Shown piece by piece: positions 1 to 53,222 of a stretch of 53,222 bases of DNA. The notes beneath the pieces are model-generated. The model did not search any database, was not told the DNA's origin, and saw only the letters and a program-made list of their open reading frames with translations. Both the position numbers and the translations under genes were made by a program. Positions within the stretch are counted from its first letter, which is position 1; each line of letters opens with the position of its first letter. The stretch is from positions 1 through 53,222 of IMG/VR virus record IMGVR_UViG_3300014501_000024; one strand, 5' to 3'. This stretch comes from a virus. Lineage: Duplodnaviria; Caudoviricetes.

Positions 1-258
1 GGAGCGATGCAGCATCGGGAGTATCTCGGATCGCGGCAGGCTGACATGGATCTGGTTGACGTTCGGCGCCAGATTATAGCCAGTCGCCCCCAGCTCGTGC
101 AGGAGTTTCAAATGCTCCTCGGGCATCAGCCGGTACTGCACCGTGGCCACTGTGAGCGGCCAGTCGCTCGTCGCATAGGCCACGCGGCGAGCGGTCAGCG
201 TCTTGGCCTCCTCTATGATCTGATCTTTGACGACAGATGATAGCTTGTAGTTGGGCAT
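1..258 (-). CDS. hypothetical phage early protein (partial, runs off window start)
   Basis: ATG at 258 (MPNYKLSSVVKDQ...), open to the window edge, same strand as the early operon; translated by eye. Confidence 0.55.
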   Translation of the reverse strand, partial: MPNYKLSSVVKDQIIEEAKTLTARRVAYATSDWPLTVATVQYRLMPEEHLKLLHELGATGYNLAPNVNQIHVSLPRSEILPMLHRS

Positions 259-348
259 GAGAGTGGACCTCGACAGGTGTGTATACTCTTTACGACGGTA
301 GTGAATAACTTCCCCTCTCGGCAGAGGGAGTGGGCCGCCGGGGCTTTC

Positions 349-1665
349 TCAGACGTTGATCCGCACGACTTCACCAAACGGCACATGCACGTCCGTTGTC
401 GCACACCAAACGACGGGGTACGCGGGCGGCTTGCTCGGGAAACTGCCGTAAAGATCTGTAATGTATACCAATGTCTCAGGCGCGATGTGCTCTCGCTCAA
501 GGTGCTCGAACACCGGCACGAACGATGTGCCGCCGCCACCGGGCGCACCCTTCACGCGCACGTCGGCCAGCTCGTCCAGCGAACTCACCTCGTCCACACG
601 CTGCACGCGGGCGTCGCAGAAAATCACCGTGATCTTCTTCGGCCGGATGTCGGATAGCACGCCACCCACTTCCGCGAAGAACGCGGCCAGCTCCTTGTCG
701 CCGATCGAGCCCGACGTGTCGATCGCCACCGCGACGTGCTCGGCCCCATAGCCCCGGCGGCCGGGCATAATCACCAGCGGGTTGAGCACCAGGCGCCGGC
801 GGTTCGGCCGGTTCCAGGTCTCGTGCCGAGCGCCCATGTGGCCGGTCAGGATCATGCGGATATGGTCTTGCCAGGTTACCTGCGGCTCCAGGATCTCCTC
901 GACCATGCGCTTGATGCGCTCGGGATACTTGCCCATGGCCTTGGCAGCACTCGCCGCCCGTGCGATGGCTTCCTTGAACTCGCTCTCGTCGGGCGCGTCT
1001 TCCTTACCCGTCACCGGGTCGACACCGGGCTCCATCAGCCCATCGAAGCCGCCGCCATTGCCCGCCGCCTTGGGGTCATGCTTGGCTCCCTTGGGTGCCT
1101 TGCCGGAACCTCCCAGGGTCTTATTGTCTCGTCCTTGGCCGCCGCTGGCGCCCGCGTCCTCACCGTTGTCACCTCCCTTGGGCTTCTTCTTGTAGGTGCG
1201 GCCGTACACATCCTCAGTCAGCTCGTCGCCGGTGGTCTCGGGATCGTAGAGCCAGGCCGGGTTGCACAGACCGACGCCGTCCTCCAGCAGCCCGGCATTG
1301 ATCACATAGTCCGCCGCGATGTTGAATTGCTCTTGGTCGAACGGTGTGCCGCGACACTCGCCGGCGAGCTTGTAGGACTTCATCCGCTGCGGATGCCGCG
1401 CCACGAAATGCGCCACCTCATGGGCGAACACGAACACCGCCTCGGGCGGCTTGAGCGTGGCGAGATAGGCTGGGTTGATGAACACATGGCGGCCGTCAGT
1501 GGCGGCCATCGGCACGTCCAGGGTCAAAACTTCCTTCATCTCGCTGAAAAACAGGTGCGCGTAGAACGGACAGGCGCTCATGAACCCGACACGCGCCACC
1601 TGGAGCGCACGCGCCTGATCGGCGGTTGGTGTGACATCGGCAAAGGGATGCGTTGAAGCTGACAT
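349..1665 (-). CDS. metallopeptidase-like (DUF2201-type) + vWA domain protein
   Basis: AATDG...AHEVAH (HExxH)...NIAADYVIN N-terminal domain; C-terminal DTSGS MIDAS motif, GGGGTSF and YITDLYG. Confidence 0.9.
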   Translation of the reverse strand: MSASTHPFADVTPTADQARALQVARVGFMSACPFYAHLFFSEMKEVLTLDVPMAATDGRHVFINPAYLATLKPPEAVFVFAHEVAHFVARHPQRMKSYKLAGECRGTPFDQEQFNIAADYVINAGLLEDGVGLCNPAWLYDPETTGDELTEDVYGRTYKKKPKGGDNGEDAGASGGQGRDNKTLGGSGKAPKGAKHDPKAAGNGGGFDGLMEPGVDPVTGKEDAPDESEFKEAIARAASAAKAMGKYPERIKRMVEEILEPQVTWQDHIRMILTGHMGARHETWNRPNRRRLVLNPLVIMPGRRGYGAEHVAVAIDTSGSIGDKELAAFFAEVGGVLSDIRPKKITVIFCDARVQRVDEVSSLDELADVRVKGAPGGGGTSFVPVFEHLEREHIAPETLVYITDLYGSFPSKPPAYPVVWCATTDVHVPFGEVVRINV

Positions 1666-1731
1666 AGTAGATTGGACCTTGGTTGGAGTATGTTTGGAGT
1701 GTATTTAGTTCACGTCGGTTTCGGCTAAAAC

Positions 1732-1962
1732 CTACGTAGTAATATTATTCAGAACTTCCACTATAATACCGGCGATCTCGCGTGATATACCACACGCAAT
1801 CGCACGGTAATTGTGCTGGCTCAGCGGGCGCTGATTATCCTCGATCTCGTAATACTGCACGAAGTCACTAGCGCCCACAAAGTCATACTGGCCGTGCGGG
1901 CGCGCTTGGGTCAGAATCACGCTGTATCGTGGGCGCGTGCTCGGCGCGATCGGCGCGTTCAT
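1732..1962 (-). CDS. hypothetical protein
   Basis: ATG at 1962 within the tightly packed leftward operon. Confidence 0.5.
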   Translation of the reverse strand: MNAPIAPSTRPRYSVILTQARPHGQYDFVGASDFVQYYEIEDNQRPLSQHNYRAIACGISREIAGIIVEVLNNITT

Positions 1963-1969
1963 TCGATGC

Positions 1970-2137
1970 TCACCCTCGCTCGGTCGGATGCGGCACCTGT
2001 GGCACGTCGCGCCACTCGGTGACACCGGTGCTGGCGTTGACCCATTGCTGCTGCAAGGTAATCCCCAGCCAGCGCAGGCGGGCGTTCGGCAGCCAGCCCG
2101 CGTCGTTGCGCAGATCCTCGGGTGTCACGATCGGCAT
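1970..2137 (-). CDS. small phage protein (LQQQW...EWRDVP type)
   Basis: ATG at 2137 right after the upstream stop; LQQxW...EWRDVP resembles recurrent small phage proteins. Confidence 0.6.
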   Translation of the reverse strand: MPIVTPEDLRNDAGWLPNARLRWLGITLQQQWVNASTGVTEWRDVPQVPHPTERG

Positions 2138-2138
2138 G

Positions 2139-3092
2139 CTACAACCCCCAGCCCGTGAGCTTGTCCGCGACGGAGCGAGCCTGGTCCGCCACGTCCCGAC
2201 GCACACCCTCGGATTTGCGCAGCGCCTTGGCATCGACACCCGCGAGCATGTCGGAGATGTCCCGCGTGATCTCGGCCGCACGCGGGTCCTGGGCGACGTT
2301 CCAGCCGGGGATCAGGATCATCAGCTCGCGCACATCCTCGACGGTGCTGGCGCGGAACGTGGCGGCGTCACCCTTGGCGTCAGTCTCGGTCAGGCGCCCA
2401 ACCATGTGGTTGACCCGCTCGCGCACCTGCTCCCACATCGCGGCCGAGGCGGTGGCCGCCATGCGGGATTGTTTGGCGGCGAGCCCCTTGGACAGCTTGC
2501 CCAGCATGGCGTCAGGCAGGCCCTGGAACTGGGTGCCGGCCGGGATCGGCTCGAAATCGAAGCTGACCCGGAAGCTGGCACGCACCTCAGTGACCGATGG
2601 ATAGTCGGCGTCAGCCAGTGCCGCGAGGTTGGTGCGCGCCTGGATCACGGCGGCTGGATACTCGTCTATAAATTTATCCAGGCTAGCGAGTGCCACCCGC
2701 TTGAGCCGCGACATCTCGCCCAGATATTTGTCGAACAGCATATTGGGCAGCAACCTGGGCCCGCGCATCCGCTCGGTCGGCGAGCCGGCGACCCATGGCA
2801 GGGTCAGCGCATAGTGCTGGTTGCGCACCGCGGCGTAGGCACCCTTGCAGTCCTTGTAGCTGCCGTCCACGCCAGCCAGCAGGTTCTTCACGGCGCGACC
2901 GACATTGCCCGTGGCGCCCGCGTCAGCCTTCACCTTGTCCATGATGGCGCGGTCCGATCGCTCGGCGCCCCAGATGGATATGCTCACGCTGGCCAGCATG
3001 GCGGTCGAGCGCACCGCCTCACTCAGATCGGCGCCCGTCAGCATCGTTGTTTGAGCGTCGGGCGGCTCGGATAGCTGATAGGCTACGTCCAT
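2139..3092 (-). CDS. DUF3150-like helical protein of the AAA/vWA module
   Basis: 317 aa with AGGAG RBS; TLPW...GPRLLP...ADYPS...F motifs; lies between the AAA and vWA genes. Confidence 0.7.
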   Translation of the reverse strand: MDVAYQLSEPPDAQTTMLTGADLSEAVRSTAMLASVSISIWGAERSDRAIMDKVKADAGATGNVGRAVKNLLAGVDGSYKDCKGAYAAVRNQHYALTLPWVAGSPTERMRGPRLLPNMLFDKYLGEMSRLKRVALASLDKFIDEYPAAVIQARTNLAALADADYPSVTEVRASFRVSFDFEPIPAGTQFQGLPDAMLGKLSKGLAAKQSRMAATASAAMWEQVRERVNHMVGRLTETDAKGDAATFRASTVEDVRELMILIPGWNVAQDPRAAEITRDISDMLAGVDAKALRKSEGVRRDVADQARSVADKLTGWGL

Positions 3093-3113
3093 GTGATTGG
3101 CTCCTGTTGAGTT

Positions 3114-3128
3114 TTACTACCGTCGTAA
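3114..3128. promoter_or_regulatory. dispersed operator-like palindrome TTACTACCGTCGTAA
   Basis: identical at 23769 and 35523; reverse complement at 21390. Confidence 0.7.
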
Positions 3129-3172
3129 TTGTCGGGCAAGCCGGGGAGCTACCCCCGGCGATGCGTCACCGA

Positions 3173-4348
3173 TCACGAGTTCGAGGCAATTATCAGATCC
3201 TTGTTTTGTTGAAGCCATTGTGTAAATCCAACCGTGTTAAGCATAAACTTGGCGGTCTTCGGCTGCGCCTGGATCGCCCGTACACTCAACACCTGCATTT
3301 CGATCTTCAACCGCGAGATATACCGGATCACGTCCGGCGCGTTCTTCTCAGTCACGTTGTGTGCCAGCATGTAGCCGCACACCATTTGCGCATCGGCATT
3401 GGTGGGCAGCTTGGCCTTGGCCGGGTCGCGTTCGATGTCGGCGATCTCGGGCAACTCGTTTGCGTAGCGAAGGTGGGTAAAAAACTGCGCGGACTCGCCG
3501 CCACCGATCCAGCCTGATGCCACCTCGCGAGCGATCGGATCCAACGGCAGGCGATCCTTGGCGATATCCTCCTGCGAGCGCAAGGCCATCAGATCCCGAT
3601 CGAGCAGGCACAGGGTCCTGGGCGTGCAGAACGGATCGGAACCCGGCGGCACAGTGTCGCGGAACACCAGATGCGGCTGCTTCTGGGCGAAGCTCATGGT
3701 CAGATAGTGCGGCCGGTTGGCCGGCGCCTGCGCATTGGCCCAGTCGATCCAGCAAGCCGGGCTCGGATCCACCACCAGCTGGCAGCGCCGGTTGATGATG
3801 AACATCAGCTCACGCATGACGCCGGACCGGTCTGACATGCGGTTGCCCGCCGCGACCACCCGCCAGCCCATGGGCAGCTCGGTGGTGCCGACGATGCCGC
3901 GATAGATCAGCTCGGCCGCCGGCTTCTTGACCTCATCCTCGGCCTGGCCGAACTCGTCCAGGAACAATATGCCCACGCGCGGCACGGTGTGTTGCCAGGT
4001 GCCCGGCTTGTGCCAGGTGCCGTCGGGCTCGACCACATAGGTGGTCATCTTGGTCGGATACCAGGGCGGCGTGGAGAAGTAGGTGTCCATACCCGCCTGT
4101 CCGTCGGCGCGCTTGGCCGGCATCATGAAGCCGCGCACATCCACGGAGGAAATCGTGGCCAGCATAAAAACCACGACGCCAACGGGTTCATTCAATGTCA
4201 CCGCGAGATTGGCCGCGGTCTGCATTACGCCGTCGGACTTGCCGATGCCCGGCCCCGACAGAAGGTATAAGCCGTTGGCGCGGTGCGAACCGCTCAGCGC
4301 CGCGACGTGGGTGCGCAGCATAACTTGTTTGGCTTGATCAAGGTTCAT
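3173..4348 (-). CDS. MoxR-like AAA+ ATPase
   Basis: Walker A SGPGIGKS, Walker B ILFLDE, VVAAGNR sensor, CTPR. Confidence 0.9.
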   Translation of the reverse strand: MNLDQAKQVMLRTHVAALSGSHRANGLYLLSGPGIGKSDGVMQTAANLAVTLNEPVGVVVFMLATISSVDVRGFMMPAKRADGQAGMDTYFSTPPWYPTKMTTYVVEPDGTWHKPGTWQHTVPRVGILFLDEFGQAEDEVKKPAAELIYRGIVGTTELPMGWRVVAAGNRMSDRSGVMRELMFIINRRCQLVVDPSPACWIDWANAQAPANRPHYLTMSFAQKQPHLVFRDTVPPGSDPFCTPRTLCLLDRDLMALRSQEDIAKDRLPLDPIAREVASGWIGGGESAQFFTHLRYANELPEIADIERDPAKAKLPTNADAQMVCGYMLAHNVTEKNAPDVIRYISRLKIEMQVLSVRAIQAQPKTAKFMLNTVGFTQWLQQNKDLIIASNS

Positions 4349-4469
4349 AAGATTTGGTTGACCTCGGTTTTAGTTGTGATTGTTCACAGCCGCACTCGGC
4401 ATGCGGTCCGTGTAGGTGTTTGGTTTTTTACGACGGTAGTGTTTATTCAGGATGAAGGTAAGGACAATT

Positions 4470-4643
4470 TTACCTCCTACTCAACCCCAGAGCTTCGCGC
4501 CGGTCGGCTTCGGTCAGGACCTTGTTGACTTCGGCCAGCCGGTCCCATGGACCTTGTGTTGGCACCGCAGCAGCTGTCCAGCGCAAACCGTAGCGGGCAA
4601 TCAGGGCGCGGAACTCGATCATGGCTTCATCGCGGGTCATCAT
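4470..4643 (-). CDS. hypothetical protein
   Basis: ATG at 4643 overlaps the upstream stop (ATGA). Confidence 0.55.
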   Translation of the reverse strand: MMTRDEAMIEFRALIARYGLRWTAAAVPTQGPWDRLAEVNKVLTEADRREALGLSRR

Positions 4644-5098
4644 GGTGTCTCGCCCACCGGCGCACCCGTGATGTCCAGCTCGACACTCTCGTCCGCGCAG
4701 TAGGACTTGCCGCAGCTCGAACATTCATCGTCGCAGGCGCAGGACCAGTTCATGGTCCATTCCTGCCCACAGTCATCACATTGGTAGTGGTTCTCGAACA
4801 GGCATGGCTCGCCGTCGGAGTCCACGTCGCCCTTCCAGACGTCGCTGTCCGCGACCCACACCCACGCCATCACGTAGGCTCCCTGATCGTCGCTCAGCGA
4901 CACCACGGCCGAGCTGTCGATCTCCAGCTCGCCATCGCGCTGCTTGTCGCGGGCGGCCTCGACGTAGGCTTCCTCGACGCGGCCCTTCGCTTGGAACGCC
5001 ACAGTGCAGGATGCGAACGTCAAGCCCTTAGAGATCAGCGTGCGTAGCGCCGCTTGCAATTCGTCGCCGGTCAGCGTGGGTGAATTTTGTTCGTTCAT
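4640..5098 (-). CDS. hypothetical protein with C-terminal Cys-rich putative Zn-binding domain
   Basis: ATG at 5098; CDDC...WSCACDDECSSC. Confidence 0.65.
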   Translation of the reverse strand: MNEQNSPTLTGDELQAALRTLISKGLTFASCTVAFQAKGRVEEAYVEAARDKQRDGELEIDSSAVVSLSDDQGAYVMAWVWVADSDVWKGDVDSDGEPCLFENHYQCDDCGQEWTMNWSCACDDECSSCGKSYCADESVELDITGAPVGETP

Positions 5099-5153
5099 TC
5101 GATGTTCTTCTTTACTTCCGTAGTAAATGTTAGGGTGAATCAAGCAAACCCAC

Positions 5154-5507
5154 TCATCCCTTGGGGTGCGCGAGCCCGCGAGCCAGTAACTCAAGGGGAC
5201 CACATAGTGGGTTCGCAGCGTAGACATCGGTCGGTCGCTCGTTATACCAAAGTCCACCCACGTCGATGTGGTACGGTTGGCCGAAACCGAGCGCCTTGCA
5301 GATCGCGTTGACGCTATTCCTGGTGATGACCATGTTAGATCCGCACAAGCTTGTATAGATCATGCCCGTGTCGTCACCGCGCCAGGCGATGCGCCAGCGA
5401 TGGTAAACCACTTCGTCGCCCGTGCAGAAGGTGTCATACTTTGTAATAGTGGTGACACGCCTATCCTTCAGCGCTTCGGCCATGGTGGTGAAGACCGACA
5501 AGCTCAC
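5154..5507 (-). CDS. hypothetical protein
   Basis: ORF track; start overlaps the upstream gene stop. Confidence 0.5.
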   Translation of the reverse strand: MSLSVFTTMAEALKDRRVTTITKYDTFCTGDEVVYHRWRIAWRGDDTGMIYTSLCGSNMVITRNSVNAICKALGFGQPYHIDVGGLWYNERPTDVYAANPLCGPLELLARGLAHPKG

Positions 5508-5779
5508 CTAAAAATCTCCACACATAGCGTCTTATCCTGGTTGACAATCGTCGCGACTGGCACACGCGCACCGCGGCCGGCGATCATATTCCAGGCGCGA
5601 TCGAGCATGGTGGCCAGCTCCAGCGCGTCGATCGAGCCCGGCACGGTGTGCTTGCCGTCGGTCAGATAGTCCGTGGTGGCGTTCTTGACCGCGACGTGAA
5701 GCTGCTCGCTCTCGCCTTTGACCTGGAAGAAACCGTCTTTGTGGACATTGGTGTGGGTCAGATAGACGCGAAAGGCCAT
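5504..5779 (-). CDS. hypothetical protein
   Basis: ATG at 5779 preceded by AGGAG. Confidence 0.6.
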   Translation of the reverse strand: MAFRVYLTHTNVHKDGFFQVKGESEQLHVAVKNATTDYLTDGKHTVPGSIDALELATMLDRAWNMIAGRGARVPVATIVNQDKTLCVEIFR

Positions 5780-5808
5780 GGTGTTTACTCCTGTAGTAAG
5801 TGTTAACG

Positions 5809-6240
5809 CTATTTGGACAAGCCAGCGCGATACGCGAGCACGCCCAAGGGACCGCACACAATAAAGGGCTCGCCAATGTGGGTCAGTTGATCGCCAAAGA
5901 ACCACGCACTCGATTGGCCGTCGCGCCGTTCGCGCGTGATTATTCTGGGCGCACTCGTGAGCGGATCAATGGCGCGCGTTATATGCTCGATCACGCGACG
6001 CGAATACTGTGTGCTTGGCCCTGTCGGGAGAACCGCGACTAAGCTGCCCGAGGTTTCGTCGAACCACGCTATCTTTGCATCGCTTAATTTGAGCACGCCG
6101 CCATGTGTGGTCAGGTTCGCGAGCTTGTTGATGTAGATCTTGCGACCCGCGAGGAACGCCGCGATCACGAGCTGGTCGTCATTATAGGGGAATAGGTGCC
6201 GCTCGCCGTCCGCGTCCGGGTCGTGATTTTTATCGTTCAT
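5809..6240 (-). CDS. hypothetical protein
   Basis: ORF track, operon context. Confidence 0.55.
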   Translation of the reverse strand: MNDKNHDPDADGERHLFPYNDDQLVIAAFLAGRKIYINKLANLTTHGGVLKLSDAKIAWFDETSGSLVAVLPTGPSTQYSRRVIEHITRAIDPLTSAPRIITRERRDGQSSAWFFGDQLTHIGEPFIVCGPLGVLAYRAGLSK

Positions 6241-6404
6241 CGGTCCTGGCTTTCGGGTTGCATGGGTGGGTTCTCATAGTCGGAGATCGCTTGGTTCATA
6301 TCGCTGATCGCCGCCGCTCGCGGGTTATAAAATTGCCCGCGGATCAGGCCAATCACCAAAATGGCCGCGATCACCCACAGAATAAGTTTCGTGCTATTTT
6401 CCAT
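6237..6404 (-). CDS. small single-TM membrane protein (55 aa)
   Basis: MENSTKLILWVIAAILVIGLIRG..., GGGAG RBS, stop overlaps the next ATG; below the ORF-track cutoff. Confidence 0.55.
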   Translation of the reverse strand: MENSTKLILWVIAAILVIGLIRGQFYNPRAAAISDMNQAISDYENPPMQPESQDR

Positions 6405-6431
6405 GCTCTCCCAGCCCTCACTACGTAATAA

Positions 6432-6887
6432 CTTTCGGACTAGACAAAAGTTATAAGGGTCGCGGGCTGAAAAGACTGAAATTAGGCATATCAGTCACTT
6501 ACGAATTGTAGCTATCGTATCCAGGAAAATCACGTTAAGAAGGCGATTGAAGCTGTTGAAAAGACTGGTTAAAGCTATCAAAGCTATTAAAACGTCCAAA
6601 ATCTTGTATAGACACCTACAGAGATGTTCCCTATGCGCGTAACGAAAAAAGTTCATTCAATAATTTCGTGCGTAGCGCAATTTTATTTACGCCCTATAGG
6701 AAAGCCAAAAACCCGCGTATATATAAAAAAACCATAGATATAATAGTTATAATGGATATAATAATTAAAAACTCCAGCTTGCTCTAGGGCTTCCACGAAA
6801 TCGACCATAACCAAAGCCTAGCTTTTGACTAGGCTATGGTTGCTATGGTTCGCGGCTTTGGTCCAGCTAATTCTTCGCGTGTTAAAA
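6432..6887. other. AT-rich non-coding region with short repeats and an inverted repeat; candidate replication origin or promoter region
   Basis: markedly AT-rich versus the genome; GAAAAGACTG x2, AAAGCTAT x2; ACCATAACCAAAGCCTAG...CTAGGCTATGGTTGCTATGGT inverted repeat at ~6804-6850. Confidence 0.4.
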
Positions 6888-7877
6888 TTAAGCCGCCGCA
6901 AGCTCCAGATTGTCGCCCAAAAGGCTATCTACGTCCATCGCGTCGAGCACATCGTCACCCAAAACATCGGCGATCACGTCTACCTTAATAATCTTGGGTG
7001 AGTTCGTTACGGGTATAGGGAGCATCTTGGGGGTCGGCTGAAGGCCCGGCTTCGCGACCGTGACGAACGGCGAGGGCTTGTTTACTACGGAAGTGTTAAT
7101 GTTGGTCGTAACCACGGGCGTGTGCGCCTGGATGTCCTTAACATCCTCCTCAGTGAGCGCATTTTTACGTGCCTGCGCTGCGGTAACATGTTCAACGGTA
7201 ACGCGCTGCAAACTTTCGATCGCCACGCCGATGTCATCCACAGGAAAATCTGTGTGAAACTCCTGTAGCTTAGACAGAAGGTTTTCCAGCTTGGTGAACA
7301 CCTTGCCCACGTTGTGATCCGGGTCGTTCTCAATCGCGTAGTCTATCAGCGTGGCTTCTTCCTGGATAAGAATTCCATCGTTGATCGCAGCTTTCATCGC
7401 GCCGGTAATCGCGTGGTACTTGCGCTTCGCCCACTTAGCGATGGGTCGTGGCGCGCCGTCGTTCAGCTCGACCTGTTGGGCTTCATTTTCCCAAGCAAGA
7501 TTTACCACGTCGACCAACGTGCGAAAGTTATCCCGCACGGCTGGATGTGCGGCGTAGCAAATTTCATACAGGAAAGTCTTAACCGAGCTTTCTGCTTTTG
7601 GTCCGCCGTTACCCTTGACGACATCCTTGACGGCACTCTTGACTTCCTCGGGATGCCAGTTATTTTTCTCTGCGAGATCAGCAACCACAAACATAATGTC
7701 CACGCGCTTGGAATTGACCACCTCGCCCGCGGCTTTCGCAGCGTCTTTGGCGTCATTGTGAAGGCTTACATCTACGTTGATATCGGCCGCGTTGACGCGC
7801 AGCGCGCTTGCAATCTCATCAACGCGCTTTTGGTTCAGATTAAACGTCGCGCCAGTAACCTTGGTTTTCTTTGCCAT
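6888..7877 (-). CDS. hypothetical early protein (329 aa), first gene of the leftward operon
   Basis: long ORF; GGAAG RBS lies inside the conserved motif. Confidence 0.75.
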   Translation of the reverse strand: MAKKTKVTGATFNLNQKRVDEIASALRVNAADINVDVSLHNDAKDAAKAAGEVVNSKRVDIMFVVADLAEKNNWHPEEVKSAVKDVVKGNGGPKAESSVKTFLYEICYAAHPAVRDNFRTLVDVVNLAWENEAQQVELNDGAPRPIAKWAKRKYHAITGAMKAAINDGILIQEEATLIDYAIENDPDHNVGKVFTKLENLLSKLQEFHTDFPVDDIGVAIESLQRVTVEHVTAAQARKNALTEEDVKDIQAHTPVVTTNINTSVVNKPSPFVTVAKPGLQPTPKMLPIPVTNSPKIIKVDVIADVLGDDVLDAMDVDSLLGDNLELAAA

Positions 7878-7905
7878 AGTGTTGTTTACTTCCGTAGTAA
7901 ATGTT

Positions 7906-8021
7906 AAGGATGCTCGATAAACACAGGGAAAACTCCCTATGCTTGTGGAGCATCCTTGCGTGTAGGTGTGACTACACGCGCGGAAATATTAAGCTCTTGC
8001 GAGTCGCTTGCTAGGCGACTC
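7906..8021 (-). promoter_or_regulatory. tandem stem-loops in the early-operon leader
   Basis: AAGGATGCTC/GAGCATCCTT (7906-7957), GCGTGTAG/CTACACGC (7958-7979), GAGTCGC/GCGACTC (8001-8021). Confidence 0.5.
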
Positions 8022-8440
8022 AACAAGTTTGGGCTTTTAGTTGATACACGGGCTGCGGCTAAAGAGAACCGAGACTGTTCCGTGGCGGCATATCAGGTAT
8101 AACCGAGGGGGTGATACCCCTGCCTCCTGACTGTTTCATCCTTTGTATCGCTGTTCGGAAGGGATACTTCCTGCGACCCGGTTAGCTTGGTCCGGGCTTG
8201 GCACGTTACTTAGGCTGGTAATACGCTAAATCCGTTTTTATTACGTAGTAACTGGACAGGGGGTATGCCCCCGGCACCAGGGGGGCCATCTGGACAAGGG
8301 GTGGGTGGCCAGGCCCGCCCAGGTAAGTCGCTCACACAAAAATCCCAAATTTTCCAAAGCCTTATAACCACCCCTAGTGTATTCTTGTTGATCTCTCACT
8401 ATCGTCGTAAATGTTCCTGACCTCAAACCCAGGACGCACC

Positions 8441-8908
8441 ATGAGCGATACAATCCAGCCGACCGATGAGACCGCCCTCGACAGTCGTCGCGACGATGAC
8501 GGCGACACCATGGCCGTCGAGATCAGCATTCCGCCCACGCCCGATGAGGTCGCCAGGGCCGCGGCAATCCGCGCCGCGTCGGATCCTACCAAGCCGAACG
8601 CCCCGGAGGCGCCGAGCACGGCCGCGCTGGACTACGTGCCGCCTGCGCCCGATCCGAGTGCCGCGACCGAGGACGCCGCGCACGCGGCGACGAACGAGCA
8701 GGCCGAGGACGGTATACATAAGGAGAGCGGCCTCGACGCCCGGCTGCACATGGCGCACGGGCTGGCCAGGCGGGGGCTGGCCTTCGCGTCGATCAACGAT
8801 CTGGCTAAGGCGGTGTTGCTTATGCTGGACATGCACCGGACGCCGAAACCCGCCGATAGCCCGGTCGCGATCGCGGCTGCGAGAGGTGAGGGACCCCCTT
8901 TGCTCTGA
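8441..8908 (+). CDS. hypothetical acidic protein
   Basis: ATG at 8441 with AGGA RBS; phage-like codon usage. Confidence 0.65.
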   Translation: MSDTIQPTDETALDSRRDDDGDTMAVEISIPPTPDEVARAAAIRAASDPTKPNAPEAPSTAALDYVPPAPDPSAATEDAAHAATNEQAEDGIHKESGLDARLHMAHGLARRGLAFASINDLAKAVLLMLDMHRTPKPADSPVAIAAARGEGPPLL

Positions 8909-9162
8909 ACGCTTTATATTGAGAGTCTTTATATAGAGGTTGCGCCCGCACCTGGAAACCGTACTAGGTGCGGCGCGATCTTATGCGAGTGTACTCGTAA
9001 GGGACCCTAAAGAACTCCTATAGGACTCCGACAGGGCCATATGATTTGCTACCGACTCGGGTTATAGTGCGTTCGCACAATCGCTAGGGTGCTGATAAAA
9101 TACGAGTTTAGCAAATATACGGCGAGGGTGCCGTGTTGGGGTAACCAGGGATCGAGTTGCAT

Positions 9163-9615
9163 ATGCCGGTAGCGAATAGGAAAAAGCTTTCATCGACCGT
9201 GGTGCAAGAGAAGAAAGTTTGGCCGCCGTTACCAAAATTGTCGCTGAGCATGGTCATGGCGATCGAGGAATATCTTATAGAGAAGTTCAAGTCTAAGCGA
9301 CCGCCTGAAGTTAGTGCGAAAGTCTTAGCTCTGGTGATCGAACTTCATCGACGTGGCGAACCATTTCCGTTGCGCGCGCACGTCGCGCATGATTTGAACT
9401 GCTCAAAGTTTGGCGTGGACGCGGCGCTCAACATGGCGATGGCGCGCGATCTGGTTGTGCTCAAGGTGACCATTCAGGAGAGCCTGACGATTTCACACCG
9501 GCCGGCGGTCACGCAGCACCGGTTTTTCATCCCGAGCCGCCGCTTGATCGCGGCATCGGGTCAGGCGCAGTCACCGTCGCCATCATCGTCGACGCGGCGT
9601 GCCGCAGCGCAGTAG
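9163..9615 (+). CDS. putative winged-helix DNA-binding protein (matched by the mini-array spacer)
   Basis: FPLRAHVAHDLNCSKFGVDAALNMAMARDLV HTH-like pattern. Confidence 0.6.
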   Translation: MPVANRKKLSSTVVQEKKVWPPLPKLSLSMVMAIEEYLIEKFKSKRPPEVSAKVLALVIELHRRGEPFPLRAHVAHDLNCSKFGVDAALNMAMARDLVVLKVTIQESLTISHRPAVTQHRFFIPSRRLIAASGQAQSPSPSSSTRRAAAQ

Positions 9616-9735
9616 CGGCGCAATAACAAAACTTTTGTATTACGTTAACGGTTGCGTTGGTCCGCGCGCCCGCCGATAGTCGTTCGGCGAAAACGCGGAG
9701 TTGATACTGTGAACGAGGTATATTATCTAAAGCAG

Positions 9736-10080
9736 ATGGGTGACTCCACGCACATTGACGCTGGATCCAATCAGGTTAGCGGCTTCGAGCCCGGCCCTGG
9801 GGATGAGGCGCACCCCAACCACTTCCGGCTGCCGTCGCGGCCGGTGCTCAAGCGCGGGCCCCGCCTTGGGACGCCGAAGGCGGTTCGCCTGGAGCTGCCG
9901 CTCGATGACGATGACCAGCTTGAGCGCGACCTGACGGTTCTGGTTGACGCGGTGCAGCGTGCCCGCGATTTGTGCAGAAACAAGGCGCTATTGGCGCAGC
10001 CGGGCGCTCTCGGGGTCATGGTCAGGAAGCAGCTGGAGGGCGCCAACCATGTCCTGCGGCGCCGACTTCATTTACGATAA
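9736..10080 (+). CDS. hypothetical protein
   Basis: ORF track; start uncertain. Confidence 0.5.
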   Translation: MGDSTHIDAGSNQVSGFEPGPGDEAHPNHFRLPSRPVLKRGPRLGTPKAVRLELPLDDDDQLERDLTVLVDAVQRARDLCRNKALLAQPGALGVMVRKQLEGANHVLRRRLHLR

Positions 10081-10211
10081 CCGCGTTTAATCAGCGCATT
10101 GGCCGTGCGCTGATCATGGCAGATTAAATACGACGCGCTTGTGCGCAGACCCGGCTAGGAATGGGGGCGAATAAATACTACTGTCGTAAGATACGGCGAA
10201 GGCGCCCGGCC

Positions 10212-10556
10212 ATGTCCGAGATCACCAAGCGGTTCAGCGTTGTCGAGATCATCGGCGTGATCGTGTTTGTCGGCGGGGTTGTCGGGAGCGTCTACACGCT
10301 CGGCGTCTACATGCAGACGCAGAAATCAATGGTGGCGCAGATGGTCCAGAATAGCGCCGACTCCAAGGCTGCCACCGCCGCCGAGATGGAAGATCTCAAG
10401 CGTGACATTACCAGCCGCTCGCAGGCGGCCGACAGCGCCCGCGACGAGATGACCCACTCGCTCAACGATCTGAGCGGCAAGGCTGCGCAGAACACCGCAG
10501 TGCAAGCCTTCATGATCGAGGAATTGAAAGAGTTGAGGATGGGATCACACCGATGA
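10212..10556 (+). CDS. membrane protein of the lysis cassette (holin- or i-spanin-like)
   Basis: one N-terminal TM followed by coiled coil; upstream of the endolysin. Confidence 0.55.
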   Translation: MSEITKRFSVVEIIGVIVFVGGVVGSVYTLGVYMQTQKSMVAQMVQNSADSKAATAAEMEDLKRDITSRSQAADSARDEMTHSLNDLSGKAAQNTAVQAFMIEELKELRMGSHR

Positions 10557-10969
10557 ATGTGTGCGTGTATGTGCTGCTGTTCGTGCTGGTGGGATGTGGC
10601 GACCACCGAGCCGCCATGGTGCCGGTGGCCGACGTTATACCAGAGCCCGCCGCGATCGTGGTGCCGCGCGTGCGTCATCCTGCGGCACCCCCGGCAGCGG
10701 AGGCTGGCCCGGCCGCTCCAGCGTCGCCGGCGAGCGTCGCCGCGGTGATCCGTGACAGCAACTCGCTCATCGACAAAACCTATCGGTATGTCGAGTTCAA
10801 GGACGCCAGGGCCGACAATGTCCGCACGCTGATCCAGCTCAAGCACGCCGTCGACCGCGCCAATGATGCCGTTATCAACCACCACCATCCGACCACTGAG
10901 GAAGTCGCGGCGGCACGTCACGCGGCGGACGACCTCGCGCACTTTTTCGCCACCAAGGATGACGACTGA
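10553..10969 (+). CDS. putative lipoprotein (spanin-like)
   Basis: lipobox LVGC, Pro/Ala linker, overlaps neighbouring genes. Confidence 0.55.
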   Translation: MNVCVYVLLFVLVGCGDHRAAMVPVADVIPEPAAIVVPRVRHPAAPPAAEAGPAAPASPASVAAVIRDSNSLIDKTYRYVEFKDARADNVRTLIQLKHAVDRANDAVINHHHPTTEEVAAARHAADDLAHFFATKDDD

Positions 10970-11484
10970 TGGACCTTTTCCAGACTTGCTACGCCTTCAC
11001 GAAAGGCGCCGAGGGTGGTGTGGTCAACAACCCCGACGATCCTGGCGGCTTGACCAATACCGGCCTCACGCTGCCCGACTTGCGGCGATTTTCGCGCACG
11101 GCGACTGCATCCGATCTGATGACGCTGACCGACGGCGAGATCCAGGCGATCTACCTGGCACTTTACTTCTTGCCCGTCGCGGGCTGGCAACTTCCCAAGC
11201 CGCTTGCACTGATGGTGTTCGACCATGGCGTGGCGGCGGGAGTGGGTGACAGCGCCATGCTGCTGCAGGGGCTGCTGCTGGTCGAGGTTGATGGCTATAT
11301 CGGATCGCAGACGCTGGCCGCAGCGGACGCCGTCACGGCCGCCGAGATGCCGGGCTTCGTGACCGCTCTGTCCGCCGCACAGGGTGCCGATTATGCCCGC
11401 AAGGCCGACGCGCGGTTTTTCCTCAAGGGTTGGGACCTTCGGCTCGACGCGCGCACCACAGCCGCAAAGGCGCTCATCACATGA
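10969..11484 (+). CDS. endolysin, glycoside hydrolase family 108
   Basis: EGG..NPDDPGGLTNxG motif, FDHGV, DGYIGSQT, FLKGW..R. Confidence 0.9.
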   Translation: MDLFQTCYAFTKGAEGGVVNNPDDPGGLTNTGLTLPDLRRFSRTATASDLMTLTDGEIQAIYLALYFLPVAGWQLPKPLALMVFDHGVAAGVGDSAMLLQGLLLVEVDGYIGSQTLAAADAVTAAEMPGFVTALSAAQGADYARKADARFFLKGWDLRLDARTTAAKALIT

Positions 11485-11936
11485 ACACCACCGCGATCAT
11501 TGGTCTTTCCGTTGTGCTGTGGGCGCCGCTCGCCGGCATGGCCGCGTGGGGCCTGCGCAAACTGGCCGTCTATATGCAGGCCAGAGGTTATAACGACTCC
11601 CTGGTGAAGATCGCCGGCGGCGCCGCGACGCAAGCAGGGCTGATTTCACTCGACCTGCAAAGGCTGCCGCCTGGCGCCAGCCTCGATGCCGCCAAGACGA
11701 TGCTGCTGACGGACGGCGTCACCGCCATGAAGACCGTGTTCGCGGAGTCCATCGCGACAACCGGCTACAGCGACACCCAGCTGCTGGACAAGCTGGCGGG
11801 CGCGCTCGGCAACAACCCGCTCCACGCTGCCCTGGTGGCGCCGGCCGTGGTGGCGCCGGCCGTGGTGGCAGTGCCAGCAACCCAACTCGCCTCTGTTCTC
11901 GGTCTCACACCTGGACTCGGAAAGGTTTCACCATGA
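11481..11936 (+). CDS. putative holin or membrane protein
   Basis: N-terminal TM; ATGA overlap with the endolysin. Confidence 0.5.
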   Translation: MNTTAIIGLSVVLWAPLAGMAAWGLRKLAVYMQARGYNDSLVKIAGGAATQAGLISLDLQRLPPGASLDAAKTMLLTDGVTAMKTVFAESIATTGYSDTQLLDKLAGALGNNPLHAALVAPAVVAPAVVAVPATQLASVLGLTPGLGKVSP

Positions 11937-12265
11937 CACGCCTGTACGCGATCGCGCTCGCCGCGACCGGCCTGGCTCTCACCAGTTGCAGTGGCACCGC
12001 CACGCCGCCACCGCCGGTGACACCCGTGGTGGCGGCCGAGGCCGCGCTCGCCGCCGCTGGCCATATCGTGCTCGGCTGCTACGCGGTGCCGGCCTGCGTG
12101 GCGGTCGCACCCAAGCCGGCGATCAAGAAGGCTTATGACGCGGCCTACAACGCGGTCACCGCCGCGCAGACCGTGGCTGATGCTGGCGGATCGCCGGACA
12201 TGACCGCGGCGACGGCCGCGATGTCGGGGCTCCAGAGCCTCATCGACCAGCTCCCCGCCACATAG
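11933..12265 (+). CDS. putative lipoprotein
   Basis: lipobox LTSC after a hydrophobic stretch. Confidence 0.6.
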   Translation: MTRLYAIALAATGLALTSCSGTATPPPPVTPVVAAEAALAAAGHIVLGCYAVPACVAVAPKPAIKKAYDAAYNAVTAAQTVADAGGSPDMTAATAAMSGLQSLIDQLPAT

Positions 12266-12274
12266 GAGGTTCTC

Positions 12275-12460
12275 ATGCCCATCGCGCTCATCGTTGAAAT
12301 CATCCAGGCCATCGCGGCACTGGCACCCCAGGTGCCTGAAGTTGTCTCGCTCGCCGAGTCGGCCATCGGCATCGTCCAGACTGGGACCGTGACGCCGGAC
12401 CAAGAAGCGCTGATCCGCAGCCAGCTCGATGCAATCAAGGCGCAGATCGACGCCGCGTGA
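12275..12460 (+). CDS. small hypothetical protein
   Basis: strong AGGAGG RBS. Confidence 0.65.
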   Translation: MPIALIVEIIQAIAALAPQVPEVVSLAESAIGIVQTGTVTPDQEALIRSQLDAIKAQIDAA

Positions 12461-12559
12461 GGCGGGGCAGGTCAGGCGTTTGTTGCGCGACGCGCTGACC
12501 GCCGCTTAGTGCCGGCCCTCGGTAATCCCGTGAATGACAGCCGGGGGTCGGCACGCTCC

Positions 12560-13225
12560 ATGAACGACGTGGTCAACTTGCGGATATGGGCGTTCGCGGC
12601 CGACACCAACTCCAAGATGTATCGCGATCTGATGGCGGCGGCGCGCGTGCTCGAACGTCAGCAAGGCGACATTCGCAGACTGACCGATTTGCTTCTGCTC
12701 TACGCCAAGCCCGAGAACGTTCAGCCCGAGCACCGCGCGATGATCGAGGCGTTGAGCGAGGCGAGTGATACCGGGTTAACAACCACGGCAAACCTGTGCT
12801 ACGACAACCTGGATAACAACCAGGGAATACCCAAGATTATGGCCATTAAGCCCGAGAATATCGAGACGATCCAGCAATGGGGGATCAAGAGCATCTCCAA
12901 GCGTGTGGTCGATGAGATCATGGCGGCGGCGCCGAAGATGGAACCCAAGAAAACCAGCGGCCAGATGATCGAGATGATCTGGGAGTTCTGGAAGACCAAC
13001 GGTGTCACCGAGCAGGTCAACGTGGTGGAGGATCTGACCGCCCTGCTGACCGCCGCCGGTCCGTGGAATGAGCACAACCCGCTGCCGGCCGACGCCAGGG
13101 CGTTCATCAACACGTTCGCGCGGGCGGCGCGCAAGCAGCTTCAACCAAGTTCACAACCCGGTATCGCCATCGGGTCCAAGTCTGAGCCGAAGCAGCTTGC
13201 CAATGGGGCAGTGAACGACGGATAG
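12560..13225 (+). CDS. hypothetical protein (possible internal start at ~12839)
   Basis: ORF track; phage-like codon usage. Confidence 0.6.
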   Translation: MNDVVNLRIWAFAADTNSKMYRDLMAAARVLERQQGDIRRLTDLLLLYAKPENVQPEHRAMIEALSEASDTGLTTTANLCYDNLDNNQGIPKIMAIKPENIETIQQWGIKSISKRVVDEIMAAAPKMEPKKTSGQMIEMIWEFWKTNGVTEQVNVVEDLTALLTAAGPWNEHNPLPADARAFINTFARAARKQLQPSSQPGIAIGSKSEPKQLANGAVNDG

Positions 13226-13313
13226 GTTCATCCGCACCACTCGGGTGCGACACTTTCGCGCTAACCTCGGGCGGGCGCTTTTGAGGGTTCATCCGCACCC
13301 ACTTGGATGCGAC
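13224..13313 (-). CRISPR. cas-less CRISPR-like mini-array (repeat-spacer-repeat), type I-E-like
   Basis: minus-strand repeats GTCGCATCCAAGTGGGTGCGGATGAACCC (13285-13313) and GTCGCACCCGAGTGGTGCGGATGAACCT (13224-13251); 61-bp period; hairpin plus ATGAACC 3' end; 33-nt spacer similar to 9291-9323. Confidence 0.6.
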
Positions 13314-13322
13314 TCGATCCAA

Positions 13323-13841
13323 TCATAACTGGTGCGCACCTGTCCAGGGCTGCCCCGGTCGCCACCCTGCGTCCAATCGCCGCCTGATCTCCGTCTGCCG
13401 CGCCGCCAACAGGTCGATGCAGGCGCGGGGCTGCGCTGGTTGGGGCCGCTCCTCTCTCGTTAAGCCTTTCTCTTTCTTCTCTTGCTTCCTTTGTTGGCCA
13501 TTCTGTCCACCTGGACAGACCAGCTCGGTCGGCACCTGGATGGTGTAGCGGTTCGGCCCTTGCCGCCAGCTTCCGTTGACCAGCTTGCGGGTCGGCCGCC
13601 ACGACAGCATCCCTAGATTTTTCGCATCCACCCGCGCCCGGCGCACGGTGCGGGCGCTGGTGCCGGCCAGCTCGGCCACGGCAGCGTCCGATGGGTACAG
13701 CCCATCCTCGCCATGGAACGCCAGCAAGGCACGCAAGGCATCGCGTCGGGCCGGGGTCAGGTGGCCGGCGCGGCGTTCCAGTTCCAGCCGGCGACGCCAG
13801 ACAGGGAACTCGTCGGGCTCAAGCCATTGTAAAGCAGACAT
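13323..13841 (-). CDS. winged helix-turn-helix protein (HTH_36/Rep-like)
   Basis: GLYPSDAAVAELAGTSARTVRRA...LGMLSW...NRY pattern. Confidence 0.7.
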   Translation of the reverse strand: MSALQWLEPDEFPVWRRRLELERRAGHLTPARRDALRALLAFHGEDGLYPSDAAVAELAGTSARTVRRARVDAKNLGMLSWRPTRKLVNGSWRQGPNRYTIQVPTELVCPGGQNGQQRKQEKKEKGLTREERPQPAQPRACIDLLAARQTEIRRRLDAGWRPGQPWTGAHQL

Positions 13842-14222
13842 AGTTCGGGTGTTCCTCGGTTAAGGCCGAGGCGCAGCGAGGCTGCCGACAGGACGCAGTT
13901 TCCCCACAGCAAGGGGGCTTGCTTTTTTCGCTGACACCGATGAAACTGGGGTTCTCACACGCTCCAGTTTCGTCGGTTTTGGCTAGTCCTGCGGCGCCCC
14001 AACGGGCGCCGTTGGCATTTCTAGCTCATCTCAATCTCCAGCGGTTCCCCGCAACCTACTGGCAACGGGGCAGGTAAATTGGCGCACTATCCGAGTCGGC
14101 GCTATAGCTGACGGCCACGCTAAGTTTTTGTGTCCGCAAAAGTCAACGTCGCGTGGTTTCGACCTTAGTTGCGTGGTTGGTGGAATCGGTGACGTTCCTT
14201 ACCCCGAACAAGGGGTGCAACA

Positions 14223-14609
14223 TTGCCAAAACCGCGGACCCGTCTGGAGGAGATCATGCGGGCGCGAGCATTGACCCAAGCCGAATTAGGCCGTCTGGCT
14301 GACATCGACACCGCGCACCTGAGCCGGTTGGCGATTGGCAAGCAGGATCTCGGCCCCAAGACGCGGCGGAACTTGGCCGGCGCCTTGCGTGTCGGCGAGG
14401 CTGACCTGCTTCAGCCGATTGGCACCGAGATTCCGCCGGAACCTATCGGTGACGTACGACTACCGGGCTTTGACGAACGACTTCAGGCTATTCTTATCGT
14501 GCTCGGCGTCGAGCGCCTCGTCGATCTAACCCGGTTCTTGGCCACTGGGGATTATAGCGGATTGCCGCCGGCACTGGCGCAGCGGGTGCGTCAGATCTTG
14601 TCGTTGTAG
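14223..14609 (+). CDS. XRE-family HTH transcriptional regulator
   Basis: LTQAELGRLADIDTAHLSRLAIG...LAGALRV; divergent from the wHTH gene. Confidence 0.8.
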   Translation: MPKPRTRLEEIMRARALTQAELGRLADIDTAHLSRLAIGKQDLGPKTRRNLAGALRVGEADLLQPIGTEIPPEPIGDVRLPGFDERLQAILIVLGVERLVDLTRFLATGDYSGLPPALAQRVRQILSL

Positions 14610-14617
14610 GGGTGAGT

Positions 14618-14816
14618 ATGACCGATCCTTAGACCTATCCACGTCGCCCTCGACGATGCTGACTTCACCACCCTCATCACCGGTGGCATCGTTGAGAAGC
14701 CAGGGGTTCGGATTATCCTGTCCGACATCGGCTATGGCGCGATGGTCAAAATCTTGTCCGACGCGATGCTCAAGGCCGTGCAAGCCACCAAGGCTGCGGA
14801 AGATCTTATTACGTAA
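14618..14816 (+). pseudogene. small gene interrupted by a +1 frameshift
   Basis: ATG ACC GAT CCT TAG; the +1 frame continues LRPIHVALDDADF...EDLIT* with phage-like codon usage. Confidence 0.35.
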
Positions 14817-14820
14817 TAAA

Positions 14821-16251
14821 TCAGGTCCAACCCCCCGCATTGACGGGCGCGCGGTTCACTATCCTGGGCCGGTCCCTGAGTATGACCCGCCCTGTGATGT
14901 TCGCGCTCACTCCCAGACACAGATATTCCAGGGCGTCCGCTAGATCGCTCCAAGGGTGTAATTTCTCGGGTGTGTCCTCAAGCTGGCCGTTCCTGAGTTT
15001 GCGGTAGCGATACTTGTTGCCCATCGCGTGGATCAGCGTGGGGCACCCGGTGCGCGAGATCTGGAGCGCGGGCTCGCCCATCACATTGGACCGCAGCTGT
15101 TTCTCCACCGCGGCGATGCGCGGCGCGATCGCGTTGGTGTTCGCCGGGTAGGCAAGCAACCCCGCCTCTTTGAGCGCGTCGAACGCATTGCGCTCGCTGA
15201 GCTGGGACCGCTGGTTGCCGGCCGGGTCCGCCACCACGAACGAGCGCTTGCCGGCGTAGGGCTCGCCCAAGAGCTTGGGCTTGAGGTACTCGACCAGGAA
15301 CTGATCCAGTCCCACATCCTCGCCGCAGACTTCTTCGAACACCAGCAGGCGCCCGAGGCTGTCCACCTGGCCGATCAGCGCCGTGGGCGTGCGTCCCAGA
15401 TCCAGGCCGACCATGATCGGCCGCATCGGGTTCACCACCACCTCCATGTCGCGGACGTGGGTGGGCACGTGGAAGCTGCGCCTGAACACCGCTTGACCTG
15501 CGTTGGAGGTGCCCCATTGGCTCTCCACATGCACGGCCGACCACTCCTCATCATGTACGGTCGACCGATCCTCATCGCCGCCGTTCATGAGGTTTTCGTA
15601 GTAGTTGGGTGGCAGGTTCGCGAGGTTCTCGGCGTCTGGGCCGACCGCCGAGGGTTGGTGAAACAGCTTCCAGTTTGCACGAGGGTTCAGCACGAAGCGT
15701 TCGTGGTAAGGGCTGTCAGTGTCCCACGGGTTGGTATCTGCGATCAGACCAAACCACGACGGACCGCCCTGGAGCTTGGACGGATAGCGTCCAAGCCGTC
15801 CGATCAACGGCGGGATGATGCCGATCGGCACCTCGCGGATCTCGTTCACCCAGGCGCCGGTGAGCTGCATGGAGAGCAACCGGCGTTGATCCTCGACGGT
15901 GTCCAGCGGGATCATCACCCAGTCGCTATGCACGATCGAGCCGTCGCTCAAAGGGGCGCGTATGCGTATGGTGCTGTCGGTTACGAAGTAGCTGATCATT
16001 GGCTGGAGATATTGCTGCACGTCTGTCAGCACGGTGGTGCGCAGTTGCTGGAGCGTGTTCCTGACGATAGTAAATCGGGAGTAGCGGATGTTGGTGCCCG
16101 TGGCGGGCGCTTGCTGGGTGGACCGGCGGAAGATCTCCATGATGGAGCCCATGGATTTTCCCGACCCGACCGGTCCGACCAGACATCGGACCAGGCTGTC
16201 GTCCATCATGAAAAGTTCTATTGTCGGAGGGGGGCGGTACACTAAAGTCAT
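14821..16251 (-). CDS. terL: terminase large subunit
   Basis: Walker A GPVGSGKS, Walker B AWVNE, DTNP coupling motif, nuclease GLDLG...DPAG...SDLADALEY. Confidence 0.93.
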
Positions 16252-16730
16252 ATTACAGCCTCAATATAAACTGCCGCTGCCCGTAGCAATTCAGGATCGT
16301 CCTTAAATCTACCTAAACCGTTATTGCAATTATTGCACAGTAACCCACGCACTATCTTATGAGCGTGACAATGATCTATGGCTAACCGACGCTTTGCGGC
16401 GGAAGGTTTCTTGCAGATAGCACAAACACCTCCTTGAGCTGTGAGCACGGCGTCATACTCGGCGACGGTCAGACCATAAACGCCTACGGCGTGTCGCCGG
16501 CGCGCGGCTGCGAGCATTGTCGGGTCTGCTCTTGCACGCCAGATTTTCCGTGTGGCTTTCACTTTTTGCGGATTAGCCTGCTGCCATTTCTGCGTTGCTG
16601 CTAGAGACTTTTCGCGGTTGGCTCTCTGCCACGCTAGGCGTTTGACACTCACCCGTTCTTTGTTAGCGGCATACCAGCGTACTGCGATGGCGTTCTTCTT
16701 TAGTCGCTGTTCTTCAGTAAGGATTTTCAT
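16248..16730 (-). CDS. endonuclease VII-family (HNH-like) endonuclease
   Basis: YGLT..EY....QGGVCAIC...IDHCH...[18 protein letters not shown]; lower GC than flanks. Confidence 0.88.
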
Positions 16731-16787
16731 TTGTTGACTATAGCCAATAAGACAAGACTGGTAAATCGAAATGGTCATACCGGGTTG

Positions 16788-16943
16788 CTAACCCGGGGGG
16801 ACCGTGAACAACCGTAGCGTCTCGCTGTATAAAATCAGCTCGTCTTTTAATTGACCCAGCGCATTTAGCAGTTCTCGGAGCGCATCCTCTAAGATCAGCT
16901 TGGCGAGGGCTTCGTCTGATAGGTCTAGGTTTAGGTCTACCAT
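16788..16943 (-). CDS. small hypothetical protein
   Basis: ATG at 16943 overlaps the upstream gene end; MVDLNLDLSDEALAK... Confidence 0.45.
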   Translation of the reverse strand: MVDLNLDLSDEALAKLILEDALRELLNALGQLKDELILYSETLRLFTVPPG

Positions 16944-17116
16944 CGTGCGTAGCCGCCGTAGTAGCCATACCCGCCGCCGGCTAGCAGCACGACGACAACG
17001 ACGATGAGGATGATTACCAGCGGGTTGTTCAGCTGGATCGCGCCGGTTCGGTGGCCGATATAGCCACCGCCGCCGAACAGCACGAACACCACCAGGATGA
17101 TGAGGAGCAGGCTCAC
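16937..17116 (-). CDS. small two-TM membrane protein (DUF3309-like)
   Basis: GTG start; LLLIILVVFVLFGGGGY...IILIVVVVVLLAG. Confidence 0.65.
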   Translation of the reverse strand: MSLLLIILVVFVLFGGGGYIGHRTGAIQLNNPLVIILIVVVVVLLAGGGYGYYGGYARW

Positions 17117-17457
17117 GGGCCCGCACTCTTGCTCTGGAAGATGCGCTCGCGCAGGGCGTAGCCTTCCAGCGGCCATAGCTGGCGGATGGCGTCTTCCCAG
17201 GCGAACCTTGAGCCGAGTGCCGCATCGAAATTTTCCGGCGAGGCAGGTGCCGACTTGCTGATCACGGTGAAGCCGTTCTCCATCACACAGATGCAGATTG
17301 TCAGAATTTTGAGTTCCGGCTGGTGCGGGCCGCCAGGGACTTGGTCAGCGGTGAAAACATGCTGGGCTTTAATTTTCGCCTTCATGTCGTCGAGCGTGAC
17401 ACGCGGCGCCACGGCGACCGCAGCGGCTTCCTGGTCCGAGATTTCCAAGCTGCTCAT
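17113..17457 (-). CDS. phage Gp49/Gp66-family protein
   Basis: APRVT...LTIC..VMENGFTV..SA.ASPENFD...LWPLEGY. Confidence 0.85.
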   Translation of the reverse strand: MSSLEISDQEAAAVAVAPRVTLDDMKAKIKAQHVFTADQVPGGPHQPELKILTICICVMENGFTVISKSAPASPENFDAALGSRFAWEDAIRQLWPLEGYALRERIFQSKSAGP

Positions 17458-18023
17458 GGTATAGGTTCTCCGTCGATGGTTGGGGTTTGTTGAATTACGT
17501 TGATCGACTCGGTTTTGCCGGTGCCCGAGAACACGAACTGCACGCTGAACATGGGCCCGGTGACCGCGTCCGCGTTGTTCGCGCCGCCGGTGCGGTTGTC
17601 GGCGCCGCCGAACCGGCCGCTGACTTCGAGCATCTTCACCCGCAATGCCGCCGGCGTGAGCGGATCGGCGATCATCTTATGGGCGACGCCGGCCGACTCC
17701 AGCGTGAGCTGCCCATACATGCGCCTGATGCGTTCGGGTTGGTTGTCATCTGACTCCCAGATCGCCTTGCGCACCTTGATGCGCCGCCGCACCTCGGGGA
17801 TTTTCAGGAACTCCAGCAGCTGGGCGGCTGACAATCCATAGCGGGCCGCGATCACATGCGGCCTGACCATGTTGATGCCCAAATCGTTGATCAAGTTTTG
17901 CGTCGTAAGATCGTCCGGGTCGAACTCCCGCAGTGTCGCCACAGGTGTTGCGTCGACCAGCGAGTAGACGTGCTTTTCGAACTGCGCTTCTTCGCTCTCG
18001 GCCTCTACCATTAAACTATCCAT
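17454..18023 (-). CDS. putative terminase small subunit
   Basis: first gene of the terL operon; HTH-like IAARYGLS; beta-rich C-terminal tail. Confidence 0.55.
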   Translation of the reverse strand: MDSLMVEAESEEAQFEKHVYSLVDATPVATLREFDPDDLTTQNLINDLGINMVRPHVIAARYGLSAAQLLEFLKIPEVRRRIKVRKAIWESDDNQPERIRRMYGQLTLESAGVAHKMIADPLTPAALRVKMLEVSGRFGGADNRTGGANNADAVTGPMFSVQFVFSGTGKTESINVIQQTPTIDGEPIP

Positions 18024-18062
18024 ACGGCGTCCTTGCCATCGGGGCGTTACAGGTCTAACGAT

Positions 18063-18083
18063 TATTTACGACCGTAGTAAATA
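18063..18083. promoter_or_regulatory. operator-like palindrome between the divergent terminase and portal operons
   Basis: TATTTACGACCGTAGTAAATA. Confidence 0.7.
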
Positions 18084-18093
18084 GGTTGCCGGT

Positions 18094-20349
18094 TTGCCGC
18101 AAGCGATCCCAGGTGCAAGCGTCAGTACGCCGCCCGCCACAAGTCCGTTTGGCGGGTCACGCCCGAACTCGGGCGCCGTCAGCTCGGGCCATGGCTTGCT
18201 ACGGGTGGTCTCCAACGCGCAGCTCAACGAACATCACCGCAACCTCAAGGCGCAACAGGCCGACGCGGCCGCCAAAACCTTACCGACCACGGATCTCGGA
18301 AGTTTTATCCGCAGGCGTTGGGAGGCTTTCCGCAATCATCGCAACCAGGGGACCGACCCTCTGAACGAGCGCCTGTTGCGGGCGCAGCGCATGTTTGAGG
18401 GGCGCTACGATGAGAATAAACTGGCGGAAATCGCCAAGTTCGGCGGCAGCAGGGTCTACGCGCGCACCGTTGCGGTGAAATGCCGCGGTGCCGCCAGTCT
18501 GCTGCGGGACGTCTATCTCGGCCCCGATCGCCCATGGGATATCCAGCCGCAGCCGGACCCCAAGGTGCCGCCCGAGATCCAGGCCCAGATCATGCAGCTG
18601 GTGAGCACCGAGGTCGGTACACAGAAAGCTTCTGGTGCGCCGATCCTGGAGGATCAGGTGCATATGCGCTATTTGGGCCTGATGCACGCGGCGCAGGCCG
18701 CCGCCCGGCAGAACGCGCTCAACCAGGCCAAGACCACCTCCGACAAGATCGAGGATATCCTGGTCGCGGGCGGGTTTTATGAGGCGCTGACCGAGTTCCT
18801 GACCGACCTGCCGCTGTTCCCATTCGCGTGCATCAAAGGCCCCGTCGTGCGGATGGTGCCCAATCTCACCTGGAAGAACGGCAAAGCCTCGCTGGTCAAC
18901 AAGGCGCAGATGTTTTGGGAGCGGATAAGCCCGTTCGACGTTTACTGGTCGCCTGGCGCCAGTCGCATTGCCGACGCCGAGGTCATCCAGCGCAAGCGGC
19001 TCACCCGCACCGATCTCAATGATTTGTTGGGTCTACCCGGCTACGATCAGGACGCGGTGCGTGCCTGCCTGGAGGATTACCGGCTCGGCCTGCGCGACTG
19101 GCTCGACGCGCCCGACACCGAGCAGGCGCTCAACGAGGGCCGGGAAAATCCTTGGACCAACCAGTCGCAGATGATCGACGGGCTGGAATACCACGGCAAC
19201 GTGCAGGGCCAGATGCTGCTGGATCAGGGGGTGAACCCCAAGCTGATCAAAGACCCCGATCGGGATTACGCGGTGCAGTCCTGGGTGGTCGGTCGCCACA
19301 CGCTGAAGACGATCCTCAATCCGAGCCCGCGTCAGCGGCATTCCTATTTCATGACATCGTTCGAGAAAGTGCCTGGCACTGTCTCGGGTCATGCGCTGCC
19401 TGAACTGCTTGAGGATGTGCAGGAGGTCACCAATGCTGCTTATCGAAGCCTGGTTAACAACCTGGCTATCAGTTCTGGACCCCAGGTGGTGGTCAACGAC
19501 GAGATGCTATCGCCCACCGAGTCGGGCGACGAGCTATACCCTTGGAAACGTTGGCACATCACCGGTGATCCGATGTCCAACCAACGTGAGCCCATTACGT
19601 TCTTTCAGCCGCAGAGCAACGCGCAGGAACTGCTGAGCGTCATCGCCGCGATGGATGGCCGCGCTGACGAGACCAGCGCCATCCCTAAATATCTCACCGG
19701 CAGCTCGCTCGCCGGCGGCGCTGGCCGCACCGCCTCGGGCCTCTCGATGCTCATGGGCAACGCCGAGAAGATCCTCCAGACGGTGGCGGCCAACGTCGAT
19801 ACCGACGCGATGCGGCCGTTGCTGACGGCGCTCTACGACATGATCATGCTTACTGACACCTCCGGCATGCTCACTGGCGAGGAAGAAATCCGCGTGCGGG
19901 GTGTCAATGTCGCCACGCAGAAAGAAACCGAGCGTCAGAAGCAACTACAGTTCCTCCAGATTACTGCGAACCCGATCGACGGCCCGATCATCGGCACGTT
20001 GGGCCGGGCGCGCGTGCTTCGCGCCATCGCGCAGGATCTTGGATTGCCCGACAACATCGTTCCTGATGATCAGACGCTACAGCAGCAACAGGACGAGCAG
20101 AAGCAGATGCAGGCTGCGCAGGTAGGCCAGCCGCCTCCGCCGGGCACACCGGGTGCGCCGCCGGGTGCGCCAGGCGCTCCACCACCGCCGGGGCCTGGAG
20201 GGTCAGGCACTCCCAGTCAAGCCGGACCAGGCACACCGCCCGGCAACGCGGCGCAGGGCAATCAGCCGCCGCATCCGGGGCCGGCACAGCCGGGTCCACC
20301 GCCGGTGAATGCGTTCCAGCAGGGCATTCCAGGGAGGATGGCAGCATGA
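18094..20349 (+). CDS. portal protein
   Basis: 751 aa; GPVV..., GRTASGLSMLM motif; Pro/Gln-rich C-terminus; first gene of the head operon. Confidence 0.85.
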   Translation: MPQAIPGASVSTPPATSPFGGSRPNSGAVSSGHGLLRVVSNAQLNEHHRNLKAQQADAAAKTLPTTDLGSFIRRRWEAFRNHRNQGTDPLNERLLRAQRMFEGRYDENKLAEIAKFGGSRVYARTVAVKCRGAASLLRDVYLGPDRPWDIQPQPDPKVPPEIQAQIMQLVSTEVGTQKASGAPILEDQVHMRYLGLMHAAQAAARQNALNQAKTTSDKIEDILVAGGFYEALTEFLTDLPLFPFACIKGPVVRMVPNLTWKNGKASLVNKAQMFWERISPFDVYWSPGASRIADAEVIQRKRLTRTDLNDLLGLPGYDQDAVRACLEDYRLGLRDWLDAPDTEQALNEGRENPWTNQSQMIDGLEYHGNVQGQMLLDQGVNPKLIKDPDRDYAVQSWVVGRHTLKTILNPSPRQRHSYFMTSFEKVPGTVSGHALPELLEDVQEVTNAAYRSLVNNLAISSGPQVVVNDEMLSPTESGDELYPWKRWHITGDPMSNQREPITFFQPQSNAQELLSVIAAMDGRADETSAIPKYLTGSSLAGGAGRTASGLSMLMGNAEKILQTVAANVDTDAMRPLLTALYDMIMLTDTSGMLTGEEEIRVRGVNVATQKETERQKQLQFLQITANPIDGPIIGTLGRARVLRAIAQDLGLPDNIVPDDQTLQQQQDEQKQMQAAQVGQPPPPGTPGAPPGAPGAPPPPGPGGSGTPSQAGPGTPPGNAAQGNQPPHPGPAQPGPPPVNAFQQGIPGRMAA

Positions 20350-20540
20350 GCACCAACGGTTGGCTCGGCACCACGACAGACGATGGCACGCCGGTGGTGG
20401 TCCCCATTGATGATTTGAGACCACATGAGATTGCTTCTTCTTGGTGCTGGTGCCGCCCGTTCGAGGATGAGGGTGTGATCGTCCACAACAGCATGGACCA
20501 GCGTGAGCTGTTCGAGCGTGGCGAAAGGAAAGCGTCATGA
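20346..20540 (+). CDS. small His/Cys phage protein
   Basis: PIDDLRPH...CWCRP...HNSMDQRE. Confidence 0.65.
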   Translation: MSTNGWLGTTTDDGTPVVVPIDDLRPHEIASSWCWCRPFEDEGVIVHNSMDQRELFERGERKAS

Positions 20541-20632
20541 TCGTGCGTTCGCCCGGCGACAAGCCGTGGACCGGCGACAAGACGGATGGCGCCAGCGGGC
20601 GCCAGGATCAAAATTACGGAAAGGGCAAAAAC

Positions 20633-20821
20633 ATGGCTGACGGCTCGAACAAGGAACTCGCTACGAAGTCGCTGCCCATGATCAAGGGTGGCGGCTCAGG
20701 CACCACTAAGAGCCCAACGGGCAGCTCGCAGAGCTACCCCAAGGGCTCCAAGGTGAACATGAGTGCCGACTGGAACCCGCAGAAGGGCAAGGGAAGCACG
20801 TACGGGATCGGCGGGGTCTAG
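20633..20821 (+). CDS. small Gly/Lys-rich protein
   Basis: ATG at 20633 with RBS (alternative start 20537). Confidence 0.55.
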   Translation: MADGSNKELATKSLPMIKGGGSGTTKSPTGSSQSYPKGSKVNMSADWNPQKGKGSTYGIGGV

Positions 20822-20822
20822 G

Positions 20823-21020
20823 GTGGGAAAGCCTTACCTCGATACGCTGGCGCGGATGGAACCCGACATTGCGATGGTCGATGCCGGGGGTGCCTATGCC
20901 AGCGTGGCGATCAGCCTCAAGCGCATCGCCGACGCTTTGGAGATCCTGACCCACGCCGACAAACTGATGCCGTTGATCAAACAGGTGGGCGAGATCGTCG
21001 AGAAGGAAAAATACCCATGA
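20823..21020 (+). CDS. small hypothetical protein
   Basis: GTG start; SVAISLKRIADAL motif. Confidence 0.55.
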   Translation: MGKPYLDTLARMEPDIAMVDAGGAYASVAISLKRIADALEILTHADKLMPLIKQVGEIVEKEKYP

Positions 21021-21385
21021 TCAAGACGGGCAAGGGTCCGGCGGGCCACGCCGGCGGCCTGTTCGCCTCCGGGGATGGCAAGGGGGCTACGGCGCAGAAC
21101 GGCGTTCTCGGCCAAAAGCTTCCACTCACCGCGGGTGATCCGATGAGCCGGGCGATGAACCAGCTCGGCAAGGGACACTCATACCTCCAGCCGGACGTGG
21201 GCGGCGGCCCTGCGTCGGGCAACCAGTCGGGTGGCGATCCGACGATGTCACCGACCAGCCCCACGGCGATGCACGCCGGGATCAGCGAGATCCGTGGCTC
21301 GGGCGATGCGATCAAGAAAAACCCACGCTCGGGTGGTCTGGCCAACGACAAAGAGTCGATGCCAACGACCGGTTTGAGCGACTGA
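21017..21385 (+). CDS. Gly-rich hypothetical protein
   Basis: ATGA overlap with the upstream gene. Confidence 0.6.
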   Translation: MIKTGKGPAGHAGGLFASGDGKGATAQNGVLGQKLPLTAGDPMSRAMNQLGKGHSYLQPDVGGGPASGNQSGGDPTMSPTSPTAMHAGISEIRGSGDAIKKNPRSGGLANDKESMPTTGLSD

Positions 21386-21463
21386 ACTCTTACGACGGTA
21401 GTAAGTAACGAGCCAGGAGGCGCCTGCGAGCAGCGGGCAAACGACGCAGCGAATGGAATTAAG

Positions 21464-21730
21464 ATGAGCATTAACCTTGGTTCGCCCGCCATCGACGCGA
21501 TCGGTCAGATCCGCAATTCGGAGTCGTGGCCGATCATCATGACCGCGATGGAGGAGTGCGCCAGAAACAAGCTCCATGCTGCGCTGGAAAGCTCGGTGTC
21601 TGACCGGGTGGATGCGACCGCTTACGCCCGTGCCGTCCATGATGTGTTCGTGGCGCTGGCGGCTGCTAGCCAGCGGGTCAATCCCCGCGCGATCGGCAAG
21701 CTCACCGCCAAGCAGCTGGCTGACGCATGA
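21464..21730 (+). CDS. hypothetical protein preceding the scaffold
   Basis: ORF track; position typical of head operons. Confidence 0.65.
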   Translation: MSINLGSPAIDAIGQIRNSESWPIIMTAMEECARNKLHAALESSVSDRVDATAYARAVHDVFVALAAASQRVNPRAIGKLTAKQLADA

Positions 21731-22764
21731 GCCAGAGCAATCAGATCGACTTCGGGCCGTTCCTTCCCGACGCGGTGCGTCGTGCCGGCAAACTGGCCGA
21801 CGATCTGATGCGTGAGCAGCAAGAGCCACCGGTAGAACCGGGTTTACAACCGGGTGCTACCCCGGCCCCCGCTCCCGCCAACCAGGACCAGCCGCCCCAG
21901 GATCAAAGCCAGGAACAACCGCAGCTTCAGCTTGAGGCTCCGCAGGTTCAAGAGGCTCCGCAGGAAGACTGGAAGCAGCGCTACCTCTCGCTCCAGGGCA
22001 AATACAACACCGAGGTGCCGAACCTAACCGGCCAGCTGCGGGTCTTGGAGGGTCAGGTTGGGCAGCTGCAAAACCTGCTATCGCAGGTGCGTCAGCAGCC
22101 GCTACCCCAACAGCAGTCTTCACCGCGCACGGCTCCGCGTGAGGTGCCGAAGGAAGACGTCGATGCCTACGGCGAGGATCTGGTGGTTGCCGCCCGGCGT
22201 TGGGCGCGGGCCGAGATCGAGCCTGAGATCGCCCAGTTGCGCGGCGAGATCACCAATCTGAGTTCGCGCTCCCAGCAGACCGCCACCACGTTGGCGCAGC
22301 GCACGGTCGAGCAGGTGCTCGACGCCGAGGTGCCGAACTGGAATATAGTGAACAACGAGCCGGCGTTCGTGGCCTGGCTCGCGCAGCCAGACCCATTCTC
22401 TGGGCGTGTCCGTCATGACATGCTCACCGAAGCCTACTCCGGTGGCGATGGTCGCCGGACGGCCGCTTTCTTTCGCGCCTATCAGAACGAGCAGACCGTT
22501 GTAAACCAGCCCCCCAGGAACCCGCTCCATACCGAGTCTTCGGACCCGACGGATCGCATTTCCTTGGTGGATCTGGCCGCTCCCGGCCGTGGCAATATGC
22601 CATCCGGTAGTAATGGCGCTCCTGAGAAACGCATCTGGTCCACGGACCAAATCGCCGCGTTCTACAGGGACAAGCAACGAGGAAAGTTCGCCGGGCGCGA
22701 GGTGGAAGCCGCACGCCTGGAAGCTGACTTTTTCGCAGCTCAGACCGAAGGGCGCATACGCTGA
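21727..22764 (+). CDS. capsid scaffolding protein
   Basis: WKQRYLSLQGKYNTEVP coiled coil; C-terminal AQTEGRIR; immediately upstream of the capsid gene. Confidence 0.75.
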   Translation: MSQSNQIDFGPFLPDAVRRAGKLADDLMREQQEPPVEPGLQPGATPAPAPANQDQPPQDQSQEQPQLQLEAPQVQEAPQEDWKQRYLSLQGKYNTEVPNLTGQLRVLEGQVGQLQNLLSQVRQQPLPQQQSSPRTAPREVPKEDVDAYGEDLVVAARRWARAEIEPEIAQLRGEITNLSSRSQQTATTLAQRTVEQVLDAEVPNWNIVNNEPAFVAWLAQPDPFSGRVRHDMLTEAYSGGDGRRTAAFFRAYQNEQTVVNQPPRNPLHTESSDPTDRISLVDLAAPGRGNMPSGSNGAPEKRIWSTDQIAAFYRDKQRGKFAGREVEAARLEADFFAAQTEGRIR

Positions 22765-22817
22765 ATTGACGTAGGCTCTGTCGCTGCTTCGCAGCGCGGG
22801 CTCTAGGAACAACCTCC

Positions 22818-23765
22818 ATGCCCATTACAGTCGCTACGACCCCGTATGGTGGCGCTGGTACCAGTGCCACTCCGCCTTATAGTGGGATATTTATCCCGCA
22901 GATCTGGTCCGGCAAACTGATCGAGAAGTTCTACAACGCCACGGTCCTCGCCGCGATCGCCAACACCGACTATGAAGGTGAGATCAAGAACTTCGGCGAC
23001 ACGGTCAATATCCGCACCAAGCCCACCATCACCATTCTGCCCTATCAGGTGGATATGCCCTTGGTGGTCAACCGGCCCAGCTCGAACCTGGTGCAGCTCA
23101 CCATCAATAACGCCAACTACTTCAACGAAGTGTTGGACGACATCATGGAGATGCAGTCTGACATCAACATGTTGAGCATGTGGGCTGACGACGCCACCGA
23201 GCAGATGAAGATCACCATCGACACGGCTGTGTTGGCGACGCTGGATCCTGGCGTGGTGGCACAGAATAAGGGTCTCACCGCCGGCAGGATTTCGGGTGAC
23301 ATCAATCTCGGCACCACGGGTTCGCCGGTGGCGCTTACCTCGACGGGCGTGTTGGACACCATTGTCGACCTCGGCACGGTGCTGGACGAGCAGAATATCC
23401 CCGAGACTGGGCGTTGGCTGGTTATCCCGCCCTGGTGCGCCGGCTTGATCAAGAAGTCAGACCTGACCAATGCGAGCATCTCAGGCGACGGTGTGAGCAT
23501 GTTGCGTAATGGCCGGATCGGCATGATTGATCGGTTTACCTTGTACAGCTCGAACCTTCTGCCCACCGCCGTCGAGGGCACGCAGAACGCCTTTCGGATG
23601 TTTGCCGGCCACCCGCACGGCCTGACTTTCGCCAGTCAGATCACCAAGCTCGAAACCATCCGCTCCGAGCAGACTTTCGGCACTTTGCTCCGTGGTCTTC
23701 AGGTCTACGGCAACAAGGTGCTCGACGGCATCGCGATCGCCGAGCTTTACGCCGTCAAGGGCTAA
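22818..23765 (+). CDS. major capsid protein
   Basis: FIPQIWSGKL...NTDYEGEI..GDTVNI...RGLQVYG, typical podoviral coat protein. Confidence 0.88.
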   Translation: MPITVATTPYGGAGTSATPPYSGIFIPQIWSGKLIEKFYNATVLAAIANTDYEGEIKNFGDTVNIRTKPTITILPYQVDMPLVVNRPSSNLVQLTINNANYFNEVLDDIMEMQSDINMLSMWADDATEQMKITIDTAVLATLDPGVVAQNKGLTAGRISGDINLGTTGSPVALTSTGVLDTIVDLGTVLDEQNIPETGRWLVIPPWCAGLIKKSDLTNASISGDGVSMLRNGRIGMIDRFTLYSSNLLPTAVEGTQNAFRMFAGHPHGLTFASQITKLETIRSEQTFGTLLRGLQVYGNKVLDGIAIAELYAVKG

Positions 23766-23788
23766 CGTTTACTACCGTCGTAAAGGCA

Positions 23789-24574
23789 ATGTCCGCCACT
23801 TTGAACCTCACTGGGCTTCCCACCACACGTACCATCGGTGGGGTTGTCGCCGAGGCGCGTGTGCTGCTCAGTGATATCGAACCGGATACCAGTGCAACTC
23901 CAGGGTCAAGCTGGTCCGGCACGATGGTGGCACCTGGGCATACGCTGGGCGCGCTTGTGCTGGAGGTGCGCGGTCTCATCGCCGATGTGATCGACGTCGT
24001 GGATGGCTCGCTCAGGTATGCCGACGCGGATCTGTATTTGTATGTGTCGGACGCGCTGAGCGTGATCCGTCGCACACGGCCGGATCTGTTTTTCAACCTG
24101 CCCTCAGGTGGCGTGCCGGTCTACACCGCGGCCAACGCCGCTACGCCGTTTCCGATCACGGACGGGTTCTGGCCCGCCGTGGTGAGTTTCGTGGCTGCGA
24201 CCGCCGAGATGCGCGATGACACCTGGGCGCAGGCGGGCAAGGGTCCCACGCTGCTTAAGGAGTTCGCGGCGGGATTACCGACGCCGCCGTGGCGCTACTC
24301 GGATGCGATGCTCTACGCCTATGCCAGCGATGCGCTGGTGCATGCCCGTCGGCTCAGACCGGACATGTTTCTCGGCTACGGGTTGCGCGGCATGGTCCTG
24401 CCCGCCTACCAGCCCGTCACCGACGCGCTGACATTGTTTCCGCTCGATGACCGCTACTACCCATCGTTCGTCCTCTACGTCGTGGGCATGGCCCTCGCGC
24501 GCAACTCAGAACTCAAACCCGAGGTCGGCGCGTCACTCTATCTGACGATGTTCGACCAGCAGCTCAGCACATGA
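23789..24574 (+). CDS. head-tail adaptor-like protein with nested domain duplication
   Basis: two copies each of (A)RxLLxD and RYxDAxL...DAL...RRxRPDxF. Confidence 0.65.
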   Translation: MSATLNLTGLPTTRTIGGVVAEARVLLSDIEPDTSATPGSSWSGTMVAPGHTLGALVLEVRGLIADVIDVVDGSLRYADADLYLYVSDALSVIRRTRPDLFFNLPSGGVPVYTAANAATPFPITDGFWPAVVSFVAATAEMRDDTWAQAGKGPTLLKEFAAGLPTPPWRYSDAMLYAYASDALVHARRLRPDMFLGYGLRGMVLPAYQPVTDALTLFPLDDRYYPSFVLYVVGMALARNSELKPEVGASLYLTMFDQQLST

Positions 24575-25413
24575 GCGACGCCGCAACCACGCTACAGGCT
24601 GGCGGGCTTGATCGGATCTACGACGGGATCGAAAGCGTCCTGCCCGGCGTCATGCACACGGTCGTGCAGATGGCGCTGTTTGATACGATCGAAGAATTTT
24701 GCATGCGCTCGACCTATTGGCGCGGCCTGTTTGCGTGGTCCATGGAGCCGGGCCAGACCACGCTCGATCTCAACCCGCCCGGCGCCAGCCCGCTGGTGCG
24801 CTGGGTGCTGGAGGTGCGCGGCCTGCGCTGTCACCGGATCGCGCCCACGGCGGTGCTGATCGACACCAGCGGCACGCTTGACACCAGTGTTGCGCGTTCG
24901 GGTACGGTCTGGGCGGCTTGCACGCCCACTCAGTTGGAAAACCTGCCGGATTGGATCAACGACTGGACCGAGGGTTTGCGCGCCGGTGCGTTGTTCCGGC
25001 TCTACTCACACCCGAAGAAACCCTACTCGGATGCGCGGCAAGCGCCCTCCTACGGCAAGCTGTTTCGTTCGCAGATCCAACTCGCCAAGGTCGAGGCGCA
25101 AAAGCTCTGCTCCCGCGACGCCTGGCACTTCCCGTATTTCGCGCGGGGCCGCGAGGGGTTCTGGGGCGGCTGGGGTCGAGGCTGGGGCGATGTGTGCTGC
25201 GGGCCTGATGGCCAGGTGCTGGACACACGCAGCGGGCTCAGCGGGGCTGCCTACACGCTCAGTGCCATCACGCTGACGTTCCCAACCGTGCCCGAGGCAA
25301 CCGCCAGTGCCGACGAGACGATCACCATCACCAACACCGGCACGGTGCCCCTGGTCATTACGGGCACGATGGTGACGGGCGATTTCGCCCTGACCGGTCT
25401 GACGCTTCCCTAA
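24571..25413 (+). CDS. tail tubular/adaptor protein with a C-terminal half Ig-like (ASH) domain
   Basis: IEEFCxRS..WR and GALxRL..P.KPYSD motifs; ends TITITNTGTVPLVI...GDFALTGLTLP. Confidence 0.7.
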   Translation: MSDAATTLQAGGLDRIYDGIESVLPGVMHTVVQMALFDTIEEFCMRSTYWRGLFAWSMEPGQTTLDLNPPGASPLVRWVLEVRGLRCHRIAPTAVLIDTSGTLDTSVARSGTVWAACTPTQLENLPDWINDWTEGLRAGALFRLYSHPKKPYSDARQAPSYGKLFRSQIQLAKVEAQKLCSRDAWHFPYFARGREGFWGGWGRGWGDVCCGPDGQVLDTRSGLSGAAYTLSAITLTFPTVPEATASADETITITNTGTVPLVITGTMVTGDFALTGLTLP

Positions 25414-25431
25414 ACCCGAAAGGTTCCGCTC

Positions 25432-25866
25432 ATGGCAAACGTCGTCTATCCGACCTATAAAACGGTCGCTATCAGTCCCGGCCTGGATCTCGTCACCGCC
25501 TCGACTCTCAAGGTGTGTCTGGTCAGCACAACCACGGGGGTGACCAACTATGTCTACCTGGCCACGCATCAGTTTTTCAGCTCGGTGCCGGCGGCGAGTA
25601 TTCTGGCTCCCGGCGTTGCGCTGACGGGCAAAGCGGCGGCCAACGGCGCACTGACCGCATCCTCGGTCGTGTTGCCATCGGTGCCCGCACCCACCGGTGC
25701 GAACGCGGCGGCTACCGGTCAGGCACTGGTGTTTTATAACGACACCGGCACCGCCGCCACGTCGCAGCTGGTCGCCTACATGGATACTGAGACCGGGCTA
25801 CCCGTCACACCGAACGGGGCGAACATCACCATAAACTTCTCGGGTGCTGTGCTGACGTTGAGCTAA
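25432..25866 (+). CDS. virion structural (tail-associated) protein
   Basis: MANVVY...DTG..ATS.LVAY.D..TGLPVTPNG.NITI pattern. Confidence 0.65.
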   Translation: MANVVYPTYKTVAISPGLDLVTASTLKVCLVSTTTGVTNYVYLATHQFFSSVPAASILAPGVALTGKAAANGALTASSVVLPSVPAPTGANAAATGQALVFYNDTGTAATSQLVAYMDTETGLPVTPNGANITINFSGAVLTLS

Positions 25867-25882
25867 CGCTCGGGAGCCGTTC

Positions 25883-26833
25883 ATGGTCCAACAATTCGCC
25901 GACCGCGCGAAGATGACGACGCCGACGACCGGCACCGGAACAATCACGCTCGGCTCGGCGGTCACTGGGTTTCAAACTTTCGCTGCGGCTGGGATTACCA
26001 CCGGCAGCACCGTCCGCTACGTCATAGAGGATTTGCCGAACTGGGAAATCGGCCTCGGCACATACACCGCGTCTGGGACTACGCTTTCGCGTGGGCCGTT
26101 GGAGAGCAACAACGCCGGCGCTGCGATCAGCCTGTCGGGATCGGCCATTGTCTATGTCACGGCGGCGGCGGCGGATATCAATTTGGGTTCGCCGCCGCCG
26201 GTTGGTGTCAACGTGGCCGCCGCCGGCTATTTCACCACGCTGTTCGGCTATGCCAGTCTGACCGTCGGGACTCCGATCGCGGCGGGTGCCACGGCGACGC
26301 TTAATTCAGCGGCGGCTCAGTACCGGCTGATATCATATCAAACCGCCAGCTCGACGCGCTGGCAGATGGGCGTTTCCAACACCGCTGAGAGCGGCGCCAA
26401 CGTTGGGTCGGATTTCTCGATCTCGGCGTTCTCGGATGCTGGCGCCTATCTGTACGCGCCCATTAGCATCGTGCGATCGACTGGCGCGGTGACCTTCGGT
26501 GGGTCTTCGACGGCGGCTGCGGGTGCGTTCGAGACTGCGATCGTCGTGCCGGCGATGGTGATTGATCTGAACACCGGCTCGCTTTTTAGTAAGACGATTG
26601 CCGCTGCCACTACCTTCACCATCGCCAATACCCCGCCCTCGGGTGTGGCTGCTTCGTTCCTGCTGCAACTCACCAACGGCGGCGCTTTCACCACCACCTG
26701 GTGGAGCGGCATCAAATGGCCTGGCGGCACTCCGCCAACGCTCTCTACGTCCGGGGTCGATGTGCTCGGGTTCTACACGGCGAACGCTGGCACGACTTGG
26801 TATGGGTTCCTCATGGGGAAGGGGATGGCCTGA
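25883..26833 (+). CDS. tail fibre-like protein
   Basis: DRAK.TT.TTGTGTITLG.AV.GFQTF N-terminus; ESGANVGSDF segment; IKWPGGTPPTL C-terminal domain. Confidence 0.7.
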   Translation: MVQQFADRAKMTTPTTGTGTITLGSAVTGFQTFAAAGITTGSTVRYVIEDLPNWEIGLGTYTASGTTLSRGPLESNNAGAAISLSGSAIVYVTAAAADINLGSPPPVGVNVAAAGYFTTLFGYASLTVGTPIAAGATATLNSAAAQYRLISYQTASSTRWQMGVSNTAESGANVGSDFSISAFSDAGAYLYAPISIVRSTGAVTFGGSSTAAAGAFETAIVVPAMVIDLNTGSLFSKTIAAATTFTIANTPPSGVAASFLLQLTNGGAFTTTWWSGIKWPGGTPPTLSTSGVDVLGFYTANAGTTWYGFLMGKGMA

Positions 26834-27747
26834 TGACTGTGCGCGCGCTGGTTATGGCGGCGGCGGGTGTGAGCACAGCGGTGGTAATGCCTACCACCTG
26901 GACTGCGCGCACGCTGCCGGCCAGCCAAAACTGGTATGGTGTCGCCGGGAGCGGCAGCAACTTTGTCGCGGTGGCTGTGGGCAGCGCTACCGCGGCCTAT
27001 TCGAGTGACGGCGGCCACACCTGGGCCGCGTCGACGCTGCCGAGCAATCAAAGTTGGTTTGGTGCCGCCGGGAGCGGCAGCAACTTTGTCGCGGTGGTTG
27101 GGGGTGGCACCGCCGCGGCCTATTCGAGTGACGGCGGCCACACCTGGGCCGCGTCGACGCTGCCGAGCAGCCAGAGTTGGTATACGGCCGCCGGGAGCGG
27201 CAGCAATTTCGTCACGGTCGGTAACTCCAGTGCCGCCGCCGCCTACAGCACCAATGGCGGCCAGACGTGGAGCGCGTCGACGCTGCCGGCCAATGCGAGT
27301 TGGTATAGCGTCGCCGGATCCGGCAGCAATTTCGTCGCAGTGGCAGGAAGCACCAACGTCGCCGCCTACAGCACCAATGGCGGCCAGACGTGGAGCGCGT
27401 CGACGCTGCCGAGCAGCCAGACTTGGTATGGTGTCGCCGGGAGCGGCAGCAACTTTGTCGCGGTGGCTGAAGGTGGCACCGCCGCGGCCTATTCGAGTGA
27501 CGGCGGCCACACCTGGGCCGCGTCGACGCTGCCGAGCAGCGGGAACTGGAACGGCGTCGCCGGGAGCGGCAGCAATTTCGTGGCTGTATGTGGCGCCACC
27601 ACCGTCGCCGCCTACAGCACCAATGGCGGCCAGACGTGGAGCGCGTCGACGCTGCCGAGCAGCCAGACTTGGTACACGGCCGCCGGGAGCGGCAGCAATT
27701 TCGTCACGGTCGGTTACAACAGCGCCGTCGCGGCAACGTCGCCCTGA
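26833..27747 (+). CDS. 7-repeat Asp-box/BNR beta-propeller protein (putative receptor-binding)
   Basis: seven 41-aa repeats linked by S(S/T)(D/N)GGxTW Asp-boxes. Confidence 0.75.
   Translation: MTVRALVMAAAGVSTAVVMPTTWTARTLPASQNWYGVAGSGSNFVAVAVGSATAAYSSDGGHTWAASTLPSNQSWFGAAGSGSNFVAVVGGGTAAAYSSDGGHTWAASTLPSSQSWYTAAGSGSNFVTVGNSSAAAAYSTNGGQTWSASTLPANASWYSVAGSGSNFVAVAGSTNVAAYSTNGGQTWSASTLPSSQTWYGVAGSGSNFVAVAEGGTAAAYSSDGGHTWAASTLPSSGNWNGVAGSGSNFVAVCGATTVAAYSTNGGQTWSASTLPSSQTWYTAAGSGSNFVTVGYNSAVAATSP
26896..27744 (+). repeat. 123-bp coding tandem repeat, ~7 copies
   Basis: TCGAGTGACGGCGGCCACACC at 27001 and 27124; near-identical units. Confidence 0.9.
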
Positions 27748-30245
27748 TGCTCGGTTTTTCACCACTCGCCGGAGCACCGCTCGCCGCACTTCCAGCAGCG
27801 GGAGTCGCTCAGGTAGTCACCGCAGCGCCCCTAACTGCGACGTTCGCGCTGGGCACGCTGAGCGGTGTGTTCAACCCGCAGAGCGTAGTTGCCGCGCCGC
27901 TGACTGCGACGTTCACACTGGGCACGCTGAGCGGTGTGTTCAACCCGCAGAGTGTAATTGCTGCGTCGGAAACTGCAACCTTCGCGTTGGGCACGGTGTC
28001 GGTCACGCAAGTGGCCACCAACACGATCACTGCTGCGTCTTTGGTGGCGACGTTCGCGCTGGGCACATTGTCGCTCGCCTACGATCAAAGCCTCAGTGTT
28101 TCAGGGCTGACCAGCGTGTATGCGCTGGGCAGCCTGTCCCTTACCCAAATCGCGGGTCAGACTCTCACAGTCTCGGCGCCTGGCGTCGCTGCGACCTTTG
28201 GGCTGGGCGCGATGTCGCTTGCCTACAATCAGCCGATCACTGTTGGATCGTCGGTCACTGCCACGTTTGCGCTTGGCGCGGTGTCGCTGTTCCAGGGCCA
28301 GTCCATCACCGCATCGCCTCTCATCGCGACTTTCGCGCTGGGCACGGCGGCCCTTTCTTACGTCCAGTCGGTTCTTACTACCGGAGTGTCGGCGACGTTC
28401 GCACCCGGTGCGGCTACGGTGGTCGAGCCTGTGAACCAGACCCTCACTGTCGCAGCGCCCGTGACTGCGACCTTCGCGCTGGGCGGGGCAACGATTTCCA
28501 CGTTGGGCGTGAATATTATTGCAGTGGCAGCGCCCGCAGTGGCGACGTTTGGTTTAGGTCCAATCTCGCTCAGCTACGCCCGAAGCCTCACCATATCAGC
28601 ACCCACGACCGCGACGTTCGCGCCGGGTGCAGTGTCGGTAGTAGCACTGGGCGTGATCGCGATCACGGTGGCCGCACCTGTGACCGCCATGTTCGTGCTC
28701 ACTCCGGATATCAAGCTCGGCTATAACCAAAACGTGGTCGCGGCGGGGGCTGTGGCCACCTTCGTTCCTGGACCTGGCATCACGGTTGGGTTTGGGCTGC
28801 CGCAAACGATCTCGGTGGTCACTGGGTTTGATCTCAGTTTTAGCCCGAGTTCCCAGATCGTCGTGCAGGCGAATTTCTTGGTGTGCGCGCTGACGATCCC
28901 GCCCGGCGGCTCGGCGACGTTCAATGTGGTGTTCACGCCGACGGCGCCGGGTGTACGCACGGGCGTTTTGAGTTTCACCTCGAATGCGACGCCGGGGGCA
29001 ATCGCACTATCTGGCACCGGTGCCGCGGCGGTGGTGCCGGTTGGCAATCAAATCCTCACCGTGACGGGGGCTACGGCGACTTTCGCGATCGCTCCTACCG
29101 CCGTCGGAACCCTCTTGCGTCTCAGCACGGCTGGCAACCAGATCGTGGATAGCACGGGCGCCAACGTGAGGCTCAGATCCATCAACTGGTTTGGGGCCGA
29201 GGGCACGAACTTCACGCCTGATGGCATCTGGGGGCGTGGCTACCAGAGCATCCTGAACCAGATACAGGCGCTCGGGTTTAATTGCATAAGGCTGCCTTTC
29301 GCGGATGACATCTTAACTCAGACGCCTCTCAGCATCGACTATGTGGTCAACGCGGATCTTGTCGGTCTGAACTCGTTGCAGGTGCTGGACAAGATCATCG
29401 CTTATGGTGGAAGCCTCGGGCTTTACTTCGTGCTAGATCATCACAGGTGTTCGGCCACCACCGGCTCGGGCACCGATGGCTGGCCAGCAGCGGGTTGGGT
29501 CGGCGCTTACACGCAAGCCAACTGGCTGGCCATGTGGACCACCATGGCGACTCGGTATGCTTCCAACAAAGCTGTTCTTGGTATGGACCCTCACAATGAG
29601 CCGTACAACATCGCTTGGACCGACTGGGTGTCGGGCGTCGCCACACTCGCCAATGCGATCCATGCCATTGCGCCGGATTGGCTGGTGTTCTGCGAGGGTG
29701 TCGGCCTGGTAGGCTATACCGGTGGATCACCTGGGTACTGGTGGGGTGGCAACCTTTCGGGTGTGGCGAGTATGCCGCTTGTGCTGACCACGCCGAACAA
29801 GGTGGTCTACTCGCCACACGAATATGGGCTCAGTGCGAACGCACAACCATGGCTGGAAAGCACCACCAACACCGTCGCGGGTTGGCCGAGTTCGCTCGGA
29901 CCCGTCTGGGAGTTCGCCTGGAGCTACATCTTCCGCGAAGCCATTGCGCCGATCTGGGTCGGCGAGTTCGGCGGGAAGTTTGGCTTTACGGGCAGCGGTG
30001 CGGTGGACTCGACGCAGCTCAGCGCGAGCTACGAGGTGACCTGGCTAGACACGCTGATCCAGGCACTCAACGGCGACCCTGACCTGACTGGGACCAAGGT
30101 CATCGCGGGCGCCCAGAAGGGCATGAGCTATAGCTACTGGGCGCTGAACCCGGACTCGGCTGATACAGGCGGATTGTTGGAGGATGACTGGTTGACGGTG
30201 CAGCCTGGCAAGCTTGCGCTGCTTGAGCCGTTGCTGACGGCCTAA
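27747..30245 (+). CDS. virion-associated endoglucanase: ATFALG repeat stalk + GH5 catalytic domain
   Basis: TGATG coupling, MLGFSPLA start; INWFG, IRLPF, LDHH, HNEP (acid/base), WWGGNL, YSPHEY, GEFGG (nucleophile), W.LNPDS.DTGG. Confidence 0.9.
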   Translation: MLGFSPLAGAPLAALPAAGVAQVVTAAPLTATFALGTLSGVFNPQSVVAAPLTATFTLGTLSGVFNPQSVIAASETATFALGTVSVTQVATNTITAASLVATFALGTLSLAYDQSLSVSGLTSVYALGSLSLTQIAGQTLTVSAPGVAATFGLGAMSLAYNQPITVGSSVTATFALGAVSLFQGQSITASPLIATFALGTAALSYVQSVLTTGVSATFAPGAATVVEPVNQTLTVAAPVTATFALGGATISTLGVNIIAVAAPAVATFGLGPISLSYARSLTISAPTTATFAPGAVSVVALGVIAITVAAPVTAMFVLTPDIKLGYNQNVVAAGAVATFVPGPGITVGFGLPQTISVVTGFDLSFSPSSQIVVQANFLVCALTIPPGGSATFNVVFTPTAPGVRTGVLSFTSNATPGAIALSGTGAAAVVPVGNQILTVTGATATFAIAPTAVGTLLRLSTAGNQIVDSTGANVRLRSINWFGAEGTNFTPDGIWGRGYQSILNQIQALGFNCIRLPFADDILTQTPLSIDYVVNADLVGLNSLQVLDKIIAYGGSLGLYFVLDHHRCSATTGSGTDGWPAAGWVGAYTQANWLAMWTTMATRYASNKAVLGMDPHNEPYNIAWTDWVSGVATLANAIHAIAPDWLVFCEGVGLVGYTGGSPGYWWGGNLSGVASMPLVLTTPNKVVYSPHEYGLSANAQPWLESTTNTVAGWPSSLGPVWEFAWSYIFREAIAPIWVGEFGGKFGFTGSGAVDSTQLSASYEVTWLDTLIQALNGDPDLTGTKVIAGAQKGMSYSYWALNPDSADTGGLLEDDWLTVQPGKLALLEPLLTA

Positions 30246-30246
30246 C

Positions 30247-30262
30247 TTTATTACGTAATAAA
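30247..30262. promoter_or_regulatory. perfect palindrome TTTATTACGTAATAAA between the GH5 and GH48 genes
   Basis: same 14-bp core at 14806-14819. Confidence 0.6.
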
Positions 30263-30275
30263 AAGGCGAAGCCCC

Positions 30276-32660
30276 ATGGCACAGTTCGCCACGTTCACGA
30301 TCACGCTGGGCACGGCGTCGGAGCAGACCTGCTCGGTGGACTATACCACGGTGAACGAAACGGCGGTGGCGCCTACAGATTTCACTGCTGAGAGCGGCAC
30401 GCTGGTGTTTCCACCCGGAACGGTTTCGCAACCCGTCGTGGTGAATATATTGGCCGATACCACATTGAACGTCGCCAAATCGTTTGAGCTGCTGCTGTCC
30501 AATCCGGTGAACTGCATCCTGCCCACGATGCCATACAATAATTGCGTGATCTCGACTGCCACGGCTGAGATACCGACTTACCTTAGCCGGTTCAACTGGA
30601 TCTACGGGCAGCTCAAAAACACTGCGAATGGTTTCTTTGGCCCGGCGACTGGACCCAAGGCGTTCCAGATGCCCTATCATTGCAAGGAGCCGCTGATTGC
30701 CGAGGCGCCCGACTGGGGTCATGAAAGTGTGTCTGAGACAATCTCTTACTGGGTGAAGCTGGAAGCTTGGGAAATTGCGATGAATGCCAACACGTCGGGC
30801 TATAGCGCCGCGTGGGCGAGCATCGAAGACAATTACATTCCGACCCCGGAGTTTCAGCCGTGGACCAGCTACACGCCGGGCAGCCCTGCCACCTACACGC
30901 CGGATGGGGCCGATCCTTCCAGCTATCCAACGCTTGCCAATGCCGCGGTTGTGTCCGGTGTTGACCCGCTTGCCACGCTCCTACAGACAACCTACGGCAC
31001 GCTGAACATATACGGGATGCACTGGCTCTGGGACGTCGATGGCGTGTTCGGGTTTCATAATGCCGACGCCACGACTGTCGCGGTGGCGATCAACAATTTT
31101 GGGAGAGGGCGTCACGAGGGATTGTTCGATACGGTCACGCATGTTGGCTGGGAGGATTGGACCCAGGGCGGTTCATCAGATGGCGGCTTCCTGCCGATCT
31201 ATCAGCAGGGACTACCGACTTATCCGGCGGCTGAATACGACTACGCGAAACAATTCTCCTACACGACCGCGCCCGATGCCGAGGTGCGAACCATCGGCGC
31301 GGCATGGCTCGCGCATAAATTCGCCGCTGCGCAAAATCTCTCGACCGCAAACCAGGACACCAAGGCGCAGAAGCTGGGTGACTATCTGCGTTATTGTCTT
31401 TACGACAAGTACTTCCGACCAATTCCGGGGTATGACGCATCGGGAGCGCACAATCTGATCTCATGGTTTAGCGCGTTCGGCGGGGCAATTCCGTCCGATA
31501 GCGCCACCAGTGATTTCGGCTTTCGTATTGGCTCGTCGGCCAGTCACTTCGGCTATAACGGCGTGGATACAGCCTACGCCTTGGGCATGTCGACGAGCGG
31601 GCTTTCGCCCACAACCGCGGGTGCGGCGGCACAATGGCAGGCCAGCCTGTCGCGTCAGTTGGAAATGCTGCGTTGGCTGCAAAGCCCGGAGGGGCCTATT
31701 GCCGGGGGCGTAACAAATTCCTGGGAAGGAATTTACGCGACCCCAACCGATGGCAGGCAAAACTTTACGTTCTACGGTCTATATTATGACTACTCACCGG
31801 TGTATGCCGAGCCGCCAAGCAATAACTGGGTTGGGTATCAGGGTTGGGGCTTGGAGCGGGTCGCTGCACTCTATCTGGCGACCGTTCTCAAGAGCGACAT
31901 TTTCAGCGTGGGCATCTGCGCCAATTGCAAGGTGATCCTGGATCACTTCGTGCCATGGCTGCTGACGAATGTCACGGTTACGGCTGGCGTGATCTCAATG
32001 CCGCTGACGCTCAACTGGGTGTCGGCCACGCAGGTGGCGGGTCAGACCACGAATGTCACCAATCTCGACGGCACGTTTGAATATCTGCCAAGCCTCAAAT
32101 GGGACAGTACGGGCAATTACACGGCGTTCTGGGCTGTCGGCGCGGTGCCGAACCCCAACCTCCATTGCTCGATCGTTGCCACGGGCATCTCAGTGGGCAT
32201 CGCCGCCAGCTTCGCTCAGCTGCTTATCGAGTACGCCGAGGCGCACCGCACCGCACCGGGCGGCGCATTGACCGACACGATCCCGAACAGCACCTACACC
32301 GTGATGCAGTGCTTCACGCTTGCCAAAGCTCTGATGGATGCAATCTGGGGCTTGGCTGATGCGGTTGGCTTCACCGTGCCGGAAACGCGCGGCGATTATG
32401 TCGGCTACAACAAAGTCACCTACATCCCGCCCGGCTTCACCGGCTCGATGCCGAACGGCAACGCGCTGGCAAACGGCACCACGACGTTCATCTCGGCCAG
32501 GACATTCATGGAAGCCGACCCGGAGTGGCCGAAGGTTTCCGCCTTCCTCGCCGGCGGCGCCGCGCCAGTGTTCAGCTATCACCGGTTCTGGGAACAGACG
32601 GAATGTGCGGCCGGCTTTGCCATGCTGCATCAATATTTCAGCGACTTGGGAACAGCCTGA
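30276..32660 (+). CDS. Calx-beta domain + glycoside hydrolase family 48 cellulase
   Basis: N-terminal VDYTT...TA...DF....GTLVF (Calx-beta); PYH..E.L..EAPDWGHE..SE..SYW, YTTAPDAE, WLQS.EG.IAGG.TNSW, PPSNNW, YHRFW. Confidence 0.9.
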   Translation: MAQFATFTITLGTASEQTCSVDYTTVNETAVAPTDFTAESGTLVFPPGTVSQPVVVNILADTTLNVAKSFELLLSNPVNCILPTMPYNNCVISTATAEIPTYLSRFNWIYGQLKNTANGFFGPATGPKAFQMPYHCKEPLIAEAPDWGHESVSETISYWVKLEAWEIAMNANTSGYSAAWASIEDNYIPTPEFQPWTSYTPGSPATYTPDGADPSSYPTLANAAVVSGVDPLATLLQTTYGTLNIYGMHWLWDVDGVFGFHNADATTVAVAINNFGRGRHEGLFDTVTHVGWEDWTQGGSSDGGFLPIYQQGLPTYPAAEYDYAKQFSYTTAPDAEVRTIGAAWLAHKFAAAQNLSTANQDTKAQKLGDYLRYCLYDKYFRPIPGYDASGAHNLISWFSAFGGAIPSDSATSDFGFRIGSSASHFGYNGVDTAYALGMSTSGLSPTTAGAAAQWQASLSRQLEMLRWLQSPEGPIAGGVTNSWEGIYATPTDGRQNFTFYGLYYDYSPVYAEPPSNNWVGYQGWGLERVAALYLATVLKSDIFSVGICANCKVILDHFVPWLLTNVTVTAGVISMPLTLNWVSATQVAGQTTNVTNLDGTFEYLPSLKWDSTGNYTAFWAVGAVPNPNLHCSIVATGISVGIAASFAQLLIEYAEAHRTAPGGALTDTIPNSTYTVMQCFTLAKALMDAIWGLADAVGFTVPETRGDYVGYNKVTYIPPGFTGSMPNGNALANGTTTFISARTFMEADPEWPKVSAFLAGGAAPVFSYHRFWEQTECAAGFAMLHQYFSDLGTA

Positions 32661-32661
32661 T

Positions 32662-35172
32662 ATGGGCGGTTGGGCGGTCACCAATATGGGCGGGGAGATC
32701 CCGCTCAAGGACGAGCGGTTGCTGCCTGACAATCAGGCCACTGCGGCCTGGAACGTGGACCTGAACTCGGGACGCCTGGAAGGGCTACCGACGCTTGAGC
32801 TGGTCCAGGATATGACTCTGGTGCCTGGCCTGGTGAACAAAGCCTATCGGTTTCCCGGTCCGACCGTGGGTGTGGATCCTGATTATTGGCTACCCTTGCG
32901 CTCCACGTTCGCGAGCGTGGTCCGGTCGCCTCTGGCCAATGACACCCTGCATCGAATTTACTGGACCGAAAGCGACGGCACCGGCGCGTTTTGGAACACC
33001 TATGCGCGCTTCGTGGCGGGATTGCCGAATTACACGCTCGGGTTCCTGCCGGTCGAAAGTTACTGGATCCCCACGGTGGTCACCGCTGATGGCACGATCC
33101 CGATGGAGATCCCGAACTCGGTGGCGGTGTCGGCACCTGGCGCTGGCTATACACCTGGTACTGTGGTCATGGCCTCGGGGGGTGCCCTCGGGGTTGGCCA
33201 GGGTGTCACCCAGGTGCTCATCACGCAGACGCAGGTGGCGTCGATCGTGATTGCCCAAGGCGGCAGTGGCGGCACCGACGGTCAGGCGCTGATCTACGGC
33301 ACCACCGGCCAAGGTCGACGTTGGAGTGGCACCGGGACGATCTTGGGCGGCGTGCTGACCGCGGTGACCCTGACTGACCCCGGTGAGTATAATCAGAACC
33401 CGGTCTTGGGCGATGATCCGATCGCGGTGAACACTTCTACCTATCCACAGGGACCGGCAGTTACTACCAGCACGCCTACGCCTGCCTATCTGGCCAATCT
33501 GGCGGGTATTGTCTTGGAGGCCCCGACGTATTTGGGCGTCCCCATTACGACGTTAGCCCAAGCAGAGGCTGCTTACCCGGCAGTCTCATCACAGCTTATA
33601 ACCACGACCACACCGGGCAGTTTGGTCGGACCCGGTGTTGGCCTGACCGGTGCGGCGGTGAGTGTGACCATGGGCATACTCGACGTGTCGCTCCAATTCG
33701 CCGGAGCCTATCTCACCGCGCCGACCAACCCCGTTCCAGTGACCAATTACCCCGGCGGCAGCGGCAGCGGCGGATCGGTCACCCTGACCACGGCGATCAG
33801 CACCGACGTGCCCGAAGTCGAGCGGTCCTATATTTTCACCTACGTGGACGAGTATGGCGAGGAGAGTTCCCCCTCGGTCCCATCAGCCGTGGTCGCGGGG
33901 GCCTCGGACGGCACCTGGACCGTGTTCGGGTTGTCCAACGTCGCGCCGACGGCGCCGGCCGGCACGGTCTATCCGACCGTCGTAAAAATCCGCATCTATC
34001 GCACGATCACCGGCGCCACCACCGGCGGGAATTTCTACCAGGTGGCCGAGGTCGCGCTCCCGTTCGCGGCAAACCCCTCAGTGGGCTGGGTGGACACAAC
34101 CCCTGACTCGGCTATCACCGGCAACAACACGCTTCAGACCGCCTCCTGGGCCCCGCCTGTCGCGGGCCTGGACGGGCTGACCACGCTGCCAGGGGGTATG
34201 CTGGTCGGTTTCACCGGCAACACGTTGCATTTCTGCGAGCCGGACTATCCGCACACCTGGCCGGCGTCGTATGACATCTCGGCCCAATATCAAATTGTCG
34301 GTCTGGGCGTCTGGCAGTCCAATCTCGTGGTGCTCACGGCGGGATACCCGCTGACCGGTTCAGGCACCGCGCCCGCGAGCTACATCTTAACCCAGGTGCA
34401 AGTCGCTGAGCCGTGCATCGCGCGTGGCAGTATTCTCACGGACTTGCTTGGGGTTTACTATGCCAGTCCGAACGGTTTGGTGATGCTGAACTATTACGGG
34501 ATGAGCAATCAGACCCAGGCGATGATCACGCGCAATCAGTGGATCACCGAGTACAACGCCAAGGGTTTGATCGCTTGCCGGCACCGGTCGCAATATCTCG
34601 CATTGAACGGTTTGGGCACGGGTATCCTCATCGACTTCGCCGAGGGGCGCCGCGGCGTGGTCGAGCTGAACACGTTCGACAATGCCGATTGCATGTGGAA
34701 CGACGTCTACGCTGGCGACGTCTATGTCCTTGCCAACAAGATGGTCTATCGGTGGGATAGTCCAAACACTGGCCCGATGATCTGGCGTTGGCGCTCCAAG
34801 CGTTGGTCCGGCACCGAGCCGCTCTCGCTGGGCGCTTGCCAGATCACGCTGACCTCGGCGGTGACGAACCCACCCACCTACCCACCTTACGTCAATATCG
34901 GACCCGGCGTGATCAGCGATAGCGTGAGTGTGCCCGTCGTCACGACGCCCGTCGTCCCGACGATTGTTCTGCCTGCTGGGGTCAATGCCACGTTCCAGCT
35001 CTGGGCCAACGATCTATATTCTGTGATTACGCGCAATCTGCTCGAAGAAATCGAAATCTTCCGGCTGCCGTCCGGCTTCAAGAGCTTCGACTGGCAGTTT
35101 GAGCTGATTTCGTGCGTGCCCATCTTGAAGGTCGAGTTGGCGTCAACCATGGAGGAGCTGAAGAAGCTATGA
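32662..35172 (+). CDS. tail tubular/nozzle (stabilisation) protein
   Basis: GEIP...RLLP...A..A.N start; RSY..T.V..YGEES.PS; FCEP.YPH.WP; YASPNGLV; WRWRSK. Confidence 0.75.
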   Translation: MGGWAVTNMGGEIPLKDERLLPDNQATAAWNVDLNSGRLEGLPTLELVQDMTLVPGLVNKAYRFPGPTVGVDPDYWLPLRSTFASVVRSPLANDTLHRIYWTESDGTGAFWNTYARFVAGLPNYTLGFLPVESYWIPTVVTADGTIPMEIPNSVAVSAPGAGYTPGTVVMASGGALGVGQGVTQVLITQTQVASIVIAQGGSGGTDGQALIYGTTGQGRRWSGTGTILGGVLTAVTLTDPGEYNQNPVLGDDPIAVNTSTYPQGPAVTTSTPTPAYLANLAGIVLEAPTYLGVPITTLAQAEAAYPAVSSQLITTTTPGSLVGPGVGLTGAAVSVTMGILDVSLQFAGAYLTAPTNPVPVTNYPGGSGSGGSVTLTTAISTDVPEVERSYIFTYVDEYGEESSPSVPSAVVAGASDGTWTVFGLSNVAPTAPAGTVYPTVVKIRIYRTITGATTGGNFYQVAEVALPFAANPSVGWVDTTPDSAITGNNTLQTASWAPPVAGLDGLTTLPGGMLVGFTGNTLHFCEPDYPHTWPASYDISAQYQIVGLGVWQSNLVVLTAGYPLTGSGTAPASYILTQVQVAEPCIARGSILTDLLGVYYASPNGLVMLNYYGMSNQTQAMITRNQWITEYNAKGLIACRHRSQYLALNGLGTGILIDFAEGRRGVVELNTFDNADCMWNDVYAGDVYVLANKMVYRWDSPNTGPMIWRWRSKRWSGTEPLSLGACQITLTSAVTNPPTYPPYVNIGPGVISDSVSVPVVTTPVVPTIVLPAGVNATFQLWANDLYSVITRNLLEEIEIFRLPSGFKSFDWQFELISCVPILKVELASTMEELKKL

Positions 35173-35387
35173 GCGTAGACACCTTCGTCATCAACCGCCT
35201 GTGTTCTAAGCCGGTCGAATACACGGTGAAGATCCTGCACTTTGTCTCTAACGGCGAGTGGGTTATGGGCGTCAGTATTCACGATGTCTCTGAGCCTGAC
35301 GAAGTGCAGAAGGAGCGCGTCGCCGCGGACCTAATATACGCAGCCGAGTTGCTGGAAACCGCCGAGTGGAGTGTGACCAATGGCTGA
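35169..35387 (+). CDS. hypothetical protein
   Basis: ATGA overlap with the upstream gene. Confidence 0.5.
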   Translation: MSVDTFVINRLCSKPVEYTVKILHFVSNGEWVMGVSIHDVSEPDEVQKERVAADLIYAAELLETAEWSVTNG

Positions 35388-35517
35388 TACCCCTAACCCA
35401 AGTCTGCCCACGATCCCGCCGCCCACGCAGGATCCGGCCAGCCTGGCGTTCGTGATGACCCAGATGAAACAACGCATTGAGAACATCACCGCCTACCTGC
35501 TGGCGCTGAAAACCTGA
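35380..35517 (+). CDS. small hypothetical protein (45 aa)
   Basis: MADTPNPSLPTIP..., GGAG RBS; translated by eye. Confidence 0.5.
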   Translation: MADTPNPSLPTIPPPTQDPASLAFVMTQMKQRIENITAYLLALKT

Positions 35518-35554
35518 TACGCTTACTACCGTCGTAAACATTGGAGTGCATCCC

Positions 35555-35689
35555 ATGGCGAAGAAGCCCGATTTCCTGGCCAAATTCGAGAAGTCCGACA
35601 AGGACAAGAAGGAAGACGCCAAGGGCGCCAAGGACTTAAAGGCGAAAGCTGACAAGGACAAAATGTTTGGCAAAGGCAAAAAGAAATGA
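35555..35689 (+). CDS. small Lys-rich protein (44 aa)
   Basis: MAKKPDFLAKFEKSDKDKK..., GGAG RBS. Confidence 0.55.
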   Translation: MAKKPDFLAKFEKSDKDKKEDAKGAKDLKAKADKDKMFGKGKKK

Positions 35690-35892
35690 AGGGCATCCCG
35701 GCCGGCAAGAACAAGGGCAAAAACGTCTCGGGCTACGGCAAGGCGTCCAACCCCACCAAGGTCGTCGCTGGCAACGTGGCCTCGAAGGGTGCCATGCCGC
35801 AGAGCCCGATGCCGGGGCCGACCAATCCCGGCCAGCCGATCGCGATGAAGCGAGCTTTGGCTAAAAAAAGTCCCTCAAGCAAAGGATTATAG
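35686..35892 (+). CDS. small Lys/Gly/Pro-rich protein
   Basis: ATGA overlap with the upstream gene. Confidence 0.55.
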   Translation: MKGIPAGKNKGKNVSGYGKASNPTKVVAGNVASKGAMPQSPMPGPTNPGQPIAMKRALAKKSPSSKGL

Positions 35893-35895
35893 TCG

Positions 35896-36228
35896 ATGCG
35901 TTATATCAACCCAACGGGCAGCTTCGCCAATTTCTCATCGGGCAGCCCGATGACCATACTGTCGCCCGGCACAGGCACGGTGCTGCCGCTGCGCGGCCTG
36001 GTGCGCGACGCTTATATCGTCGGCCCGCTGGCGGCGTTGACGATTGCGCTGCCCCAAGTCAGTCGGGGCGAAAAGATCGGGTTTTATTTTTCCGGCGCGA
36101 TCACCACGCTGACCATGACTGATCGGCTGGGCGTCGCCATTGCGACCGCGCCTACCGCAGCCACGCTCGGCCAGTCAATCGAGATGCGCTACATCAACAA
36201 GACCCTCGGCTGGGTTCGCTGGCGGTAG
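35896..36228 (+). CDS. hypothetical virion protein
   Basis: GPLAALTIALP beta-rich motif. Confidence 0.6.
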   Translation: MRYINPTGSFANFSSGSPMTILSPGTGTVLPLRGLVRDAYIVGPLAALTIALPQVSRGEKIGFYFSGAITTLTMTDRLGVAIATAPTAATLGQSIEMRYINKTLGWVRWR

Positions 36229-36229
36229 A

Positions 36230-36688
36230 ATGGCGCTGAGTGCGATCCGCATCGACCATCCCGGCGACGGCGAGTGGGTCATGCAGCTCGCCGGTGGCGG
36301 GCGGTTTGTGACCGGAGACGACCATTGCTTTCTGACCACCTGGCTGGGCGAGCGGGCCGGCGGTTTCGTGGCATGCGAATACACCGGCAACGCAATGATG
36401 ATGCACATGGGCTCGATCAACCCGCGCTGGCTGACGCGCACTTTGTTATGGATGGCGTTCGATTACCCGTTCCGCCAGTTGGGTGTGGGCAAGGTCATAG
36501 CGCCGATCCGCGCCGACAATCTGGCCGCGTTCAAGTTGGTGAGGCGGCTGGGGGCTGATTTCGAAACGCGCATCCGCGATGTCTACGCGCCGGATGTGGA
36601 CATGCTGATGTTGACCATGACGCGCGAGCGCTGTCCCTGGCTGATACCACCTCGCGTCGCGACCTGGAGGGTTGGAGCCAATGGGTAA
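36230..36688 (+). CDS. GNAT-like protein upstream of the ejection genes
   Basis: WLTR.LL...FDYPF.QLG...V.A.I.ADN...L..RLG pattern. Confidence 0.75.
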   Translation: MALSAIRIDHPGDGEWVMQLAGGGRFVTGDDHCFLTTWLGERAGGFVACEYTGNAMMMHMGSINPRWLTRTLLWMAFDYPFRQLGVGKVIAPIRADNLAAFKLVRRLGADFETRIRDVYAPDVDMLMLTMTRERCPWLIPPRVATWRVGANG

Positions 36689-36854
36689 ATCCTTCGCACC
36701 GAGCATACCGGATTATTCACCGATCGTCGTGGTGGCAACTCAGGATGCCACCAAAGAGGTCAATAGTCTGACTGATTGTAAAACACGCATCATCCCCGAT
36801 GCCTACGCGCCGGATGTGGCGAGCGGAACGATCGGAGCCACCGAAAATGGGTAA
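36681..36854 (+). pseudogene. chimeric duplicate of the next gene's 5' end
   Basis: MGKSFAPSIPDYSPI vs MGKSSAPSTPDYSPI; DNA duplication. Confidence 0.5.
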
Positions 36855-37860
36855 ATCTTCGGCACCGAGCACACCGGATTATTCACCGATCGCTTCGGCT
36901 GACGCTGCGGCGGCGACGCAGGACGCCAATACCGAAGCCAGCAGCCTGGCATTCGCCAAGCAGCAATACGCCGCCGAGGAACCGACCACGCAGGCGTATG
37001 TGCAGTCGATGACGGCGAACTCGAACGCGCAGACCGCTGACGCGACGGCTGACCAGAACCGGTATACGTCGGTCTACGAGCCGATGCAGAACACGTTCAA
37101 TGCCGAAGCCTCGAACTACAACTCGCCCGCGATGGCATCACAGGCATCCGGCGCCGCCGAGGCGGACGTGGGTTCGCAGTTCAACCAGCAGCGCGCCAGC
37201 TCGTTGTCGAGCCTGGAGAGCTACGGCATCGACCCGAGCCAGACCCGCTACGGGGCGCTGGATCTGGGCACCCGCGTGAGCCAGGCGGCAGCGACCGCGG
37301 CGGCAGGCACCCAGTCACGACTCAATACCCAGCAAACCGGCATGAACTTGCAATCCCAGGCCATCGCGCAGGGCGCCAACCTGCCGGGTCAGGCGCAAGC
37401 TGCCTATAGCGGGGCCTCCAGTTCGGGCGGTGCCGGTGTCCAATCTGGCCTGAACACGTCCAACACCTACGGCAATCTCATGGGCACGGCGTCGCAGTGG
37501 GCTGGCAACCAGAGCAGTGCGCTGGGCGGCCAGACTTCGGCGTTGGGTGCTGGGTTCAACAACGCGGCCACGGCGGCCACCATCAACAACCAGAACACCT
37601 CCAATGAAATGTCGGGCGTCGGCAGTCTCATCGGCGGTGTCGGCATGCTGGCGCTTTCCGATCGCCGGTTGAAGCAAGATATCCACAAGGTGGGCGCGCT
37701 CAAATCGGGCGTGCCGCTCTACACGTTTCGCTACAAGGGTGACAATACCGGCGCGCTGCGCATGGGCGTCATGGCGCAGGAGCTGCGTAAATCCCAGCCC
37801 GGCGCGGTAGTGCAAATGCCCTCGGGCTATCTCGCGGTTGACTACGGGATGGTCAAATAA
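36847..37860 (+). CDS. internal virion (ejection) protein with C-terminal peptidase S74-like domain
   Basis: Ala/Gln/Ser-rich body; SDRRLKQDI...LYTFRY...GVMAQEL...VDY. Confidence 0.75.
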   Translation: MGKSSAPSTPDYSPIASADAAAATQDANTEASSLAFAKQQYAAEEPTTQAYVQSMTANSNAQTADATADQNRYTSVYEPMQNTFNAEASNYNSPAMASQASGAAEADVGSQFNQQRASSLSSLESYGIDPSQTRYGALDLGTRVSQAAATAAAGTQSRLNTQQTGMNLQSQAIAQGANLPGQAQAAYSGASSSGGAGVQSGLNTSNTYGNLMGTASQWAGNQSSALGGQTSALGAGFNNAATAATINNQNTSNEMSGVGSLIGGVGMLALSDRRLKQDIHKVGALKSGVPLYTFRYKGDNTGALRMGVMAQELRKSQPGAVVQMPSGYLAVDYGMVK

Positions 37861-37861
37861 A

Positions 37862-40642
37862 ATGAGCTTCATGCTCGGCAGCCTTATGGGCGGCCTGTTC
37901 GGCGGCGCACAGAGTGTTCAGGCGCTGTGGAAGGGCAACAACGACATCCAGGCGCTCCAGCGCCAGAACACGACACGCCAGGCGATCACCGCTGCTACCG
38001 ACCAGTCGGCCGGCACAGACCAGGCAGCAGCCGCGCCGACACCAATAACCGACGGCGGGGCAGCTGACCCGAGCAGCTCCAGCTCGTCGAGTGATAGCTC
38101 AAGCCCGGCGATCGGGCCGGTGTTTGACCCGAGCAAGCTCGGCGCTGGCGCGAAAACCGCCGCACCCCCAGCTGCTACCCCGGCCGCCGCTTCGGCGCCG
38201 GCGGTCCCACCGCCCGTGAAATCCGCGTTGGGCGCGGGCGTGATGACGCCGCTACAACTCCAACAGCAGCAGGCAAGCGGCGCGTCGCCTCCAGGAGCTG
38301 CGCCGCCGTCAGGCGACACCACCACGCCGCCGTCCCAGATGTATGGCGGGCCATCAGCCACCACACCGGCGCCGATGACCGGGCAACAAATGTATGGCGG
38401 TCCGGGTCCAGGCTCGCCAGCGCCCGCGTCAGCCCAGCAAATGTATGGCGGTGTGCCGGGAGCGCCCACCGGCGGGCCGCCTACGCCAGCATCGCCACAG
38501 GCTGTCGCACCCTCGCCTGCGCCCCCAACCTCACCGCCGCGTGCGGCGCAGCCTGTGATGACTGGGCAGCAAATGTACGGCGGTGCGCCCGTGCCGGCTG
38601 CCGCTAACTCAGTTGCTAACCCGGTTGCCCCCGCCCCTGCCCCCGCTCCCACATCGGCATCCGCACCTGCACCCGCTAACCCGGTTGCTAACCCGGTTGC
38701 ACCGCCGCCTGCGCCACCTGCCGCGGCACCTGCAAGCCTTGGCTCGCGCATCGCCAACGCGCTCAACCCGGTCAGTTCGGCGCAAGCCGCTGAGATGCCG
38801 CCCCGCACAGCCGTACCCGTCGCGCCCGCGCCCGCGCCAGGACTAGCACCCAATACTACGGCAGTAAAAACCCAGGGCATCGCGCCAACCACGGCTCAGG
38901 GCTCCGCCCAAGCTGCCGTCCAGCCGACACAGGTCGCGGCACAGCAGAAGTCTCAAACCCCTGCGCCCCAGGCGGGTCCGGCAGCCGTGAACATTCCCGC
39001 GTCGGCGGCGCCGGTAGCACCGGGCCAGACCACGCCGACCACGCAGTCCGAAGCCACACCCAAGATCATCAAGCCCACCGTGGACCCGCAATATTACAAC
39101 GCGCTGAACCCCTCCTACAAAGCCGTGATTGACAAGATCGCCGCCCAAGAGAGCGTCACGCCGCAGCGGTTGGCCGCGACCTGGTTTGCCGAGAGCAGCA
39201 TGAGCCTAACCGCGAAAGACGGCGCGGCCGGCGAGAAAGGCATCATGCAAATGCTGCCCGGCACGCACGACCAAGCCGACCCCGGCCACACGCTCGATCC
39301 CAACCGCTGGCAGGACAGTCTCACGGCAGCCGCTCGGCGCATCAACCAGCTCGATCGCGACTTGGGTCAGGACAGTGTAGCGTCCGTCGTCGGCTGGCAA
39401 TCCGGTCCCGGCAACATCGCCGCCGTCGCGGCTAATCCCGGCGCGCACCCCGTCGCGACCGCGTATGTGAACAAGATCTTCGGGCAGAACGTGCAGGTGA
39501 ACCAGACCAACCTACCCACCAGCAACGGACCCCGGCCCACCATGCAGGGCGTGGTCGCGGCGAACAGCAATGGCGGCCCCGATGGCGTGGTGAAATACGT
39601 GGCGCAGACCGCTGGCGGGCTCCAGATGACCGACGCCTGGCGTCGCGTCGAGACCATGATGACCGCCGAGGCTGCCTCCAAGGGTGACTGGGCCGGCGTG
39701 TCGCATGCACGCGACTTTGTCCTACAAGCCTCACAAAAGGGCATGCTGCAAAATACCATGCTGGCGGATCAGCAGTTGCGCGCGGGCAACGGGGCAGGGG
39801 CCATCGCCTACCTCGCCAAAGCCCATACGTTTGTCCCCGACGGACAGATGGGCCAGTTCGGGTTGGACGCCAAAGGCAATGTTTGGGCGCACATGGTCGA
39901 TGAGAGCGATCCCTCGCGCGTGGTCGGCAAACCGTTTCAGGTGACCTCGCAAAGCCTCCAGACGATCATGAACCAGAGTGCCGACCCGAAGGAATACGTG
40001 GCGGCTGTGAACGCACAGCAGAAAGCTGTAGCCGAAAACGCGCTCTCGGCGGCCCACACCAACTACTACAACGAAATGGGTCCTGCGAGAGTTGAAGCCG
40101 CAAAGACGGCAGAGAGATGGCATGATCAGGCGACGGCGCTATCGGCGCAATACCACGATGAAGAAGTCGCGCGGCAAACTGCACACGATAAGGCGCAAGA
40201 CACCACTGCGAACGCCAAGATCGACGCGGGTTTCTATAAGGATCCGGCGAACAAGCGCGATCTTAACAAAGAGGTAGATGGAACCTACGGAGATCAGGGT
40301 TCCTACGCGACAGGGGACACTCCCGCGCCGTTGAAACAACGCGCGCAGATGGCGCAGGTGCATATTGAGTTGCGCTCAAACGATCCGGGCACTTCCGCCG
40401 TTCACGCGCAGTACATCTCGGAAGGGCTGGCCAAGGGCAATCTCGGCGTCATACGCCAGACCGATGGCAGCTACGCCGTGCGCGATCCAAAAGACCCTAA
40501 AACCACGCTGGGTCGTCTCTCCAATGCGACCGGCGCGCAGTTTGACAAGAGCCCGGTCTCGAAGTCACCGATTGGAAGCGTGCCCATTCCGACGCAGGGC
40601 ATTCCACAAGCGAACGCGCCGACCACCACTGCGGTGAATTAA
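37862..40642 (+). CDS. internal virion protein with lytic transglycosylase (SLT) domain
   Basis: Pro/Ala-rich N-half with QMYGG x4; AESS...GEKGIMQMLPGT motif. Confidence 0.75.
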   Translation: MSFMLGSLMGGLFGGAQSVQALWKGNNDIQALQRQNTTRQAITAATDQSAGTDQAAAAPTPITDGGAADPSSSSSSSDSSSPAIGPVFDPSKLGAGAKTAAPPAATPAAASAPAVPPPVKSALGAGVMTPLQLQQQQASGASPPGAAPPSGDTTTPPSQMYGGPSATTPAPMTGQQMYGGPGPGSPAPASAQQMYGGVPGAPTGGPPTPASPQAVAPSPAPPTSPPRAAQPVMTGQQMYGGAPVPAAANSVANPVAPAPAPAPTSASAPAPANPVANPVAPPPAPPAAAPASLGSRIANALNPVSSAQAAEMPPRTAVPVAPAPAPGLAPNTTAVKTQGIAPTTAQGSAQAAVQPTQVAAQQKSQTPAPQAGPAAVNIPASAAPVAPGQTTPTTQSEATPKIIKPTVDPQYYNALNPSYKAVIDKIAAQESVTPQRLAATWFAESSMSLTAKDGAAGEKGIMQMLPGTHDQADPGHTLDPNRWQDSLTAAARRINQLDRDLGQDSVASVVGWQSGPGNIAAVAANPGAHPVATAYVNKIFGQNVQVNQTNLPTSNGPRPTMQGVVAANSNGGPDGVVKYVAQTAGGLQMTDAWRRVETMMTAEAASKGDWAGVSHARDFVLQASQKGMLQNTMLADQQLRAGNGAGAIAYLAKAHTFVPDGQMGQFGLDAKGNVWAHMVDESDPSRVVGKPFQVTSQSLQTIMNQSADPKEYVAAVNAQQKAVAENALSAAHTNYYNEMGPARVEAAKTAERWHDQATALSAQYHDEEVARQTAHDKAQDTTANAKIDAGFYKDPANKRDLNKEVDGTYGDQGSYATGDTPAPLKQRAQMAQVHIELRSNDPGTSAVHAQYISEGLAKGNLGVIRQTDGSYAVRDPKDPKTTLGRLSNATGAQFDKSPVSKSPIGSVPIPTQGIPQANAPTTTAVN

Positions 40643-43600
40643 ATGTCGGACAGCGCCGCGGCGGACGACTACCAGGACTACATCGAGCAGAGTCAGCAAG
40701 CGGCATCAGCGCCAGTTGCGCCCGCTTTGCCGACACCCACGCAGGGCATCCCCAGCTCGCGCTGGACGCCACCCACGCCAGGCGATACCAGCCGCTGGCA
40801 ACCTCCGGGCCAAGCCGCTGCGCCGCCACCGCAGGATGCGCCGGATGCCCAGCTATCCACCATCGGGCCAGCAGAAAAACCCGCCGGCTCCAACCAGGGC
40901 ACCCTTAAGGATTTCGGCGATCAGGTCTGGACCGGCGTGCTTGGGCTTGGTCAGGACGCCGTGGGCGCCGCGCGCTTCGCCAACCAGCAGCTCGGAGCCG
41001 ACCCCACGATTGCCGCGCACCTCGACGCCGCCAATACGGCGGTCACCGACCACATCGCGGCCACCATTGGCGGCATGTCGGCGACGGCCCAGCAGGCGAT
41101 GCACGCCAGCATTTTCAATGATGGGTCCGATCCCAACGCGCCGACCTGGGGGCAAGCTGGGTATGTGCGAACCGCCGCCGCGACGATCGCGGGCTTGGTG
41201 CCGCAGATTGCGCTGGCGCTGATACCCGGCACCGTCATCGGCAAGGTCGCGGTTAAACTCGCCACGCTCGCCGGGGCCGGTGCCGATGTCGCCGGTGTGG
41301 CGGCGACCGCTGCAACCGCCACAAGCGCTGCGACCGACGCCGTGCCGGCCGTAACTGGCCTCGCCAGCAAGATCGGCACGGCCGCGAGCGCCGCCACCAC
41401 AGCCGGCTCGTTCGGCACCACCGATGCGGGGCAGGCGTGGAACCAGATCGTTGATGGGGTCGACAAGGCAACCCCCGAACAGATGGCGCAGAGCCCGGTG
41501 TACCAACACCTCCGCGATACGGGCTTGTCGGATATCGACGCCAGGAAGCAATTGCTCAGCACGCCCGGCTTGGCCGCGAACGTCGCGATGCACTTCGCGG
41601 CCGGCGCCGTCGCCGGGTCCGGCGTTGGTGGTCTGCTCAAAGAGGGTGCGCTCGGGGCGGCTGGACGCGGCGTGCTCGCGCGAACTGCGATCGGCGCGGG
41701 CGAAGGCGGCGTCGTGATGGGCGGCCAAGCGGGCGCGGACACGGCGCTCGGCCAGCAGGCGGGCACGATCACTGGGACCGGGCCAGGATACGACGCCTCC
41801 GAAACCGCCAAGGCCGTCGCCGGCGGGTTCCTTGGCGGGGCACTCATGGGCGGCGTCGCTGGCGTTATTCACGGACGTCCTGACACGGCGACCAAACTGA
41901 CGGGTCCCAACGCGGCCGGCATGAACTCCGATGTCGCGGCGGCATTGAATGAACAGCTTCCCCAGCCGACCAAGCAGGGCGAACTGGACCTGTCCCAAGT
42001 ATCGCCGGGAGCGCCAGCGGGTCAGGCGCAGGGCGATATGTTCCGCACCACTCAGCAGGCCAACCCTGGCTCTGGACCGGGCAAGCCGATGGACGCGGTG
42101 CCGGGGGCCAGACCGCAGAACCAACGAGCAGGCGATGCGCCGACGCCACCCGGCCGACTGCCGATGACCGACACTGCATCGGGTCCCGCGCCATCGCCTC
42201 CCCCGCCCCCCTCGATCGACTACGCGGCAACCCAGACCCAAGCTCGCGCGGCCGGCATGGCGCCGGGCGCCACCCAGGCCCCCAGCGATTTGCGGCCAGC
42301 AGCTCCCATCGCGGATCCGCGCACCGGTGCCACGCCAGGTTCGCAGGGTGAGCTGTTCCGCGAACGCAGTGCTGGCGACAGCCCGAGCAGTTTGCCTCTC
42401 ACCGACGGCAGACCATCGCAGCCACCGCCTGCAGCAGGGTCGCCGCCCGAACCACCACCCACGCCGCCGCCGATACCACCCGCGCCCGCCTCAACTATGC
42501 CCACCGGTGTCAAAGCTCTGCGCACCGCGCTGATCGGGCTCGGCGAAAAAGCGCCCGATGTGAACCGGCTCAAGGCGGACGATCTGCAACGACGCTGGCA
42601 GTCGCTACAACCGGCGGTAGGCGATGCTGGACAGAAGACCCCAGATTTAGTATCACCTCCAAGCGCCCGCAGCGCCGTTGCAGACACCGAACCGGGGGGT
42701 CGGACCTCCTCCACGGATCCGGTCGATACAGCGACCCCGGCGAACCAGGCGGTCTCGGCCCCGGCTGGCTCGTCGGGGTTACCCGAACCCAAAACCGCAC
42801 CCAAAAAAACTACGGTCGTAAAAGCTGATGTTCGGTCCAACCCGGATGTTAGCTCGGTCGAACCCACGCCCGAGGTTAAGTCCAACCCGGTTGTAAACCC
42901 GGTAGAACCCACGCCCGAGGTCAAGCCGCTCACCAAGGGCGAACAGCTCCGCGCCGACGCCACCGCCAAGCGCGCCCAGCAAAAAGCCAGGCTGGCCGAG
43001 CAAAGCCCGAAACCCCTTGCATCTGGCAAAGCCTATGTCGATACCGGCGAAGCGGTCACTCCCAAGGCCAGCGTTGAAACCAAGCCTGCCCCCGTCGAGG
43101 AAACTCGCACGCCGGTGCAGGTGATCTCGAAGATCCGCGACGCCGCGACCAAGGCCGCGCGCAGCCAGGGTCTATCCGAGGACATGGTAAAATCATGGAT
43201 GTCGGACGTGGCCAAGGTCATCCAGGGTACCCACTCAGAGATCGAGGCGCACGAGGCGCTGGCGAAGTGGGGTGAGGAAAAAACACCTGCCGCCGAGGGC
43301 TCGAAAATCCAACGGCCGCGAGTGGCGGACCAGATGATGCGCCTGCTGACCGGCAAGGGCTTAGACTCGCGCCGCGCATTGAACGACGAAATCAGGGGCG
43401 AGGCTGGCAAGGACCGATCCGTCTACGAAGACCAGGGCGTGGCACGCGGCGATATCACCGAGCATGACGCCCCCGCCAGCGACACCACGGCCGGTGGCGA
43501 GAAGACCCGCGCCATCGCGACCACCAACAAAGAGCGCATCCTCTCGGACCTCGAACAGAAAATCCGCGAAGGCTCGCTCGATGTTACTCAGGCCGAGGCG

Positions 43601-46600
43601 CGCTACGGCGAACAGCCCAAAGGTCCTGGGGCGCCGCGGAAATTCAAGAGTGTTGTGGAGTACCTGACCAAGCGCCTCGCTGCGCCGGCGGGAAGCGATC
43701 TGCACGAGGCCGACCCAGCGGTGCGCGACCACATCGCCACCGCACTCAGCGAGCACCAGAAGGAGACAGCTGACCCGGTGGGCTATGCGCTGGCTCGGGA
43801 AAACGCACGCACCGAAGCCGCCGAAGCCAAGGCCAGCCAAGCCGATCTTGCGCGCCAACAGGAGATCCGCTCGCGGGCGGTATCCAATGAAACCCTGGCG
43901 GCCGAACGCGAGGCCGAGCACGCGCCGGCGCCCTTGGACAATGCCGAGGCGGCCCGCAAGGCTCGCGTCGCGGCGATGCAGGCACGCATGGCGGCCGAGG
44001 GCAAACCCTTATACCGGCGCGTCGTCGATCGGCCCCGCGAGGACGCACTCACCCCGGCCAGCTCGCGTTACGCCCAGGCGGTCAATGAGCCGCGGATAAA
44101 CAACTTCCTGCGCGATCAGGTCTCGGCGCGTGAGGCGGCTGGCGGCACCTACGGATTGCACGAGGGTCTGGACGCGATCATCCAGCACGCCAGCGGACCC
44201 GATGCCGGACCAATGCGGGCCCTGGCGACCAACCTGCGCAAGTGGGCGCCCAACCTGCCGGTGCGGCACGCCGAGATGGGTGAGGGCGTCGAGGGTGCCT
44301 ACTACCGTAATACCGATGGCACGCCAGGACATATCGCGCTGAACCCGGACGGCAGCGACCATGTGCAAACGCTGTTGCACGAGGCGCTGCACACCGTCAC
44401 CGCCGACCACATCGACCATTTGCTAGACGCCGATCCGAACCACCCGGAACTCCAGGCGCTGCGCGCGATCGGCGACGAGCTGCGCGGACATGGTGGTGTG
44501 GGTGCCGACGCACCGACCAACCCCCATGAGCTGCACACCGAACTGCTCACCAACCCCGAACTGCAAAAATTCGCCGCGTCGCGTGTGGCCAGCCCTGATT
44601 TCCGCGCCAGGATGCGCGAGCTGGGGTTCCCGCCGCGCGAGCAGGGGCGCTCAGTCTGGCAATCGTTCAAAGACTGGATGCGCAACGCGGTGGGTCTGCC
44701 CAAGGTGGCGTCGGCCAGCGAGGACACGCTGCTCGACCACATCATGCGGCCCCTGCAAGATATCACTCAGCGCGCCATCGAGCACAACGCCCGCGAGGGG
44801 TTGCCCCAAGATCCCGTGCTTCGCGCGCAAGCCGAGCCCCTGTACCGCACGGTGTCTTCTACGATGGGTGACGCCGGCGACAAGATGCGCGCTGCTATCC
44901 CCAGTCGTGGCGCGATCATGGACAAATTGCGCCCCGCTTTGCTCGCGGCCAGCACGACCGACGCCATACACACCTGGAACAAAGCGCTGTTCGACAAGCT
45001 ACAAAACTTCACATTCTCCAATCCCTTGACCAGATATCGCGACGCCAACGAAGCGGTGCAGCACAGCACCAAGGCGTTTCACAACCAGTTCGGTGACAGG
45101 GCGGACGGTTTAGTCAAGCAATCCCAGGGGTTGTCCGCACCAGAACGGGCGACGCTGGGCCAACTGATGAACGAAGCCACGATCGGCAATGTGCGCTTGG
45201 GTGCCGGGCTTAAAGCCGACGCCAATGACCATCTGACCGCCAAACAACAAGCCAAGCTGCCCGGTCTGCAAGCGCGGTTCGACGCATTGAATGATAAACA
45301 GAAAACCCTCTATAGCGGGATGCGCGACTATTACCGCGAGACCGACAAGGTAGAGCGCGCGGCCGAACTCAAGGGCGTGCTCACACGCGCATTCCCCGAT
45401 GCCACCGAGGCGCAGCGCGAGGCGTTTGCCAAGGGCAGCTCCACCAACGACGGCTTCGCGAAGTTCCTGGCCGACCCGGACAATTCCGACATCGCGAAAT
45501 CCTATGGTGATGAATGGGGCGCACGGCGCTCCCTGGCGGTGAACCTGGCCAAAGCGCTGGACGTGGGTCGCGTCAAGGGGGACTACTTCCAGCTCGGCCG
45601 GTTCGGAAACTACGTCGTAAAATACGGTGAGAAGGACGCTGGCACCTACGGTGTCGAGATGTTCGAGCATCGCGGCGAGGCCGATGCACGCCGTGCTGAG
45701 TTGGCCAGCCAGGGCGTCGCCAATCTGGATCAGGTCGCGATCAAAGATCAGTCCGCGATGCGCGAGATGATGCGCGCGGACCCGTTGGCGAACGCAATCC
45801 ACGACGGCATGAAGGCCGACCCCAGCCTCAAGGCCCATGCCGACGAGGTGCAGGACATGATCAACAAGATCCTGCTCAGGGCACATACCCGCTCCGAGAC
45901 CGCGAGAGTCGCGCGCAAAGGCATCGCCGGTGCGAGTGTCGATTTTCCGCGCGTGATGGCCAGGGATTTTGTCAACACCGCCAGCCGCGTGGGCCACATG
46001 GAACATGGCGGTGAGCGCTATAAGGCGCTCTCCGATATGCGCTTGGTCGCTCGGGACCTGGAGCGCAACGGCGCCGCCGGCGAGGGGATCGCCGCGCGTC
46101 AGGTGGGTGACGAGCTGGAGAAGAAAGCCACCACCCAGGATGACGACGGCGGGATCCTCGCGGGGGCGGCGCGCACCGCGAATAGCTTTGGCTATGTCCA
46201 GTCGCTGATGTCGTTCTCGCATATGCTGACCAGCTCGATCGAGGCACACATGAACAGCACGAGCCTGCTGGGCGGGCGGCACGGGCTCGGCAACACCAGC
46301 CTCGCACTCGGCAAGGCGATGCGCGAGATCGCACCCACCATGATCAAGACGGGTGCCGTGAACACCATGAAGGCATTCGCCAAGGGGCTCAAGGCGGCCG
46401 ACTGGGATCTGGCGAACCACGCCCGTGATAGATTGATCCAGGCGAACCCCACCCAGGCGGCCGGTATAACCAAGTTGTTTACCGCGTTGGACCGGGCTGG
46501 TTTGGGGAACCACACCCAGGCGGCTGAGATGCGGCGCATCGCCAACCCAAGCGGGGTCGCCACGTCGCGGCTTGCCCAAGGGTTCCAGCGGTTTAGCAAC

Positions 46601-47770
46601 ACCATGAATGCCAGCGCCCACGCGACCGACGTGATGAACAAGAGCGTCATTGCCAAGGCCGCGTTCGATCTGGAGATGCGCAAATCTGGCGGCGACGTAG
46701 ACCATTCCGTGGCCTATGCGGTCGAGCAGCTGCGTCAGGTCACACCGAACTATAACCTCGGCAACAAGGCGCGCGTGACCACCTCTCGGGGGTTCCTCGG
46801 CCACGCCGCCGCACCCGTGACGCAGTTTAAAAACTACGGGCTGCACATGTACGGGGTGATGGGCAACCTGGTCAAAGCGTCGATGAACGGCGCCACACCA
46901 CAAGAGCGCTGGGAGGCAAAGAAACAATTCGCCGGCGTACTCGCCACCCACGCGATGATGGCGGGCAGCCTGACCCTGATCGCCGACCCACTGCGATATA
47001 TCGGCGGCCTATGGGACTACTTCACCTCGACTGACCACAAGCCGCACGACCGCGAGGCGGCGATAAGAGGTTGGATGGATGACACCTTCGGAAAGGAAGC
47101 AGGCGAGGTCCTGGCCCGTGGCGTCCCCCAGGCGCTGGGCATTGACCTGCACCGCCGTGTCGGCCTGGCCAATCTCTTGGAGATGCCGGACTTGCCCTCG
47201 TTCGACACCAAGGGCGTCGGCGCCATGATGGGCCAGGCGCTCATGGGGGCGGCCGGGCAGGACGCTGGGAACGCCATGAAAGGGTTCTCCCAGGCATTGC
47301 ACGGCGACATCCTCGGCGGGATCAAGGCCCTGGCGCCGCGCCCGGTGCGCGATGTGATCAGCGCGATCGGCCTGTCCAGCCAGGGCGTGACCGACAGCGG
47401 GGGTAAATCCGTCCTGCCTGCCAGCAGCATTACGCCGCTCGATGTCGGCGCGCAGGCGCTGGGCTTCCAGCCGTCGCGGGTGAGCGAGTTCCGCGAGGGG
47501 CGCGAGGCGGTGATCCAAGCCCAGCAGGACGCCAAGGACGAGCACGCGCAGCTTGAACAGCGCTGGCTCGCGGCTAAGGGCGGCGACAAGGCGGCGGTGA
47601 TGTCCGAGATCCGGGTGTTCAGCCAGAAACATCCCGCAATGCGCATCACGGTGGATCAGCTGATGAAGCTCCAGGCCGCCGCGAAGAAGCCGACGGGTCC
47701 GTTCGGGCTCAAGATGAACCCAGCGCAAGCCAAGGAGTTTGGCCCAGCCGGCGCGTTCGCCAACCAGTGA
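40643..47770 (+). CDS. very large internal virion / polyvalent protein (zincin HExxH and PLxRFG-like domains)
   Basis: 2375 aa; Gly/Ala-rich hydrophobic N-terminus; LLHEALH...HE; YFQLGRFGNY. Confidence 0.75.
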   Translation: MSDSAAADDYQDYIEQSQQAASAPVAPALPTPTQGIPSSRWTPPTPGDTSRWQPPGQAAAPPPQDAPDAQLSTIGPAEKPAGSNQGTLKDFGDQVWTGVLGLGQDAVGAARFANQQLGADPTIAAHLDAANTAVTDHIAATIGGMSATAQQAMHASIFNDGSDPNAPTWGQAGYVRTAAATIAGLVPQIALALIPGTVIGKVAVKLATLAGAGADVAGVAATAATATSAATDAVPAVTGLASKIGTAASAATTAGSFGTTDAGQAWNQIVDGVDKATPEQMAQSPVYQHLRDTGLSDIDARKQLLSTPGLAANVAMHFAAGAVAGSGVGGLLKEGALGAAGRGVLARTAIGAGEGGVVMGGQAGADTALGQQAGTITGTGPGYDASETAKAVAGGFLGGALMGGVAGVIHGRPDTATKLTGPNAAGMNSDVAAALNEQLPQPTKQGELDLSQVSPGAPAGQAQGDMFRTTQQANPGSGPGKPMDAVPGARPQNQRAGDAPTPPGRLPMTDTASGPAPSPPPPPSIDYAATQTQARAAGMAPGATQAPSDLRPAAPIADPRTGATPGSQGELFRERSAGDSPSSLPLTDGRPSQPPPAAGSPPEPPPTPPPIPPAPASTMPTGVKALRTALIGLGEKAPDVNRLKADDLQRRWQSLQPAVGDAGQKTPDLVSPPSARSAVADTEPGGRTSSTDPVDTATPANQAVSAPAGSSGLPEPKTAPKKTTVVKADVRSNPDVSSVEPTPEVKSNPVVNPVEPTPEVKPLTKGEQLRADATAKRAQQKARLAEQSPKPLASGKAYVDTGEAVTPKASVETKPAPVEETRTPVQVISKIRDAATKAARSQGLSEDMVKSWMSDVAKVIQGTHSEIEAHEALAKWGEEKTPAAEGSKIQRPRVADQMMRLLTGKGLDSRRALNDEIRGEAGKDRSVYEDQGVARGDITEHDAPASDTTAGGEKTRAIATTNKERILSDLEQKIREGSLDVTQAEARYGEQPKGPGAPRKFKSVVEYLTKRLAAPAGSDLHEADPAVRDHIATALSEHQKETADPVGYALARENARTEAAEAKASQADLARQQEIRSRAVSNETLAAEREAEHAPAPLDNAEAARKARVAAMQARMAAEGKPLYRRVVDRPREDALTPASSRYAQAVNEPRINNFLRDQVSAREAAGGTYGLHEGLDAIIQHASGPDAGPMRALATNLRKWAPNLPVRHAEMGEGVEGAYYRNTDGTPGHIALNPDGSDHVQTLLHEALHTVTADHIDHLLDADPNHPELQALRAIGDELRGHGGVGADAPTNPHELHTELLTNPELQKFAASRVASPDFRARMRELGFPPREQGRSVWQSFKDWMRNAVGLPKVASASEDTLLDHIMRPLQDITQRAIEHNAREGLPQDPVLRAQAEPLYRTVSSTMGDAGDKMRAAIPSRGAIMDKLRPALLAASTTDAIHTWNKALFDKLQNFTFSNPLTRYRDANEAVQHSTKAFHNQFGDRADGLVKQSQGLSAPERATLGQLMNEATIGNVRLGAGLKADANDHLTAKQQAKLPGLQARFDALNDKQKTLYSGMRDYYRETDKVERAAELKGVLTRAFPDATEAQREAFAKGSSTNDGFAKFLADPDNSDIAKSYGDEWGARRSLAVNLAKALDVGRVKGDYFQLGRFGNYVVKYGEKDAGTYGVEMFEHRGEADARRAELASQGVANLDQVAIKDQSAMREMMRADPLANAIHDGMKADPSLKAHADEVQDMINKILLRAHTRSETARVARKGIAGASVDFPRVMARDFVNTASRVGHMEHGGERYKALSDMRLVARDLERNGAAGEGIAARQVGDELEKKATTQDDDGGILAGAARTANSFGYVQSLMSFSHMLTSSIEAHMNSTSLLGGRHGLGNTSLALGKAMREIAPTMIKTGAVNTMKAFAKGLKAADWDLANHARDRLIQANPTQAAGITKLFTALDRAGLGNHTQAAEMRRIANPSGVATSRLAQGFQRFSNTMNASAHATDVMNKSVIAKAAFDLEMRKSGGDVDHSVAYAVEQLRQVTPNYNLGNKARVTTSRGFLGHAAAPVTQFKNYGLHMYGVMGNLVKASMNGATPQERWEAKKQFAGVLATHAMMAGSLTLIADPLRYIGGLWDYFTSTDHKPHDREAAIRGWMDDTFGKEAGEVLARGVPQALGIDLHRRVGLANLLEMPDLPSFDTKGVGAMMGQALMGAAGQDAGNAMKGFSQALHGDILGGIKALAPRPVRDVISAIGLSSQGVTDSGGKSVLPASSITPLDVGAQALGFQPSRVSEFREGREAVIQAQQDAKDEHAQLEQRWLAAKGGDKAAVMSEIRVFSQKHPAMRITVDQLMKLQAAAKKPTGPFGLKMNPAQAKEFGPAGAFANQ

Positions 47771-47832
47771 ACTTTACCAGCGCTTACTACGGTCGTAAAA
47801 GATGAACCAGAACCCAAGGAAGCCTGACGATC

Positions 47833-48090
47833 ATGGCGGCACCCAGCCACGCCTCCTATGTCCGCAATCGGAAACTATACCTGGACCGGGAAGCCTCACC
47901 CGAGGGGGTGAAGAAGCGCGTCCTGCGCGACCAGGCCCGCACCCAGGCGATCAAGACGGGGAAGCTGAGCGGCAAGTCGGACCCGCGCGAGGCCGATCAC
48001 AAAGTTTCGTTGAGCAAAGGCGGGGGGAATAGTCCCGCCAATATCGGGGTCAAGACGCCCACGGAGAATAGGAAGAAATTCAACCACTGA
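47833..48090 (+). CDS. small HNH-like protein
   Basis: EADHKVSLSKGGGN...N......NR. Confidence 0.65.
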   Translation: MAAPSHASYVRNRKLYLDREASPEGVKKRVLRDQARTQAIKTGKLSGKSDPREADHKVSLSKGGGNSPANIGVKTPTENRKKFNH

Positions 48091-48347
48091 CGCACTCTTA
48101 CAATCTCACAAGGTATTCTTAAACGGTGGTTTCTAGGTGTCGGCGAGGTTTGTTGGACAACTAACACGAGCCAGTTTGTAGAACATGCACGGAACATCCT
48201 GCTCGCCGTTTCCGCCCCAGCCGCATGTCGGGCACCCGCGCTCGCCAGCGTATCCCGGCTCACCCCGTGTGTTGTCGTTGCCGCACCAATGGCACTGGCG
48301 CGCAGCACTAAACGCCAGAGCAACAGCGGTTCTGGGGGCCTCGGCAC

Positions 48348-48620
48348 TCACTCAAAGTCCTCCAGGTCTAGGGTCTCAGCAGGCAACAGCGCCGCGCTTG
48401 CGCCTTGTCGGGAAAGGCTGAACCATGTCCCGGTCGATGTGCTAGATCCAACCGTTGCAAGCCCTCTACACACCATCTCGCGCCATACGCCTTCAAGCGG
48501 CGGGGCAGCAAGAAAGCGGTTTCGGTATGATCGCATCAGATTGTTGGGTAGGCCGAGAGCATGACGTGCAAGCTCAAGCTGTTCGGCTGTCAGGTCGGCG
48601 GTTTTGGAGGCGTCGGTCAT
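48348..48620 (-). CDS. hypothetical protein
   Basis: ARHALGL...SYRNRF motif; ATGA overlap. Confidence 0.6.
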   Translation of the reverse strand: MTDASKTADLTAEQLELARHALGLPNNLMRSYRNRFLAAPPLEGVWREMVCRGLATVGSSTSTGTWFSLSRQGASAALLPAETLDLEDFE

Positions 48621-48823
48621 GCGCGCTGCCCCCGGATCAGCGCCAGCACCTTTTCAGCGTGCGGCACATAAAGTTGCCATAGCGCCACTTTTGCATCTGT
48701 CTCAGGATCTCGCCGACCGTCGTCCGGACTCAGCGGTCCGATCTCTGCCGGGTAGAGTGGGTCAATGCAGATGATGCGGGCGATTTGCTCAATCAAGTCG
48801 GCAGTTTCAGAGGCTTCGGTCAC
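48617..48823 (-). CDS. hypothetical protein
   Basis: probable GTG start at 48823. Confidence 0.45.
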   Translation of the reverse strand: MTEASETADLIEQIARIICIDPLYPAEIGPLSPDDGRRDPETDAKVALWQLYVPHAEKVLALIRGQRA

Positions 48824-49112
48824 GGTCCGATCCCTAAGTTTGTTTCGCATACGATGCCGGAAAGAGCACGCCAGCAAACGGACGGTTGCAGCGATGGCCG
48901 GGGCGAGAGGCTAGTCTGCATCACTTGCGACAGTCTGCAATATCAATTAGCATTTAGCCATGGTCGAATAACAGGTGCAAAATGGCAACATTGTTACGTC
49001 GTCTTGTGCTAGAGCGACGGTACTCGGTTGGTGAAATATTCGCATCAACTGCGTTTGGTTGCATAATAGGGCTGCTCTGCTCGATCATTGTTGAAGTGTT
49101 TGTGGGGCACCT

Positions 49113-49337
49113 ATGAGAGCGTCAGCCGTAAGCCGAGCACCGACCACGGATTTACCCGACGGCACCTTCGACAACTTCGCGGAGTGGCTCGCCAAGGGCT
49201 CGCGCTCGACGGCGAATGGCATGATCCGGTGCGAAGACTCGCGCGGGCGCCAGCTCGGCACCTACAGCGACTTCATGATGGCGCGCGACAATAAGACGTT
49301 CCCGGTCAGCTTCTGGAGAGTGCGACCAAGAAAATAA
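49113..49337 (+). CDS. hypothetical protein on the opposite strand to its neighbours
   Basis: GC3-rich codon usage; AT-rich upstream region. Confidence 0.5.
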   Translation: MRASAVSRAPTTDLPDGTFDNFAEWLAKGSRSTANGMIRCEDSRGRQLGTYSDFMMARDNKTFPVSFWRVRPRK

Positions 49338-49367
49338 GGGTTGTTTTACCCTACTGGTTGTCTAGGG

Positions 49368-49778
49368 TTAACAGGCGTTGGCGCTCTCCCATTCGCACTC
49401 GCGGACATCCTTGCGGGCCTGCTCGATCGGATCTGGATCGCCGTCAATAAACGCTTCACCTGCGATCTCGCCGGCCCACTCGCATGCGTTGTCATCGGTC
49501 CAACCTCGGCTTAGCCCAAAGCGAACGAACTCAGTGATGTAGGCGACTTTCCAGTCAGTCTCAAACGCCTCGTTGAGCTGATCCCAGGTGTCTCCATCGA
49601 CCCCGGCCACGGCCGCACGGCGGGCTTTCCAGCATGTGGTTCTGGACACTACCTGCTGTGCCGCGTAGGTGGCCTGTTGCGCCATCTGTATCTCGATCAT
49701 CCAGGGGATGTCACACATGCTCGGGATGAGATCGTGCGGGTCTGGCCACGCCACGGTTCCAACGGGTCCGTCACTCAC
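49368..49778 (-). CDS. hypothetical protein
   Basis: ORF track; overlaps the upstream gene. Confidence 0.55.
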   Translation of the reverse strand: MSDGPVGTVAWPDPHDLIPSMCDIPWMIEIQMAQQATYAAQQVVSRTTCWKARRAAVAGVDGDTWDQLNEAFETDWKVAYITEFVRFGLSRGWTDDNACEWAGEIAGEAFIDGDPDPIEQARKDVRECEWESANAC

Positions 49779-50133
49779 GGTTCAGCACCGTATGGACCGC
49801 CTCGATCTCGGTTGGGTATGCAATCTGTATGGCGCGAGCGACCGCGGCGAAAGTCTCTTGCGCATCCGAGTTGCCATCTTCAGCGGCATGTAAAGCGTCA
49901 ACGCACGCCTTGATGTAGGCGTCCTGCATCTTGGTGCGGGCGACCGTCATAGCTCTGAGCGCCGCCAACATGGCTTCCGCCTCGGACATCGTCGGCTGGG
50001 CGTCTCCCTCAAGGGTTGCCACAAGTCGATCTGGATGGCCCGCTTGACGAGCCAAGATAGCGTGTGGCCTGGGTGTTGCCAGCGGCCGTTGATACAACTC
50101 ATAATGCACGGGTGGCTCATTGGTCGTGCTCAT
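49771..50133 (-). CDS. hypothetical protein
   Basis: GAGGAG RBS. Confidence 0.6.
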   Translation of the reverse strand: MSTTNEPPVHYELYQRPLATPRPHAILARQAGHPDRLVATLEGDAQPTMSEAEAMLAALRAMTVARTKMQDAYIKACVDALHAAEDGNSDAQETFAAVARAIQIAYPTEIEAVHTVLNRE

Positions 50134-50144
50134 TGCCGCTCCTC

Positions 50145-53100
50145 TTAGGGTTTGGATTTGGATGCCACACCTGGGATCAGGTTAGGATTGAGAGGCGCCG
50201 CGGTCGTGGCGCCGGCATGCTGCGCGGCCTGCTGGGCGCTGGCACTCGGGTCGACGTAGAGATACCCGGCCAGCTCGAGGATCTTCAAGGGCACGTCCAC
50301 GCAATAGATCTGCCCGCCGCCAAACCCGGTGCCGGCCGCGATCGAGCGCCGCCCGGTCGAGGCACCCCAAACATGGCCCATGCTTTCGATCACGTCGCTC
50401 GGGGGTAGGTTGCGCTTGCGGCACCACTCGTTGAGCACCGCACGGTTGATCCGAAGCACCTGCTCCTGCTGCGCCACATGCACGTCCACGCGGTTGCGAT
50501 CCTGCGGATACCACTTCACGAAATCCGCCGGCAGCTTTTTGGGGCCCGGTGCCGCGAACCATTGGGTGACCAGCTTGTGGCGCAAGCTGTCCGCCATGAA
50601 GGTGCCGAGCACCTGCTCTAGATCGTAGCCCGACGCTGACACCGTCACCGCGGTGAGCCGCACGCGGCGCATGCGCAGGAATTGATCGCAGAGGAAGTGC
50701 TTCAAACCGACGGTGTCGAATTTGGTGAGTTTTAAATGGTTGGCGATTTTCGCGCCAGCCAGTATCGTCGCCATGCCCGCGATGTAGAACCGTTCGGCTT
50801 GCTCAGCCACCAGTTCCTTGTTCAGCATGTCCTTGATCGCGCACACGACATCGTCGGTCTTGGTGTAGTTCATCGCGATCCACTTGGCGTATATCCGTCC
50901 CGCACTACCGTAGTTATTCTTGGTCAGCGCGATGATACGCGCCGCCTTGGAGGTGTCGGGCACGCTGGGCACGGTGATCGCGAACTCGAACAGCCGCACC
51001 GCGCCGGCGTCGGTGCCGTCGGTCTTGGCGACGATGTGATCCATCAACGGATAGTTGCTGGCGCTGATCAGGATCGTGTCCCACTCGCCCACTTCCTTCA
51101 TGGATGAGTCCGCGTTGAGCCGGCCCTTGCCCTTGCCCTGTGACAAACTCAGCGCGAGGTTGACCATCTTGTCGGAGTTCTCCGACCCCACCTTCATCTC
51201 GTCCCAGTAGCAAGGCATGGCGCGGGATTGGGCGATCTTCGCGAACACGAAATTGTTGGTGTCATCCACGGCATTGAGCGACACCGCCGCCGACCACACG
51301 CTCAGTCCCAGTTTGATCGAGCTGGTTTTGCCCACGGCCGATTGGCGCGACCACGCGCTGACCGCGATGCCGGCATGACCGGTGAACACCATGAGCGGTG
51401 CGCCGAAGCTGGCGGCGATGATGGTCTGGAGATCGAGCCGCCCGGCGCTCACGAAGTCGCACGCCTGCTGCCACTTGGATAACTCGCCCATCGGCCTGTA
51501 GGCATGCACCAGTTGCGCGTCGCCGCCGGGGGTGGCTTCCTCGCGGCCGTCCGCCCGGTAGAGCGTGCCGCCGACGCTGAACCCGACATGGTTGCCCTTG
51601 TGGTCGTGTGCCCAGCCGAACGGATGAATGGTTTCCGTGCGCTCGGCATGTTCCTCTCGCAGCTTGTCCATCCAGCCCAAGACGAAAGCCCTCCAGTGCA
51701 ACTCGGTGTTTGGCATTAGCGTCACGTTCTGCGGATCGAACAGGGCGTAGATCGCCGCGCTCTCGGGCTTGAGCTGCGCGCCACTCGCTCGCACGACGAA
51801 CATCTTGCTGGCGCGCGTGTAGGAAAACGTGATCGCGTAGCCACCGAACGGAAGCGCGTCCAGGATCGGCGCGCTGACATCGCCCTTGAGGATGGGGATC
51901 CAGATGGGGCCGTTCTTGGTCGGCACCTGAGCCTCGATACCACGCGGACCGCGACGGAAATAGTCGGGCAGATCGCCATCCTCGATGCCCAAATCCCACG
52001 GCGAATGCACGCGGCCGAAATGCGGGCAGGTCTGGCACACACCGGGACGCGCCACTTCGTAATGGCCGCATGAGGGGGGCCCGAAATTCTTGGCAGTATG
52101 CTCGCGCCCGATGCGAGCGAACTCGCTGTCCACCTCGTGCGCTTTGTAGCGTGGGTCGCCGTCGCTGATCGGATGAATGAACTGCGAGCCGTCGATCGTC
52201 ATCGACGCCAGGGTCAGATGTCCCAGCAGCCAGAGCGGCCTCGGGTCGCCGTTACCGTGGTTGGCCAGCGATTGCTCGACCTGCTTGCACTCGGTCGCGA
52301 TGCGCGCGAACTCGCGTGGGGCGGCGCGGGGCGGCAGGTTGGCCAGCGTGTTGGCGCCCATGTTGGCGCCCACGCCAGCGTTGCTAAAGATTGCGTGGAC
52401 GTTGGCATTGCCACTGCCGCCCAACGCCGCCGCCATGCCCGACGCCATACCCGCTTGGGCCTGCCCCTGGACCACCTGGGTGGCTTGCGCTTGGGCCTGT
52501 GCCGCTTTGGGCATCAGCCCCACGTAGGGCTGGAGCGCCGCCAGCACGAGCGTGTTGGGGTAGTCCGCCGCCGCCAGCCGGGGGATCGTCTCGACTGGAA
52601 CGCCGGCGTTCGCGCCGGCTTTGAAATTCTGCGTGCCGGGGGGTCGGAGTATGCGTGCCGCGTCGGCGCTGAGCCCGGCGTCGCCGGTGAAGCCGTGCTT
52701 GATCAGCGCGGCTTTGAGCGCGTCGGCGTACGGCTGCCAGTCAGCAACCGCGAGATCATCCTCCAACAGCCAGTACGCATGGATGCCATAGCCCGATGAC
52801 ACCGCGAGGTTGGGCCTGGGTAACCCCGACGCCGCCAGGAACCCGGCCAGCCATTTGAGCGCGTCGGGGCGGGTTGCGAATACCCGTGTGGGATCCTTCT
52901 TGTCGCCGGCCCGTTTGACATCCATGTCCAGCCAGAACGCCTTGAGCCGATGGGCATTCTCCTGCGTCCTTGGGCCTTTGAACTTGGGCTGCCCTTGTTT
53001 GTCCTGACCGTCCGCGAGGGCCTTGGAGTAGGACGCCACGGCATGGAAGGTGTCGTTGCCGAATTTCGCCATCGCGCGGACGAAACCACCTGCCCGATGG

Positions 53101-53216
53101 GCCGATGCGGCTGGGAAAAATCGGTGAGAAAAATGATTGGCGCCGGGTTTCGACCAGGCAATTACTACGTAGTTGCCCGGTGCAACAACGCGGGAAATAA
53201 ATTGATCGGTATCCAC
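50145..53216 (-). CDS. primase-helicase (RepB-like AEP primase, Cys-rich domain, DUF927/P-loop helicase)
   Basis: FWLDMD, SSGYGIHAYW, DAARILRPPGT.NFK; C..C..CQTC; QSAVGKT, WDE, GKGKGRL, NYG.AG. Confidence 0.85.
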   Translation of the reverse strand: MDTDQFISRVVAPGNYVVIAWSKPGANHFSHRFFPAASAHRAGGFVRAMAKFGNDTFHAVASYSKALADGQDKQGQPKFKGPRTQENAHRLKAFWLDMDVKRAGDKKDPTRVFATRPDALKWLAGFLAASGLPRPNLAVSSGYGIHAYWLLEDDLAVADWQPYADALKAALIKHGFTGDAGLSADAARILRPPGTQNFKAGANAGVPVETIPRLAAADYPNTLVLAALQPYVGLMPKAAQAQAQATQVVQGQAQAGMASGMAAALGGSGNANVHAIFSNAGVGANMGANTLANLPPRAAPREFARIATECKQVEQSLANHGNGDPRPLWLLGHLTLASMTIDGSQFIHPISDGDPRYKAHEVDSEFARIGREHTAKNFGPPSCGHYEVARPGVCQTCPHFGRVHSPWDLGIEDGDLPDYFRRGPRGIEAQVPTKNGPIWIPILKGDVSAPILDALPFGGYAITFSYTRASKMFVVRASGAQLKPESAAIYALFDPQNVTLMPNTELHWRAFVLGWMDKLREEHAERTETIHPFGWAHDHKGNHVGFSVGGTLYRADGREEATPGGDAQLVHAYRPMGELSKWQQACDFVSAGRLDLQTIIAASFGAPLMVFTGHAGIAVSAWSRQSAVGKTSSIKLGLSVWSAAVSLNAVDDTNNFVFAKIAQSRAMPCYWDEMKVGSENSDKMVNLALSLSQGKGKGRLNADSSMKEVGEWDTILISASNYPLMDHIVAKTDGTDAGAVRLFEFAITVPSVPDTSKAARIIALTKNNYGSAGRIYAKWIAMNYTKTDDVVCAIKDMLNKELVAEQAERFYIAGMATILAGAKIANHLKLTKFDTVGLKHFLCDQFLRMRRVRLTAVTVSASGYDLEQVLGTFMADSLRHKLVTQWFAAPGPKKLPADFVKWYPQDRNRVDVHVAQQEQVLRINRAVLNEWCRKRNLPPSDVIESMGHVWGASTGRRSIAAGTGFGGGQIYCVDVPLKILELAGYLYVDPSASAQQAAQHAGATTAAPLNPNLIPGVASKSKP

Positions 53217-53222
53217 TAGGTA

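Follow-up and report, generated by a model that had tools for sequence, protein, structure and literature searches.

A CRISPR-like unit without cas genes on a permafrost phage and its likeness to virus-borne mini-arrays

On the minus strand of a podovirus-like phage from a permafrost metagenome there is a CRISPR-like unit without cas genes, made up of a repeat, one spacer-like unit and a second repeat (Table 1). The whole stretch of DNA analysed, 53,222 nucleotides, is referred to as the window; the virus record is estimated to be 84% complete. The repeats look CRISPR-derived when compared with those of known arrays. They appear to belong to a rare class that combines 29-nt repeats with 32-33-nt spacers, and two alphaproteobacterial MAGs carry genuine arrays of this class. 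The phage itself has one allele of a small winged-helix-like gene family, of which the spacer seems to represent a third natural allele. The reading preferred here, held with about even confidence, is that the unit is a leaderless, cas-less viral mini-array directed against related phages, mismatches protecting the carrier's own copy of the target.

Table 1. Coordinates of the mini-array, its neighbouring genes and the matched site in the window
Feature	Position	Strand	Description
Repeat R_A	13313..13285	minus	29 nt, GTCGCATCCAAGTGGGTGCGGATGAACCC; first in the minus-strand reading direction
Spacer-like unit	13284..13252	minus	33 nt, TCAAAAGCGCCCGCCCGAGGTTAGCGCGAAAGT; single, between R_A and R_B
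Repeat R_B	13251..13224	minus	28 nt, GTCGCACCCGAGTGGTGCGGATGAACCT; more degenerate copy
HTH gene	13323..13841	minus	172 aa; phrog_270 3.6e-6, phrog_391 1.7e-4; GC3 0.75
Convergent gene	12509..13225	plus	238 aa; no known family (Pfam, PHROGs); GC3 0.80
Own gene holding the imperfect protospacer (target gene)	9157..9615	plus	small family; predicted winged-helix-like fold
Imperfect protospacer	9292..9323	plus	core 9295-9323, 25/29; 9292-9294 unmatched without a gap
AAG triplet, candidate PAM	9289..9291	plus	PAM only under the 32-nt spacer reading

Structure of the mini-array

An earlier note, made from the sequence alone, had described two hairpin repeats of 28-29 nt with a period of 61 nt, lying 9 bp past an HTH gene, and this description holds. 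The two minus-strand repeats are 29 and 28 nt long, and the period is 61 nt from end to end and 62 nt from start to start. R_A starts 9 nt past the TGA of the HTH gene and the end of R_B abuts the stop codon of the convergent gene, the mini-array sitting in the 97-nt gap between the two. When aligned over 29 columns the repeats are identical in 25; what separates them is two substitutions, a deletion of 1 nt in the loop that makes R_B the shorter, and the last base, which is T in R_B. The exact 14-mer common to both is found at no third place in the 53 kb window, and exact 14-mer pairs spaced 40-100 nt apart were seen in 5 of 200 Markov-simulated windows. Further exact 14-mer pairs at such spacing do occur in the real window, all within structural genes.

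R_A is predicted to fold into an 8-bp stem with a tetraloop, followed by an 8-nt tail, AUGAACCC (-11.8 kcal/mol, matched by 3 of 200 shuffles). For R_B the prediction is a 7-bp stem with a 5-nt loop, a fold matched in quality by 7 of 200 shuffles. The tail resembles the E. coli handle, ATAAACCG. With two direct repeats in the range of 23-47 nt and a unique spacer of similar size, the unit has the general form of a CRISPR array at the minimum number of repeats (at least two). Its layout is that of the type I-E class, with a 29-nt repeat, a hairpin and an 8-nt handle, though the spacer is 33 nt, 1 above the usual 32.

Within the scanned window the unit has the composition of a mini-array, with a number of spacers in the expected range of one or two and no cas genes on the virus. 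The absence of cas genes from the window, already asserted, is borne out both by scans of 38 ORFs, none of which matched a Cas family in Pfam or PHROGs, and by six-frame searches for the Cas1, Cas6e and Cas7e families, which found nothing; the Cas6e and Cas7e blanks are weak because their controls rang only in Thermus. No AT-rich leader or promoter was found 5' of R_A, and a scan for promoter-like sites in the 9-nt gap between the gene stop and R_A was blank.

Genuine arrays with similar repeats

A scan of approximately 185,000 species genomes for the 11-nt tail, occurring twice at array spacing, yielded 76 loci, which are mostly chance pairs or tandem coding repeats with a few real arrays among them. 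The exact phage repeat has no match in the same genomes. Closest of the 76 to R_A, at 22/28 against 20 for the runner-up, is an array in an Acidiphilium MAG (L023), which has six identical 29-nt repeats with a period of 61 nt, 32-nt spacers and an AT-rich leader; the final base of its last repeat differs. The L023 repeat is identical to R_A at 23 of 29 positions, shares its final C and has an identical predicted fold in dot-bracket notation. Between the two, stem pair 6-17 changes from A-U to G-C, which is compensatory. When five repeats are aligned, 87% of cells pair, against 35-56% with the partners slid.

A second array (L018) has the same tail and period, with 32-nt spacers if its repeat is counted as 29 nt. 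It lies directly after genes for Cas1e (TIGR03638, 6e-83, above the cut-off) and Cas2e (TIGR01873, 2.7e-25), and its locus also holds a DinG-type helicase gene and weak Csf2- and Csf3-like genes, these far below the family cut-offs. The genuine arrays of the class are found on transposon-rich DNA, or beside Cas1e and Cas2e together with type IV-like genes, an unusual combination. Outside one genome (G001), the repeat class was found as an array in none of 401 sampled family, 18 genus and 401 sampled class genomes. The 102 spacers of the arrays in G001 and G002 were compared with the window; the longest matches, one of 19 nt with 2 mismatches and one of 14 nt exact, are attributed to chance.

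The spacer and its counterpart in the phage

The last 29 nt of the 33-nt unit match the phage's own target gene at 25 of 29 positions. All four mismatches are at third codon positions and both sides encode KRPPEVSAKV, as had been claimed; a fifth synonymous difference lies in the tenth codon (GTG against GTC). Counted over all 34 nt that separate the 28-nt repeat cores, identity is 25/34, and no more than 23 was reached in 100 simulated windows. The matched site is inside the coding region, at codons 46-56, and the gene is 3.9 kb from the mini-array.

Similarity running on into the repeats would have marked the unit as a decayed paralogue fragment. Instead it is bounded by the repeats and confined to a core of 29-31 nt, and local alignment of the unit to the gene returns exactly the 29-nt core. 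The upstream flank has no similarity (190 of 300 shuffles score as high). A match in the downstream flank is non-collinear, gapped and inside the convergent gene, and is taken as chance (5 of 300 shuffles). The spacer, a piece of a phage gene family with sharp limits, derives from foreign or mobile DNA.

The first 3-4 repeat-proximal bases of the spacer are unpaired with the own gene, and the 5' end of the spacer can be aligned with the gene family only by placing a 1-nt gap within a stretch of A residues. These bases fit neither allele ungapped, and therefore the unit may carry a 1-nt insertion and be decaying. The carrier's orthologous site is thus altered relative to the spacer by five synonymous differences and by the 3-4 unmatched nucleotides at the repeat-proximal end. 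Type I complexes require pairing of the repeat-proximal seed. Self-repression is unlikely under type I rules because it is these 3-4 bases that do not pair with the own gene.

An AAG PAM directly 5' of a 32-nt protospacer had also been proposed. The triplet is present, but its 5' adjacency hangs on an arbitrary spacer boundary, as it directly precedes the protospacer only for a 32-nt spacer counted from 13283. If the observed repeat ends are used, the ungapped 33-nt unit begins opposite 9291 and overlaps the AAG.

Two homologues of the target protein were found, with 63% and 59% identity. Its AlphaFold2 model reaches a pLDDT of 76, and Foldseek ranks winged-helix proteins highest (E 5.6e-3 or weaker), while Pfam and PHROGs gave no match; the 'wHTH' label first given to the gene is thus weakly supported, by the Foldseek matches. 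A BLASTP comparison (E 2.6) gives no support for the target protein being a paralogue of the neighbouring HTH protein.

An allele from a relative is available on a metagenome contig of 1167 nt (L004), the sole recovery by a search with a three-sequence alignment. By hand count it matches the 30-nt spacer core at 23 of 30 positions. At three of the five codons at which the spacer and the own gene differ (CCC, GAG and GTG), the spacer agrees with this contig. Because all five differences are synonymous, the source of the spacer evolved as a working gene, in keeping with the appearance of a natural allele.

Phage relatives and the search for a target

The nearest cultured relatives of the phage are Rhizobium phages, with identities of 59% for the capsid and 43% for the terminase. 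An alphaproteobacterial host agrees with this kinship. A megablast search of positions 8000-20000 against a cultured-phage collection gave no match. Six relatives were identified in IMG/VR by their terminases (58-64% identity), and by tblastn a 189-aa gene is common to four of the six and the portal to three. At none of these six terminase-relative loci is there a counterpart of the HTH gene, the 238-aa gene or the target gene, or a copy of the tail motif. In the full records of five of them, one 97% complete and with L103 left out, neither the target family nor the repeat pattern is present. Contigs of the probable source run carry positions 8000-14936 unchanged, which is not independent evidence, and in two peat runs there are only identical pieces of 151 nt, away from the mini-array.

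The earlier note had proposed a search of IMG/VR for perfect spacer matches in related phages. There are no matches in it either to the exact spacer 30-mer or to a codon-degenerate pattern for KRPPEVSAKV. Neither the target protein nor the HTH protein, used as queries, led to a related locus in IMG/VR, nor did the single target protein in metagenomes. An exact or nearly exact match in a related virus was accordingly not found, with none in IMG/VR and 23/30 in L004, in collections that are incomplete. The idea that the phage attacks a sibling is consistent with the published viral mini-arrays, but neither IMG/VR nor L004 supplies a perfectly matching allele. A pattern of the tail plus the start of the next repeat matched IMG/VR once (L003), inside a coding region and by chance; the three matches to a pattern of two tail copies are all tandem coding repeats.

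Proposed function and its significance

If the unit acts against related phages, read-through from the HTH gene could provide its early transcription. A host nuclease of the Cas6e type would cut at the base of each hairpin to give a crRNA of about 61 nt with AUGAACCC as its 8-nt 5' handle, and this crRNA might load into a host effector complex, type I-E-like or of a related, type IV-A-like kind. A co-infecting related phage with an exactly matching allele would be attacked. The carrier's own copy would be spared, its five synonymous differences being joined by 3-4 differing bases at the repeat-proximal (seed) end.

Several lines of evidence are counted for this reading: the anatomy and fold of the repeats, their kinship to genuine arrays, the link of L018 to Cas1e and Cas2e, a bounded spacer from a mobile element with the look of a natural allele, the published parallels and the Rhizobium-phage relatives. 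Counted against it are the presence of only two repeats, the imperfection of R_B, the lack of a detectable promoter or leader, and a spacer of 33 nt, against 32 in L023 and L018, whose first 3-4 bases fit neither known allele ungapped. There is also no array with an identical repeat in the species genomes scanned and no perfect or codon-degenerate protospacer in IMG/VR, and both the target gene and the repeats are missing from five related phage records. Among genuine repeats the nearest is identical at only 23 of 29 positions, against the host-identical repeats of the mini-arrays described in PMC7099407 and PMC11656645. An imperfect self-match could, in addition, trigger primed adaptation against the carrier, a cost raised in PMC7099407.

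If active, the unit would join the few documented virus-borne mini-arrays as a case from a bacterial soil phage that is probably lytic. It would also be a clear instance of an own allele that departs from the spacer at nothing but synonymous sites and the seed, and would show how a phage can target a gene conserved among its relatives and spare itself. Attention is drawn as well to the rare 29/32 repeat class in Alphaproteobacteria. Both the phenomenon and its logic are already described in PMC6858448, PMC7099407 and PMC11656645, and no new category is involved.

Alternative explanations

It is possible, if doubtful, that the unit is a CRISPR-derived relic, captured from a host array or from a relative and no longer processed or used. 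The loop deletion and altered last base of R_B would fit such decay, as would the spacer, which exceeds the usual 32 nt of L023 and L018 and needs a 1-nt gap in its A run at the 5' end; the blank searches for target, host array and promoter point the same way. However, both hairpins and the whole 14-nt 3' part are intact in each copy, and working arrays usually end in a slightly degenerate repeat, as L023 does with its altered final base. The tightness of the 97-nt gap also speaks against a relic, since phage genomes would usually be expected to shed useless DNA.

It is unlikely that the repeats are not CRISPR at all, but a pair of hairpins (iterons or other binding sites for the HTH protein, or paired terminators) that enclose a paralogue remnant by chance. 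Terminators are expected in a convergent intergenic gap such as this, but the scan for intrinsic terminators gave no site at 13224-13313 and the hairpins are followed by GATGAACC tails rather than T-runs, leaving no U-run in the RNA. The HTH protein does have weak similarity to replication-initiator proteins; the motif, however, has just two copies in the 53 kb window. The repeat is identical to that of no array found, and an Rfam search of the mini-array returned no CRISPR repeat family at E up to 10. This blank is uninformative for the repeat class because the genuine array L023, used as a control, likewise returned none. The confinement of gene similarity to the 29-31 nt core, and a fold, length, period, tail and spacer size as in genuine arrays, argue for CRISPR.

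A role as an RNA anti-CRISPR, or as a crRNA-like decoy or regulator of the Racr or Cracr type, is rather unlikely. The repeats would then sequester or redirect the Cas proteins of the host, and what the spacer contains would be secondary. Solitary repeats and mini-arrays of phages are given such roles in PMC10651486, bioRxiv 10.1101/2024.10.29.618823 and PMC11656645, and the lack of cas genes and leader and the early regulatory neighbourhood would suit one. Racrs are nevertheless described as solitary repeat units without a full spacer, whereas two repeats and a spacer of normal size are present here, and the full-length spacer comes from a phage gene, when the known RNAs target a host cas promoter or a toxin gene.

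There is a small chance that the mini-array feeds a nuclease-less type IV-A-like effector using type I-E-style repeats, and not a DNA-cutting type I complex. The sole cas-linked array found with this class of tail adjoins Cas1e and Cas2e together with DinG-, Csf2- and Csf3-like genes. Type IV-A systems silence without a nuclease and acquire their spacers through type I-E machinery. Were it true, the winged-helix regulator gene of co-infecting relatives would be silenced by CRISPR interference or, alternatively, the phage's own copy would be tuned through the 25/29 pairing; phage-versus-phage conflict would then involve gene silencing instead of cleavage.

A self-directed regulator, in which the crRNA pairs partially with the phage's own target gene, represses it and so senses host CRISPR, is very improbable: the 25/29 match 3.9 kb away, the AAG beside a 32-nt protospacer and the partially pairing crRNA-like regulators of bioRxiv 10.1101/2024.10.29.618823 fit this earlier suggestion, but the seed-side 3-4 bases are unpaired, codons 46-56 are coding region and no promoter, and wholly synonymous mismatches are expected of diverged alleles, not of a tuned regulator.

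Comparison with known systems

The unit is like type I-E arrays in its layout of 29 + 32-33 nt, in a hairpin followed by the 8-nt tail, and in that the same-tail array L018 adjoins Cas1e and Cas2e. It is unlike them in that its stem sequence and register differ from the common I-E repeat, and no I-E effector gene was linked to the phage repeat class in this analysis. The type I-E assignment made earlier is upheld for the layout, hairpin and tail; the label itself is not established, the sole cas-linked array found with this class of tail having Cas1e and Cas2e but weak type IV-like Csf2, Csf3 and DinG genes.

Type IV-A systems are found on plasmids and prophages and include DinG, Csf2 and Csf3. 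At L018 an array of this repeat class stands beside genes for a DinG-type helicase and for weakly matching Csf2- and Csf3-like proteins, although the Csf matches are far under the cut-offs and the phage itself has no link to such a system. Type IV systems take part in the rivalry of mobile elements with one another (PMC11656645).

The RNA anti-CRISPRs and crRNA-like regulators (PMC10651486, bioRxiv 10.1101/2024.10.29.618823) are, like the phage unit, cas-less repeat RNA genes of phages that depend on host Cas proteins. As described there, these RNAs are solitary repeats or have spacers, short or partial, that are directed at cas or toxin promoters of the host, unlike the phage unit with its full-size spacer taken from a phage gene.

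Virus-borne mini-arrays have one or two spacers and no cas genes, and are leaderless in phages (PMC6858448, PMC7099407, PMC11656645). Those implicated in interviral conflict are described by Medvedeva et al. 2019 (PMC6858448) and by Faure et al. 2019, as cited in PMC7099407 and PMC6858448. Their repeats are identical to those of the host in the examples of PMC7099407 and PMC11656645; here, in contrast, the best genuine array is identical to the phage repeat at 23 of 29 positions, and the searches for a targeted relative were blank. The published mini-arrays hit nearby genes of close relatives, the orthologous site of the carrier being mutated (PMC6858448, PMC7099407, PMC11656645). In the same manner, the spacer on this phage corresponds to a gene a few kb away, with point differences at the own site, and as in the interviral mini-arrays of PMC6858448 and PMC7099407 it is a single spacer between two repeats, cas-less, leaderless and intergenic.

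Anatomy of the repeat-spacer-repeat unit

Two hairpin repeats on the minus strand, R_A and R_B, enclose a 33 nt spacer in the phage genome. The stop codon of a gene encoding a 172-aa HTH protein lies 9 nt upstream of R_A, and the end of R_B coincides with the stop codon of a convergent gene encoding 238 aa. The GC3 of these flanking ORFs (0.75 and 0.80) is high, as in real genes. R_A is predicted to fold into an 8 bp stem with a tetraloop and an 8 nt tail, and R_B into a 7 bp stem with a 5 nt loop. A 14-mer common to both repeats has no other copy in the phage record. The 121 nt region around the unit folds no better than shuffled sequences on either strand (z -1.65 and -1.44).

Coordinates of the repeat-spacer-repeat unit and of phage genes named in the text
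Feature	Position	Strand	Remarks
R_A	13313..13285	-	GTCGCATCCAAGTGGGTGCGGATGAACCC, read on the minus strand
Spacer unit, 33 nt	13284..13252	-	TCAAAAGCGCCCGCCCGAGGTTAGCGCGAAAGT, read on the minus strand
R_B	13251..13224	-	GTCGCACCCGAGTGGTGCGGATGAACCT, read on the minus strand
HTH gene, 172 aa	13323-13841	-	
Convergent gene, 238 aa	12509-13225	+	
Target gene	9157-9615	+	
2375-aa protein	40643-47770	+	'large polyvalent protein' LPD39 domain
438-aa protein	349-1665	-	DUF2201 metallopeptidase and VWA-like domains

The HTH gene is separated from a divergent XRE-type HTH gene (14223-14609) by a 380 nt gap (13842-14222) that is like a regulatory switch region, and the mini-array sits at the end of one arm of this arrangement. 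After the TGA of the HTH gene, an in-frame 71-codon open frame (13107-13325, minus strand) spans both repeats and the spacer; read-through of the TGA would add the residues KRPPEVSAKV to the HTH protein. This frame shares about 120 nt with the convergent gene and probably reflects chance.

The spacer and the phage's own gene

The final 29 nt of the spacer are identical at 25 positions to 9295-9323, within one of the phage's own genes (the target gene). As the earlier note had claimed, every mismatch is synonymous and at a third codon position, and the ten residues KRPPEVSAKV are encoded by both. The tenth of these codons, GTG in the spacer and GTC in the gene, is a fifth synonymous difference. 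The earlier note had held that similarity continuing into the repeats would speak against its reading; local alignment of the 250 nt around the unit with the whole target gene returned exactly the 29 nt core, with no extension into the repeats. The upstream flank has no similarity to the target gene (190 of 300 shuffles score as high). One match in the downstream flank (5 of 300 shuffles as high) is non-collinear, gapped and inside the convergent gene, and was taken as chance. A minus-strand ORF across the unit has nothing convincing in common with the target protein outside the 10-residue block. No paralogy was detectable between the target protein and the adjacent HTH protein (E 2.6).

The proposal that AAG at 9289-9291 is a PAM stands under one of two readings of the spacer. 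Ungapped, the 33 nt unit begins opposite 9291 and the PAM argument therefore fails; the first 3 to 4 bases have no ungapped fit to the phage's own gene or to its metagenome homologue L004. Leaving out one A of a four-A run would give a 32 nt unit, in frame as Ser-Lys-Arg..., with 27 of 32 positions matching 9292-9323, and would place AAG directly 5' of the protospacer.

The target gene has no match in Pfam or PHROGs, and its protein has two homologues in a large protein collection, with 63% and 59% identity. KRPPEV(S/A)AKVLALV and its surroundings are among the most conserved blocks of the family. Modelled with AlphaFold2 from three sequences, the protein shows four helices and a beta hairpin (pLDDT 76), and the top Foldseek matches of the model are winged-helix proteins of the TFIIE, MarR and ArsR types. 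Since these are at E 5.6e-3 or weaker, 'winged helix-like' is a fair label, short of proof of the winged HTH assignment made previously.

One homologue, L004, was retrieved as DNA (1167 nt). Of the five codons that set the spacer apart from the phage's own gene, three (CCC, GAG, GTG) are shared with L004; at GTT, AG(C/T), GCG and AAA the spacer sides with the phage's own gene against L004. The spacer thus looks like a third natural allele of the target gene. That all five differences are synonymous is expected of a fragment of a working homologue and not of a copy decaying in place. The third bases of these codons are G or C in the spacer, against A, T, A, T and C in the phage's own gene, so the source allele was richer in GC at third positions. 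The GC content is 0.50-0.59 across 6001-10000 of the window, where the target gene (GC3 0.67) lies, versus about 0.62-0.65 elsewhere.

Relationship of the repeats to genuine arrays

The exact phage repeat (variable stem base given as Y, loop of 4-5 nt) is absent from about 185,000 species genomes. A second scan of species genomes, for the 11 nt tail GCGGATRAACC occurring twice 44-58 nt apart, returned 76 loci, mostly chance pairs or tandem coding repeats, with a few true arrays among them. The nearest to R_A is an array on an Acidiphilium sp. MAG contig (L023), with 22 of 28 positions matching (runner-up 20), of which 11 were preset by the search pattern and 11 are among the other 17 of the core; counting the shared final C, the match is 23/29. 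L023 has an AT-rich leader followed by six identical repeats (GTCGCGCCTGCGTGGGCGCGGATGAACCC), the final base altered in the last, at a 61 nt period with unrelated 32 nt spacers.

Identical dot-bracket structures are predicted for R_A and the L023 repeat. Three of their six differences are in the loop and three in the stem (A6-U17 to G6-C17, U7-G16 to C7-G16 and C9-G14 to U9-G14). Across five aligned repeats, 87% of cells pair, versus 35-56% with slid partners; one pair has changed on both sides, and the covariation score is reached by 14 of 500 shuffles, which, with five sequences, amounts to modest support. Rfam identifies no CRISPR repeat family in the phage unit, nor in the genuine L023 array, so this blank carries no weight.

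Among sampled genomes the repeat class is rare. In samples of 401 family, 18 genus and 401 class genomes, arrays of this class were found only in the Acidiphilium MAG. No other phage contig with arrays of this tail class was found in IMG/VR.

A Rhodospirillaceae MAG contig (L018, 1-6425) has a ten-repeat array of the same tail and period in a 29/32 layout, including two degenerate repeats at its far end. The array lies directly after Cas1e (TIGR03638, 6e-83, above cut-off) and Cas2e (TIGR01873, 2.7e-25), which links the repeat class to type I-E at the level of the adaptation genes. Upstream are three genes whose matches all stay below family cut-offs: one weakly Csf3-like (254 aa), one for a DinG/Csf4-like helicase (740 aa), and a weakly Csf2-like one that is partial. 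The locus may combine a type IV-A-like effector with an adaptation module of its own, of type I-E kind. The spacers of the two MAGs do not match the phage.

No cas genes were found within the 8 kb examined around L023, where the neighbours are an integrase, a resolvase, an IS481-like transposase with an AAA ATPase, and a Tn3 transposase. On contig L099 (G001:C13) of the Acidiphilium MAG, a six-repeat array (4178-4510) is followed 4.5 kb further by a two-repeat mini-array of the same repeat (9025-9114). The DNA just after the first and just before the second looks like an imperfect inverted repeat enclosing a resolvase, an IS481-like transposase, an AAA ATPase and an SDR gene, with a Tn3 transposase after, as if one array had been split by a transposon. 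Contig L098 (G001:C6) has, at about 13090-19000, 88 copies of a different 33 nt repeat with a 66-69 nt period beside the only Cas1 detected in this MAG; we take it to be type I-C-like. A single genome thus contains two repeat classes that are unrelated.

The phage and its relatives

The phage, probably a lytic soil phage whose DNA occurs in, and probably comes from, a permafrost metagenome run, is a complete, linear IMG/VR record of 53,222 bp with an estimated completeness of 84%. Among its products are a terminase, an SU10-type portal, a major head protein, and tail and internal virion proteins, as well as a GH108 endolysin, a DUF927 primase-helicase-like protein and the polyvalent protein. 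Among cultured phages, those of Rhizobium are closest (59% identity in the capsid, 43% in the terminase), making an alphaproteobacterial host plausible. The unit was correctly described as cas-less: no Cas family matches any of 38 ORFs scanned against Pfam or PHROGs, and six-frame searches found no Cas1, Cas6e or Cas7e, the Cas6e and Cas7e blanks being weak, with controls detected in Thermus only. Exact direct repeats of at least 14 nt, 45-72 nt apart, at 27848-27938, 38386-38686 and 42859-42907 are inside large structural genes and look like tandem coding repeats of tail or virion proteins.

Interpretation

Judged by its anatomy, its likeness to genuine arrays and a spacer originating from a mobile element, the unit is best read as a repeat-spacer-repeat element derived from CRISPR, and this reading is probable. 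There is an even chance that it also works as follows. Read-through transcription of the HTH gene would supply a crRNA precursor, a Cas6e-type host nuclease would process it, and the host effector would be directed at co-infecting relatives with the matching allele, the phage's own allele being spared by its seed and synonymous mismatches. IMG/VR contains no copy of the spacer and no sequence encoding the same ten residues with its codon families; the terminase-defined relatives there lack the whole accessory block.

That the unit is a decaying relic is unlikely, but R_B is degenerate, the spacer length is odd and the unit's 5' bases are unmatched. Rather less probable is that two hairpins unrelated to CRISPR, for instance iterons or terminators, surround the remnant of a gene: T-runs are absent, there are just two copies and the layout matches array architecture. 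Slightly more doubtful again is a role in host immunity as a decoy or crRNA-like regulator. Repression of the phage's own gene is very improbable, with the seed unpaired and the site in a coding region.

Comparison with published viral mini-arrays

As a CRISPR-derived unit, it is a tidy soil-phage example with a clear pattern of own-allele sparing, and it draws attention to a rare class of repeat found in unusual genomic surroundings. Its central idea, a viral mini-array in phage conflict, is already in print. In published accounts (PMC6858448; PMC7099407; PMC11656645), viral mini-arrays come with one or two spacers and lack cas genes, those of phages are without a leader, and they often target array-proximal genes of close relatives, while the carriers' own orthologous sites hold point mutations or deletions. 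An imperfect self-match can, according to one of these (PMC7099407), cost the carrier through primed adaptation; a host system capable of priming would impose this cost here too. Save for repeat identity to a host array and a targeted relative, the phage unit fits these descriptions point by point.

Follow-up and report, generated by a model that had tools for sequence, protein, structure and literature searches.

To our knowledge, Erwinia phage S6 (vB_EamP-S6, Schitoviridae) is the only phage that has been tied to cellulose as a receptor and that carries cellulases of its own. According to a published commentary, S6 requires host cellulose for infection and depends on the bcs genes of its host; its GH5 protein gp095 degrades carboxymethylcellulose, while its GH48 protein gp094 is described there as predicted and not assayed (PMC9544554). 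The domains and catalytic residues of the gp095/gp094 pair are in print, with E155 given as the proton donor and D331 as the base of gp094 (PMC9544554); in the translation made here, this aspartate is residue 334. By homology, the pair of GH5 and GH48 genes that we describe here, located on a viral stretch of 53,222 nucleotides (the window), is not new but of the same kind as that of the cellulose-dependent phage S6. In both phages the GH48 gene directly follows the GH5 gene on one strand, a Calx-beta domain forms the N-terminus of the GH48 protein and a choice-of-anchor D Ig-like domain stands ahead of the GH5 domain. S6 gp094 is 44% identical over 100% of the GH48 length and gp095 is 45% identical over aa 452-830 of the GH5 protein of the window, with E618/E740 aligning to E570/E689 of gp095 and E154 to E155 of gp094. 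The two phages differ in their backbones, as S6 is an N4-like phage of 74.7 kb whereas that of the window is RHph_TM27-like and of podovirus type; the N-terminal halves of the GH5 proteins are unrelated, with matches beginning at aa 452 of the window protein, and the S6 host is a gammaproteobacterium whereas that of the window is likely alphaproteobacterial. A preliminary description of this DNA, made from the letters alone, cited S6 but knew of no characterised phage GH48; it thus missed the homologous Calx-beta-GH48 protein gp094 encoded after gp095, although the word "characterised" stands insofar as the commentary treats gp094 as a prediction (PMC9544554).

Several further systems resemble the locus to different degrees. 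In the Erwinia myoviruses Hena1 and pEp_SNUABM_01 and in N4-like phages of the phiEaP8/Kuerle/Fifi group, a GH5 gene is followed, directly or after one gene, by a Calx-beta-GH48 gene at 44-53% identity, and the same cassette at 44-53% identity is found in prophage-like loci of Azotobacter beijerinckii, Azorhizophilus paspali, Rhodoblastus acidophilus and Segnochrobactraceae. The Rhodoblastus and Segnochrobactraceae loci additionally have nozzle-like and acyltransferase genes in common with the window, and that of Rhodoblastus also has a homologue of 36799-37860. What sets the Hena1/phiEaP8-type phages and the prophage-like loci apart from the window are their virion types and GH5 N-terminal anchors, and several have an extra Calx-beta-led protein. 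Podoviruses of the Pavtokvirus type (compared were Erwinia PEp14, Pavtok and Stean, Serratia Parlo and Klebsiella SopranoGao, LASTA, SJM3 and ZX1) possess a tail-module GH5 'cellulase' of 43-47% identity and a tail protein whose N-terminal Calx-beta domain shares 38-48% identity with that of the window, but they lack GH48 and their Calx-beta heads a different protein of ~960 aa. Cellular GH48 enzymes (Hahella chejuensis 4fus, Caldicellulosiruptor, Clostridium Cel48F/CelS and actinomycete CBM2-GH48) are secreted; they match over the full catalytic domain at 35-42% identity with the same acid and base positions but bear CBM2/CBM3, Fn3 or dockerin modules. The idea of an endoglucanase and a processive GH48 held on one scaffold also recalls the cellulosome, and the preliminary description spoke of a "mini-cellulosome". 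We would keep this term as a metaphor only, as Pfam detects neither cohesin nor dockerin families in the two proteins and the scaffold here would be a phage tail.

In the window, the GH5 gene (27747-30245) and the GH48 gene (30276-32660) lie on the plus strand, at the positions originally reported, within the phage tail/structural module. All genes of the block are on this strand. They begin with a tail accessory protein of 144 aa (25432-25866; phrog_644, E 4.6e-24; PDB 9d93 'Tail wing arm, gp31', E 7.2e-11) and a tail fibre/spike-like protein of 316 aa (25883-26833; PHROG tail spike and tail fibre families, E 2.6e-11 to 7.3e-10). A BNR/Asp-box protein with ~7 near-identical repeats of ~38 aa follows (26833-27747), which is Ycf48-like by sequence (Pfam BNR, E 1.6e-14; PDB 5ojr, E 6.1e-9). 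Downstream of the pair lies the gene for a virion-associated tail protein (32662-35172) that matches 8jov_A 'Virion-associated phage protein', present in 6 chains (E 1.4e-48), and phrog_511 (E 1.7e-82), and that is 30-34% identical to EVB29_090 of RHph_TM27A; we take 8jov to be a podophage GP4 structure entry, and the name nozzle-like is putative. The placement of the pair between fibre and nozzle genes, as first described, is thus right with respect to the tail-gene flanks, but the BNR gene separates the tail fibre gene from the GH5 gene. The stop and start codons of the fibre and BNR genes overlap by one base (TGATG), as do those of the BNR and GH5 genes, and 30 nt separate the GH5 and GH48 genes; promoter- and terminator-like sites are not in excess within the gene block. 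In one related locus (L024), a homologue of the 144-aa tail accessory protein is encoded directly upstream of the GH5 gene.

The GH5 protein (832 aa) comprises a repeat stalk, an Ig-like domain and a catalytic domain. With E618 (29598-29600) as acid/base and E740 (29964-29966) as nucleophile, the catalytic domain (29145-30155) matches PF00150 at E 7.3e-36 and 124.5 bits (cut-off 23.5) over aa 467-803 and profile positions 1-271 of 272. Among solved structures it comes closest to two endoglucanases, CelE2 (8fc0, E 3.6e-84) and Acidothermus E1 (1ece, E 4.7e-74), and E618 (NEP) and E740 (GEFGG) align to the HNEP and GEFG motifs of both. These two glutamates, which the preliminary description had reported as retained, are invariant in 16/16 aligned phage GH5 proteins, as are R515, H566, N617, H691, Y693 and W798; we take the eight residues to be the canonical GH5 active-site set. 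The protein is thus a GH5 family member with its catalytic residues kept, and endo-beta-1,4-glucanase activity is predicted. The ATFALG repeat stalk proved real as well: a motif scan gave 12 sites (ATFALGxxSL...) spaced 22-25 aa, and with a degenerate copy in each of two double-length gaps there are ~14 units of ~23 aa over aa 28-360 (27828-28826). In the nucleotide sequence, Tandem Repeats Finder detects only 2.5 copies of a 69-nt unit (27825-27995). The stalk had a single relative among 5.8 billion proteins (P0123, 45% identity) and no match in a PDB sequence search. The Ig-like domain of choice-of-anchor D/ASH type (aa 357-425; 28815-29021) is matched by NF012200 at E 1.3e-6, under its cut-off, over aa 357-415 and weakly by ASH and Cep192_D4, each of which matches 12/16 of the aligned phage GH5 proteins. 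In three related podovirus loci (L008, L011 and L015), the GH5 protein opens with PF23148, 'Podophage GP4 fiber-tail adaptor gp77' (E 1e-10 to 2e-15, above cut-off), a second likeness to podophage GP4-type tails besides the 8jov match of the downstream gene. In contrast, this Gp77 domain was not found in the GH5 protein of the window itself, which, like the single relative of its stalk, counts against a tail-borne reading.

In the GH48 protein (794 aa), an N-terminal Calx-beta domain (aa 4-78; 30285-30509; PF03160, E 7.7e-11, 42.5 bits against a cut-off of 27), which also matches Na/Ca exchanger structures (E 5e-6), precedes the catalytic domain (30579-32639). The protein matches PF02011 at E 4.2e-169 and 564 bits (cut-off 25), in two stretches covering profile positions 1-463 and 444-619 (E 3.2e-133 and 2.1e-37). 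Fourteen GH48 structures in the PDB match, the best being 4fus (E 1.6e-120), and their names are of cellulase type, bare family names or generic, with no other substrate among them. At 473 bits, the match to the NCBIfam equivalog CbhB stays far below the cut-off of 1950, so the protein does not belong to that equivalog. The GHExxSE acid and APDA base motifs noticed at the outset are confirmed by alignment: E143 (30702-30704), the acid E154 (GHESVSE; 30735-30737) and the base candidate D334 (APDAE; 31275-31277) are invariant in 45/45 phage-type GH48 sequences, the acid and base presumably corresponding to E55 and D230 in Cel48F numbering. The protein is thus a GH48 family member that keeps its acid and base candidate, with predicted activity on cellulose. 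Calx-beta domains also stand at the front of 6/6 other tail-module proteins tested from related phages, one of which has collagen repeats, and Calx-beta figures in a list of domains attached to tailspike depolymerases in a paper about Erwinia phage Key (PMC10194208).

A search for GH48 in viral databases, put forward as a check in the preliminary description, retrieved 14 IMG/VR loci with a phage-type GH48, 4 of which are copies of known Erwinia phages and two of which (L017 and L019) are duplicates. A GH5 catalytic domain is encoded upstream on the same strand in all 14, directly adjacent in 9 and with one gene between in 5, and the same arrangement holds for 4/4 assessable GTDB loci; a natural GH5-GH48 fusion (P0050) also exists. 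Pairwise identities of the GH5 and GH48 proteins were correlated over 16 loci (r 0.49), a value reached by 5/5000 permutations. The cassette is present in ~90 protein clusters and on at least four phage backbones, in phages and prophages of Alpha- and Gammaproteobacteria. From these comparisons, GH5 plus GH48 emerges as a widespread mobile tail cassette, a finding new from this analysis; it is no oddity of Erwinia phages, and the window is one further example. Equally new, the phage-type GH48s form a branch apart from the sampled cellular ones in our tree, where a fully supported branch (SH-aLRT 100) splits 50 phage-type from 10 cellular rows; search bit scores fall from at least 615 for phage-type to at most 469 for cellular GH48s. 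The closest named GH48 is that of a Roseomonas MAG (54% identity). At E ≤ 0.01, Pfam finds no carbohydrate-binding module (CBM) family in the window proteins, only Cellulase, ASH and Cep192_D4 in the GH5 protein and Glyco_hydro_48 and Calx-beta in the GH48 protein, whereas the cellular GH48s found carry CBM2 or CBM3, a difference that fits enzymes kept at their substrate by the virion. Such compact GH48 enzymes would be a useful set for enzymology, and the cassette may serve as a sequence marker by which cellulose-dependent phages can be predicted.

Biofilms of soil and plant-associated bacteria commonly have a cellulose matrix. Among five GTDB genomes with a phage-type GH48 (two Azotobacter-group, two Rhizobiales and one Solirubrobacteraceae MAG, L022), four encode BcsA above the TIGR03030 cut-off beside BcsB, compared with 11/200 and 8/200 other genomes sampled from two classes, samples that include incomplete genomes (Fisher test, 4/5 vs 11/200: p = 9e-5); BcsA/BcsB were not found in the Solirubrobacteraceae MAG. 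The host of the window phage is probably an alphaproteobacterium. The nearest isolated phages infect Rhizobium and backbone relatives were found in Rhodoblastus and Segnochrobactraceae genomes (GTDB); together with the Roseomonas MAG as nearest named GH48, this lends no specific support to the acetic acid bacteria hinted at initially.

We consider it likely that the pair are tail-borne cellulases directed against host-made cellulose. Since S6 carries the same enzyme pair, the phage most likely gains access to the cell by digesting the cellulose that coats its bacterial host, and a role against bacterial cellulose, as the preliminary description had it, is the best-supported reading given the S6 precedent, the constant association of GH5 with GH48 and the presence of Bcs genes in 4/5 carriers. 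The GH5 protein would be a tail appendage tied to the tail by a lineage-specific N-terminal part, here the 14-unit stalk, and its C-terminal endo-beta-1,4-glucanase, following the Ig-like domain, would cut cellulose chains internally. GH48, predicted from its family to fold as an (alpha/alpha)6 barrel with a tunnel, would act as a processive, reducing-end-directed cellulase, most likely docked by its Calx-beta domain onto the tail or the GH5 appendage. Together, the two may bind and digest the cellulose secreted by the host Bcs system, which would serve as a first receptor and then be removed as a barrier, so that the phage reaches the outer membrane. A more specific and rather doubtful extension is that GH48, tethered to the virion, acts like a one-way winch in the direction of the Bcs secretion pore. 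Bacterial cellulose is extruded with its reducing end leading and grows at its non-reducing end within BcsA (PMC8892547), so a tail-fixed GH48 would pull the phage toward the pore. It would thread a chain end, possibly one newly made by the neighbouring GH5, and draw the phage processively to the outer-membrane Bcs pore; the direction of movement is, in the source consulted, established for cellular GH48 only (PMC7443863). Calx-beta would then act as a transferable adaptor by which GH48 and other enzymes are attached to the GH5 appendage, which would explain why the GH48 protein is constant at ~800 aa while the GH5 N-terminus varies by virion type. This offers a testable idea, namely that a processive glycosidase lends a virion directional movement toward the cell.

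It is improbable, but less so than the other alternatives, that the infected cell produces the enzymes without building them into virions, and that lysis sets them free to loosen the cellulosic matrix of the biofilm, letting progeny escape and reach adjacent cells. Lysis release needs no signal peptide, and none is obvious by eye, as the preliminary description had remarked: GH48 begins with Calx-beta at residue 4 and the GH5 N-terminus lacks a K/R n-region. The Calx-beta region (~95 aa) is the sole part of the GH48 protein besides the catalytic domain, with no other recognisable virion-anchoring domain, which counts against the tail-borne reading, and PHROGs has no annotated structural family over the GH48 domain. 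However, the genes are tightly packed among tail genes in a structural operon, the GH5 protein bears a 360-aa stalk here and an adaptor domain derived from a solved tail structure in three relatives, and the GH48 domain of L022 is preceded, in one fused protein, by an N-terminal part of ~640 aa without a family match. Moreover, S6 is reported to need cellulose for infection itself and not merely for spread (PMC9544554).

Somewhat less probable still are tail-borne depolymerases acting on another host glycan, for instance a chitin-like polymer or a beta-glucan exopolysaccharide, mixed-linkage or otherwise. Many specificities occur within GH5, and chitin is the substrate of insect GH48s; the GH5 protein of L008 additionally has an alginate lyase domain, so such appendages can target several polymers. 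Yet the nearest solved GH5s are endo-beta-1,4-glucanases, no matched GH48 structure names a non-cellulose substrate, and BcsAB is encoded in 4/5 carrier genomes. The S6 homologue, for its part, is described as cleaving carboxymethylcellulose in a phage that depends on bcs genes (PMC9544554).

We regard it as very improbable that these are auxiliary metabolic genes helping the host to feed on plant cellulose in soil, even though the sole run holding the contig, probably its source sample, is labelled as a permafrost metagenome, a plant-rich soil. Neither protein has a secretion signal by eye or a CBM family, the genes lie in the tail module and not among early or metabolic genes, and a fully supported branch separates the phage-type GH48s from the 10 cellular cellulolytic ones. 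We also know of no cellulolytic specialist among the named cassette carriers (Azotobacter, Rhodoblastus and Erwinia phages).

The viral contig is estimated to be 84% complete, without host DNA, and has a GC content of ~62%. That bacterial cellulase genes were joined onto it by misassembly is negligibly probable: the contig is metagenome-derived and GC is slightly lower across the GH48 gene (0.58 at 30001-32000, compared with about 0.62-0.65 in the vicinity), but to either side of the pair its backbone is collinear with that of Rhizobium phage RHph_TM27A, which argues that it is not chimeric there, and related phage loci hold the same module at the same place. Chimerism at this point, which the preliminary description named as a refutation, was thus not borne out, and same-run contigs from an independent assembler span 27685-27878 and 29903-34764 with zero differences and an even depth of 7-9.5.

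The gene at 27747–30245 (plus strand) encodes an 832-aa protein, the C-terminal part of which matched the Pfam family Cellulase/GH5 (PF00150, E 7.3e-36, aa 467–803) and, among solved endo-beta-1,4-glucanases, CelE2 (8fc0, E 3.6e-84) and Acidothermus E1 (E 4.7e-74). Glutamates E618 (in HNEP) and E740 (in GEFGG) align with E570 and E689 of gp095 from Erwinia phage vB_EamP-S6 (S6), the residues named as catalytic in a commentary on that phage (PMC9544554), and both were invariant in all 16 phage GH5 proteins aligned. The following gene (30276–32660, plus strand, 794 aa) encodes a protein with an N-terminal Calx-beta domain (PF03160, E 7.7e-11, aa 4–78) and a GH48 domain (PF02011, E 4.2e-169); it matched 14 solved GH48 sequences, with 4fus at the top (E 1.6e-120). 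Residues E143, E154 and D334 were invariant in 45 out of 45 phage-type GH48 sequences. E154 is the equivalent of E155 in S6 gp094, which the same commentary names as the proton donor. It also gives aspartate 331 as the catalytic base of gp094; the GenBank translation, however, has N at position 331, and its conserved APDAE aspartate is at 334.

The 360-aa non-catalytic part of the GH5 protein forms a repeat stalk, with about 14 units of some 23 residues (ATFALGxxSL...) at aa 28–360, followed by a weak Ig-like/choice-of-anchor D match. Tandem Repeats Finder recovered only 2.5 copies from the underlying DNA, so that the repeat is mainly a protein-level feature. The cellulase pair, catalytic motifs, repeat stalk and Calx-beta domain noted in the preliminary description were confirmed in every detail that could be checked. 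Comparison of the stalk with PDB sequences gave no match, and its look-alikes in the ESM Atlas were unnamed viral clusters (scores 0.90–0.91), which serve as leads only. The chain-like fibres of podophages GP4 and A1002 have been described as a 'rope plus fibre-dimer' (PMC13730344), and by analogy the stalk (27828–28826) might be a similar rope that docks fibre dimers of about 140 aa, comparable to the 144-aa protein encoded at 25432–25866, a resemblance that no sequence match supports so far. Two overlapping ORFs of the region were rejected as out-of-frame or over-extended readings in GC-rich DNA, namely one at 26936–28726 and one that starts at an upstream ATG (27588–30245).

When the GH48 protein was compared with 50,697 phage records using tblastn, 30 records matched, 17 of them over 80% or more of the protein's length. 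Erwinia phages account for every one of these 17, with 44–47% identity; they include S6, phiEaP8, Kuerle, the Fifi phages and the 147–149-kb phages Hena1 and pEp_SNUABM_01/55/56; in the other 13, the match was limited to the Calx-beta domain that starts a tail protein of Pavtokvirus-type podoviruses. The GH5 protein matched 34 phage records, in every case from about aa 362–458 to its end. In S6, gp095 and gp094 are adjacent and in the same order as the GH5 and GH48 genes of the window, and PMC9544554 describes the domains and catalytic residues of both, reports that S6 infection requires cellulose and that gp095 degrades carboxymethylcellulose, and treats gp094 as a prediction only. A full-text literature search for phage GH48 returned no relevant description beyond this commentary. 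The earlier statement that no characterised phage GH48 is known needs qualification: S6 gp094 has already been described, but, according to the commentary, only as predicted. The earlier interpretation of the pair is partly supported: a cellulase pair in the tail block, with cellulose as the likeliest target, is the reading best backed here, and such a pair had already been described in S6. Judged by sequence, the window pair is a phage cellulase cassette of the S6 type; the phage lineage that carries it is new, and so, probably, is the host class.

The genes around the cassette make up a phage structural block. The whole window is one viral record, 53,222 bases long, which is classed as linear with an estimated completeness of 84%. 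Genes for a terminase (14821–16251, minus strand), portal (18094–20349), scaffold-like protein (21727–22764), major capsid protein (22818–23765) and further virion proteins precede the 144-aa protein, which matches a solved 'tail wing arm'. Next come a tail-fibre-like gene (25883–26833), a BNR/Ycf48-like repeat gene (26833–27747, plus strand) and the two cellulase genes, and then a nozzle-like gene (32662–35172) matching the 'virion-associated phage protein' of a solved six-chain entry (8jov), and finally genes for an acyltransferase, for two large proteins and for one of 2375 aa. The stop of the fibre gene and that of the BNR gene each overlap the next start by one base, with the GH48 gene lying 30 nt beyond the GH5 gene, and these overlaps at both ends of the BNR gene suggest that the fibre, BNR and GH5 genes are translationally coupled. 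The BNR/Ycf48-like protein itself (304 aa) consists of about seven nearly identical Asp-box units of some 38 aa (YSSDGGHTW...GSGSNFVAV) and might serve as a head that binds a receptor or glycans.

The nearest isolated relatives of this backbone are four Rhizobium phages (RHph_TM27A/B, TM29 and TM3_14A), with 53.1% identity in the portal and 58.9% in the capsid protein, compared to 26% and 34%, respectively, for the next-best phages. Literature searches for RHph_TM27A and for the entry 8JOV brought up nothing of use. A tblastn comparison of 29 window proteins with RHph_TM27A revealed homologues to the left of the cassette (terminase 43%, portal 53%, scaffold 35%, capsid 59%) and to its right (the 32662–35172 gene product 30–34%, acyltransferase 35%, next gene 38%, giant protein 27%, primase-like protein 28%), and no match at all for 23789–32660, which places the cassette in the variable tail region, with a coherent phage backbone around it. 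In the sole sequencing run found to contain the sequence, which is probably its source, contigs built by another assembler bridge 27685–27878 and 29903–34764 without differences and at an even depth of 7–9.5. A chimeric junction at the cassette, raised as a possibility in the preliminary description, is very unlikely given these independent contigs and the RHph_TM27A homologues on both sides. No RNA data set was listed as containing this stretch.

Gene position and packing, the GH5 stalk and an adaptor domain in relatives indirectly mark both enzymes as putative virion proteins. The adaptor was found in three related podovirus loci (L008, L011 and L015), whose GH5 proteins start with PF23148, 'Podophage GP4 fiber-tail adaptor protein gp77' (E 1e-10 to 2e-15, above the cut-off); Ig-like domains and GH5 come next. 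In L008, this tail protein (4490–7570) additionally ends in an alginate lyase domain (PF08787, E 8.4e-27), and the appendage is apparently bifunctional, aimed at two exopolysaccharides. For the GH48 protein, the argument comes from comparison. Its architecture, about 800 aa, is constant across N4-like phages, large phages of myovirus size, Azotobacter prophage-like loci and the podovirus lineage of the window, and the GH5 protein paired with it has an N-terminus that varies with the phage backbone. Calx-beta was also the first domain in all six other tail-module proteins tested, one of which has collagen repeats. Together, the constant GH48 architecture, the changing GH5 N-terminus and the recurrent leading Calx-beta suggest that this domain docks GH48 and similar proteins onto a conserved partner. 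Extra tail-module proteins led by Calx-beta are encoded at L010 (a further phage-type GH48 locus) 8132–9988, L008 7563–9905, L011 3639–5603 and L015 7841–9991 and 12421–15525; these matched no other Pfam family, save for collagen repeats in one, and may represent other depolymerases built on this N-terminal module.

We found the phage-type enzyme to be widespread. In a collection of 5.8 billion proteins, 96 clusters followed the window's own protein at 615–1427 bits, 89 of them with both PF02011 and PF03160 and a length of about 800 aa, before a drop to 469 bits, where cellular enzymes with CBM2, CBM3 or Fn3 modules begin. In a tree of 60 hand-chosen sequences from this collection and the loci (50 phage-type, 10 cellular, root assumed on the cellular side), a branch with SH-aLRT support of 100 separated phage-type from cellular GH48s. 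The window protein grouped with the metagenomic proteins P0003–P0007 (78–61% identity); Erwinia phage enzymes occurred in several places, an observation that is descriptive only. An IMG/VR search with the single GH48 protein as query found no relative, whereas an alignment query recovered 14 loci, of which four are copies of Erwinia phages and two (L017 and L019) have identical tables. In all 14, a GH5 catalytic domain encoded on the strand of the GH48 gene lies upstream of it, adjacent in nine and separated by one gene in five, with the intervening gene likewise Calx-beta-led in four of the five. GH5 and GH48 identities correlated across 16 loci (r 0.49, reached by 5 of 5000 permutations), with discordant pairs such as L009/L018 (GH5 71% versus GH48 44%), and one cluster (P0050, 1326 aa) is a natural GH5–GH48–Ig-like fusion without Calx-beta. 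The two genes mostly move together and can be re-paired.

A scan of GTDB with one genome per species gave five phage-type enzymes among the best 80 of 132 matches, the other 75 being cellular GH48s with 34–39% identity. The carriers are Azorhizophilus paspali, Azotobacter beijerinckii, Rhodoblastus acidophilus, a Segnochrobactraceae bacterium and a Solirubrobacteraceae MAG. GH5 lies upstream in four of them; in the fifth (L022 5–3985, the MAG), the GH48 domain is fused to an N-terminal part of about 640 aa without an assigned family, and the start of the gene is where the contig breaks off. Both the nozzle-like and the acyltransferase gene of the window recur in the Rhodoblastus and Segnochrobactraceae loci, indicating that the window's phage lineage is present in Hyphomicrobiales genomes. 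Four of the five carriers encode a BcsA that passes the TIGR03030 cut-off, adjacent to BcsB; the Solirubrobacteraceae MAG is the exception, and its 12.8-kb contig may have been mis-binned. The cut-off was reached in 11/200 and 8/200 other genomes sampled from the two classes concerned (Fisher test, 4/5 versus 11/200, p = 9e-5), a comparison with a small sample, in which the five carriers comprise two pairs of relatives and one further genome, and the base rate is lowered by incomplete genomes; the association with these cellulose synthase proteins is supportive, not decisive. We regard the phage-type GH48 branch, the mobile cassette, the recurring N-terminal Calx-beta and the Bcs association as a more interesting result than the window itself, and, as far as our literature searches reach, found no report of this wider pattern in print.

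Links between infection and cellulose synthesis genes are also described for a subset of Klebsiella phages (PMC13412088) and for a Vibrio phage (PMC11792527). We consider it probable that the GH5 appendage would bind and nick host cellulose and GH48 would processively strip its chains, clearing a path and using cellulose as the first receptor, as proposed for S6. According to two published sources, a cellular GH48 starts from the reducing end of a chain and moves toward the non-reducing one (PMC7443863), and bacterial cellulose emerges with its reducing end leading and is extended in BcsA at the non-reducing end (PMC8892547), so that a tethered GH48 would travel toward the cell. That a virion-tethered enzyme does move along cellulose in this way is, however, a speculative extension that we think rather unlikely.

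Elsewhere in the window, the 2375-aa protein (40643–47770, plus strand) carries an LPD39 domain (E 3.3e-8). The last third of its sequence is similar to PHROG families with a DarB-like antirestriction annotation (E 5.8e-32), and the protein is homologous (27%) to a 2307-aa protein of RHph_TM27A; it is probably an ejected polyvalent protein. GC content falls to 0.50 at 6001–8000, compared to about 0.6–0.65 elsewhere, and the ORF within this stretch (6888–7877, minus strand, 329 aa), which matched no PHROG or Pfam family, was possibly acquired recently. Finally, a 1023-aa primase/helicase-like protein (50145–53216, minus strand; DUF927, phrog_8841) is 28% identical to the product of an RHph_TM27A gene annotated as 'putative integrase', an annotation that looks doubtful.
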